Assembly: GCA_965243825.1 (NCBI GenBank)
Contig: CBDEVT010000002.1
Span: forward strand, 107,226-171,225
Length of the DNA: 64,000 nt
Direction: 5' to 3'
Source: Dehalococcoidia bacterium
Lineage (GTDB): Bacteria; Chloroflexota; Dehalococcoidia; Lucifugimonadales; Lucifugimonadaceae
In this document: positions 1-64,000 of the stretch, piece by piece
Layout of the letters: the number at the start of each line of letters is the position of its first letter
How positions within the stretch are numbered: the stretch's first letter is position 1
The notes under the pieces: model-generated
The model's input: the letters and a program-made list of their open reading frames with translations, nothing else
Told to the model about the DNA's origin: nothing
Databases searched by the model: none
Made by a program: the position numbers and the translations under genes

Positions 1-464
1 GAAAATCATAGAATTGGCAAACTTCGATAATGGCTCCCAGTTAAATGGCGAGTAATTGCATTGAATCGGTATAGATCCCTTGACCGGGCGGTCCCCATCC
101 CCACACTGATGGTGCTACCGCGGCCTCGTTCATGCGAGGTCTTGGTCCTCAGATGCCCGGAAAACTCGTCCAGGAATCCAGACAGTCTTGTGTGCGCGCG
201 CCGCGCGCCGCCCCTCGGCCTGAACTGTAGCGCCAGAGATCCGCTATCGGCAAAATCAGCGCTGAAGATGAATCGGCCAAGCATTTCGGTGTGCTACCGC
301 GGTCGCCGTTCAACTGATTTTTGTCCTGCCGGATGTGAGGAATACCCTGCCTTCAAAATCATCGAGCGGAGAGTGATCTGTTCACCCTGAATGTCATACG
401 CGGTGTAATTGCCGCCGCTGTCATCCTCTTCGGAATCGCCCTCCTGGTCCTCCGAGGCCCCGCG

Positions 465-2612
465 GTGAATTCGCCGTTGGTGCAGGCGCAGGATGGCGAG
501 CCAGGTTTCACCCTGCATCCCGGTGTCGATCAGTTAGATGTCGGTCTTTCTACGGTTCTGAGTGTCGAGCTTGCATCCGAAAGTTTTACGTCTTCTCCGG
601 TCGATACCTTGCAAATCACGATCGAATTCGATCCCGGCGTTGTTAGTCTCAATGATGGTTTTTGTGTCGGCGACCTCGATGGGATGCAATCAACGGCGGT
701 CGCGCAGGTTGACACGAACCGAGTTACGTTCGTGTGTTTCGGGGAACAGGTCACAGACATTTCAGGCGCAGTTGCAACCATGGTGCTGACCGGCACCGGG
801 CCCGGTGATTCAGAACTCCAACTCGTAGCTGGCGGACCGTTTATCACGGGTCTCATATTCGATGGCCAACTTGTGGGCCAGGGAAATCTGGGTAGCGCGA
901 CCGTTTCTGTTGCGGAACCGGAACCCACTGCCACGCCGATCCCTGAACCGACGGCAACAGCGGTGCCGGAACCCACCGCCACGCCGATCCCTGAGCCAAC
1001 GGCAACACCGGAGCCAGAGCCTACCGCCACGCCGATCCCTGAGCCGACGGCAACACCGGTGCCAGAGCCCACTGCCACAGCTGCGCCACCACCGCCGCCA
1101 CCCCCACCGCCTCCTCCTCCGCCACCTCCCCCTCCGGCAAACAACGCCCCAACTGCACCGTTGAACGTTTCGGCTATCGCCGATGATGGATCGGTGGCTA
1201 TCTCGTGGGATGCCCCTGCATCAGATGGCGGTACACAGATAACGGGCTACCGAATTCTGAACATAAACACATCTCAACCAACAGTTCTTCCATCCGCACA
1301 GACCTCTTACATCGTGGCGAATCTGGATAACGGGACCGAATACTCGTTTCAGCTTTCCGCTTTCAATGCAGTCGGACCTGGTCCAGGAGTACTGATCGGC
1401 CCGGTGACCCCTTCATCAGAAGCCGGTTTTCTATTAGCTGTGAACCAAGCCGCACGATCAGCATTTGGCAGCGACGCGAATATTTCATCGATCGAACCGG
1501 AGGCGATTTCCGAAGACCCTGGAGTCATGCTGCTCATACGTGCAACCGGGATCCAGCAGGGCCAGGTGCCTGTTGGTGAATTTGACTTCGAGTCTGACAC
1601 CCTGGTGATCGATACCGATACCGATGGGGTTGGGGACGCGATGTTTAGGCTGGGGAGCGAAATGAGTTTGGTCGGTCCCGTTACCGTGAATGGATCCGAC
1701 GATGGCATATTGATCGATTTTGAAAGCTCCCAACTCAAGTTAAATCCGGTCATTGACGAGTTTGAGCTACAAGAGCTGGATGCTTCTGTCGGAATACCCG
1801 TTGTGTCTTTTGACGTTGGTCTGACGGCCTTTCAGCAAACCAGTTCGGTCTCTGCCACGTTTTCGGGTCAGATACCTGATGGGATATCAGGCCCAGTCTT
1901 TGCCATCGGCTCGACAGGTAGTTCCGGTTCATTTCAGGCTGCTGATATCGCGTATGCGGTTTCAGTCACAAAGACCGACCTGACCAATGCTGATCTGCTT
2001 GACAACACAGTCTCAATGTCGGTCGGGAAGACCTGGTACGAGGATCGGGATTCTGCCGGGACAGAATTTGTCATTGCAAAGATTGCGGACGATGGGGAGG
2101 TTTTCCTGCTCGAACCTGAATGTGTGGAGAACCTAGATGAGTACGTGTGCACAGTGACGTTCACCGGAGAGGCAGGTGGCTTCTCAGAATTCGTTCTGGG
2201 TGCGCTGACTCTGGTGCCGACCTCGACGCCGACACCTACCCCTAGCCCAACGCCTGTCCCAACGGCTACGATCACACCCCCCACGGCTACTCCGAGCCCT
2301 ACATCAACGCCGGTTCCTGTAGTACCGACATTAGGTGCACCAGTCGACCCGTCCACTCCCGAATCGACTGCGACCTTGACAGCGGCACCGTCACCTACGC
2401 CAGTTCTGGCTCTAGTGCCGTCGGAAACCCCGTTGCCCAGTGCGACTCCTCTTCCTCAATTGACGGCAACACCTGGAGGGAACGGCTTTGGGGATAGCGG
2501 CGGTGGCGGTATACCGACCTGGCTGTTCGTGATTGCCGGTCTGGCCGCTATTGGAGGACTTGGATTACTCGTGCTGCGCGGATTCGCTCCACAGGTGTTG
2601 CGGAGAAGCTGA
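465..2612 (+). CDS. Membrane-anchored surface protein: cohesin-like module, Pro/Thr linker, fibronectin type III domain, C-terminal TM anchor
   Basis: 715-aa ORF. The N-terminal ~150 aa are cohesin-like (beta-rich, '...LQITIEFDPGVVSL...VTFVCFG...ATMVLTGTGPGDSELQLV'). This is followed by a PEPTATP-type linker and 17 consecutive Pro. FN3 signature: 'VSAIADDGSVAISWDAPASDGGTQITGYRI...YSFQLSAFNAVGPG'. A second PT linker precedes the tail 'GGGGIPTWLFVIAGLAAIGGLGLLVLRGF..RR'. A hydrophobic signal-anchor-like segment lies in frame just upstream (408-464) with no ATG/GTG/TTG, so the true start is uncertain. Confidence 0.8.
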   Translation: MNSPLVQAQDGEPGFTLHPGVDQLDVGLSTVLSVELASESFTSSPVDTLQITIEFDPGVVSLNDGFCVGDLDGMQSTAVAQVDTNRVTFVCFGEQVTDISGAVATMVLTGTGPGDSELQLVAGGPFITGLIFDGQLVGQGNLGSATVSVAEPEPTATPIPEPTATAVPEPTATPIPEPTATPEPEPTATPIPEPTATPVPEPTATAAPPPPPPPPPPPPPPPPPANNAPTAPLNVSAIADDGSVAISWDAPASDGGTQITGYRILNINTSQPTVLPSAQTSYIVANLDNGTEYSFQLSAFNAVGPGPGVLIGPVTPSSEAGFLLAVNQAARSAFGSDANISSIEPEAISEDPGVMLLIRATGIQQGQVPVGEFDFESDTLVIDTDTDGVGDAMFRLGSEMSLVGPVTVNGSDDGILIDFESSQLKLNPVIDEFELQELDASVGIPVVSFDVGLTAFQQTSSVSATFSGQIPDGISGPVFAIGSTGSSGSFQAADIAYAVSVTKTDLTNADLLDNTVSMSVGKTWYEDRDSAGTEFVIAKIADDGEVFLLEPECVENLDEYVCTVTFTGEAGGFSEFVLGALTLVPTSTPTPTPSPTPVPTATITPPTATPSPTSTPVPVVPTLGAPVDPSTPESTATLTAAPSPTPVLALVPSETPLPSATPLPQLTATPGGNGFGDSGGGGIPTWLFVIAGLAAIGGLGLLVLRGFAPQVLRRS
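914..1137 (+). repeat. Tandem coding repeats (PEPTATP[I/V])n followed by a 17-codon proline run
   Basis: Direct reading of the sequence: repeated 'gaaccnacngccacnccg...' units, then 'ccaccaccgccgccacccccaccgcctcctcctccgccacctccccctccg' (1083-1137). Confidence 0.9.
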
Positions 2613-2613
2613 A

Positions 2614-5397
2614 ATGAGAAATCCACGTATTAAATATGAAGTTGATAATAGCGGCATCGATCGTTCGGGTAGCTCGGTACGGGGCCGAAACCTTCCGTTG
2701 AGATTCAGGATGAAATGCCTGCAGATCACCGCTGTGGCTATGTTCGCAGCGATTGCGCTTCTCGGCCCGGCGCAGCATGCTGAAGCTTCGACGTCGCCAA
2801 CCTCTTCGACAGTTTTGTTTGACTCTCCGACCCGAATCGATGCCGGACGTGGACAGGGCTCCATTGCCATCGGTGACATAGATGATGATGGCCATATGGA
2901 CTTGGCAGTCACCAATTCCGGTACAAGAACAATCACCGTGCGGATGGGTACGGAAACAGGTTTTTACGGTCCCTACTCGACACACACGGCGGGCTGGAAT
3001 CTTACATCTCTGCACATCATTGACATCGATGGGGATGGCAACAAAGATCTTGTGTTCGCTTATGGCCAAAACAGCCGAGTTTCCATGCTGCCCGGTGACG
3101 GTACAGGGGCATTCGGGCCTGCTATTACCTTAGATTCCGGATTCTCGCCGTCTTCGTTAACGGTTGATGATCTAAATGGGGATGAAAATCCTGATCTGAT
3201 CGTTACACGTGGTAGTGGCGATACCGTTACGGTGCTCATTGGTGCGGGTGATGGCACCTTTGTGGCCACGGATTTCACCGTAGGAGAGGCTCCGCAGGCG
3301 TCGGCGACAGCTGATTTAGACGGTGACGGGAATCTGGATCTTGCCGTGGCTAACTACGGTAGCAATGACGTGTCAGTGCTTCTGGGAGTTGGTGACGGAA
3401 CTTTCGATGCAGCCACCAACTTCGCAGTGGGAGAGGCTCCGATGTCTGTCGCCGTTGAAGACCTGAACGGAGACGGATTTCCTGACATCGTGACCGCAAA
3501 CAGGGACAGTGACTCAGTTTCGGTGTTGCTTGGAGATGGGCTGGGGGGCTTCAGCGGTGCAGCGCCATTGCAGGTTGGATCGCGTCCTAGTGATGTCATG
3601 GTCAGTGACTTGAATGGAGACGGCTATCACGATCTGCTCGTTGTCAATCCTTCCAGCGATGAACTATCAGTGTTACTTGGTGAAGGTGCGGGTACATTCG
3701 GATCCGCCAGGAATCTTGCTGTTGGAACTACACCAATTTCCGCGTTGATCAACGACGTCAATGGCGACGGTAAGGACGATGTGCTCGTAGGTGGTGTGCA
3801 CGAATCGTTAGCAATGCTCATCAACATTACTCCCACTGTAACGGCATACGCCTCATTCGAATCTCCCACCGCCTATTCAGTCTCGTCACCCGGTAGGTCA
3901 TATGCCATCGGTGATATAGATGAGGATGGCCACTTGGACATAGTCACGACAAAAATCTCAGGACAAGAGTTGTCGGTACTACTAGGCACAGGGACAGGTG
4001 TCTTCCAAAAGGCTTCTGATATTCCTGTCGGATCACCACCGAACACGGTAGCGACGGTAGCGATCGATGATTTTAACGGAGACGGCCATCCCGATTTAGT
4101 AACGGTGGGCGGTTGTTGTGGGAGCAGTTCACTATCGGTGCTACTGGGTGATGGAACGGGATCATTCGGAACAGTGTCCCACTACGATACCGACGGTAGA
4201 AGCCACTCCATGGTGGTCTCCGACATAGATGCCGATGGAGTTAAAGATATTGCATTCACTGCTTCATCCGACAACGTAGTTATTGTGCACATTGGTGTCG
4301 GAGACGGCTCTTTCGGCCTACCTACAGTGTTCGGAGTCGGACCGAGCCCTGGCGGCCTGGTGATTGGCGATCTGAACGGTGACGATGTTCCTGATATTGC
4401 GACGGCCAACTTCATTGACAACAACGTTTCTGTGTTACTGGGAATTGGCGGCGGGAACTTTGCATCCGCGATCAACTATCATGCCGGGGATGCTCCCAGA
4501 GGGCTATCCGTGGAAGATCTCAACGGAGATGGTGTTCCAGACCTGGTCACCTCCAACGAGTCCGGTCGGGACGTTTCCGTATTGCCAGGAGTAGGAGACG
4601 GTACTTTCGGATCACCGGTCCACCATGGAGTCGGTGTGGAACCTAACTCACTTTCGATTGGGGATTTTAATCATGATGGATTGCCTGACATCGTCACTGC
4701 AAATCATCGCAGCGGAAGTGTGTCTGTACTAGCAAGTTTGGGCGATGGGCGATTCGGTGTGGCCACTAACGTACTGGTTGGTGAGAGAGTACGGTCAGTG
4801 GCGATCGGAGATTTTGACGGCAATGGTATGCCGGATCTCACGGTCCAGGACGAAAGTCGTGGCAAGATCGCAGTTCTCATGAACAACACGATTCCACTGT
4901 CATACGTCTCAGGTCACGTTACTGTCCAGGGGACCGGTGATGAGGCGATGTTCTCCTCGGTGGCCCCTGAGCTTAGCCTTGTGCCAGTTTCGGGGGGCAA
5001 CGAAGGACCTGTAACAGTTGAGATCTCACCTGATGGGACGTTCCTGATAGTTGGCGCGGAGTATGGAGAGTACGACCTGACCCTTGTTGCACCGGGAACC
5101 TTGGGTCGTCACATGTCTGGTCTGGCGCTAGGTCAAGGTGGAGCTAGTCTCCAGTCCATTGAGCTTCGTGGTGGAATTGTCGACGATGATGACGCTGTCA
5201 CCGAAGAAGATGTTGATCTTGTCGCCTCGGCATTCGGCAGCGATCCAGAGACCCTCAACGGCAGGTTAGACGGTGACGGAAATGTTGTGGATCTTGATGG
5301 CGATGGTTTCGTCACGGGGTTCGACATCTCCATCGTTCTTGGCAACATCGGGTCAGAACGTCTGCAAGAGTGGACCGATCCTGCACAGTCCCCTTGA
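2614..5397 (+). CDS. Secreted FG-GAP/VCBS repeat protein (two 7-bladed beta-propellers) with C-terminal dockerin-like module
   Basis: Fourteen repeats of 'D(L/I/F)(N/D)GDG.(P/K/L)D(L/I)...G.GDGTF', in two groups of seven. Signal peptide 'MKCLQITAVAMFAAIALLGPAQHAEA'. The C-terminus has two EF-hand-like dockerin segments, 'DDDDAVTEEDVDLVASAFG' and 'DLDGDGFVTGFDISIVLGNIG'. ATG 2614 follows GGAGAAG (2602-2608) and overlaps the upstream stop. ATG 2710 is an alternative start. The track start at 2533 overlaps the upstream gene by 80 nt and is rejected. Confidence 0.85.
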   Translation: MRNPRIKYEVDNSGIDRSGSSVRGRNLPLRFRMKCLQITAVAMFAAIALLGPAQHAEASTSPTSSTVLFDSPTRIDAGRGQGSIAIGDIDDDGHMDLAVTNSGTRTITVRMGTETGFYGPYSTHTAGWNLTSLHIIDIDGDGNKDLVFAYGQNSRVSMLPGDGTGAFGPAITLDSGFSPSSLTVDDLNGDENPDLIVTRGSGDTVTVLIGAGDGTFVATDFTVGEAPQASATADLDGDGNLDLAVANYGSNDVSVLLGVGDGTFDAATNFAVGEAPMSVAVEDLNGDGFPDIVTANRDSDSVSVLLGDGLGGFSGAAPLQVGSRPSDVMVSDLNGDGYHDLLVVNPSSDELSVLLGEGAGTFGSARNLAVGTTPISALINDVNGDGKDDVLVGGVHESLAMLINITPTVTAYASFESPTAYSVSSPGRSYAIGDIDEDGHLDIVTTKISGQELSVLLGTGTGVFQKASDIPVGSPPNTVATVAIDDFNGDGHPDLVTVGGCCGSSSLSVLLGDGTGSFGTVSHYDTDGRSHSMVVSDIDADGVKDIAFTASSDNVVIVHIGVGDGSFGLPTVFGVGPSPGGLVIGDLNGDDVPDIATANFIDNNVSVLLGIGGGNFASAINYHAGDAPRGLSVEDLNGDGVPDLVTSNESGRDVSVLPGVGDGTFGSPVHHGVGVEPNSLSIGDFNHDGLPDIVTANHRSGSVSVLASLGDGRFGVATNVLVGERVRSVAIGDFDGNGMPDLTVQDESRGKIAVLMNNTIPLSYVSGHVTVQGTGDEAMFSSVAPELSLVPVSGGNEGPVTVEISPDGTFLIVGAEYGEYDLTLVAPGTLGRHMSGLALGQGGASLQSIELRGGIVDDDDAVTEEDVDLVASAFGSDPETLNGRLDGDGNVVDLDGDGFVTGFDISIVLGNIGSERLQEWTDPAQSP

Positions 5398-5569
5398 GGT
5401 TTGCAGTTGACCTTACTGTTAGCACGAAGGAACGATATTAGTCAGGGCAGGTCTTCGGTCTGGATTGCGACGATCACATGAGCGGAGGTCTCGACAGACC
5501 GTCTATAGTGTCGAAACCTGCTTGCTAATTGTGATTTCGATCTAGAAATTCGCTCATTGGCTGCTGAAA

Positions 5570-8500
5570 TTGAAAGGCAGCAATCCTGTGATTCGCCTCA
5601 AATGGCCTGTTCTTCCGATCACCTCACTTGCCGTGCTGCTGGCGCTGATCTCTACTTTTCACGAGCTTCCAACAGCTTTCGCGAATCACGATGGCGAACC
5701 GGGTGATCTTGAGGCTCGTGCGATCGGGCTGGTCGTTGACGCTGAGCCGACGCTAGCCCGGGTCAATGAACCGAACGTACCCGACGATTGCTGGACTATC
5801 CAGGAGTTTCCATACACCCGGGATGCCTACTTCGACCGGAAAGAGGAATGCGTTGATCCATGGATTTCTGTGCATCAGATGTTCACCTTTGAGGTAAACG
5901 CAGGTGGAACCTATGTTGTGTGGAATGAACTGCTGGCCCCGGGGATGCCAGCTCAGTTTTTTCCGCCAGTCACTGAGGTATTCGTTGAAACGACGGGTGA
6001 GAATCGCTGGCTGGGATTTCAGTCACCGTTAGTTGATATCGAAAATCAGACATACGGACATCTGCAATCGAATGTCTGGGTCAACGACCTCACACCACTC
6101 CAACGTTGGGGCTGGGACCAGGACATTCATATCGACTATAGGACCCCGGTTGAGGAAGGAATTCGCAATCGCATCGCGTATGCGTTCACTGCCAAAGAAG
6201 ACGGTAAGTGGCGCTTCTCGGTGGGTGGTACGAATCCTCTGCCTCCTGGAACCTACGATGAGGGCGACAATATCCGGGTTTGGGTACAGAGGCTCGATGG
6301 AGCCCCAGAGTCCACGGTCTTCCCATTTGACCGGTTTGAATATCCACCTGCGAATGAACTTGTAATCGAGCACGGTGCAACGGTTTACCGAGACTTCCTA
6401 CTTCTTGATCGGCAGACTAACGAGCCCGCGAGCGGTATTAGCGTGGCACTATCACCGACGGGTTCCTGTAGTTCGCTCGATCCCGGCCACTTACGTTGCA
6501 TCATCAACACGCCGGAACTACCTCTGGGCCAGCACGAGTTCCTGTTCACATCAGCCACCAGGTCCGGCGAACCGGAATCGGTGGTCGATTGGCCTTCTTT
6601 CGGATTCACGACCGTTCCGCGCAGCATCAAGACCAGGGCTGAGATGACACTCGACGCCAAGGCCAAGGGCCAGATTGTGGGCGGGATCTTTGTAACTGGA
6701 GAATCCGGACTTGGTATTAAGTTCCATGAGAACGGCGCGTTGACTCTTGACTCAGGAGAGGCCGTTGCCCTGGGTGTTTCTGCTGACACAGGGTTCGGCG
6801 CAGGTCTGAAGCTTGGCTGGATAACCCCTCGCGCCAAGGGCGAGATCGAGTTCGAAGCAGATATCAAAGCGTTCGAAGCCGTCGCGATTGATATCACCAA
6901 CCCGGATGACTTCGATCAACAGGTCGCCATGAGCGCTTTCGTTCTCGACAAATTGGTGTCTCTTGGAACGATAGCGACGTCCACGCCGCTAGACGTTGTA
7001 CTCGACACGTTCCGTGAAGACGCGCTGCAAGAACAGTTCAGGTCTTTCGTTACAGCGGATGAGATTGGCGTCGCTGCGTCCGCGAACCTCACAGGCAAAC
7101 TCGGATCCTGGACCGGAAACCGCCCGGGACTCGGTGCGCTGAATATAGGAATGGGCGCTACGGCAGGCGGTTCGATTTCGACCAGTTGGAAGTTCGACAA
7201 GAAGACCGGCGACCATGCAATTGTGGCCCGGATATCTGTTGCTGGTTCCGGCCTGTTCGACCCAACAACGTGGCCCATCTACTTCGAAGGCCAGGAGATT
7301 AACTACTCCGTGCTGGCTGGCGCGAATGTCGAGGTGACGTTCGCTTTCGATGGGAATCCTGTCGAAGGGGGAGTGCTTCAAACGGTGGCGGTCTCGGTCA
7401 AAGGCGGAACCACCTGGGAGGAGAGAATCGATTCTGGTTCGGTCAGTATCGCCTTTGACGCACAGCAGTTTGCAGACGCCTCCGACTTCTTGATCGAGAA
7501 TCTCATTGATCTAACCGACCCGGCAAACACCACCGAATTCTCGGCCGAAGTACTGGGCAACCTGCTCCAGGCTGCATTGAAAGATGTTGATGGGGAGCTG
7601 ATCATCAACAGTTCCCGAGGTACTCGTTTCCGACCCACGTTCGAACTTGGTGCGGAGTTGCTGGCAGGAGTAGGGATTAAGGGTGAGGTGGAAGCAGGTG
7701 GCGATTGGCGTCTGGTGGTAACCCAGAAGACACAGGACTGGAGGCTGTTAGCAGACTTTGACGGTAAGCGCGGATTGGTGCAGATCGCAGAGTTCCCTTT
7801 CGAGGAAACTCAGGAGTCAGAGACGCCAGCCTCCGATATCGTGGGTCAGATCATTTTGGACGCACTTGAGGAACACCTGCCCGGTAGATCGTTCAGAGAG
7901 TGGATAAGGGAGCAATGGAACTCTGGCGAAGACCTCACCATTGACGCTTCCAGCGACCAGACCGATACGGCATTGCTCGACTTCACAGGTCATGATCGGA
8001 CGGTGACGAACCGGGTCGACGGTGAAGTGGCGGCGCTAGAAATAGCTGTTCGAACCTGGTTCCACAGGATCTTGCCGAACTGGATCGTTCCGGGAGGTTT
8101 CCGAGGTAGGCCATCGGCACCGAAAAATTTACCTGTATCGCTCAATAGTGGAATTGCAGCGCAGAACGCTTCTTCGCTGTTCTTTGCTTCGGAGTTCATG
8201 GACATCGCGCCGAATGATGTGACTATTGAACCTCCGGTAACAATTCAACTCTCTTACTTGACTGATCCGCCGGATCCACATCAACTGAAGCTTTTTCGGT
8301 ATGCGGGCATTGGCGTATGGAGCCCGTTGCCTACCGAGATCGACACTGAAAATCGAATTGCTACCGCCCAGACCTCGGAGTTTGGGACATTCGTGGTCGG
8401 GCTGGACACAACTCCACCTGAGATCGTTCCGATCGAAACGACTACCGGATTCACAGCTCTGGTCGCGGATTTTGAGGCTGGTATAGATGTCAACTCGATC

Positions 8501-8893
8501 TCGCTGACCGTTGACGGCAAATCAGTACAAACTGAATACGATCTGGCGTCCCAGACTATCTCGCCACTGACCGCAATCGCGGATGGTGCTGCGATCATAC
8601 TTGTCGTGGCTGACACCGCTGGAAATGAAGCGATCTATGAAGATTCTGTAGAACAACTATTACCTGACAGCGATACGGGCTCGAACCTGGACGGCACCAC
8701 CCAGCCAACGGCTACTCCTCGACTGGATGACGAGACCGACACTGAGGATCCAGACAATGCCTCAGGTGGTGGCGGACCCTCGCCAGTGGTGGTCATTCTG
8801 GTAGTTTTGCTCGTACTCGCTTTGCTGGGTGGCGGTGCGTTCTACGTGATGCGTCGACGTCCCAGTGACACGATCCAGCAGAGTTCCAGCTAA
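5570..8893 (+). CDS. Large (1107 aa) secreted, C-terminally membrane-anchored protein of unknown function
   Basis: N-terminal signal 'VLPITSLAVLLALISTFHELPTAFA'. C-terminal 'ASGGGGPSPVVVILVVLLVLALLGGGAFYVMRRRP'. Ig-like segment near the C-terminus. No catalytic motif recognised. TTG start; GTG 5588 is an alternative. Confidence 0.75.
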   Translation: MKGSNPVIRLKWPVLPITSLAVLLALISTFHELPTAFANHDGEPGDLEARAIGLVVDAEPTLARVNEPNVPDDCWTIQEFPYTRDAYFDRKEECVDPWISVHQMFTFEVNAGGTYVVWNELLAPGMPAQFFPPVTEVFVETTGENRWLGFQSPLVDIENQTYGHLQSNVWVNDLTPLQRWGWDQDIHIDYRTPVEEGIRNRIAYAFTAKEDGKWRFSVGGTNPLPPGTYDEGDNIRVWVQRLDGAPESTVFPFDRFEYPPANELVIEHGATVYRDFLLLDRQTNEPASGISVALSPTGSCSSLDPGHLRCIINTPELPLGQHEFLFTSATRSGEPESVVDWPSFGFTTVPRSIKTRAEMTLDAKAKGQIVGGIFVTGESGLGIKFHENGALTLDSGEAVALGVSADTGFGAGLKLGWITPRAKGEIEFEADIKAFEAVAIDITNPDDFDQQVAMSAFVLDKLVSLGTIATSTPLDVVLDTFREDALQEQFRSFVTADEIGVAASANLTGKLGSWTGNRPGLGALNIGMGATAGGSISTSWKFDKKTGDHAIVARISVAGSGLFDPTTWPIYFEGQEINYSVLAGANVEVTFAFDGNPVEGGVLQTVAVSVKGGTTWEERIDSGSVSIAFDAQQFADASDFLIENLIDLTDPANTTEFSAEVLGNLLQAALKDVDGELIINSSRGTRFRPTFELGAELLAGVGIKGEVEAGGDWRLVVTQKTQDWRLLADFDGKRGLVQIAEFPFEETQESETPASDIVGQIILDALEEHLPGRSFREWIREQWNSGEDLTIDASSDQTDTALLDFTGHDRTVTNRVDGEVAALEIAVRTWFHRILPNWIVPGGFRGRPSAPKNLPVSLNSGIAAQNASSLFFASEFMDIAPNDVTIEPPVTIQLSYLTDPPDPHQLKLFRYAGIGVWSPLPTEIDTENRIATAQTSEFGTFVVGLDTTPPEIVPIETTTGFTALVADFEAGIDVNSISLTVDGKSVQTEYDLASQTISPLTAIADGAAIILVVADTAGNEAIYEDSVEQLLPDSDTGSNLDGTTQPTATPRLDDETDTEDPDNASGGGGPSPVVVILVVLLVLALLGGGAFYVMRRRPSDTIQQSSS

Positions 8894-8936
8894 TCCGACC
8901 CTGATCCCACCATCTGATTTCGCTTTCGAGGCCTGA

Positions 8937-10001
8937 ATGAAGCTTCCCGTGATCCCACCGTTTGATACCAACGCGTCCCAGGAGGCATTGGGCCGGCAGA
9001 ACACCCTCACCAAGCCGGTGGGAAGCCTTGGAAGGCTAGAGCAGATTGCTGCAAAGTTAGCGGGCATGCAGAGCAGGGCGCTTCCGAGAATAGATAAAAA
9101 GGTTGTTGTTGTTGCTGCCGCTGATCATGGAGTGGCAGAAGAAGGAGTCAGCGCCTATCCGCAGTCCGTGACGGCTCAGATGGTCGCGAACTTCCTGGAC
9201 GGTGGTGCTGCAATAAGTGTGCTGGCAGATAGCCTGGGAGCCGAGTTGATAATTGTGGACGCAGGCGTGGCATCCGATCTCCCGAACAACTCCAGATTGC
9301 AACGTCATGGCCTCGCGAGAGGGTCTGCAAACTTCGCCAGGGGACCGGCCATGAGTCGAGTTCAGGCGGAGGAGATTTTCAGTCGGGGTGTCGTCACTGG
9401 TGAGTCTATCGCTGCCACCGGTAACACGGCTGTTGTCCCGGGCGAGATGGGCATAGGTAATACGACTGCTGCTGCAACGGTCACGTCGTCGATTGTTGGC
9501 GTAGATCCTGAAATAGTCACAGGTCGGGGTACCGGAATAGACGATGCGGCTTTGAAGGGGAAGATAGCGGCTGTCAATCAGGCGCTGCAGGTCAATGCAC
9601 CGAATGGCAGTGATCCCATCGATGTGCTTGCGAAGGTTGGTGGTTATGAGATCGGCTTCCTCGCTGGACTTATGATCGGGGCTGCATCGAAGCGTGCGTT
9701 GATCGTGCTGGACGGATATATCTCGACCTCAGCTGCGTTAATTGCGAACGGAGTCGATGACGTAGTAGCGCGTTATCTGATCGCTGGTCATCGCTCAGTT
9801 GAGCCCGGTCACGTTCTAGCTCTCGAACATCTGAGCCTCGAGCCTATTCTTGATCTTGAGATGAGGCTTGGAGAGGGCACAGGTGGCGTGCTTGCACTTG
9901 GCGTGATCGAGTCCGCGTTGGCTCTCCATGCAGGCATGGCGACTTTCGAGGAAGCCAGCGTTAGCAGTCGGTCTGTTGATGTTGTCGGTGAAAACGAATG
10001 A
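8937..10001 (+). CDS. cobT: Nicotinate-nucleotide--dimethylbenzimidazole phosphoribosyltransferase
   Basis: Family hallmark 'PGEMGIGNTTAAA', length 354 aa, followed by cobS and cobU. Confidence 0.95.
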   Translation: MKLPVIPPFDTNASQEALGRQNTLTKPVGSLGRLEQIAAKLAGMQSRALPRIDKKVVVVAAADHGVAEEGVSAYPQSVTAQMVANFLDGGAAISVLADSLGAELIIVDAGVASDLPNNSRLQRHGLARGSANFARGPAMSRVQAEEIFSRGVVTGESIAATGNTAVVPGEMGIGNTTAAATVTSSIVGVDPEIVTGRGTGIDDAALKGKIAAVNQALQVNAPNGSDPIDVLAKVGGYEIGFLAGLMIGAASKRALIVLDGYISTSAALIANGVDDVVARYLIAGHRSVEPGHVLALEHLSLEPILDLEMRLGEGTGGVLALGVIESALALHAGMATFEEASVSSRSVDVVGENE

Positions 10002-10765
10002 GCGCGTTGCTGGCTGCTCTGCGGCTGATGACCGTGATTCCTGTCGGCAGCACCGCTCCGACAGGTAACAATGAGCGGGGTGTAGCCAATTCTCCAGCAT
10101 TTTTCGCAGTGTCTGGACTGGTTATTGGGCTGGCTTCGGCCGGAGTGTTCTATGGCGCTTCTGAGTTTTTGCCGGTGCCATTAGCCGCTGTTTTGGCGAT
10201 CGCTCTCACATGGGTACTGTCGGGTGGTCTACATATTGACGGTCTTGGCGATACCTTCGATGGGCTGTTTGGCGGGCGAACCCCCGAACGTAAGCTCGAG
10301 ATCATGTCCGATCCACGTCCAGGAGCGTTCGGTGTCGCTGCCATCGCCTTCGTGCTGCTGGTGAAGTGGATTGCAATATCTGAACTTGTCCCGGAATCTC
10401 ATTGGGGATTGCTAGTGGTTATCGCGGTTGCCTCCCGTGGGACGGCAGCATTCGCCGTTGTTCTTTTTCCTTATGCAAGACCACTGGGGATTGGCAGTGC
10501 ATACGCCAAACCTGCTATTTGGGTCTTGCCGACTGTGGTATTCACAACCGTTTTTTTCACCGTTGTGTTTGGTGGTTGGGTCAGCCTTATCTCACTGGGT
10601 GTCGCGGCAGCGCTCGGACTCGGCATTGCTCTCTACTCGCTTCGAGCCATCGGCGGCCTGACAGGGGATATCTACGGAGCGATAATTGAACTGACGGAAG
10701 TTGCCGCCCTGGTCTCCCTCATCGCCTTGATCGAGTCGGAGTTCGATGCTGGTGTGATCTGGTGA
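9998..10765 (+). CDS. cobS: Adenosylcobinamide-GDP ribazoletransferase (cobalamin synthase)
   Basis: Polytopic membrane protein with 'HIDGLGDTFDGLFGG'. ATGA overlap with the cobT stop. Confidence 0.93.
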   Translation: MSALLAALRLMTVIPVGSTAPTGNNERGVANSPAFFAVSGLVIGLASAGVFYGASEFLPVPLAAVLAIALTWVLSGGLHIDGLGDTFDGLFGGRTPERKLEIMSDPRPGAFGVAAIAFVLLVKWIAISELVPESHWGLLVVIAVASRGTAAFAVVLFPYARPLGIGSAYAKPAIWVLPTVVFTTVFFTVVFGGWVSLISLGVAAALGLGIALYSLRAIGGLTGDIYGAIIELTEVAALVSLIALIESEFDAGVIW

Positions 10766-10788
10766 TCGAACAGTAAAGGAACCCGGAG

Positions 10789-11340
10789 TTGACGAAGATT
10801 TTTGTGTTGGGAGGGGTGCGGTCCGGCAAGAGCAGTTATGCGGCGACGGTCGCGGAATCACTCTCTGGCGATGAAGGAGTCACGTTGATAGCTACCGCAG
10901 ACTCGGCCAGTGCGGATTCCGGTATGCGGCAGCGGATCGAAAAACACAGGGCGGAACGTCCCGCGCACTGGACTACGCTGGAAGCACCGATCGAACTTGA
11001 CCTAAGCCTCGAAGAGGTTACCCACAATGTCGTGGTTATTGACTGCCTGACCATCTGGCTTTCGAATCTTCTGGCGACATGTGGTGACGCTGACCAATCC
11101 GGCTTCTACATGTTGGCTGAAAACACGATCCAGTCGGCTTTGCGAAATCTCGTCGCCGCGACCGAACGGGCATCGGGGCACTTGATCATTGTCGCTAACG
11201 ATGTCGGTTCAGGTGTTGCTCCCCTTACGCGACTCGGCAACGTGTTTGCAGATATGCAGGGCCTGGTGAATCAACGCATAGCGGCCGTTAGCGATGAGGT
11301 TTACGTCATGACTGCCGGGATACCGACGCGCATCAAATGA
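10789..11340 (+). CDS. cobU: Bifunctional adenosylcobinamide kinase / adenosylcobinamide-phosphate guanylyltransferase
   Basis: P-loop 'VLGGVRSGKSSYA', 183 aa, cob context. TTG start. Confidence 0.9.
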   Translation: MTKIFVLGGVRSGKSSYAATVAESLSGDEGVTLIATADSASADSGMRQRIEKHRAERPAHWTTLEAPIELDLSLEEVTHNVVVIDCLTIWLSNLLATCGDADQSGFYMLAENTIQSALRNLVAATERASGHLIIVANDVGSGVAPLTRLGNVFADMQGLVNQRIAAVSDEVYVMTAGIPTRIK

Positions 11341-12577
11341 GTACATTGACCGCGTCTAGAAGATCATCTTTCTCTACCAGTTCACCCCGGCTGACGAGTT
11401 CGTCATACACGCGACTTGCATATCCTTCTGTGTAGTCCCAAATCGCATCGTCCGGCCGCCTGATTAACAGTAGCCGTTTAGATTCTGCAGCCGCTTCCAG
11501 ATTACGCAGATTGCCGGGACCGACAGCCATCTCACAGATCACGGTGACATCTGCGTTACGCACCAAGACGCGGTGAGCTGCATCCTGTTCCAGAGTTACT
11601 ACCGAAAATGGCGACGACGGTATGTGCTCTATTCCGAGTCGAGTCGCTGTCTGCCGATCCGCATCACCTTTACCAAGGACACATGCAGTGACCGTGTGCC
11701 CTTCCAGGACCAGCCTGTGCATCACGTCTCTTCCTGATCCTGCACCGCAGATCATGTGCACTCTCAGGTGTGAACGTTCTGCGGCACGACTCGATGATTC
11801 GGCGAGTCCAAGAAGTGAGATTGAGGGCCGACCTGAAAGAGCGTCGGGTTCAACCGCCGCGTCCACAGAAAACACATCCCTCAGGCTGACCTGGGAAATC
11901 ACATCCCAGGGAGATCCTTCACGGGCAACCTCACCGTCGTTCAGAAGAACGAGTCGATCACAGTACCGTGCAGCCAGGGAAAGATCGTGTAGTACCAGCA
12001 CAACGGCCGTACCGGATTCTGCCTGTTTCCGTGCAGTAGTCATGGTCAAAAGCTGGTGTTGCATATCAAGACTGGCGGTAGGCTCGTCTAGCAAGAGTAG
12101 ATTCGCCTGTTGCGCCAGAACCCGTGCAAGAGCTATCCGTTGACGTTCTCCACCGGATAGGGTTTGCAGTCGTCGGTCCGCGAACTGAAGCGTTCCGGTC
12201 TGTTCCATTGCCTTCTTCGCGATCCCGATGTCTGAACGGCCTTCGAGCTTGAACATGCCAAGGTGCGGATACCGGCTCATCAGCACGAACTCAAGCGCTG
12301 TGAACGAATGACTGGACGTCGATTGCGGCATGTACGCAACCTGCCTGGCTCTGTCCCGCGATCTGAGTTGGTGGAGATCGGTACCACCGACGATGATCTT
12401 GCCGTTTTCAAAAGGAATAAGGCCAGCCATCGCACGTAGCAGTGTTGTCTTACCGCTACCGTTCGGTCCGACGATTCCGACTAATTCTCCTGGGTCGACT
12501 TTGATGCTTACTTCGTCGAGTACGCGGCGACCACCCAGTGTGACAACCAGGTTTTCTGCTTCAAGAGTCGCTACCAA
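11333..12577 (-). CDS. btuD: ABC transporter ATP-binding protein (Fe-siderophore/cobalamin type) fused to a ~150-aa C-terminal domain of unknown function
   Basis: Walker A 'GPNGSGKTT', signature 'LSGGERQR', Walker B 'LLLLDEPT'. At 414 aa it is about 150 aa longer than typical family members. The extra C-terminal region begins 'VHMICGAGSGRDVMHRLVLEGHTV'. It is the last gene of the riboswitch-controlled operon. The btuD symbol is inferred from context. Confidence 0.85.
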   Translation of the reverse strand: MVATLEAENLVVTLGGRRVLDEVSIKVDPGELVGIVGPNGSGKTTLLRAMAGLIPFENGKIIVGGTDLHQLRSRDRARQVAYMPQSTSSHSFTALEFVLMSRYPHLGMFKLEGRSDIGIAKKAMEQTGTLQFADRRLQTLSGGERQRIALARVLAQQANLLLLDEPTASLDMQHQLLTMTTARKQAESGTAVVLVLHDLSLAARYCDRLVLLNDGEVAREGSPWDVISQVSLRDVFSVDAAVEPDALSGRPSISLLGLAESSSRAAERSHLRVHMICGAGSGRDVMHRLVLEGHTVTACVLGKGDADRQTATRLGIEHIPSSPFSVVTLEQDAAHRVLVRNADVTVICEMAVGPGNLRNLEAAAESKRLLLIRRPDDAIWDYTEGYASRVYDELVSRGELVEKDDLLDAVNVLI

Positions 12578-12924
12578 AGTAATCCTCTGACGTAGATCAA
12601 TCCTACGATTGCTACTACCCCGATAAAGGCCACGTAGCGACTGATCGAAACTGCAAGTTCAATGTGTTTCGGAGTCGGTGCATCGTACTCTTCGCTGATC
12701 GCGTAGTGGCCAACTTTTTCAAGTCGGACATGCAGGATTCCGCTCATGGCGGACATTGTCCAGCCTGCGTTCGGGCTGGCAGTCCTGCTTCGATTTCGCC
12801 GCACAGCCGATAGCGCGGAAATCCAGATATTGAATGACCAACCGGAGGCCAGCGGACGGAGATGTTCATCCATCATGAAGCTCAACTCCCACTTCTGTGG
12901 TGACTGACCCCCGGTACCTGTCAT
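12571..12924 (-). CDS. CobD/CbiB (adenosylcobinamide-phosphate synthase) C-terminal fragment, truncated; possible pseudogene remnant
   Basis: The 117-aa ORF fits exactly between the binding-protein and ATPase genes. 'MMDEHLRPLA...ASPNAGWTMSAMSGILHVRLEK.GHYAI....P....I..A' parallels the C-terminal third of CbiB (R-M/L-DD...SPN(A/C)(G/A)W..A..AGALG..LGG..Y.G). The N-terminal ~200 aa of a normal CbiB are absent. Confidence 0.5.
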   Translation of the reverse strand: MTGTGGQSPQKWELSFMMDEHLRPLASGWSFNIWISALSAVRRNRSRTASPNAGWTMSAMSGILHVRLEKVGHYAISEEYDAPTPKHIELAVSISRYVAFIGVVAIVGLIYVRGLLW

Positions 12925-12930
12925 CTGACT

Positions 12931-14061
12931 TTAGGGATGAGTGAACGGAGCGAACGTTTCGTTTCCGAACATCTGGGGGTAGAACAGCTTTGCAGACTCC
13001 TCGATGCCACGTACGTTCCAGTGCGAAAGCGTCGTGAAGAACGTGGGATCGGCGTAGTAAACCTTGCGGTCGCGGATCGCAGGCACATTCGCCAACGCTG
13101 CTTCGTCATACAACTGGTCTGCGAACTGGAGTGCCGAACCCTCGGGCTGAGTCAGCAGGATGATGTCTGGGTTCATTGCAGCAATGCTCTCGATGCTGAC
13201 AGTCTGGTGCGATTCGATCCCGGCTTCCTTCGCTGCGTTAATGCCGCCCGCAGATTCGATGATCCCACCTTCAGTTGAACCTCCACCAGCAACCCATATG
13301 TCTGAGTACAGGGCCGCTGATAGTACATGTGGACGTTCGGGATCCTCAGCGTCCAGCTGATCTTGGACGGCTCTTACCCGGTCCGTCACCTCATCGGCAA
13401 GCTCAATTGCACGTTCCTCAGCGCCAAGCATGTAGCCGAGAAGGAGGATATTTGGGACATTGCCCAGGGCGGAGTCTTCAAGCTCTGCCCTTATCACGTG
13501 AATGCCCAATCCCGTCAACTGATCGACGAGGTCAGCAGAGGTGAAAGCCGAAGCAATAACGATTTCCGGCTCGAGGCTGATGATCTCCTCAGGATCGCTC
13601 CCGGCGTCAGGGAGATCCTGAAACTCCTCCCATGACGCAGAAGTTGCTGGATCCTTGAAGAACGAAGCAGTAGCAACTAGCACATCGCCACCGGCCAGGG
13701 CCGCGACTATTTCGGCATGACCCAGAGAGAGGCTGTAGATGCGAGTTGGGGGTGCATCCAGGGTTATCTCACCTGAAGATGTCTCGATAGTGCGCGGCCA
13801 ATCAAAGTCATCTCCTGGCTTTATGCCCGGGATCTCTGCGAATCTATCGAGGCCTTCGGGTGTAGGTGCGGCGGTCGCCGTGGCCGTAGGTTCAGGCGTC
13901 GCCGTTGGCTCGCTTGTGGCCGTCGGCTCTGGTGTTGCGGTGGGTGCAGGTGTTGCCGTTGCACTTTCTTCACTGCCGCATGCTGTGGCAACCACAGCGA
14001 CTAACATCACTCCCAGTAACAGCGTCCTTACTTTTCTCAACCGGCTGAACACTTCAGACAT
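12931..14061 (-). CDS. btuF: ABC transporter periplasmic/substrate-binding lipoprotein, BtuF/FhuD (cluster A-II) type
   Basis: Lipobox-like 'VVATAC|GS', PT linker 'ATPAPTATPEPTATSEPTATPEPTAT', then a two-lobe binding-protein body. It lies between the FecCD permease and the ATPase. Confidence 0.85.
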   Translation of the reverse strand: MSEVFSRLRKVRTLLLGVMLVAVVATACGSEESATATPAPTATPEPTATSEPTATPEPTATATAAPTPEGLDRFAEIPGIKPGDDFDWPRTIETSSGEITLDAPPTRIYSLSLGHAEIVAALAGGDVLVATASFFKDPATSASWEEFQDLPDAGSDPEEIISLEPEIVIASAFTSADLVDQLTGLGIHVIRAELEDSALGNVPNILLLGYMLGAEERAIELADEVTDRVRAVQDQLDAEDPERPHVLSAALYSDIWVAGGGSTEGGIIESAGGINAAKEAGIESHQTVSIESIAAMNPDIILLTQPEGSALQFADQLYDEAALANVPAIRDRKVYYADPTFFTTLSHWNVRGIEESAKLFYPQMFGNETFAPFTHP

Positions 14062-14083
14062 CTAGTTTCTCCTGAGTCACGTC

Positions 14084-15166
14084 CTAGAACGTCTCGGTAC
14101 GTGACCTGTTTCTGATCAGTAAAAGCAGGAAAAAAGGAGCGCCAAACATCGCCGTGATGATGCCAACTCTCAACTCGGCCGGAGAAGCGAGGTTGCGCGC
14201 CAGCGTGTCGGCGATGAGCAAGAAAAGCCCTCCGCCTAATGCGCTCAAAGGAATGAGCGCGCGGTGGTCCGGTCCGATCAAGAGCCTGATCGAGTGCGGA
14301 ACCACGAGCCCAACGAACGCAATCGTGCCAGTGAAAGCGACCGCTGTCCCCGTCATCAGGGCAGCGGCAGCCAGTAGCACAACCCGCACGAACCCGACTC
14401 TCACACCGAGCGACTTAGCTTCGTCCTCGCCAACCAGCAGCAGGTTCAAGTCTCGGGCAAGTGCCAGTATGATTCCGCCCCCGATCAACATGATCGGAAG
14501 CACAATCCGTATCGATTCCCACCGTGCGCCTTCGAGCCCGCCGGCAAGCCAGAACACCATCTGTCGCTGAGCTTCCAGGTCAGCGGTAAGGATGATCACG
14601 GCCGAAGTGACAGCACCGAAGAATGAACTGACCGCGACGCCAGCAAGTAGCAGTGACGCCATTGACACACGACCGCCTGCTGCGATTCCGACTGTGAATA
14701 CGACGATGGTCGAAACACCTGCGCCAACAAAGGCGAACAAGGGTAGAAACAGTGTGGATGTAGCGGCAAGACCGGCGGCAATCGCGATGACAGCGCCAAG
14801 TGCGCCGCCTGCTGAAACGCCGATGATGCCAGGATCTGCCAACGGATTGCGGAAGAGTCCCTGCATCGTCACGCCAGCCACTCCGAGTCCGGCTCCTGCA
14901 CCAAGCGCAAGCAGCAACCTTGGGATACGAATGTTCTCTATCACCGCCTGCTGGGTACTCGTCGCGGATGAATCGCCAAGTCCTGCCCAAGAAAAAACCG
15001 CCGACAGCACGTCCGCAAAAGCTATGGCAACAGGTCCTGTGGACAACGCTGTGAGAGAAGCAGCAAGTAGCAGAAGGCCGATCACCACCGAACCCATGAC
15101 GAGTCTGTAGGTGACCGAAGATGCGGCAAGTGAGCCGCGTTGTTTCCGTACCGTAAGTCGCAGCAC
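14084..15166 (-). CDS. btuC: FecCD/BtuC-family ABC transporter permease
   Basis: Polytopic, with 'TIAFVGLVVPHSIRLLIG'. The track ORF extends to 15277, but that part overlaps an intrinsic terminator of the riboswitch expression platform. In-frame GTG 15166 lies immediately after the terminator. ATG 15097 is an alternative start. Confidence 0.85.
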   Translation of the reverse strand: MLRLTVRKQRGSLAASSVTYRLVMGSVVIGLLLLAASLTALSTGPVAIAFADVLSAVFSWAGLGDSSATSTQQAVIENIRIPRLLLALGAGAGLGVAGVTMQGLFRNPLADPGIIGVSAGGALGAVIAIAAGLAATSTLFLPLFAFVGAGVSTIVVFTVGIAAGGRVSMASLLLAGVAVSSFFGAVTSAVIILTADLEAQRQMVFWLAGGLEGARWESIRIVLPIMLIGGGIILALARDLNLLLVGEDEAKSLGVRVGFVRVVLLAAAALMTGTAVAFTGTIAFVGLVVPHSIRLLIGPDHRALIPLSALGGGLFLLIADTLARNLASPAELRVGIITAMFGAPFFLLLLIRNRSRTETF

Positions 15167-15169
15167 GCG

Positions 15170-15194
15170 AAAAACCCCGACGCTTGCGCCAGGG
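15170..15194 (-). terminator. Intrinsic terminator (riboswitch expression platform)
   Basis: Minus strand reads CCCTGGCG-CAAG-CGTCGGGG followed by TTTTT: an 8-bp stem including two G-U pairs, a 4-nt loop and a U-tract. Confidence 0.6.
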
Positions 15195-15329
15195 TTCTTT
15201 GTCTCTTGCGGCGAGTCGAGTTCAGGTTGTTGGCCACCAGGGCAACAGTCCATCAAGGACCCACGGCCGAGAGCCACTCCCTTGGCGGGAAGCGATCACT
15301 CAGCCTCTCGGGCAGGTCTCCTGACTCTC

Positions 15330-15497
15330 GGCTCTGGCGTCTGACTACACCTTCCCGTTCCGTTTCCGAAACAGTGGCTTTCGCAGACAGACTCGCCGAT
15401 CACAGTGGCGCTACCGCAGCGGAATCTCACCGCTTTCCCATTTTCACCGGTAACCCTTCCTGTATTGGTTACCGGCACCCGGGAGGCGTTGTCTTTT
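15330..15497 (-). promoter_or_regulatory. Cobalamin (B12) riboswitch aptamer
   Basis: Minus strand reads '...GGTGCCGGTAACCAATACAGGAAGGGTTACCGGTGAAAATGGGAAAGCGGTGAGATTCCGCTGCGGTAGCGCCACTGTGATCGG...GAAAGCCACTGTTTCGGAAACGGAACGGGAAGGTG'. It contains the conserved GGGAA, GGTGAGATTCC, GCCACTG (B12 box) and GGGAAGG elements. It sits upstream of the btuC-like operon. Confidence 0.85.
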
Positions 15498-15510
15498 CGA
15501 CAGCGGGGCT

Positions 15511-15540
15511 AGGATAGGCGCGGGTGTCGAAGATAGTCAA
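15511..15540 (-). promoter_or_regulatory. Putative sigma70-type promoter for the riboswitch/btu operon
   Basis: Minus strand: TTGACT, 18 nt, TATCCT, about 15 nt upstream of the aptamer. Confidence 0.4.
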
Positions 15541-15836
15541 CAGATAACCGGGCCATCCATGATCCTCTTAGTGTGGCAACAAGGTTCATGGGTATCGGCC
15601 CCGAGTGGTAAAAAAACAGGGCTCATCTGCGTCGAACGACGTATTCTCACGACTGAGTGCAGTGGTCGCGATTAAAAGACATGCGTGATGCGAGCGAGGG
15701 AACAGGCTTCAGGTTAATGAACTGCATTACATAGAATCCCTGCGAGTCTCCGATTCCAGGGCTAGACATTGACGCTACCTTCTTTACGCTCAAACGAAAT
15801 CGATCACTGCAGATATCTGGAGTTCTGCTAATACCA

Positions 15837-18236
15837 ATGTCGAATCCCGAAGGATTGTCCGAAGCCGCGGTACGCGAACGCAAGTTGAACGGTTTGCAAA
15901 ATCGCATACATATCAGTTCCGGGCGTTCGTATATCCAGATTCTGCGGCAGCATCTCTTCACTTTCATTAACACGGTGCTGTTCACCATTGCCATTACATT
16001 GGTAGCCATGGATCGGGCAGGCGATGGCCTGGCGACCATGAGCCTTGTCGTTTTCAACGTTGGCGTTGGCCTGTTCCAGGAGATACGCGCCAAGCGAAAG
16101 CTACAGTCGATCGCTCTGATTGCCAGGCCACAGGCCACCGTCATACGTGAAGGTGTTGAAAGGGTAATTGGCCCTGGAGAGATCGTACTGGATGATGTTC
16201 TGATCGTCCGGTCTGGTGATCAGGTGATGGTTGACGGACGTGTGCTTAGCACGGAGTCTGCTGAAGTTGATGAATCGTTGCTAACAGGGGAGTCTGAACC
16301 TGTTGAGAAGCATGCTGGGGACGAGGTCTTGTCAGGCAGTTTCTGCGTAACAGGGGAGCTGATCTTCGAAGCCGAGAAAATCGGAGGCGACAGCCTGGTA
16401 AACCGACTCTCCTCCGAGGCGAAATCTGCCCGCAGCAGCAAGACTCCCCTGCAAAGAGACATTGATCAACTTGTCAGGATCATGCTCTTCGTCGTGGTTC
16501 CCCTTGGGTTGCTGATCGCAATGTCGCTTCTTTTCCACGATGTGCCCCTTGTTGAGGGCATGAGAATTGCAGCGGTGGTGGTCGCGCTTATACCGCAGGG
16601 TTTGTTTTTCATGACAACGGTGTCATATGCCATAGGGGCGGTACGGGTCTCAAACAAAAAAGCACTGGTTCAGCAAATAAATGCCATCGAGTCGATGAGT
16701 CATGTCAATGTGCTTTGCCTGGATAAAACGGGGACGCTGACTACGAACCGGATGCAGATGGATGAGCTGATTCCAGTTGGAAACAGCTCAACCAGTCATC
16801 AACAGGAAGTTCGCGAGTTATTGGGGAGTTATGCCTCCAGCAGTTCCGATCACAACAGGACGATGGACGCAATCAGAGAGGGTTGTGGGGGCGAGGAACA
16901 GGAACTTCTGGAACAGATCCCGTTCCATTCCGATCGTAAATGGAGTGCTCAAGGCTGGGGAGGCCGGACGTTTCTGCTCGGTGCGCCAGAAATACTCGGA
17001 GCACATGTGAATGAGTACGCACGGATCGCTGATCTGGTTAACAAAAAGGCCTCAGCTGGTTCGCGCGTCGTGCTGTTCGCAGAGGTTCCAAAGAGCGTTT
17101 CAATAAGGGATGAGGCTGGTGAGCCAGGGTTGCCGGATGGATTGGCGCCGCTCGGACTTCTCTGCTTCAGTGAGGAGGTTCGTGACGAGGCACAGGAAAC
17201 AATCACACAGTTCCGACAACTTGGTATCGAACCCAAGGTCATCTCTGGAGATCATCCCGAAACTGTCGCCGCACTGTGTCGTAAGGTCGGTTTGGATGGT
17301 GACCTGAAAGCCGTCTCAGGGATCGACCTCGCCAGCTACGACGAATCTGAATTTGAAAAAGCGGCATTGAATACCACGGTGTTTGGTCGGATCACTCCTG
17401 AACAGAAACAGAAACTAGTCGAAGTCCTGCAACGCAATGGTGCCTACGTCGCGATGATCGGCGATGGCGTCAACGACGTCCTGGCGCTGAAGCACTCAAA
17501 CGTTGCTGTTTCGATGCAGAGCGGAAGCCAGGCCACACGCGCCGTCGCCGATATTGTGTTGATGAAAGACTCGTTCGAGGCTCTGCCAGCGGCATTTCAC
17601 GAAGGTCAGCGAGTGGTCAAGGGCATGGAAGATGTCGTGCGCCTCCTGCTGGTGAGATCTTTCTACCTGGCCCTCGCGATCATGTTTACGCAGATCATTG
17701 GCCTTGAGTTCCCGCTTACCCCCAAGCACAACGCAGTCCTGGCGCTCCTAACCGTGGGGCTGCCGCTGATCGCTATCGCCGCATGGGCCAGACCCGGTAA
17801 ACCTGCTTCAAGTGTCGTGAGTGCAGGGTTACGTTTTGTGTACTCTCCTGCCGTAACTATTTCCGTGGTGATTCTGGGAATCTACTTCTTCTTCCTTGAA
17901 ACATCAGGTGATATCGATGTGGCAAGAAGCGCGTTGACAACCGCCGGTGTGTTGTGCGGCCTGGTCCTCATCCCATTCGTAGAACCTCCAACCCGCTGGT
18001 GGGTTGCAGGTGATGTGTTGAGCGGAGACTGGCGTCCAACAATTCTCGCTGCCGGTCTGCTCCTGGCGTTCGTTCTTACGATGGCGATCCAGCCGATACG
18101 TGAGTTCGCCGAACTGGAAGTGCTCGGCTGGTTCGACTACTTAGGGATCGTCGCTGTCGTGATTTTCTGGACGTTCCTTCAGCGCCAGATCTGGCGGACA
18201 GATTTCTTTCGTCGAACTCTCATCGGGCATTCCTGA
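15837..18236 (+). CDS. Cation-transporting P-type ATPase (HAD superfamily), substrate unknown
   Basis: 'LLTGESEPV' (TGES), 'CLDKTGTLT' (phosphorylation site), 'MIGDGVNDVLALK'. About 10 TM segments. The M4 motif is 'IPQGL' rather than PEGL. Confidence 0.92.
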   Translation: MSNPEGLSEAAVRERKLNGLQNRIHISSGRSYIQILRQHLFTFINTVLFTIAITLVAMDRAGDGLATMSLVVFNVGVGLFQEIRAKRKLQSIALIARPQATVIREGVERVIGPGEIVLDDVLIVRSGDQVMVDGRVLSTESAEVDESLLTGESEPVEKHAGDEVLSGSFCVTGELIFEAEKIGGDSLVNRLSSEAKSARSSKTPLQRDIDQLVRIMLFVVVPLGLLIAMSLLFHDVPLVEGMRIAAVVVALIPQGLFFMTTVSYAIGAVRVSNKKALVQQINAIESMSHVNVLCLDKTGTLTTNRMQMDELIPVGNSSTSHQQEVRELLGSYASSSSDHNRTMDAIREGCGGEEQELLEQIPFHSDRKWSAQGWGGRTFLLGAPEILGAHVNEYARIADLVNKKASAGSRVVLFAEVPKSVSIRDEAGEPGLPDGLAPLGLLCFSEEVRDEAQETITQFRQLGIEPKVISGDHPETVAALCRKVGLDGDLKAVSGIDLASYDESEFEKAALNTTVFGRITPEQKQKLVEVLQRNGAYVAMIGDGVNDVLALKHSNVAVSMQSGSQATRAVADIVLMKDSFEALPAAFHEGQRVVKGMEDVVRLLLVRSFYLALAIMFTQIIGLEFPLTPKHNAVLALLTVGLPLIAIAAWARPGKPASSVVSAGLRFVYSPAVTISVVILGIYFFFLETSGDIDVARSALTTAGVLCGLVLIPFVEPPTRWWVAGDVLSGDWRPTILAAGLLLAFVLTMAIQPIREFAELEVLGWFDYLGIVAVVIFWTFLQRQIWRTDFFRRTLIGHS

Positions 18237-18276
18237 TCAGTACACACCTACCTGACAGCAGCAGAGCAGATCTTTG

Positions 18277-18345
18277 TTCGGGATGCGCCTCAGGTGGGGC
18301 GCGAAAACGCCATCCCGAAGCATGCTCAGGATGGCGCCCGTTTCT
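18277..18345. terminator. Hairpin-rich region between convergent genes (possible bidirectional terminator)
   Basis: TTCGGGATGCG...CGC(C)ATCCCGAA stem (18277-18319) and an overlapping alternative stem CGCCATCC...GGATGGCG (18308-18337) followed by cccgtttctc. Confidence 0.3.
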
Positions 18346-18380
18346 CAGTCCGACTAGCGATTTCTCGCAATCGCCCCCGG

Positions 18381-19274
18381 CTAGAACTTCTTGACTTCAA
18401 CTCCCGATAGTTTCTCCGGGAAGTGCAGGAATCCGGCGTGGTCTTCCTTACCGTGACCCCATTCCATGAGCGCACCAACGATCTGTTGCAACTGCGATGT
18501 CATGAGGAGCGGCACGTTGAGGTCGCTGGCTGTGGACATGGCGTTGTTCAGGTCCTTGTAATGCAACTCAATTCTGAATCCCGGGTTGAAGTTGCGCTCA
18601 AACATCATCGGCGCCTTTGCGTTCATCACGTTGCTTCCGGCAAGTCCGCCTTTGATGGCATCAAATACGGTCTCAGGGTTAACACCTGCCTTGGCAGCAA
18701 GCGTCATAGCCTCGGCGAGACCCATGATGTTTGACGCGACACAGATCTGGTTCGCCAGCTTGACCACGTTGCCAGCGCCGTGGCCACCGCAGAGAACAGA
18801 TGACTTGCCCATAACGTCAAAGAGCGGTTTTGCCGTCTCGAAGTCTGATGCGTTACCACCAACCATAATGGCCAGGTCGCCAGAGATTGCAAAAGGCTCT
18901 CCGCCAGACACAGGAGCGTCCAGAAAGCCGACACCTGCTTCGTCACAAGCAGCGCCTATCTTCTGCGATGTGCCCGGTTCAATCGAACTCATGTCAATGA
19001 TCAGGTCACCTTTGCTGGCGCCTGAGAGGACCCCATTCTCACCGAGAATCGCTGCTTCTGACTGAGGGCTGTTCTGAACCATGGTGAAGATGATGCTGGA
19101 CTTGCTGGCAACGTCTGCGCCGGACTCGCCCTTACCTGCGCCTTCGCCAACTAACTCATTAACCGGGTCCGGAAACAGGTCGAAAACTGTCACGTCATAT
19201 CCGGACTTCATGAGATTGCGGGCCATCGGCTTACCCATAATGCCGAGGCCAACGAATCCGATCTTCTCTGCCAT
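18381..19274 (-). CDS. NAD(P)-dependent 3-hydroxyisobutyrate / 2-hydroxy-3-oxopropionate (tartronate semialdehyde) reductase family dehydrogenase
   Basis: N-terminal Rossmann 'IGFVGLGIMGKPMARNL', 297 aa, typical of the GarR/MmsB family. Confidence 0.88.
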   Translation of the reverse strand: MAEKIGFVGLGIMGKPMARNLMKSGYDVTVFDLFPDPVNELVGEGAGKGESGADVASKSSIIFTMVQNSPQSEAAILGENGVLSGASKGDLIIDMSSIEPGTSQKIGAACDEAGVGFLDAPVSGGEPFAISGDLAIMVGGNASDFETAKPLFDVMGKSSVLCGGHGAGNVVKLANQICVASNIMGLAEAMTLAAKAGVNPETVFDAIKGGLAGSNVMNAKAPMMFERNFNPGFRIELHYKDLNNAMSTASDLNVPLLMTSQLQQIVGALMEWGHGKEDHAGFLHFPEKLSGVEVKKF

Positions 19275-19435
19275 TTATCTATATCTCCGTGGCTAAGTGT
19301 GCTCTGGCACAGACGCTCGAACGGTGATTCGAACGCACCCTGCATCAACAGCGTCAGATGGATGGACGAAAGTGCGATGCATCTTATCGCATGAATGATG
19401 TCTGATCGAAATCTAGAGCACTGGATCCAAAGCAG

Positions 19436-20230
19436 CTAGCAGATCCGATCTATCAGCTTCGGCAGCTCGCACAGTTCAGATATCTGGTGATCAGGCGGTG
19501 TCGGGCCATCAAATTCTGACGCCGACATATTGACCCAGATGGTCTTCATTCCAAGACTCGCCGCGCCGTGAATGTCGTTAACGCAGTTGTCACCAATCAT
19601 TACTGTCTTCGTTGCCTCGACGCCCAGTGAGGAGAGCGCTCGTTCGAATGTACGCGGATCAGGCTTCACAGTTTCCAGGCCGACATCTCCAGAAACCACA
19701 ATCGCCTTAAAGAACTCCTCGAGACCACTGCGAGTGACCTTGCGTCTTTGAGTGTCAGGATTGCCATTTGTGACGAGGCCGATTGAAAACCGGCCCGACA
19801 GGGCGGATAGCGTTTCACGAGCGCAAGAGTAGGGCAGATGCGGGCCAGTTCCCTGCGCAAGCGAGGCCAGGCTCAGCTTAGAGACCAGTGCTTCATCGGT
19901 GATTCCGATCTCAGCAAGGGTCCCGCGCCACACGAGAGGCCTGATCCGTTCGCTTTCGGCTTCGAGTAAACGTCCTGTTTCACCAGCGACGAATCCGCCC
20001 GCGAAAACCTCCGATGCACCGACTCCCCGGGAGATACCACTCCGCGAGTACTTTGAAGCGCTCCACTCTTCGCTTGCAAATCTGGATACGCTTTCGATAA
20101 CGGCTTCGACCGGAATCTCATAATCGGTCAGTTCGGCCTCAACGACGTTTCTGACGGCATGGGCAAAGGATCCTGCCTCATCGGAGAGAGTGTCATCGAA
20201 GTCGAACAGGATCGCCTGTAACTCGCTCAA
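19436..20230 (-). CDS. HAD-superfamily hydrolase
   Basis: Motif I 'ILFDFDDTL', motif IV 'IGDNCVNDIHGA'. The track start at 20359 would overlap the upstream same-strand gene by 71 nt. TTG 20230 places DxD about 10 residues from the N-terminus. Confidence 0.75.
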   Translation of the reverse strand: MSELQAILFDFDDTLSDEAGSFAHAVRNVVEAELTDYEIPVEAVIESVSRFASEEWSASKYSRSGISRGVGASEVFAGGFVAGETGRLLEAESERIRPLVWRGTLAEIGITDEALVSKLSLASLAQGTGPHLPYSCARETLSALSGRFSIGLVTNGNPDTQRRKVTRSGLEEFFKAIVVSGDVGLETVKPDPRTFERALSSLGVEATKTVMIGDNCVNDIHGAASLGMKTIWVNMSASEFDGPTPPDHQISELCELPKLIDRIC

Positions 20231-20288
20231 TGATTTCCACTCACCGACTTTGGCATCCCAGGGGTTCCGAAAACGAGTCGCCGGAGAA

Positions 20289-21092
20289 CTAGTCGTCGTC
20301 CTTCCAAAAACGCTCCTCGATGAAGTGGAAACCGGTTCCCTCAAATCGCTCACGGACATCCTCGATCATCTGTGGATGACCGCAGGCATAAATACATGTC
20401 TCTTCCGGTTTCAGATTACACTCTGCCACATAGTCCTCAACTAATGTGTTAATCCGACCAGTTGCGCCTGTCCAACCCTTGTTGGGCTCTTCATCCGGTC
20501 TGCTAATTGAAGGCAAGAAGTCGATGAAATCGTGGTCGTTGGCCAGCGCAGTGAGTTCTTCGTCGTAGCCAAACTCCTTGATGTAGCTCGCACCCTCAAG
20601 CACGAAGAACCGGTGATCAGAGCGAGCAACACCCTTGTCTTCAGGCCACTCCGGATCGTTCAGGAACTTTCGCAATATGCTGACGTATGGGACGGTTCCT
20701 GTGACGGTTCCGACAAGCACGTGGTTCTTGAACTGTGGCTGAAGAACGAAGATGCCTTTTGCACGAGGCCGCAGAGTTACAGTTTCACCTACACCCATCT
20801 TGTGAAGAACAGGTGTCAGGTTTCCGTCCGGCAGCGGCACCAACTCGATGAACAGCTCAATCTCTGGTTCATCCGGGGATGAAACTATCGAGTAGGGTCT
20901 CTCGATTCCTTCTGCCCCTATGGTGCAGTACTGACCGGGTTTAAAGTTGAACGGTTGCTCCGGCTTCAGCCAGATCTTCCAGAGATCATGGGCAATGTCT
21001 TCCCTGCGAGTGATCGTCGCGGTTGTGAATCTCCCTCTGATTGCCGGTGTCTGGTCCTGCGCCTGAGTCATTCTTGCCTCCCGCATTGGCAT
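20289..21092 (-). CDS. Ferredoxin--NADP(+) reductase (FNR/Fpr family)
   Basis: FAD-binding 'RPYSIVS', NADP-binding 'GTVTGTVPYVS', 267 aa. Confidence 0.88.
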   Translation of the reverse strand: MPMREARMTQAQDQTPAIRGRFTTATITRREDIAHDLWKIWLKPEQPFNFKPGQYCTIGAEGIERPYSIVSSPDEPEIELFIELVPLPDGNLTPVLHKMGVGETVTLRPRAKGIFVLQPQFKNHVLVGTVTGTVPYVSILRKFLNDPEWPEDKGVARSDHRFFVLEGASYIKEFGYDEELTALANDHDFIDFLPSISRPDEEPNKGWTGATGRINTLVEDYVAECNLKPEETCIYACGHPQMIEDVRERFEGTGFHFIEERFWKDDD

Positions 21093-21373
21093 AGTTCACG
21101 TGGCCCGCACTTTACGACATTTTCGAGTGCTTTGACTCGCGGGCGGATCATGTCCTTCGCTGACGAGGCGGAATCACGTGATCATGCGTACTGAAAATGT
21201 TCGTTGTGACAGCCTATGCTGGTGGTAAGATTCGGCCCATTGAGAATTAGAGTGGCGAAGCAACTTAGAAAGTGCACTCCGCATACCTAAACTTCGTTGC
21301 AGTCACTTACAGACTAAACTGACCATCACTCGTCCGCGTCGTCTGTTTCGCGGTATCCAGGAGGATTTGCAGC

Positions 21374-22846
21374 ATGGCTGGACCAGCACCAGGCGTGGCT
21401 TATAGCGTTACGGTAAGGGCCGAGTACCCGAACTCTCCCGGAATGCTTGGCAGGATTACATCTGCGATCGGAAATGCCGGCGGTGATGCATCAGCCATCG
21501 ATGTAGTTTCCACTTCCAGCGGCATGATGGTGCGCGATTTCACGATTAATGCTCGCTCAATCGAGCATGGGCAAGAAGTTACCGAGGCAGTCGCTGCTGT
21601 AGAAAACGTCCGCATCCGTACCGTTTCTGATCCGACCTTTTTGCTGCACCTCGGTGGAAAAATCGAGATGCACAGCAAAGTTCCGGTTAACACTCGAGAC
21701 GATATGTCAAAGGCATACACACCCGGAGTGGGACGTGTATGCATGGCGATTCACAATGATCCAGAGGCTGTCTGGTCGCTAACCGGGAAAGGTCACACCG
21801 TTGCGGTTGTCAGCGACGGCAGCGCTGTGCTTGGTTTGGGCAACATTGGTGCAGCTGCTTCACTTCCGGTGATGGAAGGCAAAGCACTTCTATTTAAAGA
21901 GTTCGGTGGTGTTGATGCGTGGCCTGTGGTCGTTGACACCCAGGACACCGAAGAGATCATCAACATCGTGAAGGCGATCGCCCCCGGGTTTGGTGGTATC
22001 AATCTTGAGGACATCAGCGCGCCCCGCTGTTTCGAGATTGAGGATCGACTCAGAAAAGAGTTGGATATTCCGATATTCCACGACGATCAGCACGGAACCG
22101 CTGTGGTCGTACTCGCTGGACTCATAAACGCACTCAAGCTCGTCAAGAAACGTCCCCAAGATTTGAAGGTGGTTGTTGCTGGTGTTGGTGCCTCTGGAAC
22201 GGCATGCACGAAAATTATGCTTTCCTACGGCGTCAAAAACGTGATTGGCTTTGACCGGTCCGGCGCGCTTTCTCGGCAGCGGGAGTACGGCGATAACGTG
22301 ATGAAGCAGTGGTACGCGGACAACACGAACCCTGACGACTTTGGTGGTTCCCTCGAAGAAGGGCTGAAGGACGCAGATGTGTTCCTCGGTCTCGCTGGAC
22401 CGGGCCTCGTCACCCCTGAACAGATCGCGACCATGAAGGACAACGCTGTCGTCTTTGCACTATCCAATCCTGATCCTGAGATCTGGCCTGAAGATGTGCC
22501 TGAGAACGTGCGGATCATGGCGACCGGTCGGACCGACTACCCGAACCAGGTGAACAACTCGCTCTGCTTCCCGGGTCTTTTTGCCGGGGTTCTGGACGTC
22601 CGTGCCAGGGAGATCAATGACGAGATGAAGATAGCTGCTGCACAGGCTATCGCAGACGTGATCCCTGACAACGCCGTGTCAGAAGACTTCATCATTCCAA
22701 GCGTGTTCGATGAGCGTGTCGCACAGAACGTTTCTGAAGCGGTCGCAAGGAAGGCACAGGAGACGGAGGTCGCTCGCCGTAGGATTCGCAGACCAGGCGA
22801 GGATGACGACACTGCATACGCCACTCGCCGCCTGACACTCACGTAA
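21374..22846 (+). CDS. NAD(P)-dependent malic enzyme with N-terminal ACT domain
   Basis: ACT-like N-terminus 'VTVRAEYPNSPGMLGRITSAIGNAGGD', 'VVSDGSAVLGLGNIG', dinucleotide fold 'VVAGVGASGTA'. Confidence 0.9.
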   Translation: MAGPAPGVAYSVTVRAEYPNSPGMLGRITSAIGNAGGDASAIDVVSTSSGMMVRDFTINARSIEHGQEVTEAVAAVENVRIRTVSDPTFLLHLGGKIEMHSKVPVNTRDDMSKAYTPGVGRVCMAIHNDPEAVWSLTGKGHTVAVVSDGSAVLGLGNIGAAASLPVMEGKALLFKEFGGVDAWPVVVDTQDTEEIINIVKAIAPGFGGINLEDISAPRCFEIEDRLRKELDIPIFHDDQHGTAVVVLAGLINALKLVKKRPQDLKVVVAGVGASGTACTKIMLSYGVKNVIGFDRSGALSRQREYGDNVMKQWYADNTNPDDFGGSLEEGLKDADVFLGLAGPGLVTPEQIATMKDNAVVFALSNPDPEIWPEDVPENVRIMATGRTDYPNQVNNSLCFPGLFAGVLDVRAREINDEMKIAAAQAIADVIPDNAVSEDFIIPSVFDERVAQNVSEAVARKAQETEVARRRIRRPGEDDDTAYATRRLTLT

Positions 22847-22852
22847 CTGGTT

Positions 22853-23956
22853 TTGGCTAGCAACACGTCAGATGTCATCGTAGTTGGCGGCGGAATCGTC
22901 GGAGCAGCAGCGGCGTACTTCCTTGCCCAGCAGGGCCAAAGAGTCACGCTCATTGAGAAAGATTCGGTGGCCGCTCACGCGTCAGGGTTCGCCTTCGGTG
23001 TTCTGTTGCCAAGGCTATTTGACGACCCAAACAACCCACTGGATGATCTGACCCGACTGTCATTAGATCTGCACGGGCAGATAGCTAGAGAATTGAGCAG
23101 CGACAGTGTTCAACTGCAACGCGCCAAAGCAGCGGTCCTCCTCGCGACTGAAGAGAGCGAGGCATTCCAGTACACAGCCCTTTACCGATCAGGTTCGTCA
23201 ATCGGCGATGTGAGATGGCTGGAATATGGCGAGTTGAGCCACATCGAAGCCCGAATATCTCCAAAAATCATCGGTGGTCTGTATCTGGGTGACGCCGCTG
23301 AGATCAGCCCTTCGCAGTTCACGAATGCGATGTGGTCGTCAGCGGAAAACAATGGAGCTCGATTGGTCAGTGGTGAAGTTGAGTCGGTTGTAGCGGACAA
23401 GGATTCTGTCAAAGTAACGGCTGACAGAGAAACTTTCTCAGCGCGTCGAGTGATCGTCGCAGCTGGACCATGGACTTCGAAGCTGTTGCAATCAGCTGGC
23501 GTCAATGTGCCCGTGGGACCTCTCAAAGGTCAGATCATACGCATGAAAGCACCTGGCCCGCCCATGCGAGTGACACTCTGGTGGGGCAGCGACTACGCTG
23601 GCTCGAAGCCCGATGGGCTACTTTGGTGCGGTACGACCGAGGAAGAGGTTGGCTTCGATGAGGAGACGACTGCGGGCGCAAGAGACGGTATCGTCGCCTC
23701 TGCAACGAAGGTCTTACCGTTCCTTGAGGATGCCGAACTCGTCCAACAAACTGCGTGCTTACGCCCTGTATCAGCGGATGGTCTGCCGATCGTTGGCCCT
23801 CTGAGCTCGGACAGCTCAATCATCGTGGCCACTGGAGGCGGTAGGAACGGAATAGTTCTGGGACCTGCTCTGGGTAGAGTTGCTGCTGACACGGCTCTTG
23901 ATCGTGACTCGGGGGGGAATACAGCGGGTCTGTCACCTGATCGCTTTAGAGCCTGA
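22853..23956 (+). CDS. FAD-dependent oxidoreductase (DAO family; glycine/D-amino-acid oxidase-like)
   Basis: 'DVIVVGGGIVGAAAAYFLA' dinucleotide-binding motif, 367 aa. Confidence 0.8.
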   Translation: MASNTSDVIVVGGGIVGAAAAYFLAQQGQRVTLIEKDSVAAHASGFAFGVLLPRLFDDPNNPLDDLTRLSLDLHGQIARELSSDSVQLQRAKAAVLLATEESEAFQYTALYRSGSSIGDVRWLEYGELSHIEARISPKIIGGLYLGDAAEISPSQFTNAMWSSAENNGARLVSGEVESVVADKDSVKVTADRETFSARRVIVAAGPWTSKLLQSAGVNVPVGPLKGQIIRMKAPGPPMRVTLWWGSDYAGSKPDGLLWCGTTEEEVGFDEETTAGARDGIVASATKVLPFLEDAELVQQTACLRPVSADGLPIVGPLSSDSSIIVATGGGRNGIVLGPALGRVAADTALDRDSGGNTAGLSPDRFRA

Positions 23957-24063
23957 CACTCGCCTCTGATTCGAACGGGGAGAGCGCTACGCTATAGTCT
24001 CGAACTTTCAGGCATCCAGCTGACGACGTCCTCTGTTGCATCTGCAACTCCCGGCTTGGACCT

Positions 24064-24645
24064 ATGAATCAGACCAAAGACAAAAACGAGGCACGTGAGC
24101 GCCAAGAGAGAAGCATCGCACAGCTGGCGCTGCCCGGTCTCGGCGGCGAAGCTGTTGCAAAGCCGTTTGATCTTTTTTCCCTCATAAGAGAGACATTCCT
24201 CAATCGAGTACCTGGCGCTCAAGCGCCTGCGATAAAAGTCTCTCGCAGAATGACCCGTACGTTGGGCTCTTTCACTCCCACAAAGAACCTGATCCGACTT
24301 TCGTCTCGACTCCTTGCACTCGGAACTCCAGACGAGCAGAAACACGTCGCCTTACATGAGGTTGCGCACGCCATCGTTCATCAGCGCACACCCAGGGCCG
24401 GCGCGCATGGACGGGAGTTCAGAGCAGTTTGTAAAGAACTCGGACTAAAGACTGGCCGGTTCGTAGAGATCGATCATGCGGCCTGGAGAGACCGCTTACG
24501 GTTTGTAGTTGAATGCCCGTCGTGCGGCGAAAACATTCTGCGTCGGAAACGAGTTTCCAGAGTTAGATGCAGGTGCGGCGCTGCACTTCGTCCGAGCAGG
24601 TGGGCACAGGTAGGTGTTACTGAAGCCGGTCTGAAAACGCTTTAG
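24064..24645 (+). CDS. SprT-like zinc metalloprotease domain protein with C-terminal zinc ribbon
   Basis: 'HEVAHAIVH' HExxH motif; 'CPSCGENI...CRCG' Cys pairs. Confidence 0.75.
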   Translation: MNQTKDKNEARERQERSIAQLALPGLGGEAVAKPFDLFSLIRETFLNRVPGAQAPAIKVSRRMTRTLGSFTPTKNLIRLSSRLLALGTPDEQKHVALHEVAHAIVHQRTPRAGAHGREFRAVCKELGLKTGRFVEIDHAAWRDRLRFVVECPSCGENILRRKRVSRVRCRCGAALRPSRWAQVGVTEAGLKTL

Positions 24646-24676
24646 CGACTTAACGAGATCGTTTCGGGAAAGACTC

Positions 24677-25189
24677 ATGGAATGCAATGAACTATTGCGG
24701 GACGCGTTTTCTCGCATAACAGAGCTGGTCACCGTCTCGGCATCCGGACTTGATCGGAAGCGACTGACGTATCGGCCTGAACCAGGTGCTAATTCAATCG
24801 CCTGGCTAATCTGGCATCTCACTCGCATACAGGACGATCATGTTTCTGAGATCGCCGGACTTGAGCAGGCATGGGTGTCTGATGGCTGGGCGGCAAAGCT
24901 TGGAATGGAACCGGACCCCGAAAACGACGGTCGCGGACATGGACCAAGTGAAGTAGCGGCAATCGCTCCAGACAGCCCCGATCTACTCATTGCATACAAC
25001 AAGGCTGTTTCAGACCGGACGTTCAGCTACCTGGCGAGAGCATCTTCAGCCGACATGGCCCTAATCATTGACCGATCCTATGATCCGCCGGTCACGGTTG
25101 GTGTCCGATTGGTCAGCGTCATAAGTGACAACATTCAGCACGCTGGGCAGGCAAGATATCTCCGGGGTATTGTCGACCGGATCCTCTGA
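24677..25189 (+). CDS. DinB-superfamily (DUF664/mycothiol transferase-like) protein
   Basis: Four-helix-bundle family pattern 'NSIAWLIWHLTRIQDDHV...HAGQARYLRG'. Confidence 0.7.
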   Translation: MECNELLRDAFSRITELVTVSASGLDRKRLTYRPEPGANSIAWLIWHLTRIQDDHVSEIAGLEQAWVSDGWAAKLGMEPDPENDGRGHGPSEVAAIAPDSPDLLIAYNKAVSDRTFSYLARASSADMALIIDRSYDPPVTVGVRLVSVISDNIQHAGQARYLRGIVDRIL

Positions 25190-25224
25190 AGTTGATGCCG
25201 ATCAACGCTTTCAAGGAATGAGAT

Positions 25225-25635
25225 ATGCAGTTTCCCGAACCGACCTCTGAACTGACCAACATCCTTGTGACCGAGGATATTGAGGCATCCCGCGAATTCT
25301 ACTCAGAAGTTCTTGGCGCTGAGCTCTTTCGAGAATATGGCGGCACTTCGCTTGTCTACAGGTTTCTCGGGAACTGGCTTCTGATAGTCACTGGCGGTGG
25401 ACCTACTCCGGACAAACCAACTGTAACTTTTCAATCGCCTGAGGATGCAGACCGAGTCAGCGCCGCGTTCACGATCAGGGTCAGAGATTGCCAGTCAACC
25501 TACGAACAGTTGAAAGCTCGTGGAGCAGAGTTCCTGACACCGCCGAAACTTGCTGAAGGCGGCGGTGAGATCCGAGCGTTTTTCAGGGATCCGTCAGGAC
25601 ATCTTTTCGAGATAAGCCAGGTAGAGAATCTGTGA
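25225..25635 (+). CDS. VOC (glyoxalase/bleomycin-resistance/dioxygenase) family protein
   Basis: 136 aa. 'ASREFYSEVLGAELF...FRDPSGHLFEI' is typical of the VOC fold. Confidence 0.75.
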   Translation: MQFPEPTSELTNILVTEDIEASREFYSEVLGAELFREYGGTSLVYRFLGNWLLIVTGGGPTPDKPTVTFQSPEDADRVSAAFTIRVRDCQSTYEQLKARGAEFLTPPKLAEGGGEIRAFFRDPSGHLFEISQVENL

Positions 25636-25711
25636 GAGATCAAGGTAATCGGCGCGCTTCATTGATTTCCCTTTCACCTTTATTCGGACCTCAAACACCG
25701 GAGAACTGCAA

Positions 25712-25740
25712 TTGCTGCATGTGCGCACCGGTGCTATGCT
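25712..25740 (+). promoter_or_regulatory. Putative sigma70-type promoter of the pyr operon
   Basis: TTGCTG, 17 nt, TATGCT, about 40 nt upstream of the PyrR-binding loop. Confidence 0.35.
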
Positions 25741-25770
25741 CGAAATGAACTGAATACGATGACTGATCGA

Positions 25771-25805
25771 AGTCTTTAATCCAGTCCTGTGAGGCTGGCA
25801 AGGGT
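25771..25805 (+). promoter_or_regulatory. PyrR-binding (anti-antiterminator) RNA stem-loop
   Basis: 'CUUUAAUCCAGUCCUGUGAGGCUGGCAAGGG' resembles the PyrR binding-loop consensus (..AAUCCAGUCCAGAGAGGCUGG..). The adjacent GGCAAGGG (25797-25804) is complementary to the 5' arm of the downstream terminator. Confidence 0.7.
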
Positions 25806-25852
25806 TCGGTGAAGTATCAACGTCCGCCGCAATACGCGGCTTCGTGTACACA

Positions 25853-25882
25853 CCCTTGCTCCTCAGGCAAGGGTATTTTTTT
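25853..25882 (+). terminator. Intrinsic terminator (pyr attenuator)
   Basis: CCCTTGC-TCCTCAG-GCAAGGG followed by TATTTTTTT, 15 nt upstream of the pyrR ATG. Confidence 0.8.
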
Positions 25883-25896
25883 GCGGCATTTGCGAC

Positions 25897-26499
25897 ATGA
25901 AAACCGACCAGAGATGGGAACTACCTGTGAGTGACTCACCTCAGGAGTCCTCAGCGCGGGTCGTTTTCTCAGCCGACGACATTCGGAGGGCTCTGGCTCG
26001 CATCGCTCACGAAATACTCGAGCGAAACGGTGGCACAACCGACATTGTGCTCGTCGGAGTACAGACCCGCGGAGTTCATCTCGCCAATCGACTGGCCGCC
26101 AATATCGAACAGTTCGAAGGCTTCCAACCGGTAGTTGGCTCCCTGGATCCGCGTCTTTACCGCGATGACCCCGAGCAAGCTGCAGAGCATCCCGTGAGGC
26201 CCACGGAGATAGAAGTATCGCTGGATAAACGGCCGGTCGTCCTTGTTGATGACGTGCTTTACACCGGCCGTACAGTAAGAGCCGCACTCAATGCTCTCTC
26301 CGACTTTGGCCGAGCTAGCCGCGTCCAGTTCGCAGCGCTTGTGGACCGAGGTCACAGGGAATTGCCTATCCGGCCGGACTACATAGGCAAGAACATTCCG
26401 ACGGCTCAGGATGAGCGGGTTAAGGTACGCCTCACTGAAGTTGACGGAACTGACCAGGTTGACCTGATCAGACTCTCACCCGTTGGAGCAACATCATGA
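25897..26499 (+). CDS. pyrR: Bifunctional pyrimidine operon regulator / uracil phosphoribosyltransferase
   Basis: PRPP motif '[18 protein letters not shown]', 200 aa, first gene of the pyr operon. Confidence 0.93.
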
Positions 26500-27554
26500 T
26501 CACCGGAAGCCAATCGAAAGTGACGGCACCAGACAACGCCGGCTTGCCCGAAAGTGCTGCTCCGATTGACGAGTCTGAAGACGAGGATGCTGGCATGCCG
26601 GTGGCTCCGAAACACATGCTGGATGTAGACAGCATGTCTCCGAGCGAAATAGCTGCGCTGCTCGACAGCACAGACGGGATGCTGGAAGTACTCGGAAGAG
26701 ACGTTAAAAAGACTCCAGCACTACGCGGTAAAACCGTAGTCACCGTGTTTTATGAGAACAGCACCCGCACCAGGATTTCGTTTGAAGAGGCCGGAAAGAT
26801 ACTTGGTGCCGATGTTATTAACGTCTCGGTCTCGTCAAGCAGTGTTAGCAAAGGCGAGTCTCTCTACAACACCGCACTCACGCTCCAGGCGATGCAAGTT
26901 GACGCTCTGGTCATCAGGCACCCTCATTCTGGCGCGCCGCACTTCGTTGCTCGACATGTGAACGCACCAGTTGTAAACGCCGGGGATGGTCTGCATGCTC
27001 ACCCGACACAGACGTTATTGGACCTCTACACACTGCGTGAACGGTTGGGGTCTTTTGAAGGTAAGAAGGTAGCGATCATCGGGGACGTTCTCTACAGCAG
27101 AGTCGCCCGCTCCGACATACACGGTCTGCTGAAAATGGGTGTCGAAGTGACACTCTGTGGTCCGCCAACATTGATGCCTCACGGCTGGTCTCCAAACTCC
27201 TCACCAGCAGAGACCGGCCTAAACAATTTGCGAATCACACGCACAGTCGAAGAGGCCCTTGAGAGTGTTGACGCGGTGATGACTCTGCGAATTCAAAAAG
27301 AGCGGCAGGATGCCGGCCACTTGCCTGATCTGCGCGAGTACTCCAACAGGTACGGCATTAATAGAAAGCGACTGGCTTTGGCGAAACCTGGTGCTCCATT
27401 GCTGCATCCCGGGCCGATGAACGAGGGCGTTGAGATTAGCTCTGATGTGGCTCACGGAGCGCAGTCTGTTGTTGAAGAACAGGTTCGGAACGGTGTCGCG
27501 GTCAGGATGGCAGTGCTCTACTCGGTGTGTGCGAAGACCGGGAACAGGGTTTGA
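26496..27554 (+). CDS. pyrB: Aspartate carbamoyltransferase catalytic subunit
   Basis: '[11 protein letters not shown]' and '[10 protein letters not shown]'. ATGA overlap with the pyrR stop. The first ~33 aa are an acidic extension, and ATG 26595 ('[11 protein letters not shown]') is an alternative start. Confidence 0.92.
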
Positions 27555-27571
27555 GGATCAGAGCTTAAGCG

Positions 27572-28924
27572 ATGACAAAGAGCAAGTTATTCATCAAAGG
27601 CGGACGGGTGATAGACCCGGCACAGGAAATCGACAGGGTTGCCGATGTCATCGTTGCAGACGGTTTGATCGCTGAGATCACCGAAAGTGATCTCGACAAT
27701 ACGACCGAAAGATTTGAAGTTATTGACGCGACAGGTCTCGTTGTCACCCCAGGTTTCGTGGACCTTCACACTCACCTTAGGGATCCCGGATACGAGTGGA
27801 AAGAGACGATCGAATCGGGGACCGAGGCGGCGGCGCGAGGCGGATTTACGACTGTCTGTGCCATGCCCAACACAGACCCTTGCCAGGACAACGCCGCAGT
27901 CGTCGAGGATCTGTCGCGGAGGGCCAATCGATCCGCAAATGTCCGGGTTCTTCCAATCGGGGCGATCACCCGAGATCGCAAAGGCAAGATTCTCGCACCC
28001 ATGGGAGAACTGGCAGACGTTGGCGTCATCGGGTTCTCGGATGACGGTGATCCAGTCTCGGATCCGAACATCATGCGACAAGCGTTGAGCTACGCGACCT
28101 CGCTTGATCTGCCAGTGATCAATCACGCAGAAGAGAGATCACTTGTCCGTGATGGAGTAATGAACGAAGGACCGGTAGCCACCAGGCTCGGACTTCCTCC
28201 AGTGCCAGCCAGCGCAGAAGCGGTGATGATCTCACGCGATATCGAACTAGCTGCCTTGACCCATGGTCGGTTGCATGTTCCGCATGTTTCGACTGCGGCT
28301 GGAGTCGAGTTAATCCGTGCCGCAAAGGCACGCGGACTCAATGTGACCGCCGAGGTCACCCCTCATCATTTGACTCTTAGCGAGACGTGGGTTTATGGCC
28401 TGCATGGCGATGTGCCGGATGCAGTGCCGGCTGCTGCCTACGACACGAATACCAAAGTCAACCCGCCGCTGCGATCTGAGGCCGACATTCTGGCGGTGAG
28501 AGAAGGTCTTGCGGACGGGACCATAGACGTAATCGCAACTGATCACGCTCCTCACGCAGCCACCGACAAGGTCTGCACGTACGATGAAGCGGCTCACGGT
28601 ATCAACGTTTTGGAAACTGCCTTCGGCCAGGTCATGCAACTGGTCCGAGACGGTGTTCTTTCTCTCAACGAGTTGATTTCTAGCCTTACGAATCAACCCG
28701 CGTCGATTCTCGGCAGAAAACTCGGTTCACTAACAGAAGGCTATCCAGCCGATATCGTGTTGCTCGATCCGGATGCCGAATGGACTGTTGCCGCAGATGA
28801 TTTCGCCTCCCTGAGCCGCAATACACCACTCGAAGGAGTCAGGTTAAAAGGCCGGGTGGTACAGACAATCTACGCTGGCAAAACCGCTTGGCACGCTCAG
28901 AGATCGGCGGAGACAGCATCATGA
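27572..28924 (+). CDS. pyrC: Dihydroorotase
   Basis: 'GFVDLHTHLRDPG' metal-binding HxH, 450 aa, pyr context. Confidence 0.92.
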   Translation: MTKSKLFIKGGRVIDPAQEIDRVADVIVADGLIAEITESDLDNTTERFEVIDATGLVVTPGFVDLHTHLRDPGYEWKETIESGTEAAARGGFTTVCAMPNTDPCQDNAAVVEDLSRRANRSANVRVLPIGAITRDRKGKILAPMGELADVGVIGFSDDGDPVSDPNIMRQALSYATSLDLPVINHAEERSLVRDGVMNEGPVATRLGLPPVPASAEAVMISRDIELAALTHGRLHVPHVSTAAGVELIRAAKARGLNVTAEVTPHHLTLSETWVYGLHGDVPDAVPAAAYDTNTKVNPPLRSEADILAVREGLADGTIDVIATDHAPHAATDKVCTYDEAAHGINVLETAFGQVMQLVRDGVLSLNELISSLTNQPASILGRKLGSLTEGYPADIVLLDPDAEWTVAADDFASLSRNTPLEGVRLKGRVVQTIYAGKTAWHAQRSAETAS

Positions 28925-28975
28925 AATTTCTGGCAGCCATTTCAGCATCAACACCAACAGGGAGAACTTCCGCCA

Positions 28976-30268
28976 GTGACTGACAGTCGTGGGCCGGCGA
29001 GATTAGTACTTGAAGACGGGTCTTCGTATGAAGGCATTCGGCTTGGGGCCGAAGGTGAGATCACCGGCGAAGTTGTGTTCAACACTTCAATGACCGGCTA
29101 CCAGGAGATGCTGACCGACCCTTCATACGGCGGTCAGATTCTTATTCCGACTTATCCTCTGATAGGCAACTACGGAGTCAATGATGCTGATGTCGAATCC
29201 CGCCGCATCCAGGTGCGTGGCTTCGTGGTACGCGAGGACTGTGAACAGCCAAGTCACATGTTGTCAGAAGGTACCGTGCATGAGTACCTGGCTGAGAACG
29301 GCATCGTTGGAGTTTCCGGGGTTGATACTCGGGCCATCACGCGGAAACTGAGGCAGAGTGGCGTCATGATGGGCATCGTCACCTCGCGCTCAGTTGATGA
29401 TGCTCTGAAGCAGCTGGAAAAAGCGCCGAGATATGGTGAGTTTGATGTTGTTCACGATGTCAGCACACGTGAGACGTATCACTGGGAAGGAGACGCGGGC
29501 GAGCGATCACGTGCCTTCAGTGACTTGCAGGGTCGGGCATGGACGTCGAGAGAGCACTGGACAGAAGGCGAACGCGGTCTGGCCGAGCTTCCCGACTCGT
29601 TCGCATCGTCGGTTGATAACACGAATGCAAATGCATCGAACGCTGACTCAAGTTCTGGCACAGACAGAAAACTCAGGATAGTAGTCAATGACTACGGCGT
29701 GAAGCTGAACATTCTGCGGTCACTACGAGCTCGTGGCTGTGAAGTAACGGTGGTCAGTGATGACGCAAGTGCGCAAGAGATGCTGGATCTTGAACCAGAC
29801 GGGGTTCTGCTTTCGCCCGGCCCAGGCGATCCAATTTTCCTCTCTGCCGCGGTTGAATCCGCAAAAAAACTTATTGGAACCGTTCCGTTGATGGGCATCT
29901 GTCTCGGCCATCAGGTTGTCGCCAGGGCGCTCGGGGCTGGGACATTCAAGCTTCATTTCGGGCACCGCGGAGGCAACCAGCCGGTCAAGGATCTCGACAC
30001 TGGTCGGGTGTATATCACCGCGCAGAACCATGGCTACGCGGTTGATGCCGAGAATCTACCGGACGAGCTCGCAGTGAGCCACATCAACCTGAACGACAAC
30101 ACTGTGGAGGGTCTTCGGCACAGGGATTTGCCGGTCATGACGATCCAGTACCACTCCGAAGCCTCACCCGGACCGCACGATAGTGAATACCTGTTCGACA
30201 GATTCGTCGACATGGTGCGAGCGAACTCATCTCGATTTGCGGCCACGGCACACCAAGCCATGGACTGA
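28976..30268 (+). CDS. carA: Carbamoyl-phosphate synthase small (glutaminase) subunit, with ~55-aa low-complexity insertion
   Basis: 'MGICLGHQ' nucleophile elbow, 'QYHSEASPGPHD'. 430 aa, versus about 360-380 remembered as typical. GTG start. Confidence 0.92.
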   Translation: MTDSRGPARLVLEDGSSYEGIRLGAEGEITGEVVFNTSMTGYQEMLTDPSYGGQILIPTYPLIGNYGVNDADVESRRIQVRGFVVREDCEQPSHMLSEGTVHEYLAENGIVGVSGVDTRAITRKLRQSGVMMGIVTSRSVDDALKQLEKAPRYGEFDVVHDVSTRETYHWEGDAGERSRAFSDLQGRAWTSREHWTEGERGLAELPDSFASSVDNTNANASNADSSSGTDRKLRIVVNDYGVKLNILRSLRARGCEVTVVSDDASAQEMLDLEPDGVLLSPGPGDPIFLSAAVESAKKLIGTVPLMGICLGHQVVARALGAGTFKLHFGHRGGNQPVKDLDTGRVYITAQNHGYAVDAENLPDELAVSHINLNDNTVEGLRHRDLPVMTIQYHSEASPGPHDSEYLFDRFVDMVRANSSRFAATAHQAMD

Positions 30269-30331
30269 TCTCCTGTCCGGTTGACAAACGAACCAAGCCG
30301 CCAACATTCAGTTCTGACTTAGAAACGGTCA

Positions 30332-33300
30332 ATGACAAATTCCAGTAGTTTGAAAAAAGTCCTTGTCATAGGTTCCGGTCCAATCATCATCGGACAGGCC
30401 GCTGAGTTCGATTACGCCGGCACCCAGGCCTGCAAGTCCCTTCGTGAAGAGGGCGTCGAAGTCGTGCTGGTCAACTCCAACCCGGCGACAATCATGACTG
30501 ATGAGGATGTGGCCGACCGTATCTACATCGAGCCACTGACGGTCCCTGTTGTTGAACGGATCATCCAGCGGGAGAAGCCTGACGGGATCCTCGGCACGCT
30601 GGGTGGTCAGACAGGTCTCAACCTGGCGGTGGAACTCGATAAGGCCGGAATTCTCGAGAAGTACAACGTAAAGGTTCTTGGCACGCCTATCGCCAGTATC
30701 GAACAGGCGGAAGACCGTGACCTTTTTCGGGAGCTGATGTCAGATCTCGGTGAGCCTGTCCCGCCATCTGAGGCGGTTGGCACTGTCGAAGGTGCTCTGA
30801 AAGCGGCGGATCAGATCGGATATCCAGTCGTGGTAAGGCCGGCCTACACGCTTGGTGGAACGGGTGGTGGAGTTGCTAGTGATGAAGCCGAGCTACGCCG
30901 GATCGCACAATCGGGTATCAGCGCGTCTCGTGTCGGCCAGGTGCTGATCGAAAAGTCTTTGCTCGGATGGAAAGAGGTCGAGTATGAAGTGATGCGTGAT
31001 GGCGCAGGGAATGTCATCACCATCTGCAACATGGAAAACCTGGACCCGATGGGCGTACATACCGGTGATTCGATTGTCGTCGCCCCGAGCCAGACGCTAA
31101 GCGACAAAGACTACCAGCGACTGAGAACTGCATCGCTCAACATCATTACCGGACTAGGAATCCAGGGTGGTTGCAACGTTCAGCTCGCGTACCGGCCCGG
31201 GCGCGAAGTAACAGAGACTCTTCCGCCGATCGACGACGACGGCCCAATGTACTACGTTATCGAGGTCAATCCGCGTGTCAGCCGTTCATCGGCCCTTGCT
31301 TCGAAAGCGACCGGATACCCAATCGCACGCGTTGCCGCCAAGATCGCCCTGGGCAAGACGTTGGACGAGATACCGAACGCTGTTACCCAGAAAACAACGG
31401 CCGCATTTGAGCCTGCTCTGGACTATTGCGTGGTAAAGATTCCCCGCTGGCCTTTCGATAAGTTCCCGACCGGAGATCGGTCCCTCGGCACTCAGATGAA
31501 GGCAACCGGGGAAGTGATGGCGATCGATCGGGGCTTTGAGGCTGCATTGCAAAAGGCAGTTCGCTCGCTTGAGAACGGTCGGGGCTCCCTAAGGTGGGAG
31601 GATTCTTCCTGGGGTGACGAGGGTCCGCCTGACCTTGATGCGGATGACGACCGAATCTGGAAACTGATGGCCGCAATACGCCGAGGAAAATCGGCAGAAG
31701 ATGTGTCCAGAATTACCGGCGTTGACCCGTGGTTTACCAGGGCGCTGGAACGCCTTGTGGTAATGGAAAGGACTCTCCTTAACGAAGACCTGACTCCGGC
31801 ACTCATGCGCCGAGCGAAGCGACTCGGCTTCCCTGACGTACTCATAGCGACCCTGGCTGACAGGCTACCCGAACAGGTGAGAGAGCTCCGTCACGAGTGG
31901 GGCATCACTCCGGTTTTCAAGATGGTGGATACGTGTGCCGGAGAGTTTGAGGCGGTCACTCCATACTTCTACTCGACATATGAACAAGAAAACGAGGCGA
32001 TTCCTGAGAGTGGTGAGTCTGCGATCGTTCTTGGAAGTGGCCCTATCAGGATTGGACAGGGCATCGAGTTTGACTACTGCTCGGTACATGCTGCCTGGGC
32101 GCTGCAGGCTGCCGGCGCGAAAGCGGTAATGATCAACTCCAATCCCGAAACCGTCTCTACAGATTTTGACACCTCAGACAGACTCTACTTCGAGCCGCTG
32201 GACGAAGAAAGCGTTCGGGACATCATCGAAAACGAGGGTGGAGTAGACGTGTCGGAGAGCATCGATTTCTCAAGCCTGCCTGCATCCATGGTCCAGTTCG
32301 GCGGACAGACCGCAATCAACCTGTCTCAGGCGCTGGGTGTGGCAGGCATGCCCGTGCTAGGTTCAGAGCCTTCAGTCATCGACGCAGCCACCGATCGTGG
32401 CCGTTTCGAGGAAATAGCCGCCCGCCACGGCCTGCCTCAGCCCCCTGGTGGCGTAGCACGTAATGCTGAGCAGGCGTTGCAGGTCGCCTCGAACATCGGC
32501 TACCCGGTGTTGGTAAGGCCGTCATACGTGCTTGGTGGTCGTGCGATGGAGATCGTGCAGAATTCATCGGAGCTGGTGCGCTTCTTCGAAACGGCGTTAG
32601 AAGCGTCTCCGAACCAGACCGTTCTCATAGACCGGTATCTTGAGGGTGTTGAGGTAGAAGTGGATGCCGTCTGCGACGGTGAAGACGTGCTGATCCCCGG
32701 AATCATGCAGCACATTGAGCGGGCGGGAGTTCACTCTGGTGACTCAATGGCGGTCTACCCGGCGCAGTCATTGACCGAAGCTGAGGTCGAAACCGTCGTC
32801 GATTACACGCGACGGATTGGGCAGGCGCTTGGCGTTAAAGGTCTTATGAACATCCAGTTCGTCATAACCGGTGGCGGTGCTTATCGTGGCTTTGATGGAC
32901 GATCCAAGTGGGCATCAAACGGTTCGGAGCCAACGCCTGAGGTCTTCATCATTGAGGTCAATCCAAGGTCATCGCGCACGATTCCGTTCATATCGAAAGT
33001 TACGCGAGTTCCGATGGTCAGGCTCGCCGTTGACGTGATGAGAGGGAAATCACTTGAACAAGCCGCCGGTGATCTCGGTCTCAAACCGGGGCTTGCATCG
33101 AAGAAGGATCTGATTGCCGTCAAAGCACCGGTCTTCTCCATGTCCAAGCTTGCAGGTGTGGACACATTCCTGGGTCCCGAAATGAAGTCTACGGGCGAGG
33201 TGATGGGAATTGACGAAGATTTCAACAGCGCGGTAGCCAAGGCACTGATTGCATCCAGTCTTGAGCTCAAGCCTTCGAGCAAGATATTGCTCAGCGTTGC

Positions 33301-33676
33301 CGATCAGGACAAGGCTGATGCACCTGGACTGGTCAGGGAACTTTCCGAGGCTGGGTTCGAAATCTATGCAACGTCCGGGACCGCCGCGATGATTCGAGCG
33401 CTCGGGCTCCCTGTCACCGAGGTAGAAAAACGACTCGCTGGCGATGGCACTACGGTCGTTGACATCATCGAAGATGGAACGGTTTCTGCAGTGGTGAACA
33501 CGGTCACTGGTGACCGCCGCACGCTGCAGGATGGATTCCATATCCGCCGTGCAGCGGCCGAGCGCCGGATTCCCTGTTTCACCTCGCTTGATACAGCGCG
33601 TTGTGCTGTCGAAGCGTTACAGGGCGAAAACCTGCAGTACAACATCAAGACACTGGCCGAGTACCTGGAAGCCTGA
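30332..33676 (+). CDS. carB: Carbamoyl-phosphate synthase large subunit
   Basis: 1114 aa. Duplicated ATP-grasp halves ('VLVIGSGPIIIGQAAEFDYAGTQ' / 'AIVLGSGPIRIGQGIEFDYCSV') and a C-terminal MGS-like domain. Confidence 0.97.
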   Translation: MTNSSSLKKVLVIGSGPIIIGQAAEFDYAGTQACKSLREEGVEVVLVNSNPATIMTDEDVADRIYIEPLTVPVVERIIQREKPDGILGTLGGQTGLNLAVELDKAGILEKYNVKVLGTPIASIEQAEDRDLFRELMSDLGEPVPPSEAVGTVEGALKAADQIGYPVVVRPAYTLGGTGGGVASDEAELRRIAQSGISASRVGQVLIEKSLLGWKEVEYEVMRDGAGNVITICNMENLDPMGVHTGDSIVVAPSQTLSDKDYQRLRTASLNIITGLGIQGGCNVQLAYRPGREVTETLPPIDDDGPMYYVIEVNPRVSRSSALASKATGYPIARVAAKIALGKTLDEIPNAVTQKTTAAFEPALDYCVVKIPRWPFDKFPTGDRSLGTQMKATGEVMAIDRGFEAALQKAVRSLENGRGSLRWEDSSWGDEGPPDLDADDDRIWKLMAAIRRGKSAEDVSRITGVDPWFTRALERLVVMERTLLNEDLTPALMRRAKRLGFPDVLIATLADRLPEQVRELRHEWGITPVFKMVDTCAGEFEAVTPYFYSTYEQENEAIPESGESAIVLGSGPIRIGQGIEFDYCSVHAAWALQAAGAKAVMINSNPETVSTDFDTSDRLYFEPLDEESVRDIIENEGGVDVSESIDFSSLPASMVQFGGQTAINLSQALGVAGMPVLGSEPSVIDAATDRGRFEEIAARHGLPQPPGGVARNAEQALQVASNIGYPVLVRPSYVLGGRAMEIVQNSSELVRFFETALEASPNQTVLIDRYLEGVEVEVDAVCDGEDVLIPGIMQHIERAGVHSGDSMAVYPAQSLTEAEVETVVDYTRRIGQALGVKGLMNIQFVITGGGAYRGFDGRSKWASNGSEPTPEVFIIEVNPRSSRTIPFISKVTRVPMVRLAVDVMRGKSLEQAAGDLGLKPGLASKKDLIAVKAPVFSMSKLAGVDTFLGPEMKSTGEVMGIDEDFNSAVAKALIASSLELKPSSKILLSVADQDKADAPGLVRELSEAGFEIYATSGTAAMIRALGLPVTEVEKRLAGDGTTVVDIIEDGTVSAVVNTVTGDRRTLQDGFHIRRAAAERRIPCFTSLDTARCAVEALQGENLQYNIKTLAEYLEA

Positions 33677-33698
33677 TGGTGACGATCCTAAGCGGCCA

Positions 33699-34466
33699 TT
33701 AGGCTGGTTTCTGCATTACCAGCAAATCTCTGTGCTCATTGGTGACTATCCCGCTCGGTGTACCCAATCGATCTAGAATATCGAGAACGGTGTTGCCGTC
33801 TCTTTCAATATCAATGCCTTGAGCAAAGCCTGTTTTCCGCAGCCAGAACAGTAATGATGCAGGGTCGCCAAGTACGAACGGTACATCGTATTCATCGCGC
33901 CGCAGCAGTCGAAAGCCGGCAGCACCAAGTGCTATCTCCGTACCAGGTAGGGCTACCTCGTCTGGTACCTGCTGCAAAGCCCCCCGGGATTCCTCGAAAG
34001 CAGCACGTACTGCGCGCGCATCTTGATTGCCAACCTGCTGAGTGACGAAGATTCCGCCCGGAGCAAGTACGCGGTTTATCTCTTCTGGAAACAGAGGAGA
34101 GTGTCGATTCAGCACGATGTGGATCACACCGTCTGGTACCGGAACCGCGTGTGCAGAGGCACGAGTGAAGTGCACTCGCATACGGAGTTTCATTGGCAAG
34201 GAAAGCCTTGCATAGGCGATACGGGTCTTGGAGACGTCGACACCGATCCCGCGCTTGAGATTAGCCGCCAGTTCCGCGAGCAGTCTTCCATTGCCGCAAC
34301 CCATGTCCAACACTGATTCCTTGCCAGTGAGATGCTCCTCCGCCACGGCAGCAAGGTCCCACGCAATCGAAGCTCGCCGAGTTTTGTACTGAAGCAGGTC
34401 CCAGCCTCGCCATCCAGCGGTGGCCGCCGCAAGCTTCTTTATGTCGTCAATCGAATGGGGTGTCAT
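33699..34466 (-). CDS. Class I SAM-dependent methyltransferase
   Basis: Motif I 'VLDMGCGNGRL', 255 aa. Confidence 0.8.
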   Translation of the reverse strand: MTPHSIDDIKKLAAATAGWRGWDLLQYKTRRASIAWDLAAVAEEHLTGKESVLDMGCGNGRLLAELAANLKRGIGVDVSKTRIAYARLSLPMKLRMRVHFTRASAHAVPVPDGVIHIVLNRHSPLFPEEINRVLAPGGIFVTQQVGNQDARAVRAAFEESRGALQQVPDEVALPGTEIALGAAGFRLLRRDEYDVPFVLGDPASLLFWLRKTGFAQGIDIERDGNTVLDILDRLGTPSGIVTNEHRDLLVMQKPA

Positions 34467-34535
34467 GCCACTTCGTTCTGTTGCCGTAGAATCCAGCCAC
34501 GATTCTCACATGTCGAGTTACGAACAGGAGTGCAG

Positions 34536-35348
34536 ATGTCTCATCCCTTGTTCAGCCTGGAAGGCAAAGTCGCTCTCGTGTCCGGTGCTGCGAGCGGCAT
34601 GGGCAAGCAGATGGCGATCGGCTTTGCGGAAGCCGGCGCTGACGTGATGCTCGTTGACATTAATCACGAAGGGGCCCAGGCCACCGCCGATCAGATCGTT
34701 TCTCTTGGTCGCACATCACTAGCAGTGGAGTGCGATGTTTCGGATGTTCAGCAGATCCGGCGCGTTTTCGAATTGATCGACGGAGAGTTTGGGCGTATTG
34801 ACGTGCTAGGAAACGTTGCTGGTGAAGGTGCTATGGGTGAGCCGGAAGAGATGCCTGTTGAACAGGTTCAGCAGGTCTTCCAGAACCTGGTGTTCGGTCG
34901 ATTCACGATGTGCCAGGAAGGCGGCCGCCGTATGTTGCGGCAGGGCAGCGGCAGCATCATCAATTTTGGATCGATCGGAGGATGGAATTCACTGGGACGT
35001 GGGCATATGCCTTACGGAATGTCCATGGCAGCGGTGATCCAGATGACCCGCGAACTCAGTACACAGTGGGCTGCGCGAGGTGTGAGAGTCAACTGCATTC
35101 TGCCCGCCCAGGTCTGGAACGATGGTCTCAGGGCGCGAGTTGAGGCGACTCCGGAGGTACTGGACACGTTCATCGGAGGGATCCCGATGAACAGACTAGG
35201 CGAACCGGAAGAGATCAAAGGTCCCGCAATATTCCTGGCTTCGGATGCATCCTCGTTCGTGACCGGTATGGCGTTGCCGATGGACGGCGGAAACCTGGCT
35301 ATGAACGCCGGTGGTACATACCCGGGAAGCCCCAGGGCCAGCGGCTAG
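34536..35348 (+). CDS. Short-chain dehydrogenase/reductase (SDR) family protein, atypical catalytic motif
   Basis: 'KVALVSGAASGMGK' (TGxxxGxG). ATG 34536 is preceded by AGGAG (34526-34530). The track start at 34332 overlaps the divergent methyltransferase and is rejected. The active-site region reads 'YGMSMAAV' (YxxxM) instead of YxxxK. Confidence 0.85.
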   Translation: MSHPLFSLEGKVALVSGAASGMGKQMAIGFAEAGADVMLVDINHEGAQATADQIVSLGRTSLAVECDVSDVQQIRRVFELIDGEFGRIDVLGNVAGEGAMGEPEEMPVEQVQQVFQNLVFGRFTMCQEGGRRMLRQGSGSIINFGSIGGWNSLGRGHMPYGMSMAAVIQMTRELSTQWAARGVRVNCILPAQVWNDGLRARVEATPEVLDTFIGGIPMNRLGEPEEIKGPAIFLASDASSFVTGMALPMDGGNLAMNAGGTYPGSPRASG

Positions 35349-35365
35349 CGACCCGTGAAAACCTG

Positions 35366-35451
35366 GGCCGGGCAGTGAGGTTCGAGGGCATGAACCACCT
35401 GCCCGGCCACATATCCAGTGCCCCCAGGAGGTCTACGGTCTCCTCGGGGCG
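35366..35451. terminator. Two strong hairpins between convergent genes
   Basis: GGCCGGGCAG(T)G(A)GGTTC...GAACC(A)CCTGCCCGGCC (35366-35408) and CCCCAGGAGG...CTCCTCGGGG (about 35423-35451). Confidence 0.45.
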
Positions 35452-35473
35452 ATGATTAACTCAGGATCTACGA

Positions 35474-36517
35474 CTACGCGAACGCGACTGTGTTTAGGTC
35501 CGGCGTAATCGAAGGAAGAGGGATACCGACTCGCGATCCCTCATGCAGAATCACATGACGGAGAGCCTTTGTTGCGCCCAATATCGAGACGCTCACCGTT
35601 CCAGTCTGCAAACGCGAGCGCCGGAACACGATATGAATTTCGGCTGTCGAATCGAGTTCGCGCTCAATAGCCTCGACCGTGGTTGCTGCATATGAAGTCG
35701 TGAATTCCGGACCGACCTCTACCAAAGCAAGCGCTCGCTCCAACTGTTGACCAGGTGCGAGGTCGCGAGAGATTGCTCCAATGGCTTCGATCACAGCTTC
35801 AGTCGCTCCAACGTGACCGTAACCATTGCCGCTTCCCAATATGGTCTGGGAGCCATCTTGCAGCACAGAGTTCAGATCTCCGGCGTTACTCCCGTTAGAT
35901 GTTCCATCACCGCTACAGACCGCGGCGATCGTGTTCACAAGCCTGGAAACCTGGTCCCGCTCGTCACGCAGAACCTCGGGCAGTGTCTTCGAGTCGTTTC
36001 TCTGGACCTCAAATACCGAGTCGGATATCGATTCAAGAACGGCCAAGGTGTCCGCAGCGCGAAATGTTTCCTTGATCGGCTCGAATCCCAGTGGCATCAA
36101 CGCTACGGATATCACTACCGCGCCGGACAGTTTCGCCTCTTCGACCACCATTGGACTTGCAACGGAACCGATTGTGCTTGCTGGACTGGCCACAACGATG
36201 ACGCAATCGCTGCCCGAGACTAGCTCCCGTATCTCTGTACGGTGCTTGACTGAGCCATCGGTCTGAGGTGCTACCGTTGCTGCCGTTGACGATCCTGATC
36301 TATTTGGCTCGAACAGAATTTTGCTGTCGCACCTTTTCGTGGCTAGTGCCGATGCACTGCTGTCCACAAAAGTCACTGAAACATCATTTAGTGGACCAGT
36401 ACCGATATCTGATACGGCCCGACAGCCAACTCCACCGATAGCGACGACCCGCACCCGAGAACCTCTGGACTCCGGTTGGCTTCCGAAGAATGTGGACTGC
36501 GTCGAATCTGATCTCAT
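35474..36517 (-). CDS. Divergent FtsZ/tubulin-fold protein with degenerate GTP-binding motifs
   Basis: Collinear with FtsZ throughout. 'VRVVAIGGVGCRAV' matches 'IKVIGVGGGGGNAV'. 'DCVIVVASPASTIGSVASPMVVEEAK' matches '[26 protein letters not shown]'. 'NAGDLNSV' matches the T7 'NVDFADV'. The C-terminal subdomain 'ALALVEVGPEF...IHIVFRR...VSVSILGAT' is also present. Confidence 0.7.
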   Translation of the reverse strand: MRSDSTQSTFFGSQPESRGSRVRVVAIGGVGCRAVSDIGTGPLNDVSVTFVDSSASALATKRCDSKILFEPNRSGSSTAATVAPQTDGSVKHRTEIRELVSGSDCVIVVASPASTIGSVASPMVVEEAKLSGAVVISVALMPLGFEPIKETFRAADTLAVLESISDSVFEVQRNDSKTLPEVLRDERDQVSRLVNTIAAVCSGDGTSNGSNAGDLNSVLQDGSQTILGSGNGYGHVGATEAVIEAIGAISRDLAPGQQLERALALVEVGPEFTTSYAATTVEAIERELDSTAEIHIVFRRSRLQTGTVSVSILGATKALRHVILHEGSRVGIPLPSITPDLNTVAFA

Positions 36518-36630
36518 TAACAGCTACTCCTGTGTTTTTCCCGGCAAGCTCTTACCTGCTGGGAAACATCTGTTCTAAACAGAAATTAGCACGGGCGTTC
36601 TAATAAATCACTGCAATCTGTCACAGTTTT

Positions 36631-36644
36631 CGAACAGTTGTGCG
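36631..36644. promoter_or_regulatory. Putative LexA (Cheo-type SOS) box
   Basis: CGAACAGTTGTGCG versus the palindromic CGAAC-N4-GTTCG: perfect left half, 4/5 in the right half. It lies 51 nt upstream of the MmcB-like gene, in the divergent region shared with the FtsZ-like gene. Confidence 0.3.
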
Positions 36645-36694
36645 AAAAAATTCGCGACAATCTGGTTTCCTGAACCTGAACATGAGACGGTGAG

Positions 36695-37372
36695 ATGAAC
36701 GCATCGATTCAGCAACGTAGTGAAACCGATCTGACTTACCAACTGAAGTGGGCTGCCCACAAGTGGCTATACGGGCAGGCCGGTTGCAGGGTGATCGGAT
36801 TCGAAGTCCGACTCGAGGGCCCGGCTGGTCGAATCGCAGATGTGGTTGGTGTAGACAGCAAGAACCGTGTCTATCTCATTGAGGTGAAGGCGTCGAAATC
36901 CGATCTCCGAAAGGACAATCACACTGAACGAGAACGGAATCGACTTGAAGAGGACTCGAAGGGACTGATCGAGGCTACATTGTTCGCTTCTGAGCTCGCA
37001 GGATTAACTACCGCAGACAAGAACCCAGATGCGACGAACGATCAGCTCGATAAGACGAACTCCCAGATAGAAAAGATAAACAGGCGAGTGTCTTCATTCA
37101 GCACCAAGTTTCACAACCCTGCGTACCTGAGAGCTGCTGACTTCCACTACTTGATGGCACCGCATGGACTTATCTGGCCGAGTGATCTGCCGCCGTTCTG
37201 GGGGCTGCTCAATGGAGATGCCGAGACCGTTGTTGAAGCTCCGCCAAAACAGATCAGACGCGTTACCGCTCATGTTTTACGTGCGATCGGTAAGGCAAAC
37301 TCCCGCGACCTTATGAAAGCCTGTGGCGTGCGGTATACCAACCCATCTGCACAGGTGGCCTCCACCGACTAA
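36695..37372 (+). CDS. PD-(D/E)xK nuclease-fold protein, MmcB-like DNA-repair family, with inserted coiled-coil segment
   Basis: 'GRIADVVGVD...VYLIEVKASKSDLRKD' (D...E.K core) and the distal 'ADFHYLMAPHGLI...LPPFWGLL', as in MmcB-type proteins. About 60 charged residues are inserted between the two. Confidence 0.45.
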   Translation: MNASIQQRSETDLTYQLKWAAHKWLYGQAGCRVIGFEVRLEGPAGRIADVVGVDSKNRVYLIEVKASKSDLRKDNHTERERNRLEEDSKGLIEATLFASELAGLTTADKNPDATNDQLDKTNSQIEKINRRVSSFSTKFHNPAYLRAADFHYLMAPHGLIWPSDLPPFWGLLNGDAETVVEAPPKQIRRVTAHVLRAIGKANSRDLMKACGVRYTNPSAQVASTD

Positions 37373-37428
37373 TGCAAAGCCCGGGAACCTTCGTTCCTTC
37401 CGGATAATGCGTAGAGCCAAGACGCATA

Positions 37429-39690
37429 TTAAGAATCGGAGAGGTTTGTCTCTCCGCCTTGGCCAGGCTTACCGTTAATTGCAGATCCGCTTCCAGGCTG
37501 ACCTATTTCCAGCTGATTGTCAGCCAGTACCGGTGATGAGCCGTCGTCAGGGTCGACGTCATATATCGCAAAACTCCAGCCGCCTTCACCGCCGGTGCCG
37601 GTGTCCCCGGCTGTTTCGAGTAGGAAGCTGCAGCACCCGCCGGAACCTCCGGAACTGGAGCCGTCACCTCCATCGCTCCCGCCAAGCCCAGCGGCACCAC
37701 CGATGCCACCTTGTCCTCCGCTGCCGGTTTTTATCTGGTTACCGGTGATTGTCGGCGCCAGACCAGGGCCGACCACAATTCCGTAAGAAGCACCGCCACC
37801 ACCGCCTCCAGCTTGGCCACCGATACCGCCTGAGCCACCACCTCCACCTTCTCCGCCGTCTCCGCTACGTCCTAAGTCACAACCAAGGAACGTGCACTGA
37901 TTGCCACCACCGACGCCCCCGTCTCCTCCGTTGCCGCCTATTCCACCTGGACCGCCGTTTCCACCTGGTCCTCCGTCGCCGACACTGATCACGTTGTCCT
38001 CAACAATCGCCAGAGCGGGTGAATACAGCAGTATTCCAATGCTGGCGCCTCCGCCTCCCGGCGCGCCACCACCAGCACCACCAGCCCCGCCTCCGCCTGC
38101 ACCTCCGCCGCCACCACCGGTTAGACCTGCGCCGCCAGCACCACCCCCACCTCCTCCGCCACCACCACCATGGGCACCACGACCGCCGGCTGAACCTGTA
38201 CCCGGCTTGTAGAGATCCTTGGAAAAGCTGCCTGCACCTGTCCCGCCCTGGCCTCCGTTACCTCCGACCCCGCCATCTCCACCCTTGCCGTCACCGACTC
38301 CCCCTTCACCCACAGGGTCGCCATTACCTGCGGCACCACCGGGGCCTTCACCACCCGCGCCTGAGTCTCCATCTTCCAGTAACAGACCACCTCCACCGGC
38401 ACCGCCTTTCCCGCCATCTACACTTCTGTTTCCACCATTCCCGCCAGAACCGGCGTTCCCACCATCCTCGCCGTCTTTGCCGTTTCCTCCGTCTTTGCCG
38501 TTCCCGCCATTTCCGCCGGTTGCTCCGGTAGTACCAGCTCCTCCATTTCCGGTCGATACCTCGTTGCGTCTTATTTCTACTTTGGAGATCGTTGAGACCT
38601 GGATTCCGTAGCTAGAGCCTCCATCACCGCCACTCGGGTTGCCGGTCTCTCCATTGCCTGCACGAAGAATGTTGTCTTCGACATACAGAGTTGCTCCGCC
38701 AGATCCTGCTACACGCAGGGCGAAGGAACTCTCACCTGGAGTTGACCCGTCGCCGGCAATGACGTTGAAGCCAGAGAACCATGCATCGGCGTTGACCGTT
38801 CTGAAGTGGACTGCCGTACTCGGCCCCTCAATGCGTGTCTTGTTGCCTTCGATGTCGCGGATCCAGTCAGGACCGTAGCCTCCGTAGAGGCTCGTTGTAG
38901 TGGGCGGCGAAATAGTCTGTTCAGGTGTGTACGCAGCGTCGCCTTCTAGCGACATGACGTGGATGTCCTGATCGGGGCCGTCGATGCTGTTTATCGCATG
39001 GACGATCGTGGCGTACGGATTTTCGCGTGATCCGTTTCCGTTCTCGTCACTGCCTGAATTACCGTCGACAAATATCCCCGGATCACCAAGGTGCTCAAAG
39101 GCGTCGATCCTGACCTGATCAGGGAGCGAGTCTCCGTTGCCGTCGTTCACGGTCAGTTCAAAAATGATCGTGCTGACCTGCATTGGCAGGGCGAAACTTG
39201 GTGTCGGTCCAATGAAAAAACCGACATCACCGGTGACGTCAGGTCCATGTACCTGTGTCCACCTGAAGCTTAATGGGTCGCCATCTGGGTCTGAACTGGC
39301 ACTGCCGTTCAGTCCGATGAGGTTGCCGATACGGGTCTCCAGGTCACGACCAGCATCTGCGATTGCGTTTGCTGGCTCAAGTGTAGGCGTTGGCGATGGT
39401 GCTCTGGTAGCCGTTGCCGTGGCGTTGGGCCGCGATGTAGATGTTGGGCGAGGCGTACTGCCGGTAGAGGCCGTCGAGGTGGACCTCACCTGGGAGGTCG
39501 CAGTTACCTCAGGTTCGTCCGATTCATCGTCCGAATCCGAACCGCTACAGGTTACAGCCAGTATCGCCAGTCCAAGGGCCGTGAGAATTAGCCAGAACCG
39601 AAGTCGATTCGATGTCTCAATGAACGCCGTCGCCACAGTCTTTCCTCCGGTAAGCGCGTACGGTACCTGATCCAGTACGTTTGAATGCAT
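37429..39690 (-). CDS. Secreted lipoprotein-like protein: PT linker, PKD-like domain, right-handed beta-helix region, very glycine-rich C-terminal half
   Basis: Signal/lipobox-like 'LGLAILAVTC|SGS'. 'DPDGDPLSFRWTQVHGPDV' is PKD-like. 'NPYATIVHAINSI' matches the beta-helix N-cap seen in pectate-lyase-fold proteins. About 320 aa consist of GGxGG/GGNGG repeats. Confidence 0.8.
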   Translation of the reverse strand: MHSNVLDQVPYALTGGKTVATAFIETSNRLRFWLILTALGLAILAVTCSGSDSDDESDEPEVTATSQVRSTSTASTGSTPRPTSTSRPNATATATRAPSPTPTLEPANAIADAGRDLETRIGNLIGLNGSASSDPDGDPLSFRWTQVHGPDVTGDVGFFIGPTPSFALPMQVSTIIFELTVNDGNGDSLPDQVRIDAFEHLGDPGIFVDGNSGSDENGNGSRENPYATIVHAINSIDGPDQDIHVMSLEGDAAYTPEQTISPPTTTSLYGGYGPDWIRDIEGNKTRIEGPSTAVHFRTVNADAWFSGFNVIAGDGSTPGESSFALRVAGSGGATLYVEDNILRAGNGETGNPSGGDGGSSYGIQVSTISKVEIRRNEVSTGNGGAGTTGATGGNGGNGKDGGNGKDGEDGGNAGSGGNGGNRSVDGGKGGAGGGGLLLEDGDSGAGGEGPGGAAGNGDPVGEGGVGDGKGGDGGVGGNGGQGGTGAGSFSKDLYKPGTGSAGGRGAHGGGGGGGGGGAGGAGLTGGGGGGAGGGGAGGAGGGAPGGGGASIGILLYSPALAIVEDNVISVGDGGPGGNGGPGGIGGNGGDGGVGGGNQCTFLGCDLGRSGDGGEGGGGGSGGIGGQAGGGGGGASYGIVVGPGLAPTITGNQIKTGSGGQGGIGGAAGLGGSDGGDGSSSGGSGGCCSFLLETAGDTGTGGEGGWSFAIYDVDPDDGSSPVLADNQLEIGQPGSGSAINGKPGQGGETNLSDS
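37590..38540 (-). repeat. Low-complexity glycine-rich coding repeats (GGxGGxG...)
   Basis: Direct reading. The opposite strand gives spurious Pro-rich ORFs. Confidence 0.85.
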
Positions 39691-39786
39691 CTTCGCAGTT
39701 CGCTGTGATCACGAACAACGATCGCTAGCTAGGGATCAGTAGCGAACCTCATCAAGTCTGGACAACGAACAAATAGCTGGACAGTG

Positions 39787-40224
39787 CTATTGCTGGGCAG
39801 CTGCCGAAACCGCCCGACCAGGGCGACGCCTGCGCGCAACATTGAGCCTGACTCGCGCTCGACGCAGAGACGCCAGAGCTCGCTCTATGTCCACATCACC
39901 TGACCGCTGAGCCAGGCGCTCCTGGGCTTTCTTCATCGCCTCTTCCGCCCGGGCGAGGTCAATATCCCCCTCGTCTTCCGCTGCATTGGCAAGAACGGTC
40001 ACCTTATTAGAGTTGACCTCCATGAAGCCGCCGAGAATGGCGATGTGGTGTTCCTCACCGCCATCCATGTACTTGAGGTCTCCATCGTCAAGGCTCGTGA
40101 TTATCGGTGCATGGGACGGCAAGATGGTCAGCTGGCCATCGGATCCGGGCGCGGTCACGGTATCTGTTTCACCTGAGAATATCCGTCCTTCTGCCGTGAC
40201 TATGTCAACTTGAAGCCGCGCCAT
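39787..40224 (-). CDS. atpC: F1 ATP synthase epsilon subunit
   Basis: 145 aa, 'QVDIVTAEGRIFSGE...LTILPSHAPIIT', last gene of the atp operon. Confidence 0.93.
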   Translation of the reverse strand: MARLQVDIVTAEGRIFSGETDTVTAPGSDGQLTILPSHAPIITSLDDGDLKYMDGGEEHHIAILGGFMEVNSNKVTVLANAAEDEGDIDLARAEEAMKKAQERLAQRSGDVDIERALASLRRARVRLNVARRRRPGRAVSAAAQQ

Positions 40225-40260
40225 GTTTCGATTCGCCTTCTAATCTAGTGTCTGCAGCTC

Positions 40261-41688
<1,428 letters not shown>

Positions 41689-41702
41689 TTAACCAGCGAA
41701 AA

Positions 41703-42587
41703 CTAGCCTTCGACCGCTGCGACACCACCTACGATGTCCAACAGCTCTCCTGTGATCTGTTCCTGCCGTGCCTTGTTGAGGTCCAGCGTCAACTCTTCAA
41801 TGAGTTCATTAGCGTTATCTGTTGCGTTCCGCATAGCGACCATTCGGGCCGAGTGTTCACTTGCGATCGACTCCAGGATCGAATGATAGACCTGAGTCTC
41901 TACATATCTTGGAACGAGCGTATTTAGCACGGCAGCGGGATCCGGTTCAAAGATGTACTCGATACCCTGATCAGTTGCGCCAGGCGTGTCGTCTTCTGGC
42001 ACTGGCTCAACTGGAAGTATCTGCCTGACCACCGGCTTCTGCACTGCGGTGTTCACAAACTGGGCGTAAATCATTACGACCCGATCAACTTCACCGTCTA
42101 TGAACTGGTTAGCCACGTAACGTGAGATCGAGACCGTGTCGTCCAACCGGGGACGGTCTTCAACGGAGAATGTAGCCTTCATCTCCTGGACTATCCGACC
42201 TGCAAACCGCTCGCCCTTGCGTCCGATGGCGACTGCAGAGACTGGAACTTCAGAATCTCTGACGAAGTTGGCGGCTGCTCGGTTCAGGTTGCCGACAAGT
42301 GCTCCAGCCAGACCACGATCCGGAGTTACCAGGAGCATTAAAACGCTGTTGACTGGTCGTTGAACCAGTAGCGGCGTGATGCGTCCGCCCTCGTCATCGT
42401 CGCGTGAGCCCATCGCTGAAAGATCAGAGAGCACTTCCCGCATCTTCTCCGCGTAGTCACGTCCGTCGCGCACCATCTGCTGTGCGCGCTGCATCTTAGA
42501 CGCAGCGATCAACTGCATGGCGTTAGTGACCTGTGCGGTGCTGCTAACGGATCGGATCCGTGCTCGTATTTCCTTGGTACTCGGCAT
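41703..42587 (-). CDS. atpG: F1 ATP synthase gamma subunit
   Basis: 'TKEIRARIRSVSSTAQVTNAMQLIAASKM', C-terminal 'ELLDIVGG', 294 aa. Confidence 0.96.
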   Translation of the reverse strand: MPSTKEIRARIRSVSSTAQVTNAMQLIAASKMQRAQQMVRDGRDYAEKMREVLSDLSAMGSRDDDEGGRITPLLVQRPVNSVLMLLVTPDRGLAGALVGNLNRAAANFVRDSEVPVSAVAIGRKGERFAGRIVQEMKATFSVEDRPRLDDTVSISRYVANQFIDGEVDRVVMIYAQFVNTAVQKPVVRQILPVEPVPEDDTPGATDQGIEYIFEPDPAAVLNTLVPRYVETQVYHSILESIASEHSARMVAMRNATDNANELIEELTLDLNKARQEQITGELLDIVGGVAAVEG

Positions 42588-42650
42588 TCTTTTTCCTGGT
42601 TCGTTTCAGACCTATCCGAATTGGCCGACTAAATCTGAAACGGAATCAAC

Positions 42651-44162
42651 CTATAGAGTCGCCGTTTGCTTGAATCCCTTAACTGCTTCGTCCAATTTCG
42701 CCTTGTCATCGTCACTGAGCTCGCCGGATTCTGCGATCGACTTCAAAACATCAGGCAAGTTGGCAGAAACGTAGTCGTACCAGGCGCTTTCAAACGCCCT
42801 CACCTTGCTAACTTCGACGTCCTCGAGCGCGCCCTGGTTGGCGATGTAGAACATAGTCACCATGTTCTCGAACGAGATCGGAGAGTTTTCGTCCTGCTTG
42901 AGCAGCTCCCGGAAGCGCTCACCGCGTGAGAGTTGTCTGCGGGTCACAGGGTCGAGGTCCTCGGCACCGAACTGCGCGAAGGTCGCCAGCGCGTCGAACT
43001 GAGCCATCTCTGTTTTCAGACTTCCCGCCACGCTCTTCATCGCGGATCGTTGAGCTGACGATCCGACACGTGTTACTGAGATTCCTGAGTTGACGGCCGG
43101 GCGAATTCCTGAGTTGAACAGATCCGGCTCAAGGAACAGCTGACCGTCGGTGATCGAAATAACGTTTGTCGGAATGTAAGCCGAAACGTCACCTGCCTGC
43201 GTCTCAATGATGGGCAGGGCAGTGATCGATCCACCACCGTAAGCCGGGTCAAGGCGGGCAGCGCGCTCAAGAAGTCTTGAGTGCAGGTAGAACACGTCAC
43301 CGGGGTAAGCTTCACGTCCCGGTGGCCGCCTGAGCAGTAGCGACATCTGGCGGTAGGCCCAGGCATGCTTTGTCAGATCGTCATAGACGATCAAAACGTC
43401 TTTACCCTGTGCCATGAAGTACTCGGCCATTGCACAACCTGCGTAAGGAGCAAGGAACTGCAGGGCAGCAGATTCTGAAGCGTTTGCTGTGACAACAACG
43501 GTGTTGTCCAGCGCCCCGTTGTCTTCCAGCCGCTTCACGGTTGCAGCGACTTTACCTGCCCGCTGGCCGATAGCCACATAGACTCCAATCAACTCAGAAT
43601 CTTTCTGGTTGATCAGGGCATCTACACACAGGGATGTCTTGCCTGTGGAGCGGTCACCGATGACGAGTTCTCGCTGTCCACGACCTACGGGAACCATGGC
43701 GTCGACGATTTTTATTCCGAACTGCACCGGTTGGTTAACAGATTTTCGTGTTACAACACCCGGTGCGATCTTCTCGACTGGCAGTGTTTCGGTTGTTGCG
43801 ATGGCACCCTTACCGTCCAGCGCCCGGCCAAGTGGGTCAACCACCCTGCCCAGCATGGAGTCACCGACTGGAACTTCGATGATGCGTCCCGTGCTTCGGA
43901 CTTCATCACCTTCCTTGATCTCAAGGTAGTCACCAAGGATCACGGCACCCACAGAGTCTTCTTCGAGGTTTAGCGCCAGCCCGAGAATGTCACCCGGGAA
44001 CTGCAGAATCTCGTTCAGGCGGACACCGGACAATCCGTGGATCTGCGCCACACCGTCTGCGGCCTCAATGACAGTGCCGACATCGACCATCGTCAACTCG
44101 CCACCGAACTCTTCGATCTGCCTCTTGATGACCGAAGCTATGTCCTGGCCTCTAACCGACAT
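42651..44162 (-). CDS. atpA: F1 ATP synthase alpha subunit
   Basis: P-loop 'GDRSTGKTS', 503 aa. Confidence 0.98.
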   Translation of the reverse strand: MSVRGQDIASVIKRQIEEFGGELTMVDVGTVIEAADGVAQIHGLSGVRLNEILQFPGDILGLALNLEEDSVGAVILGDYLEIKEGDEVRSTGRIIEVPVGDSMLGRVVDPLGRALDGKGAIATTETLPVEKIAPGVVTRKSVNQPVQFGIKIVDAMVPVGRGQRELVIGDRSTGKTSLCVDALINQKDSELIGVYVAIGQRAGKVAATVKRLEDNGALDNTVVVTANASESAALQFLAPYAGCAMAEYFMAQGKDVLIVYDDLTKHAWAYRQMSLLLRRPPGREAYPGDVFYLHSRLLERAARLDPAYGGGSITALPIIETQAGDVSAYIPTNVISITDGQLFLEPDLFNSGIRPAVNSGISVTRVGSSAQRSAMKSVAGSLKTEMAQFDALATFAQFGAEDLDPVTRRQLSRGERFRELLKQDENSPISFENMVTMFYIANQGALEDVEVSKVRAFESAWYDYVSANLPDVLKSIAESGELSDDDKAKLDEAVKGFKQTATL

Positions 44163-44220
44163 CGGACACCTTCTTTTCCTGTTCTAAAACCTGTTCCTGC
44201 AAATGCATGTCTGCCTGAAC

Positions 44221-44757
44221 CTATACCCCAGTCGCCAACTCGTCTCGAAGAGAACGGAGTCTCGTTCGGGTGCTGCCATCGATTAGCCTGTCGCCAACCC
44301 TGGCGATCATGCCGCCGACGATGCTTGGGTCCTGCCGCTCTGACAGGACGACCTCTTTGCGCTCAACGATCGACGCCAACCTGTCTGCAACGCGCTGTTT
44401 TCGAGCGTCGTCCAAGGGCACCGCAGTTACGACTTCTGCCCGAGCCGTACCTCGACTGTCGTCTGCGATTTCACTGAATGCCTGCAAGGCGCGACCGAAC
44501 TTCAATATGTCGCCTCGCAGCACCATCATCGAAACCATGTTGCGGATAAGCGGTGCGACATCAGGCAGGAGCGTTGTAATACCGTCCAGCTTCACCTTTT
44601 CGGGTACCTGTGGCGCAGAAAGCAGAGCGATCACGTCCATGTCCCTTAGGACCTGCTGGACACGTTCAAGATCGGCTTCCCACCTGTCCACTCCTTCATT
44701 TTCGAGTGCAAGTTCGAATGCCGCCTGTGCGTATCTTCTCGGCGATGCTCCCGCCAT
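44221..44757 (-). CDS. atpH: F1 ATP synthase delta (OSCP) subunit
   Basis: 178 aa, 'RRYAQAAFELA...', position between atpF and atpA. Confidence 0.9.
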   Translation of the reverse strand: MAGASPRRYAQAAFELALENEGVDRWEADLERVQQVLRDMDVIALLSAPQVPEKVKLDGITTLLPDVAPLIRNMVSMMVLRGDILKFGRALQAFSEIADDSRGTARAEVVTAVPLDDARKQRVADRLASIVERKEVVLSERQDPSIVGGMIARVGDRLIDGSTRTRLRSLRDELATGV

Positions 44758-44816
44758 CTCACTCCAATTCAGAGCTTGTTCCCGGAACGATGCCGGAATA
44801 GCAAGTTCCTGTTTCT

Positions 44817-45317
44817 CTAGTTTTGTCTGTTCGTCAGACCTTCTTCGAGCACGTTGTCAATGAGTTCCTGGTGCTTCGATGCGTCTAGCTCTCGCTCGAC
44901 CACCTTCTCCGCGGCCAGCACTGCCAGACCAGCAAACTCACGTCGCAACTCTTCAATTGCGGAGTCTCTCTGCTGAGCGATCTCTGACTCGGCACGCTTG
45001 ATCAACTCGTCAGCCTGCGCGCGAGATCGCTCTTCAATCTGCTCAGCAGCGCGGCGAGCAGCTTCCTGTGCCTCGGCGATCAGGCGTTGACCTTCTTGCC
45101 GTGCATTCGCCATCTCCTGCTCAACTGCTTCAGCAGACGATGCAGCTTCCTCACGTGCGCGATCGGCAGCCTCAAGACTGTTCTTGATCCGCTCCGCACG
45201 CTGGTCGAGCATCCTCGTGATTGGTCCGTACAGGAACTTGTACAGGACGATCACGAGGATCGTGAAGCTGATCAGCTGAGTCAGCAGACCAGAGAGATTT
45301 ATTCCCAGTGCATCCAT
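44817..45317 (-). CDS. atpF: Fo ATP synthase subunit b
   Basis: Single N-terminal TM followed by a long charged helix; 166 aa. Confidence 0.9.
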   Translation of the reverse strand: MDALGINLSGLLTQLISFTILVIVLYKFLYGPITRMLDQRAERIKNSLEAADRAREEAASSAEAVEQEMANARQEGQRLIAEAQEAARRAAEQIEERSRAQADELIKRAESEIAQQRDSAIEELRREFAGLAVLAAEKVVERELDASKHQELIDNVLEEGLTNRQN

Positions 45318-45411
45318 TGCTTTCTCCGCAGCTACTTTTTCTGCCGGCCATGAACCTCAGTCCATGACCGGCAGACTAATCTGCGTCGCCTCTTGAGGCG
45401 GTCTTTCCTGT

Positions 45412-45687
<276 letters not shown>

Positions 45688-45818
45688 TCATGACGAGTCT
45701 TACATTCCTGCTTGACTCGTCCGCATTTGCCGGGACCACTGCGCTTGCCGTTGCCCGGTTTTTTTTACCTCTTGTGTCAGCCGAGCCTTAACTCGCAGCT
45801 GACACAAACAGCCGTTAA

Positions 45819-47129
45819 TTAGTGTTGCGCCTCCGTCTGAGCGCCGTGTTCTTCATGCTCATCATGGTCGCCATGTTCGTGCGCTATGACCGCCAGCGCA
45901 CCGAACATGAGGGTTAGTACTGAGAAAATTGCCGCCTGGATAACGCCGACAAACAACTCCAGTCCGAGGAACGGGATCAGTCCGATCAACGGCAGCAGGA
46001 AGCCCATCGCTATAAGCAGCACTTCGCCGGCGAACATGTTTCCAAATAGACGGAACGTGAACGAGATGATCTTGACGAACTCAAGGAAGAGTTCGAGCGC
46101 ACCGAGGGCTGCACCGATCGGGTCTTTAATAGGATTGATGATGAACTTGCCTGCGTAACCGGTGAATCCGAGTGTCTTGAATCCCCAGAACTGCACGCTG
46201 ACCATCGCAAATATGGCGATCGCAAGAGTCGTGTTCAGATCCGTGCTGGCACCGCGCAGGAAGGGGACAAGGATCCCGAGACGGCCGTCGTCTACGTCTT
46301 GGACAGTCCATTCCTGTTCTTCGTCGGGTTCGACGCCCGGCAAGATACCCGGCTCCTCGACCTGGTGAATGAAATCTTCGATTTCTTGATCACTGTGGAA
46401 ATCGGCCGGAAGCTCCACGATCTGTTCAAGCCGCACCTTCCACTGCTCGCCACGACCTGGGTTGATGAATCCAACTCCAGATTGACCGGAGAAGATGACG
46501 AATCCATCTGATCCGTGCTCTGCAAATACGATCTCGAGCGCTTCTTCAACGTGATGGTCATCTTTGTAGGTGCGGACGAACTCTACGAAGCCTTTCTTCT
46601 TAAGGTCCTTAGCGAGCCCGCCTTGCCCCTCGGCCTTCAGCTCTTTCTTGAGCTTCAGGACCATGAACTCTTCAACGGTCTCAATTCGGCCAATGTTAGT
46701 GACACCGGGGATCGTACCGAGCCAGTTAGAGAAGAGAACGCCGAGGAAGATTGCTGTGACGACTGGAAGGAACATGCGACCTTTGCGGCCGCCACCTACG
46801 GACTCAGCGAGGTTTGTGAAGAACTCGTAGAAGGTCTCGAACAGGTTCTGCCACCTGCCGGGAACGTCCTTCATGTTTCGAGTAGCCAGGAATATCAGGA
46901 CAAAGATCACGAGGATCGCCAGCCAGAACATCACGTAGGTGTTCATCAGCTGGTAGCTGCCGATCTCTACGATGTACTCAGCTGGTAGCTGGATTAGTGG
47001 GATCGGGCCGCCGAGGAATCCTAGTCCGAACGATGCACCAAGTGCACCACCCGCCACTGAGATAACCATCACCGCCAATACGATGACGGCAGCGAGAAGA
47101 AGTTTGGGGTTCGAGGTTAGTTTCCCCAA
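45819..47129 (-). CDS. atpB: Fo ATP synthase subunit a, with ~145-aa soluble insertion and His-rich C-terminal tail
   Basis: Conserved 'SNWLGTIPG', 'STDLNTTLAIAI' and 'RLFGNMFAGE' (essential Arg). 436 aa, versus about 230-290 remembered as typical. The tail is 'HEHGDHDEHEEHG'. Confidence 0.93.
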   Translation of the reverse strand: MGKLTSNPKLLLAAVIVLAVMVISVAGGALGASFGLGFLGGPIPLIQLPAEYIVEIGSYQLMNTYVMFWLAILVIFVLIFLATRNMKDVPGRWQNLFETFYEFFTNLAESVGGGRKGRMFLPVVTAIFLGVLFSNWLGTIPGVTNIGRIETVEEFMVLKLKKELKAEGQGGLAKDLKKKGFVEFVRTYKDDHHVEEALEIVFAEHGSDGFVIFSGQSGVGFINPGRGEQWKVRLEQIVELPADFHSDQEIEDFIHQVEEPGILPGVEPDEEQEWTVQDVDDGRLGILVPFLRGASTDLNTTLAIAIFAMVSVQFWGFKTLGFTGYAGKFIINPIKDPIGAALGALELFLEFVKIISFTFRLFGNMFAGEVLLIAMGFLLPLIGLIPFLGLELFVGVIQAAIFSVLTLMFGALAVIAHEHGDHDEHEEHGAQTEAQH

Positions 47130-47171
47130 TTGTCCCTGACTTGCCCTTTTTCTGGCCCATGAGGACCGTTG

Positions 47172-47465
47172 TCAGCGCTTTGTGCGCTTTTTGCCGACTG
47201 CATTGAGCAGTCTGATCATGCCGACGAAAGCCGCCACCACCCCCAACAACAATCCCGTTAAAAGCAGTGCTGGCTCTGTGCCGAACTGCCTGTCGAGCAG
47301 CCAGCCTGCACCTATCCCTGCGCCGATGCTGCCCACAACATACCAGCCAATGCCCGATATGCGGGCCAGCAATAGGGCAGTTTCCTGCCAATCGCCAGCT
47401 TGCGAAGCGTTACCGTCTCGTCTGTCGTCGCCGTTTTCGTCTTTCGGACTCAGGCGCTCAGACAC
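47172..47465 (-). CDS. atpZ: AtpZ/AtpI-family small membrane protein
   Basis: Two TM helices 'GIGWYVVGSIGAGIGAGWLLDRQFGTEPALLLTGLLLGVVAAFVGM', first gene of the atp operon. GTG start after GAGG. Confidence 0.8.
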   Translation of the reverse strand: MSERLSPKDENGDDRRDGNASQAGDWQETALLLARISGIGWYVVGSIGAGIGAGWLLDRQFGTEPALLLTGLLLGVVAAFVGMIRLLNAVGKKRTKR

Positions 47466-47712
47466 GGCTCAACCTCGTCTGAAATCGTCGAGTGTGAACA
47501 ATATCACAAATGGAATCCCGCGCCAACCAGAACGCTGCGGATTTCGTAATCAGATTGGGATCTGTTGTGACCCAACGGCATCCAGACGACTGCGAAACGC
47601 ATCTACTTAACCGACGCTTTCTTCCGCAGCGGAATATCTCATCTCTCCGGCGCCTAGGCAAGAGGGAAATCCGTGTAACAGAACTCTGACCGACGGATAA
47701 ACTGAACCATTC

Positions 47713-48006
47713 ATGCAGCTATTGATCACAGAAAAAGCTCGAGAAAACCTGGGCAAGCGCCAGCGGCCGGTAGCACTCGATTACCTTGATGCCATCGGTT
47801 GAGGCGGTCACGCCAGGGTGTCGGTCGACACTTACGCTCGAAAATCAAACCTTAGCGCTTATCGCAGAGTGCGAGATCAAGGCGTTGAGTTGCTCGTTTC
47901 CAAGGCCCTTGCGGCCAGAGCGGTTGCTCTCCTTATAGAGGAGAAAGGATTTCTCTGGTTCAAATGGCTTGCTGTACGTGCCCAACTGGCAGGTCATCAC
48001 ACCTGA
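47713..48006 (+). CDS. Candidate selenoprotein: small HesB/IscA-like protein with in-frame UGA (codon 30)
   Basis: ATG 47713, then 29 codons 'MQLLITEKARENLGKRQRPVALDYLDAIG', TGA at 47800-47802, then the same frame stays open for 67 more codons to 48006. A SECIS-like hairpin lies 13 nt downstream of the UGA. The 'G-U-G-G' context mirrors the 'GCSG' of A-type carriers. Confidence 0.5.
47816..47833 (+). promoter_or_regulatory. Putative bacterial SECIS hairpin
   Basis: GGGUGUC-GGUC-GACACUU: a 7-bp stem including two G-U pairs with a GGUC apical loop, starting 13 nt after the UGA. From memory, the geometry and loop resemble the E. coli fdhF SECIS (GGUC apical loop, about 11 nt spacing). Confidence 0.45.
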
Positions 48007-48188
48007 AGCCACTGATCTGGTTCCACCGTGGGTGGACGAATTTTTGAAATGGCCACTGGAATGTTGAGTCAACACAGCGCCTAACCGATCTGGTGGTCGT
48101 AGCATCAAATTGACGTCAGGCATCAACTCGTACCGCCCTCCTTTCGCCATCGTGTCGCGATAGAAAGCCAACAAGACAGGAACATCAA

Positions 48189-49685
48189 GTGACCTCCACA
48201 CGAGATCAGGCGTCGATGCCCGGTCAAAAGCGGGTAATGAAAACCGCTGACTCGGTCTTCTACGAGTTGACCCGAACGATGTGTCCCGAGTGCAAGACGA
48301 TCATCAACGGCGAGATTCACCTGAAAGACGGTCAGGTGATTATGCGAAAGCGCTGCACTAAAGGATGTTTTGGCGGTAAGACGTTGGAGGTGCTGGTTTC
48401 CCCGGACGCTGAGGGATACATAAACAGCCTGAAGTACAACAAACCCGGCACCATTCCGCTTGAGTTCAGTACCGAAATCAAGGACGGATGCCCGTATGAC
48501 TGCGGCCTCTGCCCGGACCACAAACAACACGCATGCCTCGTTCTCATCGAAGTCAATACGGCCTGCAACCTGGCGTGCCCAACCTGCTTTGCTGATGCCG
48601 GCCCCGGTTACAACATAACGTTGGATGAATGCGAAACGATGCTAGACACGTTCATTCGCACCGAAGCAGATCCTGAGTCGGTCCAGTTTTCCGGTGGGGA
48701 ACCGACCCTACATCCTCAGTTGTTCGAAATGATGAAGATGGCGAAAACCAAAGGTATTCGTCACATCATGGTGAATACCAACGGTCTGCGAATCGTGCGC
48801 GACCCTGAGTGGGCGGAACAGTTCGCCGCGCTCGATCCAACGATCTACTTTCAGTTCGATGGACTGCGCGACGAAACCTACGTGAAGCTGCGGGGCGAGC
48901 CTCTGCTCAAAGAGAAATTCCAGGTACTCGATAGGCTTGCAGACTTTGGACTCAACACGATTCTCGTCGCAGCGATCGAACGTGATGTGAATGAAGATGA
49001 AATCCCCGCCTTAATCAATTTCGGACTTGAGCACGAGGCTGTTCGAGCAGTGATGTTTCAACCTGTGACCCACACGGGGCGTCACCTGGAGTTTGACCCG
49101 ATGAACCGGGTAACCATTCCTGAAGTGATTGAGCGCATTGACCAGGGCACTGACGGGAAGTTCGTTAAGTCAGACTTCGTGCCGGTGCCATGCTGCCATC
49201 CGGGCTGCCAGTCGATCACATACGCCTACGTTGACGATGACGGTTCGATCACACCGCTTCCTCGAATAGTTGATGTGGATGAGTATCTTGACTACATCAC
49301 AAACAGGGCAATGCCGGAGTTGACTGAGGATGTGAAAGGCGCACTTGAAGCTCTGTGGTCATCGTCAGCGACGCCAGGTTCCGACAAAACTTCAGACAGC
49401 TTTTGCGCTGCGTGTGGCGATATCTCTCTTCAAGGGTTCAGACACAGTGACATAGCAAAGCACCTCTTTTCGATCAGCATCAAGGACTTCCAGGATCCGT
49501 ACACGTTCGACATCAAGAAACTGATGAAGTGCTGTGTGGAGATCGCGACGCCCGATGGGCGGCTGATCCCTTTCTGCTCGTACAACAATGTGGGATATCG
49601 GGAACAGGTGCGCGATGAGATGGTGAAACAGAGAGCCAGGGAACGGATTGAACGTATCTCTCTCTCGAAGGTGGATCACACTTGA
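48189..49685 (+). CDS. Radical SAM enzyme of the MJ0619 / tetraether-lipid-synthase (Tes, GDGT-MAS)-like family
   Basis: N-terminal zinc ribbon 'CPECK...(17)...CTKGC', 'GCPYDCGLCPDHKQHAC', and radical SAM 'CNLACPTC' (CX3CX2C). 'FSGGEPTL', further Cys clusters 'VPCCHPGCQ', 'CAACGD' and 'KCCVE...FCSYN'. 498 aa. Confidence 0.75.
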   Translation: MTSTRDQASMPGQKRVMKTADSVFYELTRTMCPECKTIINGEIHLKDGQVIMRKRCTKGCFGGKTLEVLVSPDAEGYINSLKYNKPGTIPLEFSTEIKDGCPYDCGLCPDHKQHACLVLIEVNTACNLACPTCFADAGPGYNITLDECETMLDTFIRTEADPESVQFSGGEPTLHPQLFEMMKMAKTKGIRHIMVNTNGLRIVRDPEWAEQFAALDPTIYFQFDGLRDETYVKLRGEPLLKEKFQVLDRLADFGLNTILVAAIERDVNEDEIPALINFGLEHEAVRAVMFQPVTHTGRHLEFDPMNRVTIPEVIERIDQGTDGKFVKSDFVPVPCCHPGCQSITYAYVDDDGSITPLPRIVDVDEYLDYITNRAMPELTEDVKGALEALWSSSATPGSDKTSDSFCAACGDISLQGFRHSDIAKHLFSISIKDFQDPYTFDIKKLMKCCVEIATPDGRLIPFCSYNNVGYREQVRDEMVKQRARERIERISLSKVDHT

Positions 49686-50206
49686 CTGTCAAACCGATAG
49701 TTCTGCCACCGGCTGAGATTCATGTCCACTCAGATCGTCGGCTCGCTTTCCAGGTGCTCACCGCGTTCGGTTCCGGAGATTCGGAGACAGGAATACCCCG
49801 CCCGAAGGTGTTGGAAGACAGAGGCGATAGAAAACTCGTCGCCTTTCATACCCCTATCAAGTTGCTGGGGCGCAGCATTGTGTTTCCAACCAACGAGTGG
49901 GTGACGCTGAACGAACCGGAACAAATTGACTTCAGACTGGTTCCCGGCACGGGGCCGATAACCGGTGGGCTGAAGCTTTTAGAAGATCGATTTACGTTGG
50001 AGGACCGCAAGGGCTGCACCCTTCTCAGGTACGAGAGTACATTTGGCATCCGGTGGTCGTGGCCTGGCTGGATCCTGGGCAAACTGCTTTTTGCTCCGGT
50101 GCTGCGTTCATTTATGCAGGAGCATCTGGATGAAGTGAAGATCACGATCGAGGACCGGGCAAAGAGGAGCCGGGTCTTCCCCCAGGTAGAGAGCTGTTCC
50201 GGTTAG
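49682..50206 (+). CDS. SRPBCC (START/polyketide-cyclase-like) ligand-binding protein
   Basis: 174 aa with a beta-rich pattern and a long C-terminal helix. TTGA overlap with the radical SAM stop suggests translational coupling. Confidence 0.55.
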   Translation: MTVKPIVLPPAEIHVHSDRRLAFQVLTAFGSGDSETGIPRPKVLEDRGDRKLVAFHTPIKLLGRSIVFPTNEWVTLNEPEQIDFRLVPGTGPITGGLKLLEDRFTLEDRKGCTLLRYESTFGIRWSWPGWILGKLLFAPVLRSFMQEHLDEVKITIEDRAKRSRVFPQVESCSG

Positions 50207-50255
50207 GCAATGGCCGGAATCTTCGAAGAACGACACAAAATCGGAAAGGAGAGTT

Positions 50256-51071
50256 ATGACACTGAACGAAAATGTACCCGCGGTGTTCGATGAGAACTCA
50301 GTCGCGGCATGTTGCACGACTCTCTACTCTCATCCGCTGGCATCCTGGCTTATGGGCGAATCATTGCATCCCGGTGGACTTGCTCTCACCGACCGATTGG
50401 CTGACATCTCCGGTATAGGCATCGATAGTCGCGTGCTTGATATTGGCAGTGGTCACGGCTCATCCGCCCTACACCTTGCTGCGACGCGCGGTTGTGAAGT
50501 TGTCGGGGTAACGCTCGAGGCTGAGGGAACTGCATCTGCGCGAAGGCGTGCTGATTTGCAGGGGCTAGAGGATGCTGTTGAGTTCATACAGGCTGATGTT
50601 CAGGAGTTCGCACTCGAGCCAGATCGTTTCGATGCGGTTCTTATGGAGTGCGTCTACTCAACGCTAGACCGAAAGGCCCGCACGCTCAAACGAATTCACG
50701 AGATGTTGCCCGTGGGAGGACGCCTGGCTCTGTCTGATGTGACCGTGGAGGGGCAACTTCCGCATGAACTCCAGGGGATAGTCGCCAGCGCACTGTGCAT
50801 CGGAAACGCACTCAATCACCACGACTATGTTGATCTTGTTCACGATGCCGGATTCGAAATAATTGCAGCTGAAGACGTTAACCACGTTGCAGTTGAATTC
50901 GTTGAGAAGTTGCGGACCGCATTGATGATGGCCGAAGCCGCAGTTGGACTCGGCAAGCTGGACGTTAGCCGAGATTCGATTCGTGAAGTACGCGGGCATG
51001 TACGAATGGCCCAGGCAGCAATTCACGAGGGAATGCTCAGCTACAGCATTGTCGTCGCGCGGAAACCGTAG
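50256..51071 (+). CDS. Class I SAM-dependent methyltransferase, ArsM/AS3MT-like arrangement of cysteines
   Basis: Motif I 'VLDIGSGHG'. 'ECVYSTL...GGRLALSDVTVEGQLPHEL...ALCIGNAL' parallels ArsM 'SNCVINL...GGRFAVSDVV..GEIPEAL...VGCLAGAL'. An N-terminal 'AACC' pair is also present. Confidence 0.7.
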   Translation: MTLNENVPAVFDENSVAACCTTLYSHPLASWLMGESLHPGGLALTDRLADISGIGIDSRVLDIGSGHGSSALHLAATRGCEVVGVTLEAEGTASARRRADLQGLEDAVEFIQADVQEFALEPDRFDAVLMECVYSTLDRKARTLKRIHEMLPVGGRLALSDVTVEGQLPHELQGIVASALCIGNALNHHDYVDLVHDAGFEIIAAEDVNHVAVEFVEKLRTALMMAEAAVGLGKLDVSRDSIREVRGHVRMAQAAIHEGMLSYSIVVARKP

Positions 51072-51250
51072 ACCCGACATATGGTTGCCGCAAACCGGTT
51101 CGAATCCGCAGGACGCATGATCATGCGTTAGTGAGTTTTGTTTCAGCGATACCGTCTCGATGCCATAACTCCGTGCGGCCGGCTTACAGGAATTAATCCC
51201 GGTCCGAGCATTCGTACACGGTCACATCTTCCGACCCAAGTAGCTAGTGG

Positions 51251-51865
51251 TTACTCGAGTTGGCCAACCTTTCGCCAATCTCCCGCTGCGACCGCCCTCC
51301 GAATCTCTCCCGCTTCCCGGCTGAAGTGAGTCGCGACGACGAAAATGCTCAATGCCACACAAAAGGCGACGATCTCACCACGAATCCCTGCCAGCCAGGT
51401 GATCAGGTTAAGGGCGATGATCCCTGCTCCAAACGCCCACACCCAGCTCCTGGTGGCCCAGAAAGTGACGAACACAAATGGTGCTGCAGCCCACGAGAGT
51501 ATCGGCATCATGCCAACAGATATGCCGAATATGATCGCCACGCCTTTGCCACCGGCAAACCCGATGTAAGGCGACCAGTTATGCCCGACCGTTGCTGCCA
51601 GTGCTCCGGCGAAGAGACCGATATCCGACAGGTCCATCAACAGGCCTGCAACTATCACGACGGTACCCTTGAGGCCGTCGAGCGCGAGTACCGCAACTCC
51701 GTAGCGCCAGCCGAGTGAGCGAAACGCATTGACTGTTCCTACGTTGCCGTTGCCTGTCTCACGAATATCGACACCGGTACGTCTGCCAGCGATGTATGCG
51801 AATGGAATCCCACCGACTAAATATGCAGTAACTGCGTAAGCGGTGATGATGATGGCGTCTAGCAT
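51251..51865 (-). CDS. plsY: Glycerol-3-phosphate acyltransferase (acyl-phosphate dependent)
   Basis: 'GGIPFAYI...GNGNVGTVNAFR...LDGLKG', polytopic, 204 aa. Confidence 0.9.
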   Translation of the reverse strand: MLDAIIITAYAVTAYLVGGIPFAYIAGRRTGVDIRETGNGNVGTVNAFRSLGWRYGVAVLALDGLKGTVVIVAGLLMDLSDIGLFAGALAATVGHNWSPYIGFAGGKGVAIIFGISVGMMPILSWAAAPFVFVTFWATRSWVWAFGAGIIALNLITWLAGIRGEIVAFCVALSIFVVATHFSREAGEIRRAVAAGDWRKVGQLE

Positions 51866-51958
51866 GAATATCCCGGCTCACTTATCGGGTGGGTTGCCAA
51901 TGCCGCTTTAGGCCGGTGAACAGATGCCTCTTTCAAACCTGTCCGGAAAGTGAAATTC

Positions 51959-52822
51959 TCAAAGGCCGACAGACATGATCTCTTCCGCATAGATCACCTC
52001 GCCGGAAAAGACTTCTCTGATATCACCCAGGCCCTTCTCCAGTGGACCGTGCTGAGAGATGTTCGGGCCCATGTGTACGAGGATCAGTTTCTTGACACCG
52101 GCCTCTTCAGCCATGCGGGCTGCACCAGTTGTTCCTGTCTGTCCCAGGTGTTCGCCATCGGCGTCCATCTCGTCCTGGTCGTCCCAGCACATGGAAATCA
52201 ACACATCCGCATCTTTAGCAAGATCCACAACTGAGTCACAGGGCTGTGTGTCGCCCGTGAACACAACCGACTTTCCGCCCTTCGCTTCAAAGCGGTAAGC
52301 GAGCGAGTCGAGATACGGCTGGACGTGCTCAGCTGGAGCCGCGTTAACTTCCCACTTGTCAGCAGTGAATACGTGACCGGGACCAACGTCGGTTGCCCTG
52401 ATGTCTGGTTTAGGACGCGGCAGCGTTCCGCCGCGATTCACATAGACCTGCTGGCTAACCGGATGGTAAACGCGGGCTTTCCAATCGTGGGAAAAAATTC
52501 CGTCGTCTCCAATCACGCCTTCCGTAATCTTCTCGGTCAGAGTTGGGCCGAATACTTGCAACTGGTTCTCTTTACCAATGCTCTGATCCCAGCGGCAGAG
52601 CAGAAAGCATGGATAGTCGATGTCGTGGTCGAAGTGGTGGTGGGTGAAGAAAAGGTGATCGATATCCGTTGGCCAGAGACCGGCCTTCACAAGTTTGTGT
52701 GTTGCCGCCGGGCCACAATCGAGCATGATCTTCTCGCCATCAATATCCAGCACGAATGCAGACCCGAACCGAGTTGGGGTCGGGGTAGGTGTTCCAGCTC
52801 CAAGCACATAGAGTTTCGGCAT
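51959..52822 (-). CDS. MBL-fold metallo-hydrolase
   Basis: 'LFFTHHHFDHDID' (HxHxDH), 287 aa. Confidence 0.85.
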   Translation of the reverse strand: MPKLYVLGAGTPTPTPTRFGSAFVLDIDGEKIMLDCGPAATHKLVKAGLWPTDIDHLFFTHHHFDHDIDYPCFLLCRWDQSIGKENQLQVFGPTLTEKITEGVIGDDGIFSHDWKARVYHPVSQQVYVNRGGTLPRPKPDIRATDVGPGHVFTADKWEVNAAPAEHVQPYLDSLAYRFEAKGGKSVVFTGDTQPCDSVVDLAKDADVLISMCWDDQDEMDADGEHLGQTGTTGAARMAEEAGVKKLILVHMGPNISQHGPLEKGLGDIREVFSGEVIYAEEIMSVGL

Positions 52823-53111
52823 TCTCGTCTCTTTCCGTGATGGTCGGTTCGACCGATGAAATTACGCTGGCAGTCCAGCAAGTCCTCCGGAAATCTACTT
52901 GTTGGTTCCAAGGTGAGCAAACTTGCCACAGTCACAATTCGCTTATCAGCCGGCCTGCCATTACAACTGAGTTATGAGGAACCTGCTTAAAAACACGGAA
53001 ACCGGTTGCAAATTTCGCTTGGTTAGGCGTCAGGGGTTGCGGATATCGTGCGCCCAATTTCATCAAGAGTGCGAAATCGCTTGCGCACCCCTTAGCCGCC
53101 GGAGGCCATCC

Positions 53112-53396
53112 ATGCTGTATTTCAATTCATGTCCTCGTTGCAAGACTGGAACTGTCCAGCTTGAATCTGATTTCTTCGGCAGCTATCTATCTTGTCTCAA
53201 CTGCGGCTTCGAGAAGAGCGCTGCATCTGTACGCAAACTCGACTACGAGGAGATGCAACGTGAAGCCGAAGAGGCCGCCGCAGTTGCCGTCGTGACCGTC
53301 GAGGCGGAAGACTCAAGCGATGAAGGCGAAGACATCTACGAGGATCTCGACGCCGATGAAGACGAGCTAATGGAGCTTGAGCGCGCTGCTGGCTAG
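53112..53396 (+). CDS. Small zinc-ribbon protein with acidic C-terminal tail
   Basis: 'CPRCKTG...(17)...CLNCG' then an Asp/Glu-rich tail. ATG 53112 is preceded by GGAGG (53101-53105). The track start at 52974 is an over-extension. Confidence 0.6.
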   Translation: MLYFNSCPRCKTGTVQLESDFFGSYLSCLNCGFEKSAASVRKLDYEEMQREAEEAAAVAVVTVEAEDSSDEGEDIYEDLDADEDELMELERAAG

Positions 53397-53434
53397 CATC
53401 AGTCACCCACTTCGCCAATCCGCTTGCTTTGCAT

Positions 53435-53480
53435 GATCGGTTCCCCCAACATTCCCCGGGGAACCGATCTTTTGTTTTTT
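53435..53480 (+). terminator. Intrinsic terminator
   Basis: GATCGGTTCCCC...GGGGAACCGATC (12-bp stem) followed by TTTTGTTTTTT. Confidence 0.8.
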
Positions 53481-53497
53481 CAGAACCGGAGCAGGAT

Positions 53498-54895
53498 GTG
53501 GAATCACTCGAATGGCGCACGATAGACCGATTTCTGATGGGAGAGGCTTGGGCTGGTTCGCGCATACCCGAGTACCGAGACTACCTTTGCCATGAGATCG
53601 GCCCTCGGTGGGGTGGTAGTGAAGCCGATTTACTGACCGCCGAGTACATTTGCCGTGAGATGGATTCGAACGGACTTACCGACGCCCGTCGCGAAGAATT
53701 CTCGCTGGATAGCTGGAACTTCACCGCCGCTAGTGCAACGGTAGTTGGCACTGGTGAAGAGCTCGAAATCAAGCCGTTCCTTCGTTGTCCACCAGTTGAT
53801 ATCAATGCTCGTGTGGTCGATCTGGGATATGGCACGCCGCGAGAGATCGACATCGCAGGTTCGTCAGTCAAAGACGCGATAGTTCTGATGACACTCGCAC
53901 CTGAACCATTTACGCCTCAGATCCCCCACACCGCACGACTGGCGGCTGCCGCAAAAAAGGGCGCTGTAGCCGCACTGGTCATCGAAGCCAAAACCGGCGG
54001 TCGTATGGAATACCGAAACGCAAACGACTGGCGGGCACCTGGTATCGCACCCCAGCCACTGCCGACTGTGAACATCGGATTTGAGACCGGAGGGCGCCTG
54101 AAACACCTGTCGGTCAGAGGAGCGACTCTGAACCTTAAGGTTGAATCCCGGTTCTTCAACACGCCTGCGAACAATGTGATCGCTGAGATTTCAGGAAATC
54201 GTTGGCCGGATGAACACGTAATCGTTGCCGGTCACCACGACACAGTTCTGGGCACACCGGGCGGAAATGACAACACTTCTGGGACCGTGGCAGTCATGGA
54301 GGCCGCCCGGGTACTGGCCACTCTGAAGCGTGAAACCGGAATTGGCCCCGGACGTACCATCAGGTTTGCGACGTGGTCTGGGGAAGAACAGGGCCTTCAA
54401 GGGGCATATGCATACGTGGCGAAACATCACGGAAAAGATGGGAAACTGTCGCCACCAAGGTTCGCGCTGAACCTGGATGAGCTTTCGACGGGACACATGA
54501 AAGGTGTCGTGGTCATGACAGAGCACATGCGCAACTTCATGCAGTCACAACTCGACACCATGTCAGACGGCCACGCATGTCACGTCCAGGGTCCTTTGGA
54601 TGCCCATTCCGATCATTTCCCATTTGTTCGTGCGGGCATTCCGGCCGGAATTCTGTGGCGCTGGAGGTTTGCTGGACGGCATTCAACTTCAGAGTTCCAT
54701 CACGAGGTCGGCGATTCGGCACAGAAACTTAATGTGCGAGAGCTGAAGGAATATGTGGGGCAGATTGCTCGATTGATGTTACGGCTGTCTCACGTTGCGC
54801 CTGAAGACTGGCCTGAGAATCCGCATACTGCGGATGAGATGGAACGGCGTGCCATAGCAGAGATCGGTACGCATTCTCCGACCTTTCACGGATAG
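53498..54895 (+). CDS. M28-family aminopeptidase with PA domain
   Basis: 'VAGHHDTV', 'GGNDNTSGTVAVMEAARVL', 'WSGEEQGLQG', 'HSDHFPF'. GTG 53498 is preceded by GGAG (53488-53491). The track start at 53429 lies inside the upstream terminator. Confidence 0.85.
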   Translation: MESLEWRTIDRFLMGEAWAGSRIPEYRDYLCHEIGPRWGGSEADLLTAEYICREMDSNGLTDARREEFSLDSWNFTAASATVVGTGEELEIKPFLRCPPVDINARVVDLGYGTPREIDIAGSSVKDAIVLMTLAPEPFTPQIPHTARLAAAAKKGAVAALVIEAKTGGRMEYRNANDWRAPGIAPQPLPTVNIGFETGGRLKHLSVRGATLNLKVESRFFNTPANNVIAEISGNRWPDEHVIVAGHHDTVLGTPGGNDNTSGTVAVMEAARVLATLKRETGIGPGRTIRFATWSGEEQGLQGAYAYVAKHHGKDGKLSPPRFALNLDELSTGHMKGVVVMTEHMRNFMQSQLDTMSDGHACHVQGPLDAHSDHFPFVRAGIPAGILWRWRFAGRHSTSEFHHEVGDSAQKLNVRELKEYVGQIARLMLRLSHVAPEDWPENPHTADEMERRAIAEIGTHSPTFHG

Positions 54896-54898
54896 ACC

Positions 54899-55159
54899 AT
54901 GAGAGAACGACACAACTGGGCAACTGGGAAGCATCCCAAGACCTGCACCTGCGCCACATGCCAGCAAAGGCGGGCAGAAGCTCTGCTACCTAAGCCCAAG
55001 AAGAAGAGAAAGCCGAAATCTCAACGAGGCAAAAAGGGCAAAAAGCGCCAAGAGGAGACCTCTTCATCGGCTATAGGCGAGGCAATGGAAATATTCGGCT
55101 TTTCGTCCGAGCCGAACGAAGAGAACGGTGAGCAACAAGGAAACAACTCTCGTGACTGA
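54899..55159 (+). CDS. Hypothetical small lysine-rich protein
   Basis: 86-aa ORF filling the gap between two genes: 'HPKTCTCATC' then 'KPKKKRKPKSQRGKKGKKR'. No homology recognised and the RBS is weak. Confidence 0.35.
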   Translation: MRERHNWATGKHPKTCTCATCQQRRAEALLPKPKKKRKPKSQRGKKGKKRQEETSSSAIGEAMEIFGFSSEPNEENGEQQGNNSRD

Positions 55160-56216
55160 GAAACGTAAATCTCGCATTGGATTTATCGGTGCCGGTTGGT
55201 GGGCCACGACTAATCACATGCCGGTTCTCGCAGACCACCAGGACGTCGAAATGACGGCTGTCTGTCGGCTCGGCGCTGACGAGTTGCAGCAGGTCAAGCA
55301 ACGATTCGGCTTCGTCTATGCCACCGAGGATTATCGTGAGTTGTTGAGTATGGATTTGGACGCGATTGTGGTCAGCACCCCACATTCGATGCACCACGAA
55401 CATGCGCTGGCAGCGATCGAGCGCGGCCTGCATGTCATGTGCGAGAAACCGTTAACAACATCAGCCGACCACGCCAGGGGACTTGTCGAAGCGGCTGAAC
55501 GAAAAGGCGTTCACCTGCTCGTGCCTTATGGTTGGCACTACGCGCCGTTCATTCAGGAAGCCAGGCGCCGGATGGAGCAAGGTGCTGTCGGCAACATCGA
55601 GTTCGTCATGTGTCACATGGCATCGCCGATCCGGAAGCTGCTGGAGGGAAAACGGTTCATTTCTGACGGTGGCGGCGAAGGTGAAGTCATGTTCGAACCC
55701 GGCGCAGCGACCTGGGCCGATCCGCAGGTGGCTGGAGGCGGTTACGCGCTCGCTCAGATGTCGCATTCAGTTGGGATGGCAGCGTGGCTCACTGAACTGC
55801 GTGGCAAGTCAGTGGCGGCTCTGACGTCCTCACCGACGAGCGAAGTCGAACTTTACGATGCCTTCTCAGTCGAGTTCACAACGGGCGCTATCGGCTCGTT
55901 CTCAGGCGCTGGAAACATGCCGGAAGACACCGGGTTCCAGCTGGATCTGCGGATTTTCGGTTCCGAAGGTGTGATGAGCATCGATTGTGACCGTTCCCGG
56001 TTGGCTGTCCAGCGGCACGATGGTGACCATTTTGAGATGCAGCTCGATGGCAATGCCGGTGAATACAGAGGTGGTGGCCCGCCTGCCAACTTTGCCGATC
56101 TGATTGCGGGCAAAACAGACACTAACTTCGCACCCGGGTGGGCAGGGATGGCCGCAATTGAGATCATCGACGCGGCCTATCGTTCCGCCATTTCAGGCAA
56201 ACGGGAAACCGTTTAG
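55128..56216 (+). CDS. Gfo/Idh/MocA-family NAD(P)-dependent oxidoreductase
   Basis: 'RIGFIGAGWWATTNHMPVL' Rossmann N-terminus and 'EKPL' motif. GTG 55152 is an alternative start. Confidence 0.85.
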   Translation: MSNKETTLVTEKRKSRIGFIGAGWWATTNHMPVLADHQDVEMTAVCRLGADELQQVKQRFGFVYATEDYRELLSMDLDAIVVSTPHSMHHEHALAAIERGLHVMCEKPLTTSADHARGLVEAAERKGVHLLVPYGWHYAPFIQEARRRMEQGAVGNIEFVMCHMASPIRKLLEGKRFISDGGGEGEVMFEPGAATWADPQVAGGGYALAQMSHSVGMAAWLTELRGKSVAALTSSPTSEVELYDAFSVEFTTGAIGSFSGAGNMPEDTGFQLDLRIFGSEGVMSIDCDRSRLAVQRHDGDHFEMQLDGNAGEYRGGGPPANFADLIAGKTDTNFAPGWAGMAAIEIIDAAYRSAISGKRETV

Positions 56217-56383
56217 TGTGATGAGGCGCTGCTCCTGCAACCTGCCGGAAGGTTGCGGATTGGCGTTCGTGGCATCCGTGTGCGACTATCACGTCCAGCC
56301 CCGCACCGTATGAGGAACCTGAAGCCAGCAAGGCTCAGGCTCCGTAGCACTGTCAAACGCCACCAATCTACGGATGTCCCGCG

Positions 56384-57910
56384 ATGCCAACTTCTCGTCG
56401 TCCCAAACTCGCTCGGACAATCGGTGAACTCAAAAAGACCGGTTACAAACCGCGGTCTGTCCGAGAAGAGATTCACACCAATGTCGTTGAGCGTCTGAAA
56501 TCAGGCCAATCACTTCTGCCCGGTATCGTCGGGTACGAGACGACGGTGGTTCCTGAGTTGGAAAACGCTCTTCTGGCAGGGCAGAGCATCGCGATGCTCG
56601 GCGAACGAGGACAGGGGAAGTCGCGGCTGATACGTTCACTGACGCAATTTCTGGACGAGTACGTTCCCGCGCTTCCTGGTACTGAAACTAATGACGATCC
56701 TCTTTCTCCGATCTCCGCTGCCGGAAAGGCCATGGTCGCAGACAGCGGTGAAGAAACTCCGATCGAGTGGCTCCACCGTGATGAACGGTATGGGGAGAAG
56801 CTCGCAACACCAGATGTGACGATGGCGGACCTGATCGGAGATGTTGATCCGATAAAGGTCGCGGAAGGACGTTACCTGAGTGATGAACTGACCATTCACT
56901 ATGGCCTGATTCCGCGCACCAACCGCGGGATCTTTTGCGTGAATGAGTTGCCTGACCTTGCGGAACGTATTCAGGTTGGCCTGTTCAACCTGATGGAGGA
57001 GCAGGATGTTCAGATTCGCGGATACAACATCCGATTGCCTCTCGACATCATGGTTGTTGCCACCGCCAATCCCGAGGACTACACGAACCGAGGTCGAATT
57101 ATCACACCGCTTAAGGACCGTTTCGGCGCCCAGATCCGTACGCACTACCCGCAGACCACTGAGCATGAGAGAAGCATAGTTGAGCAGGAGAGTGCTCATT
57201 TCGAAGATGCAGGGATCAAAGTGGTTGTGCCCGAATTCATGTCAGAGATAGTGGCTGAGCTGAGCCACCAGGCGCGTCGTAGTGGTGAAGTAAATCAACG
57301 GTCAGGTGTCAGCGTTCGCTTATCCATTGCCAACCAGGAGACGCTGCGCAGTGCCGCCTTGAAACGCGGTTTAGCGCTTGGAGAGGATTGCGCCTCACCT
57401 CGAATCACCGACCTGCCTGCTTTAGCTTCTTCAATGCGGGGCAAGATCGAGCTAGAGACGTTTGAGGAAGGGAGGGAAGATCGTGTAGTTGAGGATCTGA
57501 CGAAGCGAGCGGTGGCTGAGGTTTTCGGTCGTACTGTAAACGGCGCGCATCTTGCCAGGGTGGTGAGCAGCTTCGAGTCAGGCGAGACTGTCGAGGCGAG
57601 TGCAACAAGACGATCTTCTGATTACGCAGGCCGACTTGGTGCAGTTCCCGCTCTCGCGGAGATCGTGACTGATCTGTCCTGCGACGGCTCAGAGGCCGAG
57701 ACAGCTTCGGCTATCGAATTCGTACTTGAGGGCCTTCACCTGACACGCCAGCTAAATCGCGATGTAGTAGATGGCGGATTCAGGTACGTTAAAGAGCCGC
57801 CGCAGCCAGACCCATCATCCATGTCTGGACTCGCGGATGCGTTTGATGACGAGCGCCGCGCTGAGCTCCGAAGAAGACTGCAACAACGGCGGAGGCGCAA
57901 CCGGGAGTAG
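56384..57910 (+). CDS. AAA+ ATPase, Mg-chelatase ChlI/BchI-like
   Basis: Walker A 'LGERGQGKS'. Walker B-like 'GIFCVNELPDL' (NE rather than DE). Sensor region 'VVATANPEDY'. 508 aa. Confidence 0.75.
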   Translation: MPTSRRPKLARTIGELKKTGYKPRSVREEIHTNVVERLKSGQSLLPGIVGYETTVVPELENALLAGQSIAMLGERGQGKSRLIRSLTQFLDEYVPALPGTETNDDPLSPISAAGKAMVADSGEETPIEWLHRDERYGEKLATPDVTMADLIGDVDPIKVAEGRYLSDELTIHYGLIPRTNRGIFCVNELPDLAERIQVGLFNLMEEQDVQIRGYNIRLPLDIMVVATANPEDYTNRGRIITPLKDRFGAQIRTHYPQTTEHERSIVEQESAHFEDAGIKVVVPEFMSEIVAELSHQARRSGEVNQRSGVSVRLSIANQETLRSAALKRGLALGEDCASPRITDLPALASSMRGKIELETFEEGREDRVVEDLTKRAVAEVFGRTVNGAHLARVVSSFESGETVEASATRRSSDYAGRLGAVPALAEIVTDLSCDGSEAETASAIEFVLEGLHLTRQLNRDVVDGGFRYVKEPPQPDPSSMSGLADAFDDERRAELRRRLQQRRRRNRE

Positions 57911-57912
57911 CC

Positions 57913-59952
57913 GTGGCCTATTACCGTTACTCAAAATGGGACGGCAGCCAGGAACCGTTCGCGGCAGATGCGGGCGAACTGTTCGATGAAATCGCCGACT
58001 CGATCTTCGAATCAGGCGATCTTGAATCTGCGCTCAACGAGCTCATTCGATCAGGCATGCAGTCGCCTGATGGGCGTCAGGTGCCAGGCTTGCAGGATTT
58101 GATCAACCAGATTCGTGAGCAACGCAACCGGCAGATCCAGAAGTTCGACATGGACTCTGTTATGGCTGATCTGCGTGAGCGGGTCAGGGAGGTGGAGCGC
58201 CACGAACGCAACGGCGCGAGCACCAGCGTGCGACAGGCCGAGGAGCGCATGAAAGATGTTCCGGCCGACCTGCAGGAGCAGATGCAATCAGCACTTGATC
58301 TGGTTGAGCGACGGGCGGAAGCCGCGCAGAAGAAGATGGACAACCTGCCACCCAGCGTAGCTGGTGCTGTAAGAGAGCTGAATGACTACGACTTTATCGA
58401 TCCCACGGCACGTGAGAAGTTTCAGGAAATCCTGAAAATGTTGCGCAGGCAGATGATCGGTAACGTTGCCAAAGAGGCTGCACAGAATCTCCAACAGATG
58501 GGCGACGCAGAGAAATCGGAACTTCGAGAGATGATGAAGGCCATGAGCAACCTCATGGAACAGAAACTCCGCGGGGCACCGGAGGATCAGCTGCAATCAG
58601 GGTTCGAGGAGTTCATGGAGCGTTTCGGACAGCACTTCGCAAACGATCCGCCGAAGAACCTTGATGAACTTCTTGATCACATGCAGCAACAGATGGCCCA
58701 GGCGCAGTCTTTGATGGCCGGCATGTCTCCGGAAGAGCAACACCAGCTCATGGAATCGCTTATGGCGTCGATGGACGAGGAGACCCTGAAGGAGATGGCA
58801 CGAATGGCGGCGCTCCTCCAGCAGCTCAGACCACCAGACGAACTGGCTCGCGCCTACCCCTTCATGGGTGACGAGTCTTTGACGCTCGATCAAGCCATGG
58901 AGATGATGGGCCAGTTACAGAAGATGGACCTGATGGAGCGATCCATTCAACAGGCCGGTAGGACAGGTAATCTCGACTCCATCGACACGGAGCAGCTTGG
59001 CGAGATGATTGGTGACGATGCCAAACGGACGATCGATCAGCTCGGAGATGTTGCCCGTGCACTGGAAGAGCTTGGTCTGATACGGAAGTCCGGTGACACC
59101 TGGGAGTTAACCCCGAAGGCGGTCAGAAGGCTCGCAGACAAAGCGCTGCGGGAGGTGTTTGGCAGTCTCGGTAAGGCCAACGTCGGCGGACATCGGATCT
59201 CAGAATCGGGCCACGGCGGTGAACTAACCGGAGATACCAGGCGTTATGAACCGGGCGAACCGTTCCATCCGAATCTGAACAGTTCATTGATGAACGCTGT
59301 ATTCAGGGCCGGACCGAAGAGTCCCGTGACATTTGAGGTGGAAGACTTCGAGGTTGATCGAACCGAACACACAGTCAGCGCCGCTACCGTCCTATTGCTC
59401 GACCAGAGCAGCTCGATGTTTAACGGAGGACGCTGGGCTGCCGCTAAAAAGGTCACGATGGCGTTGCAATCCCTGATACAGGGACAGTTTCCGCGGGATC
59501 GCCTGTTCATCGTTGGCTTTTCAGACCATGCTGAAGAGGTCCGGTTCTCGGAACTTCCTGAGCTTCAGCCGAACATTTGGCTGCAGGGTACGAACATGCA
59601 CCACGCACTCATGCTCGCCCGGCGTATCCTCACCAAAGAACGTGCCGGTACAAGACAGATCATCATGGTGACGGATGGCGAACCAACCGCTCACATTGAA
59701 GACGGCGTTCCGCAGTTCAACTATCCGCCAAGTCGTCGGACCATAAGCCTCACACTGGATGAAGTCCGCCGATGCACATCGGCCAGAATCGTGATCAATT
59801 CGTTCATGCTGGAACGGACCAGCTACCTGACCCAGTTCATCGACTACGTGTCACGCATTAACCGAGGCCGTGCGTTCTACACCACGCCTGATGACCTTGG
59901 TGATTATGTATTAGTCGATTACATCAACAACAGACGAAAACGAGTTGCCTGA
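57913..59952 (+). CDS. von Willebrand factor A (VWA) domain protein with long helical N-terminal region
   Basis: C-terminal VWA with MIDAS 'LLLDQSSSM' and 'MVTDGEPT'. About 450 aa of Q/E/M-rich predicted helices. It starts 2 nt after the AAA+ stop. Confidence 0.8.
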   Translation: MAYYRYSKWDGSQEPFAADAGELFDEIADSIFESGDLESALNELIRSGMQSPDGRQVPGLQDLINQIREQRNRQIQKFDMDSVMADLRERVREVERHERNGASTSVRQAEERMKDVPADLQEQMQSALDLVERRAEAAQKKMDNLPPSVAGAVRELNDYDFIDPTAREKFQEILKMLRRQMIGNVAKEAAQNLQQMGDAEKSELREMMKAMSNLMEQKLRGAPEDQLQSGFEEFMERFGQHFANDPPKNLDELLDHMQQQMAQAQSLMAGMSPEEQHQLMESLMASMDEETLKEMARMAALLQQLRPPDELARAYPFMGDESLTLDQAMEMMGQLQKMDLMERSIQQAGRTGNLDSIDTEQLGEMIGDDAKRTIDQLGDVARALEELGLIRKSGDTWELTPKAVRRLADKALREVFGSLGKANVGGHRISESGHGGELTGDTRRYEPGEPFHPNLNSSLMNAVFRAGPKSPVTFEVEDFEVDRTEHTVSAATVLLLDQSSSMFNGGRWAAAKKVTMALQSLIQGQFPRDRLFIVGFSDHAEEVRFSELPELQPNIWLQGTNMHHALMLARRILTKERAGTRQIIMVTDGEPTAHIEDGVPQFNYPPSRRTISLTLDEVRRCTSARIVINSFMLERTSYLTQFIDYVSRINRGRAFYTTPDDLGDYVLVDYINNRRKRVA

Positions 59953-60009
59953 ACGAGCGGCGAGACATTCCGGCCCTAAACGCAGGGAGTACAAACGGCT
60001 AACGTTCGC

Positions 60010-60046
60010 TTAACAATTGGCTGGCAGCTTTAAAGTGCCCTTAACA
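60010..60046 (+). promoter_or_regulatory. Possible Pho-box-like direct repeats upstream of the response regulator
   Basis: TTAACA at 60010 and 60041, with weaker hexamers CTGGCA (60021) and TTTAAA (60029), roughly in helical phase. Confidence 0.25.
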
Positions 60047-60100
60047 ACAGCCCGGATAGGACAACGATCAGGAAACTGGAACCGTACCGAGTTACACAGA

Positions 60101-60847
60101 ATGAATCTGAGCAACAGCCAGACCTCTGAGCAGTACGCAGTAGAGGCGTCGCGAAGCACGGTGCTCCTGGTTGAAGATGATCGGAATCTCCAGGAGGCCA
60201 TTCGCTACAACCTTGTCGCGGAAGGCTATGAAGTGTTCGTGGCAGGAGATGGTGAAAAGGCTCTCTCGCTGGCACGTCAGCACCAGCCGGATCTTCTTGT
60301 ACTGGACCTGATGCTGCCGGAAATCAGCGGAATTGAAGTCTGTCGTGCGCTCCGGCGTGAAGGTCTTACGTCTTCAGTCATCATGCTTACAGCCCGAGAT
60401 TCCGAAGTCGACAGGGTCGCTGGCCTGGAGGTCGGCGCTGACGACTACGTTGTAAAGCCGTTTTCCATGCGGGAGCTACTCGCCAGAGTCAGCGCTCAGT
60501 TGCGACGAACGGCACTGCTCAACCGTTCGGCGTCATCACGTGAGAGTGACGTCGTGGAGGCAGCTGGAGTTCGGATTGATCGCGCTGCGCGGCGAGTTAC
60601 TCTTGCCGGTAAAGAGATTGACCTGAGGCCAAGAGAGTTCGACCTGCTTGCCTTTTTAGCAGCGCGTCCGGGGCGAGTGTATTCTCGTGACCAGTTGTTG
60701 CAGGAGGTCTGGGGATTTGACTACAGCGGAGACACAAGAACCGTTGATGTGCACGTCCGCTGGTTGCGCCTCAAAATTGAGGAAGATCCGTCGTCGCCAA
60801 TCAGACTTCAAACAGTCCGCGGAGTCGGTTACAGATTTAGCGCCTGA
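60101..60847 (+). CDS. OmpR/PhoB-family response regulator (PhoP/PhoB-like)
   Basis: Receiver 'VLLVEDD...LLVLDLMLPEISG...VKPF', winged helix 'VRGVGYRF'. Start taken at ATG 60101; the track start at 60017 adds 28 non-homologous residues. Confidence 0.9.
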   Translation: MNLSNSQTSEQYAVEASRSTVLLVEDDRNLQEAIRYNLVAEGYEVFVAGDGEKALSLARQHQPDLLVLDLMLPEISGIEVCRALRREGLTSSVIMLTARDSEVDRVAGLEVGADDYVVKPFSMRELLARVSAQLRRTALLNRSASSRESDVVEAAGVRIDRAARRVTLAGKEIDLRPREFDLLAFLAARPGRVYSRDQLLQEVWGFDYSGDTRTVDVHVRWLRLKIEEDPSSPIRLQTVRGVGYRFSA

Positions 60848-60877
60848 ACTCCGTCACTGGGACTGGAACCCTTCGAG

Positions 60878-62236
60878 ATGAGTTCCTGGCCACTGAGATG
60901 GCGCATTCTCCTTGAGGCAGCGATTCTGGTCGTCGCTGTAGCCATCGCCACCACCTTTTTCGACATCACAGGAACCGTGATCGTAGGTCTGTTCGCGATC
61001 GCGGCGAGTGCCTACCGCGCTCGCCATCTAAGTTCGCAGTTCAGTCGAATGACGGAATCTGTGCTGCGAACCGCAACAATCGATCGATCCCACCGTCTCA
61101 ACCCTGAAGGTCCATCTGAACTCAGCAGGATGGCTCGAGCTGTCAACCGGTTATCCGACCGTTTGGTGGCGGCCACCCAGGAAGCCGATCAGGAGCGGGC
61201 CAGGCTTCTGGCGATTCTTGAGTCGATGGCAGAAGGCGTGCTGCTGGTGGATGCAGATGGGATTGTTGAGTTCGCCAATCCGACAGCGGTTCATCTCCTG
61301 GGCCCGGAAGCTGAGTACAGGCCCGGCGAACGGCTGATTACCCTCAATAACAACTACGACCTGAACCAGCTTGCGTTATTGCCAATCGAAACGGGAGGTC
61401 CGGGTAGTGCCCAGTTCGAGATCAGAGCATCCAATCGCACGGTTCAGGCGATAGCATCGCCTCTCGATGACCGCGGCGGCCAGACCAAATCCGTGGTGAT
61501 TCTCACCGACATCACGGAGATAAAGAAGACAGAAACGACACGTCGCGAATTCGTCAGTAACGCGTCGCATGAACTCAGGACTCCTGTTGCGGCAATCAGG
61601 GCGGCTGCAGAAACGCTCCAACGAGGGGCCGCCGACGATCCTGCTGCTCGCGAAGATTTCCTGAATCGCATACTCGAAGATAGCGCGCGAGTCGAACAGA
61701 TGGTGAAGGAGATGCTGGAGCTTTCGAGACTCGAATCAGGTCAGACCGTTCTCAACGTCGACGAGATCCATGTAGAACAGTTCCTGAACGACATAGCCGA
61801 GCGTTTTGCAGTGGTCGCCGAGCAATCAGGAGTGATGATTTCAGTCGAAGTGGCCGATGAATCCGTAGCTATCAGTGCTGACGCAAGTCAACTTGAACAT
61901 GTCTTCAGCAACCTGGTTACGAATGCTCTCAAGGCAGTCTCAGAAGACGGCAGGATCAAAATCTCGGCATCGAATCAGGACGGGCAGTTGCTATTCCAGG
62001 TGAAGGACAACGGCATAGGGATTCAACCGGCGCATCTGCCCCATGTTTTCGAACGTTTTTACAAGACCGACTATGCCCGAAGTGAAGGTGGATCCGGCCT
62101 TGGTCTGGCGATCGCGAAACATATCGTTGAAGCACATGACGGAGTGATCACGGTGGAAAGCCAGTACGGGACGGGAACCGTGTTTTCGATCCGATTGCCT
62201 GCCAACGAATCGAGTATGCCTGGTGAATCAGCCTAG
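60878..62236 (+). CDS. Sensor histidine kinase (PhoR-like: TM, HAMP, PAS, HisKA, HATPase)
   Basis: H-box 'SHELRTPV', N-box 'LVTNALKA', 'DNGIGI', 'GGSGLGLAIAK'. Confidence 0.9.
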   Translation: MSSWPLRWRILLEAAILVVAVAIATTFFDITGTVIVGLFAIAASAYRARHLSSQFSRMTESVLRTATIDRSHRLNPEGPSELSRMARAVNRLSDRLVAATQEADQERARLLAILESMAEGVLLVDADGIVEFANPTAVHLLGPEAEYRPGERLITLNNNYDLNQLALLPIETGGPGSAQFEIRASNRTVQAIASPLDDRGGQTKSVVILTDITEIKKTETTRREFVSNASHELRTPVAAIRAAAETLQRGAADDPAAREDFLNRILEDSARVEQMVKEMLELSRLESGQTVLNVDEIHVEQFLNDIAERFAVVAEQSGVMISVEVADESVAISADASQLEHVFSNLVTNALKAVSEDGRIKISASNQDGQLLFQVKDNGIGIQPAHLPHVFERFYKTDYARSEGGSGLGLAIAKHIVEAHDGVITVESQYGTGTVFSIRLPANESSMPGESA

Positions 62237-62241
62237 GAGAT

Positions 62242-62258
62242 TTAACAATCCCTTAACG
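62242..62258 (+). promoter_or_regulatory. Putative Pho box (PhoP-type direct repeat)
   Basis: TTAACA-atccc-TTAACG: two hexamers with 11-bp periodicity, matching the Bacillus-type TT(A/T/C)ACA-N5 repeat. It lies about 70 nt upstream of pstC. Confidence 0.35.
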
Positions 62259-62328
62259 GTCGTCTAGAACCATTCGCAACGACGCAGCGCGCCGAATTGG
62301 AGTTCCTAAGGGATATCAGGCAGATTCT

Positions 62329-63285
62329 GTGATAGCCGACAAGACAGCCAGCAGATCGAGCGGCAATGCACGAGAGCTGGACATCAAGCTCCGACGCAAC
62401 CGGTCCCGACGTCATCTCGAACAGCGAATCGTTGTCTGGTCACTGCGTCTCACCGCGATAATCTCGATTCTTACCACAGTCGGCATCCTTGTCTCACTGC
62501 TACGCGATGCTGTTGGCTTCTTTATTGAGATCCCGATCTGGGAATTCCTGTTTGGAACCGAATGGACAGCCCTATTCGTTCCGCAGAAGTTTGGCGTGCT
62601 GCCGCTTGTTGCTGGAACGCTTCTGGTTGCTGTTGTTGCCGGAGTAATCGCGCTGGCACTCGGAATGGGTGCTGCGATATTCCTTTCTGAGTACGCACCT
62701 GACAGAGTGCGGAGAACACTGAAGCCGGTCCTCGAGGTACTCGCTGGCATTCCAACTGTTGTGTACGGGTTCTTTGCGCTGAACTTCATCACCCCGCAAC
62801 TTCAGAACATTTTTCCTGATCTGATCATTTTCAACGCACTCAGCGCGGGAATTGTGATGGGGCTGATGATCATGCCCATGGTTTCTACGCTGTCCGAAGA
62901 CGCTATGGTTTCTGTGCCTTCTTCGCTGAGAAATGCTGCCTACGCCCTTGGCGCCACGAGGTTTGAAGTCGCGACAAAGGTCGTGGTCCCTGCCGCGCTA
63001 TCGGGCATCGTAGCCTCGCTGATACTTGCAGTGTCACGTGCGATTGGCGAAACGATGATCGTGTTCATCGCCGCAGGATCTCTGCCTAACTTGACCGCAA
63101 ATCCGCTTGAGCCGATACAGACCATGACCGCGTACATCGCGCAGGTCGCGACCGGTGAAACTGAACAGGGTTCACTGGTCTTCAAGAGCATCTTCGCTGT
63201 GGGCACCTTGCTCTTCGTCATGACGCTTGGGATGAACATCCTTGGGCGCTGGTTCGTCGCACGATACAGGCAGAGGTACGAATGA
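62329..63285 (+). CDS. pstC: Phosphate ABC transporter permease
   Basis: Polytopic, '[22 protein letters not shown]', followed by pstA with an ATGA overlap. GTG start. Confidence 0.92.
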
Positions 63286-64000
63286 GACTATCTTCACCTG
63301 CAAGTGTGGCTCAGTCCGCCGCCGCGTCCAGCGTTCGTGGCCGAGGGGTATACAGATCCTGGCGCGATCGCTTCTTCTTTGCTCTTTTTCTGGCGTCCGT
63401 CGTGATTGGCGTGGCAGGTCTGGTTACGCTGCTGCTAAACGTCGTGGTAGATGCCTGGGGCTGGCTCGACTGGCAGTTCATCAATAGTTACGCCTCTCGC
63501 AGACCCGAGCGTGCAGGAATTTTCGCTCCGCTGATCGGTACTGCATGGGTGATCGTGACAACTGCAGCGTTCACGATCCCACTCGGAGTCGGAACGGCTG
63601 TGTATCTGGAAGAGTTCGCCGGAGAGAGCAGATTCAGCAGGCTGGTGCAACTTAATATTGCGAACCTCGCCGGTGTTCCGTCGATCGTGTACGGAATACT
63701 GGGGCTCGGCATTTTCGTTCTCCTGATGAACATGGGAAGGAGCGTTCTGGCAGGTGGTCTGACGCTGACGCTACTTGTCTTGCCTATCGTTATCATCGCC
63801 ACGCAGGAGTCGATCCGGGCCGTTCCTCCAAGCTATCGTGATGCCGCGTTTGCAATGGGAGCCACGCGGTGGCAGGTGGTCAAGGGCATTGTTCTGCCGC
63901 AGGCGATTCCGGGCATTATGAGCGGTGTGATCCTTGCACTATCACGTGCGATCGGTGAAGCTGCACCGATCCTGATGATTAGCGGGATCGTGTTCATCAC
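63282..64000 (+). CDS. pstA: Phosphate ABC transporter permease (partial; runs off the window end)
   Basis: Open frame from ATG 63282 to the window end, absent from the ORF track because it has no stop. 'MRLSSPAS...[18 protein letters not shown]...[25 protein letters not shown]'. Confidence 0.9.

What the first reader, a model, noticed from the sequence alone, without database searches (positions are those of the whole stretch)
35474..36517. FtsZ-fold paralog with destroyed tubulin signature (GGGTGTG replaced by SPASTIGSV)
Seen in sequence: the 347-aa protein is collinear with FtsZ, covering the T1 region, the G-box region, a T7-like 'NAGDLNSV' and the C-terminal subdomain. However, the phosphate-binding G-box is 'ASPASTIGSVASP' and T1 is 'GGVGCR'.

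Established knowledge: FtsZ and tubulin need GGGTG(T/S)G for GTP binding.

Inference: this is a pseudo-GTPase FtsZ relative. It could cap or poison FtsZ filaments or act as a scaffold. It is monocistronic and shares a divergent regulatory region with a DNA-repair nuclease gene.
Basis: partly seen in the sequence, partly recalled or inferred. Interest (0 to 1): 0.65.

Follow-up and report, generated by a model that had tools for sequence, protein, structure and literature searches.

The report
Damage-box-controlled dead FtsZ copy
A Dehalococcoidia bacterium carries a fast-evolving copy of the cell-division protein FtsZ that has lost its GTP-handling residues; it is always paired with a DNA-repair-type nuclease gene behind repeated SOS(LexA)-like operator boxes, which suggests a damage-induced brake on division built from FtsZ itself.

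Summary
ORF 35474-36517(-) encodes a 347-aa protein with a confident two-domain FtsZ fold. Its tubulin signature GGGTGTG reads ASTIGSV, T1 reads GGVGCR and the T3 loop is lost.

It is not a one-off. I found 13 syntenic orthologous loci (group I) and 11 loci of a second, distant Dehalococcoidia group (group II).

- All members lack the T7 NxDxxD loop.
- In group I the G-box runs from canonical GGGTGSG to the window's fully destroyed form.
- Group I proteins are only 23-73% identical, while flanking AtpD is 93-98% and CarB 84-91% identical.
- ORFs stay intact and dN/dS is about 0.15-0.34.

In both groups, in different genomic contexts, the gene sits head-to-head with an MmcB-like PD-(D/E)XK nuclease gene. 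The spacer holds conserved GAAC-N4-GT(T/G)C boxes, the Gram-positive LexA-box form. Two of them overlap the FtsZ-like promoter.

Best reading (about 0.4): an SOS-type, damage-induced FtsZ mimic that caps or sequesters FtsZ.

Not established: that the boxes bind LexA, that a canonical ftsZ co-exists in these genomes, and any biochemical activity.

A conserved N-terminal QxxLF motif that resembles a beta-clamp-binding motif is an extra lead.

The parts
35474..36517 (-). FtsZ-like pseudo-GTPase gene, 347 aa (group I family member, among the most degenerate)
   Evidence: ORF. Pfam PF00091 43.8 bits. TIGR00065 72.9 against 295.2 bits. AF2 pLDDT 87.1. Foldseek top 50 all FtsZ. Canonical-FtsZ HMM score 128 bits, against 246 for the least-decayed member P0011.
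36485..36499 (-). N-terminal short linear motif QSTFF (family consensus Q-x-x-L-F), in the disordered extension before strand S1; a candidate beta-clamp-binding-like motif
   Evidence: Translation. Present in 12 of 14 group I proteins, in 0 of 252 canonical FtsZ, and reached by 0 of 20000 shuffles. Gln 93% and Phe 86% conserved. AF2 pLDDT 50-59 for residues 1-20.
36419..36436 (-). T1-loop remnant GGVGCR; the T1 Asn of canonical GGGGxN is Arg33
   Evidence: Translation. Arg in 93% of the family, Asn in 83% of canonical FtsZ.
36152..36190 (-). T4 / G-box remnant ASPASTIGSVASP (canonical [13 protein letters not shown])
   Evidence: Translation. Alignments.
35957..35959 (-). Arg187 in helix H7, invariant in group I, replacing the Asp that 79% of canonical FtsZ have at this column
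   Evidence: Translation. Column statistics.
35864..35896 (-). T7-loop remnant NGSNAGDLNSV (canonical N-x-D-F-A-D-V); the first Asp is Asn211 and there is an extra residue
   Evidence: Translation. Column statistics. T7 is degenerate in every family member.
36518..36694 (.). Divergent regulatory spacer between the FtsZ-like and MmcB-like genes; conserved far better than the FtsZ-like coding sequence
   Evidence: Alignment of six loci. Same architecture in further loci.
36562..36577 (.). Operator box C (minus strand TAGAACAGATGTTTCC), at about +1 to +15 of the predicted FtsZ-like transcript
   Evidence: PWM scan: only three sites in 64 kb. Conserved in 12 of 13 group I loci and decayed in L092. 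The position relative to the -10 element is my reading of the sequence.
36583..36591 (-). Predicted extended -10 element TGCTAATTT of the FtsZ-like promoter, overlapping box B
   Evidence: Read from the sequence. TGCTA(A/T/G)TTT is conserved in the loci; group II has TGCTATGAT. The generic sigma-70 scan, which needs both hexamers, found no promoter, so this is inference.
36587..36602 (.). Operator box B (minus strand TAGAACGCCCGTGCTA), overlapping the promoter spacer and the TG of the extended -10
   Evidence: Present in all 13 group I loci and, as TAGAAC-N4-GTGCTA, in group II.
36630..36645 (.). Operator box A (TCGAACAGTTGTGCGA), about 50 nt upstream of the MmcB-like start codon
   Evidence: Exactly 43 bp from box B in all 13 group I loci. 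It was not part of the DNA pattern that retrieved L087-L090, so those four are independent confirmation. It occurs in either orientation (GAAC..GTGC or GCAC..GTTC).
36695..37372 (+). MmcB-like PD-(D/E)XK nuclease gene, 225 aa; the conserved divergent partner
   Evidence: Pfam PF06319 24.2 against 22 bits. The D..EVK[AS]S core and several other motifs are conserved across both groups. It is adjacent to an FtsZ-like gene in every locus whose flank is long enough to show it (23 of 24; L093 is a 1.46-kb contig that keeps only the spacer).

Best explanation
The gene encodes an FtsZ-derived pseudo-GTPase. It belongs to a Dehalococcoidia-specific two-gene module: the FtsZ-like gene and an MmcB-like PD-(D/E)XK nuclease gene, transcribed divergently from one spacer.

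Proposed mechanism:
1. In undamaged cells a dimeric repressor, most likely LexA, occupies three GAAC-N4-GT(T/G)C operators. Box A sits in front of the nuclease gene. Boxes B and C cover the extended -10 and the start site of the FtsZ-like gene, keeping it tightly off.
2. DNA damage removes the repressor and both genes are expressed.
3. The nuclease takes part in repair.
4. The FtsZ-like protein keeps the FtsZ fold but has no working T7 (bottom-face) loop. In this window it also lacks a nucleotide pocket. It docks on FtsZ monomers or on the growing bottom end of FtsZ filaments and cannot be extended. Z-ring assembly stalls until repair is finished. That is the job SulA or MciZ do, done here by a crippled copy of FtsZ itself.

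Shown here: the fold, the motif losses, the family, the conserved gene pairing, the operator architecture, fast evolution under purifying selection.

Inferred: the identity of the repressor, damage induction, and any interaction with FtsZ.
For: Fold and decay:
- FtsZ fold with both subdomains.
- Of the positions at least 80% conserved in canonical FtsZ, the family has replaced the T1 Asn with Arg (93%), the T2 Asn with Asp, the T6 Asn, and the T7 Asp. It also has an invariant Arg where 79% of canonical FtsZ have the H7 Asp. The window protein additionally lacks T3 and every Gly of the GGG core.
- T7 NxDxxD is degenerate in all members, including those with canonical GGGTGSG (P0007, L088) and in group II.

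Capping logic:
- The bottom, C-terminal face of FtsZ is the growing plus end and the common target of SulA, MciZ and MinC. Capping it shortens filaments efficiently (PMC11938149).
- The T7 loop contacts the next subunit's nucleotide (PMC5414002).

Gene pairing:
- It holds in 13 group I loci and 11 group II loci. In group II the other neighbours (SDR, methyltransferase, carB, ATP synthase) are replaced by unrelated genes.

Operators:
- The symmetrised consensus is TAGAACATATGTTCTA.
- Only 3 sites occur in the 64-kb window, all in the spacer.
- Background is 12 hits in 1.44 Mb, never two within 100 bp.
- The A-B distance is 43 bp in all 13 group I loci.
- Box A is present in four loci retrieved with a pattern that did not include it.
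- The LexA box of B. subtilis and S. aureus is CGAACN4GTTCG (PMC3091678; PMC9578287).
- From my memory, Dehalococcoides LexA binds GAACN4GTTC (Fernandez de Henestrosa et al. 2002, J Bacteriol 184:6073; paper not held).

SOS context:
- MmcB is an SOS-regulated PD-(D/E)XK endonuclease in Caulobacter (PMC9578287).

Selection:
- dN/dS is about 0.15-0.34 and all ORFs are intact, so the protein is in use.

Precedent:
- ARC3, an FtsZ-like-domain protein, directly inhibits Z-ring assembly (bioRxiv 10.1101/2024.01.08.574726 abstract; PMC12232670).
Against: - No canonical ftsZ could be shown in any genome that carries the module, so the target is assumed.
- LexA binding is inferred from motif similarity only. 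Each box deviates from GAAC-N4-GTTC at one position. The preferred form is the asymmetric GAAC-N4-GTGC. The group II site on the nuclease side is GGACAAATGTCC. No lexA, recA or uvrA promoter of this lineage could be examined.
- Group I proteins are only 23-73% identical. That is odd for a protein that must recognise the very conserved FtsZ surface.
- In the window protein the top face is also damaged: no nucleotide, T3 lost.
- Groups I and II are each closer to canonical FtsZ than to each other by HMM score, so a single origin rests on gene context.
- The tight link to a nuclease and the clamp-motif-like N-terminus fit a repair role equally well.
Confidence: 0.4

Rival explanations
1. It is a repair-complex component rather than a division inhibitor. 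The FtsZ-fold protein works physically with the MmcB-like nuclease as a scaffold, regulator or localisation factor. It may be tethered to the beta sliding clamp through its N-terminal QxxLF motif (group I) or its C-terminal DLF-containing peptide (group II), and it does not touch FtsZ.
For: - The only feature conserved across both groups and both genomic contexts is the pairing with the nuclease gene and the shared operators.
- Conserved terminal short motifs sit in otherwise variable tails.
- Many SOS proteins carry clamp-binding motifs (my knowledge; Dalrymple 2001 is listed as ref 44 in PMC8147279).
- In group II the two proteins diverge at the same rate: 66% against 68% median identity.
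- Conservation of FtsZ interface residues is poor in group I.
Against: - No precedent for an FtsZ-fold protein in DNA repair.
- The genes are divergent rather than co-transcribed, so stoichiometric co-expression is not enforced.
- In group I the FtsZ-like protein evolves 1.3-2.3 times faster (dN) than the nuclease, which is unexpected for obligate partners.
- The clamp-motif reading rests on a five-residue resemblance recalled from memory.
Confidence: 0.25
2. It is a damage-inducible selfish, toxin-like or defence-type module. A nuclease plus a cytoskeletal decoy has moved between genomic sites, and the FtsZ-like protein evolves fast because of conflict with phage-encoded FtsZ inhibitors or similar antagonists.
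For: - The pair occupies different chromosomal contexts in groups I and II.
- Divergence in group I is extreme despite conserved flanks.
- The MmcB-like protein hits several phage protein families of unknown function (PHROGs, E down to 2.7e-10).
Against: - No PADLOC hit for either protein.
- No integrase, transposase or phage genes next to the module.
- Within each group the position is stable.
- Viral tubulin/FtsZ structures match far worse than cellular FtsZ: E=3.5e-13 and TM at most 0.64, against E=1e-25 and TM about 0.8.
- dN/dS is below 1, although dS is saturated and site-wise selection was not tested.
Confidence: 0.1
3. It is the lineage's own, only FtsZ, relocated and decaying because these bacteria divide in another way; a relic rather than a paralog.
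For: - No canonical ftsZ was found in the 64-kb window or in any fetched flank.
- I could not retrieve one from the complete chromosomes.
- Some members keep a canonical G-box.
Against: - This is absence of evidence only. The tools could not scan a named chromosome.
- Another Chloroflexota genome has a fully canonical FtsZ (L109).
- The gene is not in a division-cluster context.
- Tight repression by operators over its own promoter does not suit a housekeeping division gene.
- 23-73% identity among genomes with 93-98% identical AtpD is incompatible with an essential polymer.
- T7 is lost in all members.
Confidence: 0.05
4. It is a functionless duplicate on its way to becoming a pseudogene.
For: - Progressive loss of catalytic motifs along the family, and the highest dN/dS (0.34) on the most degenerate branch, window against L081.
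Against: - Full-length open reading frames persist in 25 or more diverged copies.
- dN/dS is well below 1.
- There are family-specific invariant residues (Arg187, Asp166, Val168, Leu161) and a conserved N-terminal motif.
- The promoter, operators and Shine-Dalgarno site are conserved.
Confidence: 0.05

Closest known systems
Canonical bacterial FtsZ (TIGR00065 / PF00091 + PF12327)
   Same: Same two-domain fold, collinear from S1 to the last strand. T5 PFxFE, and the single Gly and the Pro that survive from the G-box region, are retained.
   Different: - 72.9 bits against the 295.2 equivalog cut-off.
- G-box, T1 Asn, T2 Asn, T3, T6 Asn, H7 Asp and the first T7 Asp are lost.
- No Pfam FtsZ_C hit.
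- No long linker or conserved DIPxFLR tail.
- Not in a division gene cluster.
- Sits behind SOS-like operators.
- Evolves many times faster than its flanking genes.
SulA (SOS-induced FtsZ sequesterer of gammaproteobacteria)
   Same: The proposed role and regulation: a LexA-type operator on the promoter, and action on the FtsZ polymerisation face (PMC11938149; PMC9578287).
   Different: [quoted passage not shown] Here the candidate inhibitor is an FtsZ homologue, and it is paired with a nuclease gene.
MciZ (B. subtilis) and engineered FtsZ bottom-face / T7 mutants
   Same: Block the growing end of FtsZ filaments; they are effective cappers (PMC11938149). The family-wide loss of T7 mimics bottom-face mutants.
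   Different: MciZ is a 40-residue (my recollection) sporulation peptide. The mutants are laboratory constructs. This would be a naturally evolved, separately encoded capper.
ARC3 (plant chloroplast division)
   Same: An FtsZ-like domain protein that directly inhibits Z-ring assembly. This is the only known case of an FtsZ-derived FtsZ antagonist.
   Different: ARC3 is eukaryotic and has middle and MORN domains. It belongs to the chloroplast Min system and is not damage-regulated. No specific sequence relationship was shown.
FtsZl1 / FtsZl2 (Makarova & Koonin 2010, PMC2875224)
   Same: Divergent prokaryotic members of the FtsZ-tubulin superfamily, found by genomics.
   Different: Both keep the GGGTG(S/T)G signature. 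FtsZl1 has coiled-coil and alpha-helical C-terminal regions and lacks T6-H7 and the FtsZ C-domain. FtsZl2 has a 300-aa unrelated C-terminal region. Their gene contexts (vWA, GTPase, OmpA) differ.
MmcB of Caulobacter crescentus (the partner gene's family)
   Same: A PD-(D/E)XK endonuclease that is SOS-regulated (PMC9578287). The partner here passes the Pfam MmcB-like threshold.
   Different: The match is short (24 bits, core motif only). No FtsZ-like neighbour is reported for Caulobacter mmcB.

Membership tests
Canonical FtsZ (cell-division GTPase) | Tubulin/FtsZ GTPase-domain fold followed by the FtsZ C-terminal subdomain | tested here: met
   PF00091 43.8 against 33 bits. AF2 pLDDT 87.1 with both subdomains. 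Foldseek top 50 all FtsZ, about 305 aligned columns. The Pfam FtsZ_C profile itself does not hit the window protein.
Canonical FtsZ (cell-division GTPase) | Tubulin signature GGGTG(T/S)G in loop T4 | tested here: not met
   The aligned residues are A-S-T-I-G-S-V.
Canonical FtsZ (cell-division GTPase) | T7 synergy loop N-x-D-x-x-D that completes the neighbour's GTPase site | tested here: not met
   The window has N208..N211..D214 with an extra residue. The loop is degenerate in all family members.
Canonical FtsZ (cell-division GTPase) | Score above the curated equivalog cut-off (TIGR00065) | tested here: not met
   72.9 against 295.2 bits.
Canonical FtsZ (cell-division GTPase) | Flexible linker plus conserved C-terminal peptide (D-I-P-x-F-L-R type) for membrane anchors | tested here: not met
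   Group I tails are 20-35 aa, variable, and without the motif. Group II has a different conserved peptide, DLFGAPDWL..P[AV]LL.
Canonical FtsZ (cell-division GTPase) | GTP binding and GTP-dependent polymerisation | not testable with these tools
   Needs biochemistry. The sequence predicts loss in the window protein.
LexA (SOS) regulon member | Operator matching the LexA box of the phylum (GAAC-N4-GTTC type) and overlapping the promoter | tested here: inconclusive
   There are three conserved boxes, each one mismatch from GAAC-N4-GTTC, with symmetrised consensus TAGAACATATGTTCTA. They are specific to the spacer, and B and C overlap the predicted -10 and +1. The identity of the binding protein was not tested. 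No lexA or uvrA promoter of the lineage was available. The Dehalococcoides LexA box is recalled from memory.
LexA (SOS) regulon member | Induction by DNA damage through RecA-dependent LexA cleavage | not testable with these tools
   Needs expression data or EMSA.
SOS cell-division inhibitors (functional class: SulA, YneA, SosA, SidA) | Blocks Z-ring assembly or the divisome when induced | not testable with these tools
   This is inference from the fold, the T7 loss and the operators only.
FtsZl1 / FtsZl2 | Retained GGGTG(S/T)G plus family-specific C-terminal regions (a coiled coil, or a 300-aa alpha/beta region) and vWA/OmpA-type gene context | tested here: not met
   The definition is from PMC2875224. 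The window protein is 347 aa with an FtsZ-type C-domain, no signature, and a different context.
Phage/plasmid tubulins (TubZ, PhuZ) | Closer in sequence and structure to TubZ/PhuZ than to FtsZ; a phage or plasmid context | tested here: not met
   PHROGs PhuZ only 24.3 bits. BFVD best E=3.5e-13 and TM at most 0.64, against PDB FtsZ E=3.7e-25. No mobile-element genes nearby.
Beta-clamp-binding proteins | Exposed QL[SD]LF / QxxL(x)F-type peptide that binds the DnaN cleft | tested here: inconclusive
   QxxLF-like peptide in 12 of 14 group I N-termini, in a disordered segment. The consensus is recalled from memory and binding is untested. Group II lacks it but has a C-terminal xxDLF peptide.

The most novel reading that the evidence does not exclude
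The module is a previously undescribed DNA-damage checkpoint built from FtsZ itself. A LexA-repressed FtsZ mimic without GTPase is tethered through a QxxLF-type peptide to beta clamps left on damaged or replicating DNA. There it caps FtsZ filaments locally while its co-induced partner nuclease processes the lesion. This would couple repair status directly to Z-ring assembly, a damage-dependent nucleoid occlusion. The graded decay of the nucleotide pocket in group I would show how a polymerising GTPase is converted step by step into a nucleotide-free inhibitor.
Probability: 0.12. Interest if true: 0.9.

Novelty: new variant of a known kind. Interest (0 to 1): 0.74.

Why it matters
SOS-linked division inhibitors are lineage-specific and unknown for most phyla, Chloroflexota included. 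Every characterised one is unrelated to its target.

A natural FtsZ-derived inhibitor would be the bacterial counterpart of plant ARC3. It would also be a natural version of the T7 and bottom-face mutants used to work out filament polarity.

The family offers a ready-made evolutionary series within one syntenic locus: canonical G-box, then partly decayed, then fully destroyed. That series can test which FtsZ features are needed for binding as opposed to polymerisation, and how pseudo-enzymes arise.

It also flags an annotation problem. Sources call these proteins 'cell division GTPase FtsZ' (JGI) or 'hypothetical protein' (NCBI). Group II falls below the Pfam threshold altogether. Genome-based inferences about division machinery in Dehalococcoidia can therefore be misled.

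Tried and rejected
1. **Word-index homology search with the protein.** Only the self-hit. With a 10-member profile it returned 6 hits. The exhaustive phmmer search was needed.
2. **Genome scan with the protein itself.** Nothing.
3. **carB scan.** The conserved promoter DNA signature and the MmcB-like protein worked instead.
4. **Single-sequence AF2.** Useless, pLDDT 37.
5. **Finding a canonical ftsZ in module-bearing genomes.** All routes failed.
   - tblastn of all fetched DNA.
   - The context of P0015, which turned out to be an IS-rich locus of unknown lineage.
   - Taxonomy of canonical representatives, which carried no names.
   - A contig-length 'fingerprint' search with P0153, which turned out to be a Dormibacterota FtsZ; none of the best 120 hits matched.
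   - A last scan with P0011, which found only unrelated canonical FtsZs.
6. **Literature.** The Dehalococcoides LexA paper and the Dalrymple clamp-motif paper are not held, so both points rest on my memory. No paper in the library links a LexA regulon to an FtsZ homologue.
7. **Defence-system reading.** No PADLOC hits for either protein.
8. **Phage-tubulin reading.** Weak.
9. **5'-UTR hairpin after box C.** Significant only in the window (z=-3.4) and L083 (z=-2.1), not in six other loci. Rejected as a conserved element.
10. **Generic sigma-70 scan.** No promoter found in the spacer. The extended -10 reading is mine.
11. **dN/dS.** dS is saturated (1.2-5.9, and undefined in some pairs), so the ratios are only rough.
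12. **Single origin of groups I and II by sequence.** Not supported by HMM cross-scores. It rests on context.
Full report
**1. The observation**

Its homology to FtsZ is significant but far from orthologue level.

- Pfam Tubulin/FtsZ GTPase domain: 43.8 bits against a gathering score of 33.
- TIGR00065 ftsZ: aligned over residues 7-301 at 72.9 bits, against the curated 295.2.
- PDB: 49 FtsZ chains hit, best E=1.8e-13.
- AF2: a single-sequence run failed (pLDDT 37). With a 99-sequence alignment the model is confident (pLDDT 87.1, pTM 0.85). Low confidence falls precisely in the N-terminal 20 residues, the T3 region (70-85), the T7 loop (201-210) and the C-terminal tail.
- Foldseek against PDB returns only FtsZ in the top 50, with about 305 aligned columns and target-normalised TM 0.73-0.83. 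Viral tubulins and PhuZ match much worse.

The quoted strings are real: ASPASTIGSVASP, GGVGCR and NGSNAGDLNSV. In alignment, GGGTGTG corresponds to A113-STIGS-V119.

**2. How far the decay goes**

I aligned the family with 87 canonical FtsZ proteins. Of the positions at least 80% conserved in canonical FtsZ, the family as a whole has changed the following:

| Element | Canonical | Family |
|---|---|---|
| T1 | Asn (83%) | Arg (93%) |
| T2 | Asn (79%) | Asp |
| T6 | Asn (92%) | lost |
| T7 | NxDxxD | degenerate |

At the H7 column the family has an invariant Arg (100%) where 79% of canonical FtsZ have Asp.

The window protein and its closest relative P0002 have additionally lost the T3 loop (GLGAGG) and every glycine of the GGG core. 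That these residues bind GTP or activate its hydrolysis is established knowledge for FtsZ. Actual loss of binding is inferred, not measured.

**3. Organism and family**

The window comes from a Dehalococcoidia (Chloroflexota) genome.

The exhaustive search of 1.84 billion representatives found 2197 FtsZ-superfamily hits. Only about ten stand apart from generic FtsZ: P0002-P0009 and P0011, at E=2e-75 to 3e-19. P0010, which scores in the same range, is a 731-aa tandem double FtsZ (see section 10).

Their contigs, plus loci retrieved with the promoter DNA signature and with the neighbouring nuclease, give 13 distinct 'group I' loci. All have the same gene order: ATP synthase operon, Gly-rich secreted protein, MmcB-like gene, FtsZ-like gene, SDR, methyltransferase, carB.

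Within this single orthologous position the G-box forms a series:

- GGGTGSG (P0007, L088)
- GGGAGSA (P0011)
- TGGTG(T/S)G (L090, L089)
- TGSTGSS (P0004)
- SGTTGST, SGITGSN, RGVTGSS
- ASAIGSI (P0002)
- ASTIGSV (window)

Scores against a canonical-FtsZ profile fall from 246 bits (P0011) through 210 (L088, P0007) to 128 (window) and 112 (P0002).

**4. Rate of evolution**

Between the window and L082, amino-acid identities are:

| Protein | Identity |
|---|---|
| AtpA / AtpG / AtpD | 96 / 96 / 98% |
| CarB | 91% |
| SDR | 87% |
| MmcB-like | 65% |
| Methyltransferase | 63% |
| FtsZ-like | 33% |

Group I proteins are 23-73% identical overall.

All ORFs are intact. Codon-level estimates, rough because dS is saturated, give these dN/dS values:

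| Gene | dN/dS |
|---|---|
| FtsZ-like | 0.15-0.34 |
| MmcB-like | 0.07-0.16 |
| Methyltransferase | 0.09-0.13 |
| SDR | 0.02-0.04 |

The highest value is on the window/L081 branch, where the pocket is gone. The gene is therefore functional but under unusually weak or shifting constraint. It is not a pseudogene.

**5. A two-gene module**

Searching GTDB genomes with the MmcB-like protein also recovered 11 loci of a second, distant Dehalococcoidia group, mostly complete 2.6-3.1 Mb chromosomes. Their MmcB-like proteins are 47-50% identical to the window's.

There the SDR, methyltransferase, carB and ATP-synthase neighbours are absent. They are replaced by NHL, RDD and epimerase genes on one side and by aminotransferase, TPR, holA and ychF on the other. 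Yet an FtsZ-like gene of 370-380 aa again lies head-to-head with the nuclease gene.

Group II proteins are degenerate in their own way:

- T1 reads GVGGAGSxS.
- T3 is lost.
- T4 reads GLGG[DNT][TA]T[LS]E.
- T7 reads LNTAPELLD.
- They keep a variable linker followed by a conserved C-terminal peptide, DLFGAPDWL..P[AV]LL.
- They fall below the Pfam Tubulin threshold, 31.4 against 33 bits.

By HMM cross-scores, each group is nearer to canonical FtsZ than to the other. That is the pattern expected for two long branches from a canonical-like ancestor. Common origin is supported by context, not by sequence. In group II the FtsZ-like and nuclease proteins diverge at equal rates (66% against 68% median identity), so the hyper-acceleration is a group I feature.

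The nuclease has a conserved D..EVK[AS]S core, the PD-(D/E)XK form, and other invariant blocks in both groups.

**6. The regulatory spacer**

The 177-bp spacer (36518-36694) is far better conserved than the FtsZ-like coding sequence. It holds three 16-bp near-palindromes:

- box A at 36630-36645
- box B at 36587-36602
- box C at 36562-36577

Their symmetrised consensus is TAGAACATATGTTCTA. The evidence that these are real sites:

- A matrix built from them finds only these three sites in the 64-kb window.
- It finds 12 sites in 1.44 Mb of unrelated loci, never two within 100 bp.
- The A-B distance is exactly 43 bp in all 13 group I loci.
- Box A was not in the pattern used to fish L087-L090, so its presence there is independent confirmation.
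- Box A occurs as GAAC..GTGC or as its reverse complement in different loci, as expected for a site read by a dimer.

Reading the sequence, TGCTAATTT (36583-36591) is an extended -10 conserved in the loci I aligned. Box B overlaps it, which explains its fixed GTGC half-site. Box C then covers about +1 to +15. This promoter assignment is my inference: the generic sigma-70 scan found nothing.

Group II has the same layout: TAGAAC-N4-GTGCTATGAT, then TTGAAC-N4-GTGCTA.

GAAC-N4-GTTC is the LexA box of B. subtilis and S. aureus (PMC3091678; PMC9578287). As I recall it is also the box of Dehalococcoides (Fernandez de Henestrosa et al. 2002; paper not held). MmcB is SOS-regulated in Caulobacter (PMC9578287).

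The window has no lexA, recA, uvr or fts genes to compare.

**7. Mechanism proposed**

The pieces of evidence:

- The fold is kept.
- The bottom-face T7 loop is lost in every member, including those that could still bind GTP.
- Two operators sit on the gene's own promoter.
- The gene is co-regulated with a repair nuclease.

The most economical reading is a damage-induced FtsZ mimic that binds FtsZ monomers or the growing end of filaments and cannot be extended.

The literature shows that the bottom (C-terminal) face is the plus end, that it is the common target of SulA, MciZ and MinC, and that capping it is highly effective (PMC11938149). ARC3 shows that an FtsZ-like domain can become a direct Z-ring inhibitor.

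Weak points:

- No canonical ftsZ was demonstrated in these genomes.
- The repressor is unidentified.
- The window protein's top face is also damaged.
- Group I surfaces are poorly conserved.

I put this model at about 0.4. A repair-scaffold role with the nuclease gets 0.25. Conflict or defence, relic-FtsZ and decaying-duplicate readings each get 0.1 or less.

**8. An extra lead**

Group I proteins carry a conserved Q-x-x-L-F peptide: QSTFF in the window, QTALF, QRELF, QHRLF and others elsewhere. It lies at residues 7-13, in the disordered segment before strand S1.

- It is present in 12 of 14 members.
- It is absent from 252 canonical FtsZ N-termini.
- It is never reached in 20000 shuffles.

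It resembles the bacterial beta-clamp-binding motif QL[SD]LF. That consensus is from my memory; Dalrymple 2001 is cited as ref 44 in PMC8147279. Group II lacks the N-terminal peptide but has a C-terminal xxDLF-containing peptide. If real, this would place the protein at clamps on DNA. It is untested.

**9. Known families**

It is a member of the FtsZ-tubulin superfamily, but it fails the defining tests of canonical FtsZ: signature, T7, equivalog score and C-terminal peptide.

It is not FtsZl1 or FtsZl2, which keep the signature and have other architectures and contexts (PMC2875224). It is not a phage or plasmid tubulin. It is not a PADLOC defence component.

No paper in the searchable library connects a LexA regulon with an FtsZ homologue. 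Public annotations call these proteins 'cell division GTPase FtsZ' (JGI) or 'hypothetical protein' (NCBI).

I class it as a new variant of a known kind: an FtsZ-superfamily pseudo-GTPase in a new regulatory and genomic association.

**10. What remains open**

The single most important missing fact is whether a canonical ftsZ exists in OZ253938.1 and the group II chromosomes. This is a trivial search that these tools could not perform on a named record.

Next come the identity of the operator-binding protein, damage induction, and direct tests of FtsZ, DnaN and nuclease binding.

P0010, the tandem double FtsZ, and P0082 (GGKTGTG) are further oddities that I did not follow up.

Noticed in passing
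window 36485-36499 (-); the same position in L081, L083, L085, L086-L090, L093: Conserved N-terminal Q-x-x-L-F peptide in the disordered extension of group I FtsZ-like proteins (12 of 14). It is absent from canonical FtsZ and resembles the beta-sliding-clamp-binding motif.
   Followed up: partly
L097-L107 (about 4650-5800 on the minus strand of each locus), e.g. OZ244820.1, OZ241990.1, OY821634.1: A second, more conserved family of degenerate FtsZ-like proteins: 370-380 aa, starting MTIIRDGRN, with G-box GLGG[DNT][TA]T[LS]E and C-terminal peptide DLFGAPDWL..P[AV]LL. It is paired with an MmcB-like gene in a different genomic context and scores below the Pfam Tubulin gathering score.
   Followed up: partly
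window 36537-36566 (-): A strong stem-loop in the predicted 5' UTR of the FtsZ-like mRNA, with its 5' arm overlapping the right half of box C (-19.5 kcal/mol, z=-3.4). It is significant only here and in L083, not in six other loci, so it is probably not a conserved element.
   Followed up: yes
window 37385-37396: A perfect GAACCTTCGTTC (GAAC-N4-GTTC) site in the short spacer between the convergent ends of the MmcB-like gene and the Gly-rich protein gene. Its conservation in other loci was not checked.
   Followed up: no
window 37429-39690 (-): A 753-aa protein with a Ser/Thr/Pro-rich N-terminal region, a PKD-like domain and a very long Gly-rich repetitive region. It is syntenic in group I but only 55-73% identical, so it is another fast-evolving gene next to the module.
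   Followed up: no
window 15294-15497 (-): A cobalamin riboswitch (105 bits) upstream of a FecCD / periplasmic-binding-protein / ABC-ATPase transporter operon (14084-15277, 12931-14061, 11333-12577), next to the cobT/cobS/cobU-type genes (8937-11340).
   Followed up: no
window 24064-25189 (+): Adjacent SprT-like and DinB_2/MST-family genes, whose names are associated with DNA and protein damage. No operator-matrix hit lies upstream of them.
   Followed up: partly
P0010 (731 aa) and P0039 (638 aa) from the exhaustive search; P0082 (320 aa): Other unusual FtsZ homologues. P0010 is a tandem double FtsZ whose second copy has a degenerate T7 (LVNLTLGEL). P0082 has GGKTGTG and no C-terminal tail. 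Their origin and context were not examined.
   Followed up: no
window 33699-34466 (-): The syntenic class I methyltransferase hits the PADLOC model mad2 (52.5 bits). This is probably a generic methyltransferase-domain match. The gene is not part of the conserved two-gene module.
   Followed up: no
window 2533-5397 (+) and 465-2612 (+), 5570-8893 (+): A cluster of very large predicted surface proteins: a 954-aa FG-GAP repeat protein, a 715-aa fn3-containing protein and a 1107-aa protein with no Pfam hit.
   Followed up: no

What the first reader, a model, noticed from the sequence alone, without database searches (positions are those of the whole stretch)
47713..51071. Four-gene cassette: UGA-containing HesB/IscA-like ORF, Tes/MJ0619-family radical SAM, SRPBCC protein and ArsM-like methyltransferase
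Seen in sequence:
- A co-directional run of a small ORF with an in-frame UGA and a 498-aa radical SAM enzyme.
- The radical SAM enzyme has CX3CX2C plus an N-terminal zinc ribbon and at least three further Cys clusters.
- An SRPBCC protein whose TTG start overlaps the radical SAM stop.
- A class I methyltransferase whose 'CC', 'ECV' and 'LCIGNAL' cysteines are arranged as in arsenite methyltransferases.

Established knowledge, from memory:
- The 'GCPYDCGLCP.H' plus 'CNLACPTC' architecture belongs to the MJ0619 family. This family was first assigned to pterin methylation and later shown to be the archaeal tetraether lipid synthase (Tes/GDGT-MAS).
- Radical SAM plus ArsM pairs make organoarsenicals (ArsS for arsenosugars, ArsL for arsinothricin).
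- HesB-like proteins are a known selenoprotein family.

Inference: this combination is not a described pathway. Candidate roles are (a) C-C coupling or methylation of membrane lipids, with SRPBCC as lipid carrier and plsY lying convergently next door, or (b) synthesis of an organo-arsenic or organo-selenium lipid or metabolite.
Basis: partly seen in the sequence, partly recalled or inferred. Interest (0 to 1): 0.8.

Follow-up and report, generated by a model that had tools for sequence, protein, structure and literature searches.

The report
Tes-like radical SAM plus methyltransferase pair
A bacterial relative of the archaeal membrane-lipid enzyme Tes sits in an operon with a cysteine-rich methyltransferase that resembles arsenite methyltransferases. 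The same pair recurs across many phyla, so these "bacterial Tes homologues" probably do something other than build membrane-spanning lipids. The UGA-containing gene next door is a real selenoprotein gene, but a separate one.

Summary
They are not one four-gene cassette.

**Core unit.** A radical SAM (rSAM) gene and a methyltransferase (MTase) gene lie side by side in 78 of 80 related loci. These loci come from 8 bacterial phyla. The pair also occurs on haloarchaeal and mycobacterial plasmids.

**The rSAM.** It is a full-length homologue of Tes/GDGT-MAS (PDB 7TOL, E=1e-80). It falls below the NCBIfam cut-offs for both Tes and TrsS and carries five extra conserved cysteines.

**The MTase.**
- Its best match is the DVU_1556 family and its second best is ArsM; both are below cut-off.
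- Its Cys132 and Cys181 align with residues 174 and 224 of the red-alga arsenite methyltransferase CmArsM, numbered as the arsenite-binding cysteines from memory.
- Its N-terminus does not align with ArsM.

**The middle gene.** It has an SRPBCC fold (pLDDT 87) and occurs only in close relatives.

**The UGA ORF.** It is a genuine selenoprotein gene of the CC/Se-motif family, not HesB. It is monocistronic and confined to this clade.

**Other recurrent neighbours.** These are thiol-redox proteins, MFS transporters, PlsY and, in a sister branch, Lgt-like genes.

Function is untested. My best guess is radical C-H activation of a lipid-like substrate, coupled to methylation of a thiol-bound heteroatom. 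Tetraether synthesis looks unlikely.

The parts
47713..48006 (+). Monocistronic selenoprotein gene of the CC/Se-motif family (97 codons). The Sec codon TGA is at 47800-47802. It is not part of the conserved rSAM-MTase module.
   Evidence: The TGA is conserved in all 6 orthologues. Substitutions are mostly synonymous or third-position in this frame on both sides of the TGA: 36 synonymous to 6 non-synonymous downstream, and 10 to 8 upstream, against L001. Remote full-length homologues P0265 and P0267 have Cys at the aligned position, GCG. It scores 26.8 bits against NF041239, below the cut-off of 40 but covering the full length. PF28096 CC_Se_fam is recorded on orthologue P0251 and on P0267.
47816..47833 (+). 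Bacterial SECIS-like hairpin: stem GGGUGUC, loop GGUC, stem GACACUU. It begins 14 nt after the UGA.
   Evidence: The sequence GGTGTCGGTCGACAC is invariant in all 6 orthologues, third codon positions included. Elsewhere downstream, 52 of 54 codons vary at the third position. RNAfold predicts this GUGUC/GGUC/GACAC hairpin in 5 of the 6 sequences; for the window's own sequence the minimum-free-energy fold differs. No Rfam family matched.
48022..48046 (+). Terminator-like hairpin plus T-run, directly after the stop of the selenoprotein gene.
   Evidence: Found by the terminator scan. A CCGCCGTGAGCGG-type hairpin occupies the same position in L001 and L002.
48189..49685 (+). Radical SAM enzyme of the Tes/TrsS superfamily and first gene of the operon. 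The exact start codon is uncertain: GTG at 48189, or a downstream ATG.
   Evidence: Pfam matches Radical_SAM and Zn_ribbon_HMPTM. NCBIfam gives TrsS 330 bits (cut-off 490) and Tes 318 bits (cut-off 450). It aligns over its full length with PDB 7TOL (GDGT-MAS) at E=1.3e-80. More than 7000 homologues were found. Cysteine conservation is shown.
49682..50206 (+). SRPBCC (START/Bet v 1)-fold protein, translationally coupled to the rSAM gene. It is a lineage-specific insertion between the two core genes.
   Evidence: The TTG start overlaps the rSAM stop. The AF2 model has pLDDT 87.3, and its Foldseek matches to TcmN/ZhuI have TM-scores of 0.7-0.8. Homologues lie between rSAM and MTase only in L001-L004. 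Elsewhere, homologues are paired with the MTase alone or with a redoxin selenoprotein.
50256..51071 (+). Class I SAM-dependent methyltransferase, DVU_1556-like. It has conserved cysteines at C19/C20, C132 and C181 and is the obligate partner of the rSAM.
   Evidence: NCBIfam gives DVU_1556 125.8 bits (cut-off 155) and ArsM PRK11873 79 bits (cut-off 263). The cysteines are 97-99% conserved in 79 sequences. C132 aligns with C174, and C181 with C224, of PDB 4FR0 ArsM. A homologue lies immediately downstream of the rSAM in 78 of 80 loci.
51112..51139 (+). Terminator-like hairpin plus T-run closing the rSAM-ORF3-MTase operon.
   Evidence: Found by the terminator scan; the sequence is shown.
51251..51865 (-). 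plsY (acyl-phosphate:glycerol-3-phosphate acyltransferase), convergent with the operon. It is context only and a possible link to lipids.
   Evidence: Pfam G3P_acyltransf at 119.8 bits. A PlsY-family gene follows the MTase on the same strand in L006, L007 and L009-L015.

Best explanation
The region holds two separate things.

**(1) An operon, 48189-51071: rSAM - SRPBCC - MTase.** Its invariant core is a two-gene module.
- One gene is a radical SAM enzyme from an unnamed third branch of the Tes/TrsS superfamily.
- The other is a DVU_1556-like class I methyltransferase. It keeps two cysteines that align with residues 174 and 224 of CmArsM, which I number from memory as the arsenite-binding pair.

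**(2) A monocistronic gene, 47713-48006,** encoding a CC/Se-motif selenoprotein. It is only a clade-specific neighbour of the operon.

**How the module most likely works (inferred, not shown).**
1. Like Tes, the rSAM uses a 5'-deoxyadenosyl radical to remove a hydrogen from an unactivated carbon. The substrate is probably hydrophobic, most likely a glycerolipid chain. In this lineage the SRPBCC protein would hold or deliver it.
2. Instead of joining two lipid tails, the carbon radical is captured by a thiophilic atom (S, Se or As). That atom would be held on cysteines: the extra C116, CC335/336 and CxxC406/409 of the rSAM, and/or the Cys pair of the MTase.
3. The MTase methylates that atom.
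4. Redox partners recycle the disulfides formed. The partners seen near the pair are a flavoprotein disulfide reductase, redoxin, VKOR, CcdA and DUF3179.
5. An MFS transporter, present in some lineages, moves the substrate or product.

The module is probably not a GDGT or brGDGT tail-coupling synthase.
For: **Shown: the pair is conserved.**
- The MTase lies immediately downstream of the rSAM in 78 of 80 loci from 8 bacterial phyla.
- The pair also occurs on a Mycolicibacterium plasmid and on four haloarchaeal plasmids.
- Where the pair is split, both genes remain on the same contig.

**Shown: family placement.**
- Members tested across the clade give the same profile results: rSAM 327-352 bits against TrsS and 303-336 against Tes; MTase 126-142 bits against DVU_1556, with ArsM second.
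- The rSAM aligns over its full length with 7TOL and keeps the Tes cluster cysteines. C116, C335, C336 and a CxxC motif are additional.
- For MTase residues 125-208, the four best PDB matches are all ArsM, and C132 and C181 fall on the cysteines at ArsM positions 174 and 224.

**Shown: recurrent neighbours.**
- Thiol-redox proteins: an Lpd/MerA-like reductase in 23 of 80 loci and in 2 haloarchaeal loci; VKOR in 7 loci; DUF3179 in 7 loci plus haloarchaea, a family listed among predicted UxxC/T selenoproteins; CcdA with a disulfide oxidoreductase in Mycolicibacterium; redoxin with DUF547 in haloarchaea.
- Lipid-related genes: PlsY follows the MTase on the same strand in 9 loci; an Lgt-family gene replaces the MTase in L052, Chondrinema, Persicobacter and M. 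branderi; ORF3 has an SRPBCC fold.

**Against a tetraether role.**
- Haloarchaea have Tes homologues but make no GDGTs (PMC8941075). The haloarchaeal plasmid copies found here carry the MTase partner.
- Tes homologues were found in only 3 of 14 acidobacteria that produce iso-diabolic acid (PMC13159169).

**Operon boundaries.** They rest on the start/stop overlap, the Shine-Dalgarno sequences and the flanking terminator-like hairpins.
Against: - There are no biochemical or genetic data for any member of this branch.
- Every family score is below the curated cut-off.
- As a whole-length profile, the MTase is closer in the PDB to RebM, MitM and the phosphoethanolamine N-methyltransferases than to ArsM, which ranks 11th.
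- The MTase N-terminal CC/HPGG region does not align with the ArsM N-terminus. The haloarchaeal MTase translated here (Halorarius) lacks the CC.
- No ars, mer or Se-metabolism genes are regularly nearby. An ArsC-like gene occurs in only 3 loci.
- The lipid inference rests on homology to Tes and on neighbours present in a minority of loci.
- The 80 loci were retrieved with the peptide patterns DCGLCP[ED]H and DFVPVPCC. The 100% conservation of C335/C336 and of the first auxiliary motif is therefore partly built in by the search.
- The supposed rSAM-MTase fusion protein turned out to be a frameshift artefact.
Confidence: 0.4

Rival explanations
1. The rSAM is the bacterial counterpart of Tes. 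It couples two fatty-acyl or alkyl tails to make membrane-spanning lipids (iso-diabolic acid or brGDGT). The methyltransferase adds the extra C5/C6 methyl branches seen in those lipids.
For: - The rSAM is a full-length homologue of GDGT-MAS and keeps all its cluster cysteines.
- Zeng et al. proposed this role. They named Koribacter and Solibacter as holding the best bacterial Tes homologues.
- Both organisms make methylated iso-diabolic-acid lipids (PMC13274423).
- Many Acidobacteriota loci carry the pair.
- PlsY lies next to the pair in some loci.
Against: - The same pair is in haloarchaea, which make no GDGTs. It is also on a Mycolicibacterium plasmid.
- Tes homologues occur in only 3 of 14 producers of iso-diabolic acid.
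- By established enzymology, a class I SAM methyltransferase cannot methylate an unactivated sp3 carbon.
- Conserved ArsM-type cysteines and thiol-redox neighbours have no role in this scheme.
- The family lacks the ~20-residue insert of MJ0619 and has five extra conserved cysteines.
Confidence: 0.2
2. The pair makes an organoarsenical, possibly an arsenolipid. The ArsM-like enzyme methylates As(III) held by its cysteine pair. The Tes-like rSAM forms a carbon-arsenic bond with a lipid or SAM-derived carbon radical. The logic is that of ArsS/ArsM and ArsL/ArsM.
For: - C132 and C181 align with the cysteines at positions 174 and 224 of ArsM, and ArsM structures are the best PDB matches for that segment.
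- ArsM families are the nearest characterised NCBIfam families across the clade.
- An ArsC-type LMW-PTP gene with a CX5R motif and a distal Cys pair lies directly upstream, on the same strand, in Halorarius. Similar genes are within about 5 kb in L076 and L077.
- MFS transporters and disulfide reductases fit the ArsM catalytic cycle.
- From memory, rSAM-plus-ArsM pairs are the known route to arsenosugars and arsinothricin.
Against: - No arsR, acr3, arsB or arsH cluster appears in the 80 loci or in the window.
- An ArsC-like gene is present in only 3 loci.
- The ArsM N-terminal cysteines are not alignable.
- ArsM scores are far below cut-off: 79-105 bits in the bacterial members tested and 65 in the haloarchaeal one, against 263.
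- The whole-length profile is closer to RebM, MitM and the phosphoethanolamine N-methyltransferases.
Confidence: 0.13
3. All four genes form one pathway. The small selenoprotein would serve the rSAM/MTase chemistry, for example as a carrier of S, Se or metal.
For: - The selenoprotein gene lies 0.2-2.5 kb upstream of the rSAM in every orthologous locus seen.
- Its GUGG/GCGG site and the thiol-redox theme of the module are compatible.
- The sister rSAM family, TrsS, is itself a selenoprotein family.
Against: - Synteny is seen only among close relatives (71-92% identity), so it can be explained by common descent.
- Opposite-strand genes separate the two in L001, L002 and L090.
- The small ORF has its own terminator-like hairpin.
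- It is absent from 78 of the 80 loci.
- The Cys-containing family member P0267 sits next to PPK2, MalQ and Iso_dh genes.
Confidence: 0.08
4. The rSAM is a pterin C-methylase, the function first assigned to MJ0619 (HMPT dimethyltransferase). The MTase is a helper in cofactor biosynthesis.
For: The Pfam domain name is Zn_ribbon_HMPTM. One JGI homologue is annotated as 7,8-dihydro-6-hydroxymethylpterin dimethyltransferase.
Against: - MJ0619 was later solved and characterised as GDGT-MAS with bound lipid (PDB 7TOL; review PMC13459092).
- To my knowledge these hosts do not make methanopterin.
- No pterin or folate genes are adjacent.
Confidence: 0.03

Closest known systems
Tes / GDGT-MAS (MJ0619; PDB 7TOL/7TOM; NCBIfam NF045702)
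   Same: - The two proteins align over their full length (E=1.3e-80).
- Both have the N-terminal zinc-ribbon/rubredoxin cysteines.
- Both have the GCPYDCGLCP.H auxiliary motif and the CX3CX2C radical SAM motif.
- Both have the C340-type cysteine and the C-terminal CC...C motif.

A shared chemistry of hydrogen abstraction from an unactivated carbon, assisted by auxiliary clusters, is therefore likely.
   Different: - It scores below the Tes equivalog cut-off (318 against 450), and only the first ~310 residues match the model in one stretch.
- It lacks the ~20-residue insert after the PVP motif.
- It has five extra conserved cysteines (C116, CC335/336, CxxC406/409).
- It has an adjacent methyltransferase partner in nearly every locus. 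Whether archaeal Tes genes have one was not tested here.
- It occurs in organisms that make no tetraethers.
TrsS radical SAM (seleno)protein (NF045646) plus DVU_1556-family methyltransferase (NF045667); catalogued by NCBIfam and by Haft & Tolstoy 2025, function unknown
   Same: These are the best-scoring NCBIfam families for both genes in most clade members tested; for the Ktedonobacter rSAM, Tes and TrsS tie (336.4 v 335.7 bits). The profiles are covered over their full length. The architecture of the rSAM matches TrsS better than Tes: one stretch covering positions 3-431 of 441.
   Different: - Both scores are below cut-off (330 against 490; 126 against 155).
- Neither the window's rSAM nor any of the 80 homologues contains selenocysteine.
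- The bacterial branch adds an N-terminal CC motif to the MTase.
- I could not read the paper that describes TrsS. That TrsS and the DVU_1556 MTase are themselves neighbours is therefore inferred from the family names and from memory, not checked.
Arsenite methyltransferase ArsM (PDB 4FR0/4FS8, 5EVJ), and the rSAM+ArsM pairs ArsS/ArsM (arsenosugars) and ArsL/ArsM (arsinothricin)
   Same: - It has the class I methyltransferase fold.
- Residues 125-208 match ArsM best in the PDB, with C132 aligned to C174 and C181 to C224.
- ArsM is the second-best NCBIfam family.
- The gene-pair logic, radical SAM plus cysteine-rich methyltransferase, is the same (from memory).
   Different: - The score is far below the ArsM cut-off.
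- The N-terminal Cys44/Cys72 region is not alignable.
- As a whole-length profile it is closer to RebM, MitM and the phosphoethanolamine N-methyltransferases.
- There is no ars operon context.
- The rSAM partner is Tes-like. ArsS scores only E=5e-8, and ArsL did not appear among the listed matches.
Mss, the bacterial membrane-spanning lipid synthase (Thermotoga/Thermoanaerobacter)
   Same: It is a radical SAM enzyme acting on lipid tails. It is the confirmed bacterial route to diabolic and iso-diabolic acids.
   Different: Mss is only remotely related to Tes, and the papers read here mention no methyltransferase partner. I made no sequence comparison with the window protein.
CC/Se motif family (seleno)protein (NF041239, Pfam PF28096)
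   Same: - The profile is covered over its full length (positions 1-89 of 91).
- The GUGG site aligns with GCG in the Cys homologues.
- PF28096 is recorded on the 64%-identical orthologue P0251.
   Different: - The score is below the NCBIfam cut-off (26.8 against 40).
- This clade has only Sec forms.
- Its C-terminus ends in ...AGHHT, without the C-terminal cysteine seen in P0265 and P0267.
SRPBCC / START / Bet v 1 superfamily (e.g. TcmN ARO/CYC, PDB 2RER)
   Same: The predicted fold matches, with TM-scores of 0.7-0.8. A few homologues carry PF10604 Polyketide_cyc2.
   Different: Sequence identity is 10-18%. The window protein itself has no Pfam or NCBIfam hit. Its ligand is unknown.

Membership tests
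Tes / GDGT-MAS (NF045702) | Radical SAM CX3CX2C motif plus the N-terminal HMPTM-type zinc ribbon | tested here: met
   PF04055 scores 69.6 bits. PF23545 scores 31.9 bits, above its cut-off of 27.
Tes / GDGT-MAS (NF045702) | Auxiliary-cluster cysteines of MJ0619 are conserved | tested here: met
   C101/105/108, C340 and C448/449/463 align with MJ0619 cysteines.
Tes / GDGT-MAS (NF045702) | Score above the curated equivalog cut-off | tested here: not met
   318.3 bits against a cut-off of 450, split into two stretches. Homologues tested across the clade score 303-336.
Tes / GDGT-MAS (NF045702) | Forms tail-to-tail C-C bonds between lipid chains (GDGT or macrocyclic archaeol) | not testable with these tools
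   This needs expression and lipidomics. Indirect evidence argues against it: haloarchaea have homologues but no GDGTs, and homologues occur in only 3 of 14 iso-diabolic-acid producers.
TrsS radical SAM (seleno)protein (NF045646) | Score above the curated equivalog cut-off | tested here: not met
   330.3 bits against a cut-off of 490, although profile positions 3-431 of 441 are covered in a single stretch.
TrsS radical SAM (seleno)protein (NF045646) | Partnered with a DVU_1556-type methyltransferase | tested here: inconclusive
   The window's partner hits NF045667 best, at 125.8 bits against a cut-off of 155. I could not verify the genomic context of TrsS itself because the paper is not held.
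Arsenite methyltransferase ArsM | Cysteines equivalent to CmArsM Cys174 and Cys224 (the As(III) ligands, as I recall them) | tested here: met
   A phmmer search with residues 125-208 returned ArsM structures as the top four hits. C132 aligns with C174 and C181 with C224. Both are ~98% conserved.
Arsenite methyltransferase ArsM | N-terminal cysteines equivalent to Cys44 and Cys72 | tested here: not met
   The N-terminal 75 residues do not match ArsM. A family-specific CC...HPGG motif is present instead, and the Halorarius homologue lacks the CC.
Arsenite methyltransferase ArsM | Score above the curated cut-off, and an ars gene context | tested here: not met
   PRK11873 scores 79 bits against a cut-off of 263. 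No ars genes appear among the conserved neighbours or in the window. An ArsC-like gene occurs in only 3 loci.
DVU_1556 family methyltransferase (NF045667) | Score above the curated cut-off | tested here: not met
   125.8 bits against a cut-off of 155, with profile positions 2-212 of 213 covered. Four other clade members tested score 127.7-141.5 bits.
SRPBCC superfamily | Helix-grip fold: a beta-sheet wrapped around a long C-terminal helix | tested here: met
   The AF2 model has pLDDT 87.3, with strands followed by helix 127-162. Foldseek finds TcmN, ZhuI and Bet v 1 proteins at probability 1.00 and TM-scores up to 0.8.
SRPBCC superfamily | Pfam Polyketide_cyc2 (or related) profile hit | tested here: not met
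   The window protein has no Pfam or NCBIfam hit. Only a few homologues carry PF10604.
Bacterial selenoprotein gene | Conserved in-frame UGA with coding signal on both sides | tested here: met
   Six orthologues all have the TGA, and synonymous or third-position changes dominate upstream and downstream.
Bacterial selenoprotein gene | UGA aligns with Cys in homologues | tested here: met
   P0265 (GSVGCGKP) and P0267 (GRGCGGRS) have Cys at the aligned position, at E about 5e-4 in a library of 1.8 billion proteins.
Bacterial selenoprotein gene | SECIS hairpin just downstream of the UGA | tested here: met
   An invariant hairpin with a GGUC loop starts 14 nt after the UGA, and synonymous variation is suppressed there. 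No Rfam model matched.
Bacterial selenoprotein gene | The genome encodes SelA, SelB, SelD and tRNA-Sec | not testable with these tools
   No tRNA is found in the 64-kb window, and no Sec-machinery gene appeared among the 20 large ORFs surveyed. The rest of the genome is not available. Dehalococcoidia are known to be rich in selenoproteins.
HesB-like selenoprotein (TIGR01911) / IscA (Fe-S_biosyn) | Profile match to TIGR01911 or PF01521 | tested here: not met
   Neither profile was hit at E<=0.1 (NCBIfam) or E<=10 (Pfam). The only hit is NF041239, the CC/Se motif family.
CC/Se motif family (NF041239 / PF28096) | Profile match over the full length | tested here: inconclusive
   It scores 26.8 bits against a cut-off of 40, at E=4e-6, covering positions 1-89 of 91. 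PF28096 is precomputed on orthologue P0251 and on P0267. The local Pfam copy lacks that model.

The most novel reading that the evidence does not exclude
The module is a new kind of radical carbon-heteroatom lipid-modifying system. A Tes-like enzyme would activate the end of a lipid chain and attach a methylated thiophilic atom supplied by the ArsM-like partner. In its most striking form this would be the unknown synthase of arsenic-containing fatty acids and hydrocarbons. Alternatively it could make methylthio- or methylseleno-lipids. If true, "bacterial Tes homologs" could no longer be used as genomic markers for brGDGT producers.
Probability: 0.12. Interest if true: 0.9.

Novelty: new variant of a known kind. 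Interest (0 to 1): 0.55.

Why it matters
Geochemists use branched tetraether lipids (brGDGTs) as palaeothermometers and are still looking for the genes that make them. "Bacterial Tes homologs" have been the standing candidate since 2022. They were still untested in a 2026 paper I read.

This analysis adds four points:
- In the clade sampled, the homologue is almost always tied to a cysteine-rich, ArsM-like methyltransferase.
- It is often accompanied by thiol-redox proteins.
- It occurs in haloarchaea, which Zeng et al. report make no GDGTs despite having Tes homologues, and on a mycobacterial plasmid.
- It carries extra conserved cysteines that archaeal Tes lacks.

Together these argue for a different chemistry and give concrete experiments in cultured hosts: Ktedonobacter racemifer, Dictyobacter alpinus, Mycolicibacterium vanbaalenii JOB5 and Haloarcula. 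If the chemistry is carbon-heteroatom bond formation on lipids, it would be a new reaction class for radical SAM enzymes.

The analysis also documents a small Sec-only clade of the CC/Se-motif selenoprotein family in Dehalococcoidia.

Tried and rejected
1. **Rosetta-stone fusion.** P0069 (757 aa) looked like an rSAM-MTase fusion. It is a 1-nt frameshift in a 6x long-read contig: the true rSAM C-terminus, QNVGYREQVREE, continues in another frame. I rejected it as evidence.
2. **AF2 model of the MTase.** Only two sequences were permitted in the alignment. The model reached pLDDT 57, so I ran no fold search on it.
3. **Rfam.** The scan of 47400-51300 gave no SECIS or other credible RNA family.
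4. **TrsS literature.** The paper that describes TrsS (Haft & Tolstoy 2025, mSystems 10:e0141724) is not in the library. A search for DVU_155x locus tags found nothing.
5. **Source contig.** P0121 is 100% identical to ORF3, but the contig look-up found no record. The source genome is therefore known only as a Chloroflexota/Dehalococcoidia relative of MAG OFTM297.
6. **HesB/IscA assignment of the small ORF.** No profile supports it.
7. **Antisense ORF.** The 118-aa ORF opposite the small gene (47845-48201, minus strand) is not the coding one. Third-position variation follows the + frame.
8. **MerA identity of the neighbouring flavoprotein.** It scores below the MerA cut-off (369-381 against 454). 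The one sequence I inspected (L018) has no Cys pair near its C-terminus.
9. **Sec machinery and ars genes.** No tRNA was found in the window, and neither Sec machinery nor ars genes appeared among the 20 large window ORFs surveyed.
10. **Sec variants.** No Sec variant of the conserved cysteines exists among the 80 rSAM and MTase homologues. The apparent exceptions look like frameshifts or contig ends.

Full report
**Observation.**

The window holds, on the + strand:
- a 97-codon ORF (47713-48006) with one in-frame TGA at 47800-47802;
- a 498-aa radical SAM (rSAM) gene (48189-49685);
- a 174-aa ORF (49682-50206) whose TTG start overlaps the rSAM stop;
- a 271-aa methyltransferase (MTase) gene (50256-51071).

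plsY (51251-51865) and an MBL-fold gene follow on the minus strand, convergent with these genes. The ATP synthase operon lies upstream on the minus strand. GC content is unremarkable. The rest of the window is housekeeping: carAB, pyrB/C-type genes, cobT, a Fe/B12-type ABC transporter, a P-type ATPase and malic enzyme. The closest relatives are Chloroflexota/Dehalococcoidia MAGs.

**The radical SAM enzyme.**

*Family placement.*
- Pfam finds Radical_SAM and the Zn_ribbon_HMPTM domain of MJ0619.
- The protein aligns over its full length with the solved GDGT-MAS/Tes structure 7TOL (E=1.3e-80).
- In NCBIfam it scores 330 bits against TrsS (cut-off 490) and 318 against Tes (cut-off 450).
- Homologues give nearly the same pair of sub-threshold scores in Ktedonobacter, Bryobacterales, Clostridia, Mycolicibacterium, Halorarius and Chondrinema.
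- The family is therefore an unnamed third branch of the Tes/TrsS superfamily.

*Cysteines.*
- It keeps every cysteine group that MJ0619 has.
- It lacks a ~20-residue insert after the PVP motif.
- It has extra conserved cysteines at C116, C335/C336 and a CxxC at 406/409.
- Caveat: the 80 loci were fished with the peptide patterns DCGLCP[ED]H and DFVPVPCC, so part of that conservation is built in by the search. The independently found plasmid homologues in Mycolicibacterium and four haloarchaea also have the CC motif. Chondrinema and M. branderi do not.

**The conserved unit is a gene pair.**

A tblastn search with the window's proteins against the 80 best loci gave these counts:

| Gene | Loci with a homologue (of 80) |
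|---|---|
| MTase, immediately downstream of the rSAM on the same strand | 78 |
| ORF3, between the pair | 4 (L001-L004) |
| Small UGA ORF | 2 |

- The loci come from Chloroflexota, Acidobacteriota, Actinomycetota, Dormibacterota, Pseudomonadota, Verrucomicrobiota, Armatimonadota and Bacillota.
- Of the two exceptions, one contig ends before the position where the MTase would be. The other (L052) has an Lgt-family gene in place of the MTase.
- In one genome the rSAM sits alone while an ORF3-MTase pair lies 1 Mb away on the same contig.
- The pair is also on a Mycolicibacterium vanbaalenii plasmid, with overlapping genes, and on four haloarchaeal plasmids.
- An apparent rSAM-MTase fusion protein proved to be a frameshift artefact.
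- In the window, the start/stop overlap, the Shine-Dalgarno sequences and the terminator-like hairpins at 48022 and 51112 delimit an rSAM-ORF3-MTase operon.

**The methyltransferase.**

- Its best NCBIfam family is DVU_1556 (125.8 bits against a cut-off of 155). The next is arsenite methyltransferase (79 against 263), followed by ArsM-type selenoproteins. The same order holds across the clade.
- Across 79 sequences, C19, C20, C132 and C181 are 97-99% conserved, within the motifs CC..Y..lllGds.HPGG, cECa and aC..dA. The exceptions look like frameshifts or truncations.
- Searched alone, residues 125-208 find ArsM structures as the top four PDB hits. C132 aligns with CmArsM C174 and C181 with C224. 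That numbering of the arsenite ligands is from memory.
- As a whole-length profile, however, the family is closer to RebM, MitM and the phosphoethanolamine N-methyltransferases. ArsM ranks 11th.
- The N-terminal CC/HPGG region does not align with ArsM. The Halorarius homologue lacks the CC.
- "ArsM-like" is therefore true of the acceptor-site segment only. Family membership is not met.

**ORF3.**

- It has no Pfam or NCBIfam hit.
- An AlphaFold model built from 44 homologues has pLDDT 87. Foldseek matches it to TcmN and ZhuI aromatase/cyclases and to Bet v 1/START proteins, with TM-scores of 0.7-0.8. That is the SRPBCC fold.
- Homologues also occur without the pair. In a Rokubacteria locus, one follows a redoxin gene with an in-frame TGA in a WUPYC motif.
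- ORF3 is a lineage-specific accessory gene, not a core part.

**The UGA ORF.**

*Evidence for a selenoprotein gene.*
- Six orthologues all keep the TGA.
- Substitutions are mainly synonymous or third-position in this frame on both sides of it: 36 to 6 downstream and 10 to 8 upstream against L001.
- A 15-nt stretch starting 14 nt after the UGA is invariant even at third positions and forms a hairpin with a GGUC loop.
- Database entries for close homologues are 62-aa truncations, or show W at the TGA position.
- An exhaustive search finds full-length homologues with Cys at that position.
- Dehalococcoidia are known to be rich in selenoproteins.
- The Sec machinery itself could not be checked.

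*Family.*
- The family is CC/Se-motif (NF041239, sub-threshold; PF28096 on the orthologue), not HesB/IscA.

*Not part of the cassette.*
- The gene has its own terminator-like hairpin.
- In L001, L002 and L090 it is separated from the rSAM by opposite-strand genes.
- It is restricted to this clade.
- A Cys-containing relative lies in an unrelated context.

**Other recurrent neighbours of the pair.**

- An Lpd/MerA-like flavoprotein disulfide reductase is in 23 of 80 loci and in 2 haloarchaeal loci. It scores below the MerA cut-off.
- MFS transporters are in about 12 loci, and near the plasmid copies in Mycolicibacterium and Salinirubellus.
- VKOR is in 7 loci.
- DUF3179, listed among predicted UxxC/T selenoprotein families, is in 7 loci, next to the split ORF3-MTase pair, and in haloarchaea.
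- CcdA with a protein disulfide oxidoreductase is in Mycolicibacterium.
- Redoxin with DUF547 is in three haloarchaea.
- PlsY follows the MTase on the same strand in nine Dehalococcoidia loci.
- An ArsC-type LMW-PTP gene is in three loci only.
- In a sister arrangement, an Lgt-family gene sits next to the rSAM where other loci carry the MTase.

**Interpretation.**

The literature treats bacterial Tes homologues as candidate brGDGT synthases (PMC8941075). No test of that was reported in a 2026 paper I read (PMC13274423). Several facts argue against simple tail-to-tail coupling:
- Tes homologues are found in only 3 of 14 acidobacteria that produce iso-diabolic acid (PMC13159169).
- Haloarchaea have Tes homologues but no GDGTs, and the haloarchaeal plasmid copies seen here carry the MTase partner.
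- The partner MTase is cysteine-rich.
- The neighbours have a thiol-redox theme.
- The rSAM carries extra conserved cysteines.

I propose the following, as inference. The rSAM performs Tes-like C-H activation on a hydrophobic, probably glycerolipid, substrate. The resulting radical is captured by a thiol-bound S, Se or As atom. The partner MTase methylates that atom, and redox proteins recycle the cysteines. My confidence in this mechanism is about 0.4. The genomic facts beneath it are much firmer.

The rivals are:
- brGDGT synthesis plus methylation (0.2);
- organoarsenical or arsenolipid synthesis (0.13);
- a true four-gene pathway that includes the selenoprotein (0.08);
- pterin methylation (0.03).

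**Novelty.**

The closest catalogued system is the TrsS plus DVU_1556-methyltransferase pair in NCBIfam, whose function is unknown. The lipid papers read here do not mention a methyltransferase partner (term counts). This is a new variant of a known kind. It is of moderate to high interest because it redirects a live question and can be tested in cultured hosts.

Noticed in passing
window 45819-47129 (-): The ATP synthase subunit a gene encodes 436 aa. By eye, a large acidic, apparently soluble stretch (roughly residues 150-300) interrupts the membrane protein. This is far longer than the usual ~230-270 aa (length from memory). Orthologues of 392-464 aa occur in related MAGs (L001, L087, L089, L090).
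   Followed up: partly
L081 5472-5966 (+), also L082-L084: In a Rokubacteria-type contig, the ORF3 (SRPBCC) homologue is preceded by a redoxin or peroxiredoxin-like gene. Gene callers split it at an in-frame TGA within a WUPYC motif. It is a probable UxxC selenoprotein, annotated as two ORFs of 48 and 92 aa.
   Followed up: partly
L093 5268-7389; L095 2352-5545; L096 3268-5371; L052 10001-12100: A sister arrangement pairs the Tes-like rSAM with a prolipoprotein diacylglyceryl transferase (Lgt)-family gene instead of the methyltransferase. It occurs in Chondrinema, Persicobacter, Mycobacterium branderi and one Dehalococcoidia MAG.
   Followed up: partly
L094 3473-6134 (Halorarius halobius plasmid): An ArsC-type low-molecular-weight phosphatase gene lies directly upstream of the rSAM-MTase pair on the same strand. 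It has a CX5R(S) loop and a distal Cys pair. Two DUF3179 genes, a second methyltransferase and a dihydrolipoyl-dehydrogenase-like gene are nearby.
   Followed up: partly
L001 9258-9857 (-); L002 9199-9672 (-); L090 5095-5565 (-): A 156-199 aa multi-pass membrane protein gene with no Pfam hit lies between the selenoprotein gene and the rSAM in related MAGs. It is missing from the window, where only 182 nt separate the two genes.
   Followed up: no
L088 7001-9274: A database protein of 757 aa looks like an rSAM-methyltransferase fusion. It is a frameshift artefact of a 6x long-read assembly and a caution for domain-fusion inference from such contigs.
   Followed up: yes
window 52974-53396 (+): A 140-aa ORF has a CPRC...CLNC zinc-ribbon-like motif and a strongly acidic C-terminal tail. 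It lies downstream of the MBL-fold gene. I did not analyse it.
   Followed up: no
window 5570-8893 (+) and 56384-57910 (+): Two large ORFs (1107 aa and 508 aa) have no Pfam hit at E<=1e-5. The first lies next to genes with fn3 and FG-GAP repeats, and the second next to a VWA-domain gene.
   Followed up: no
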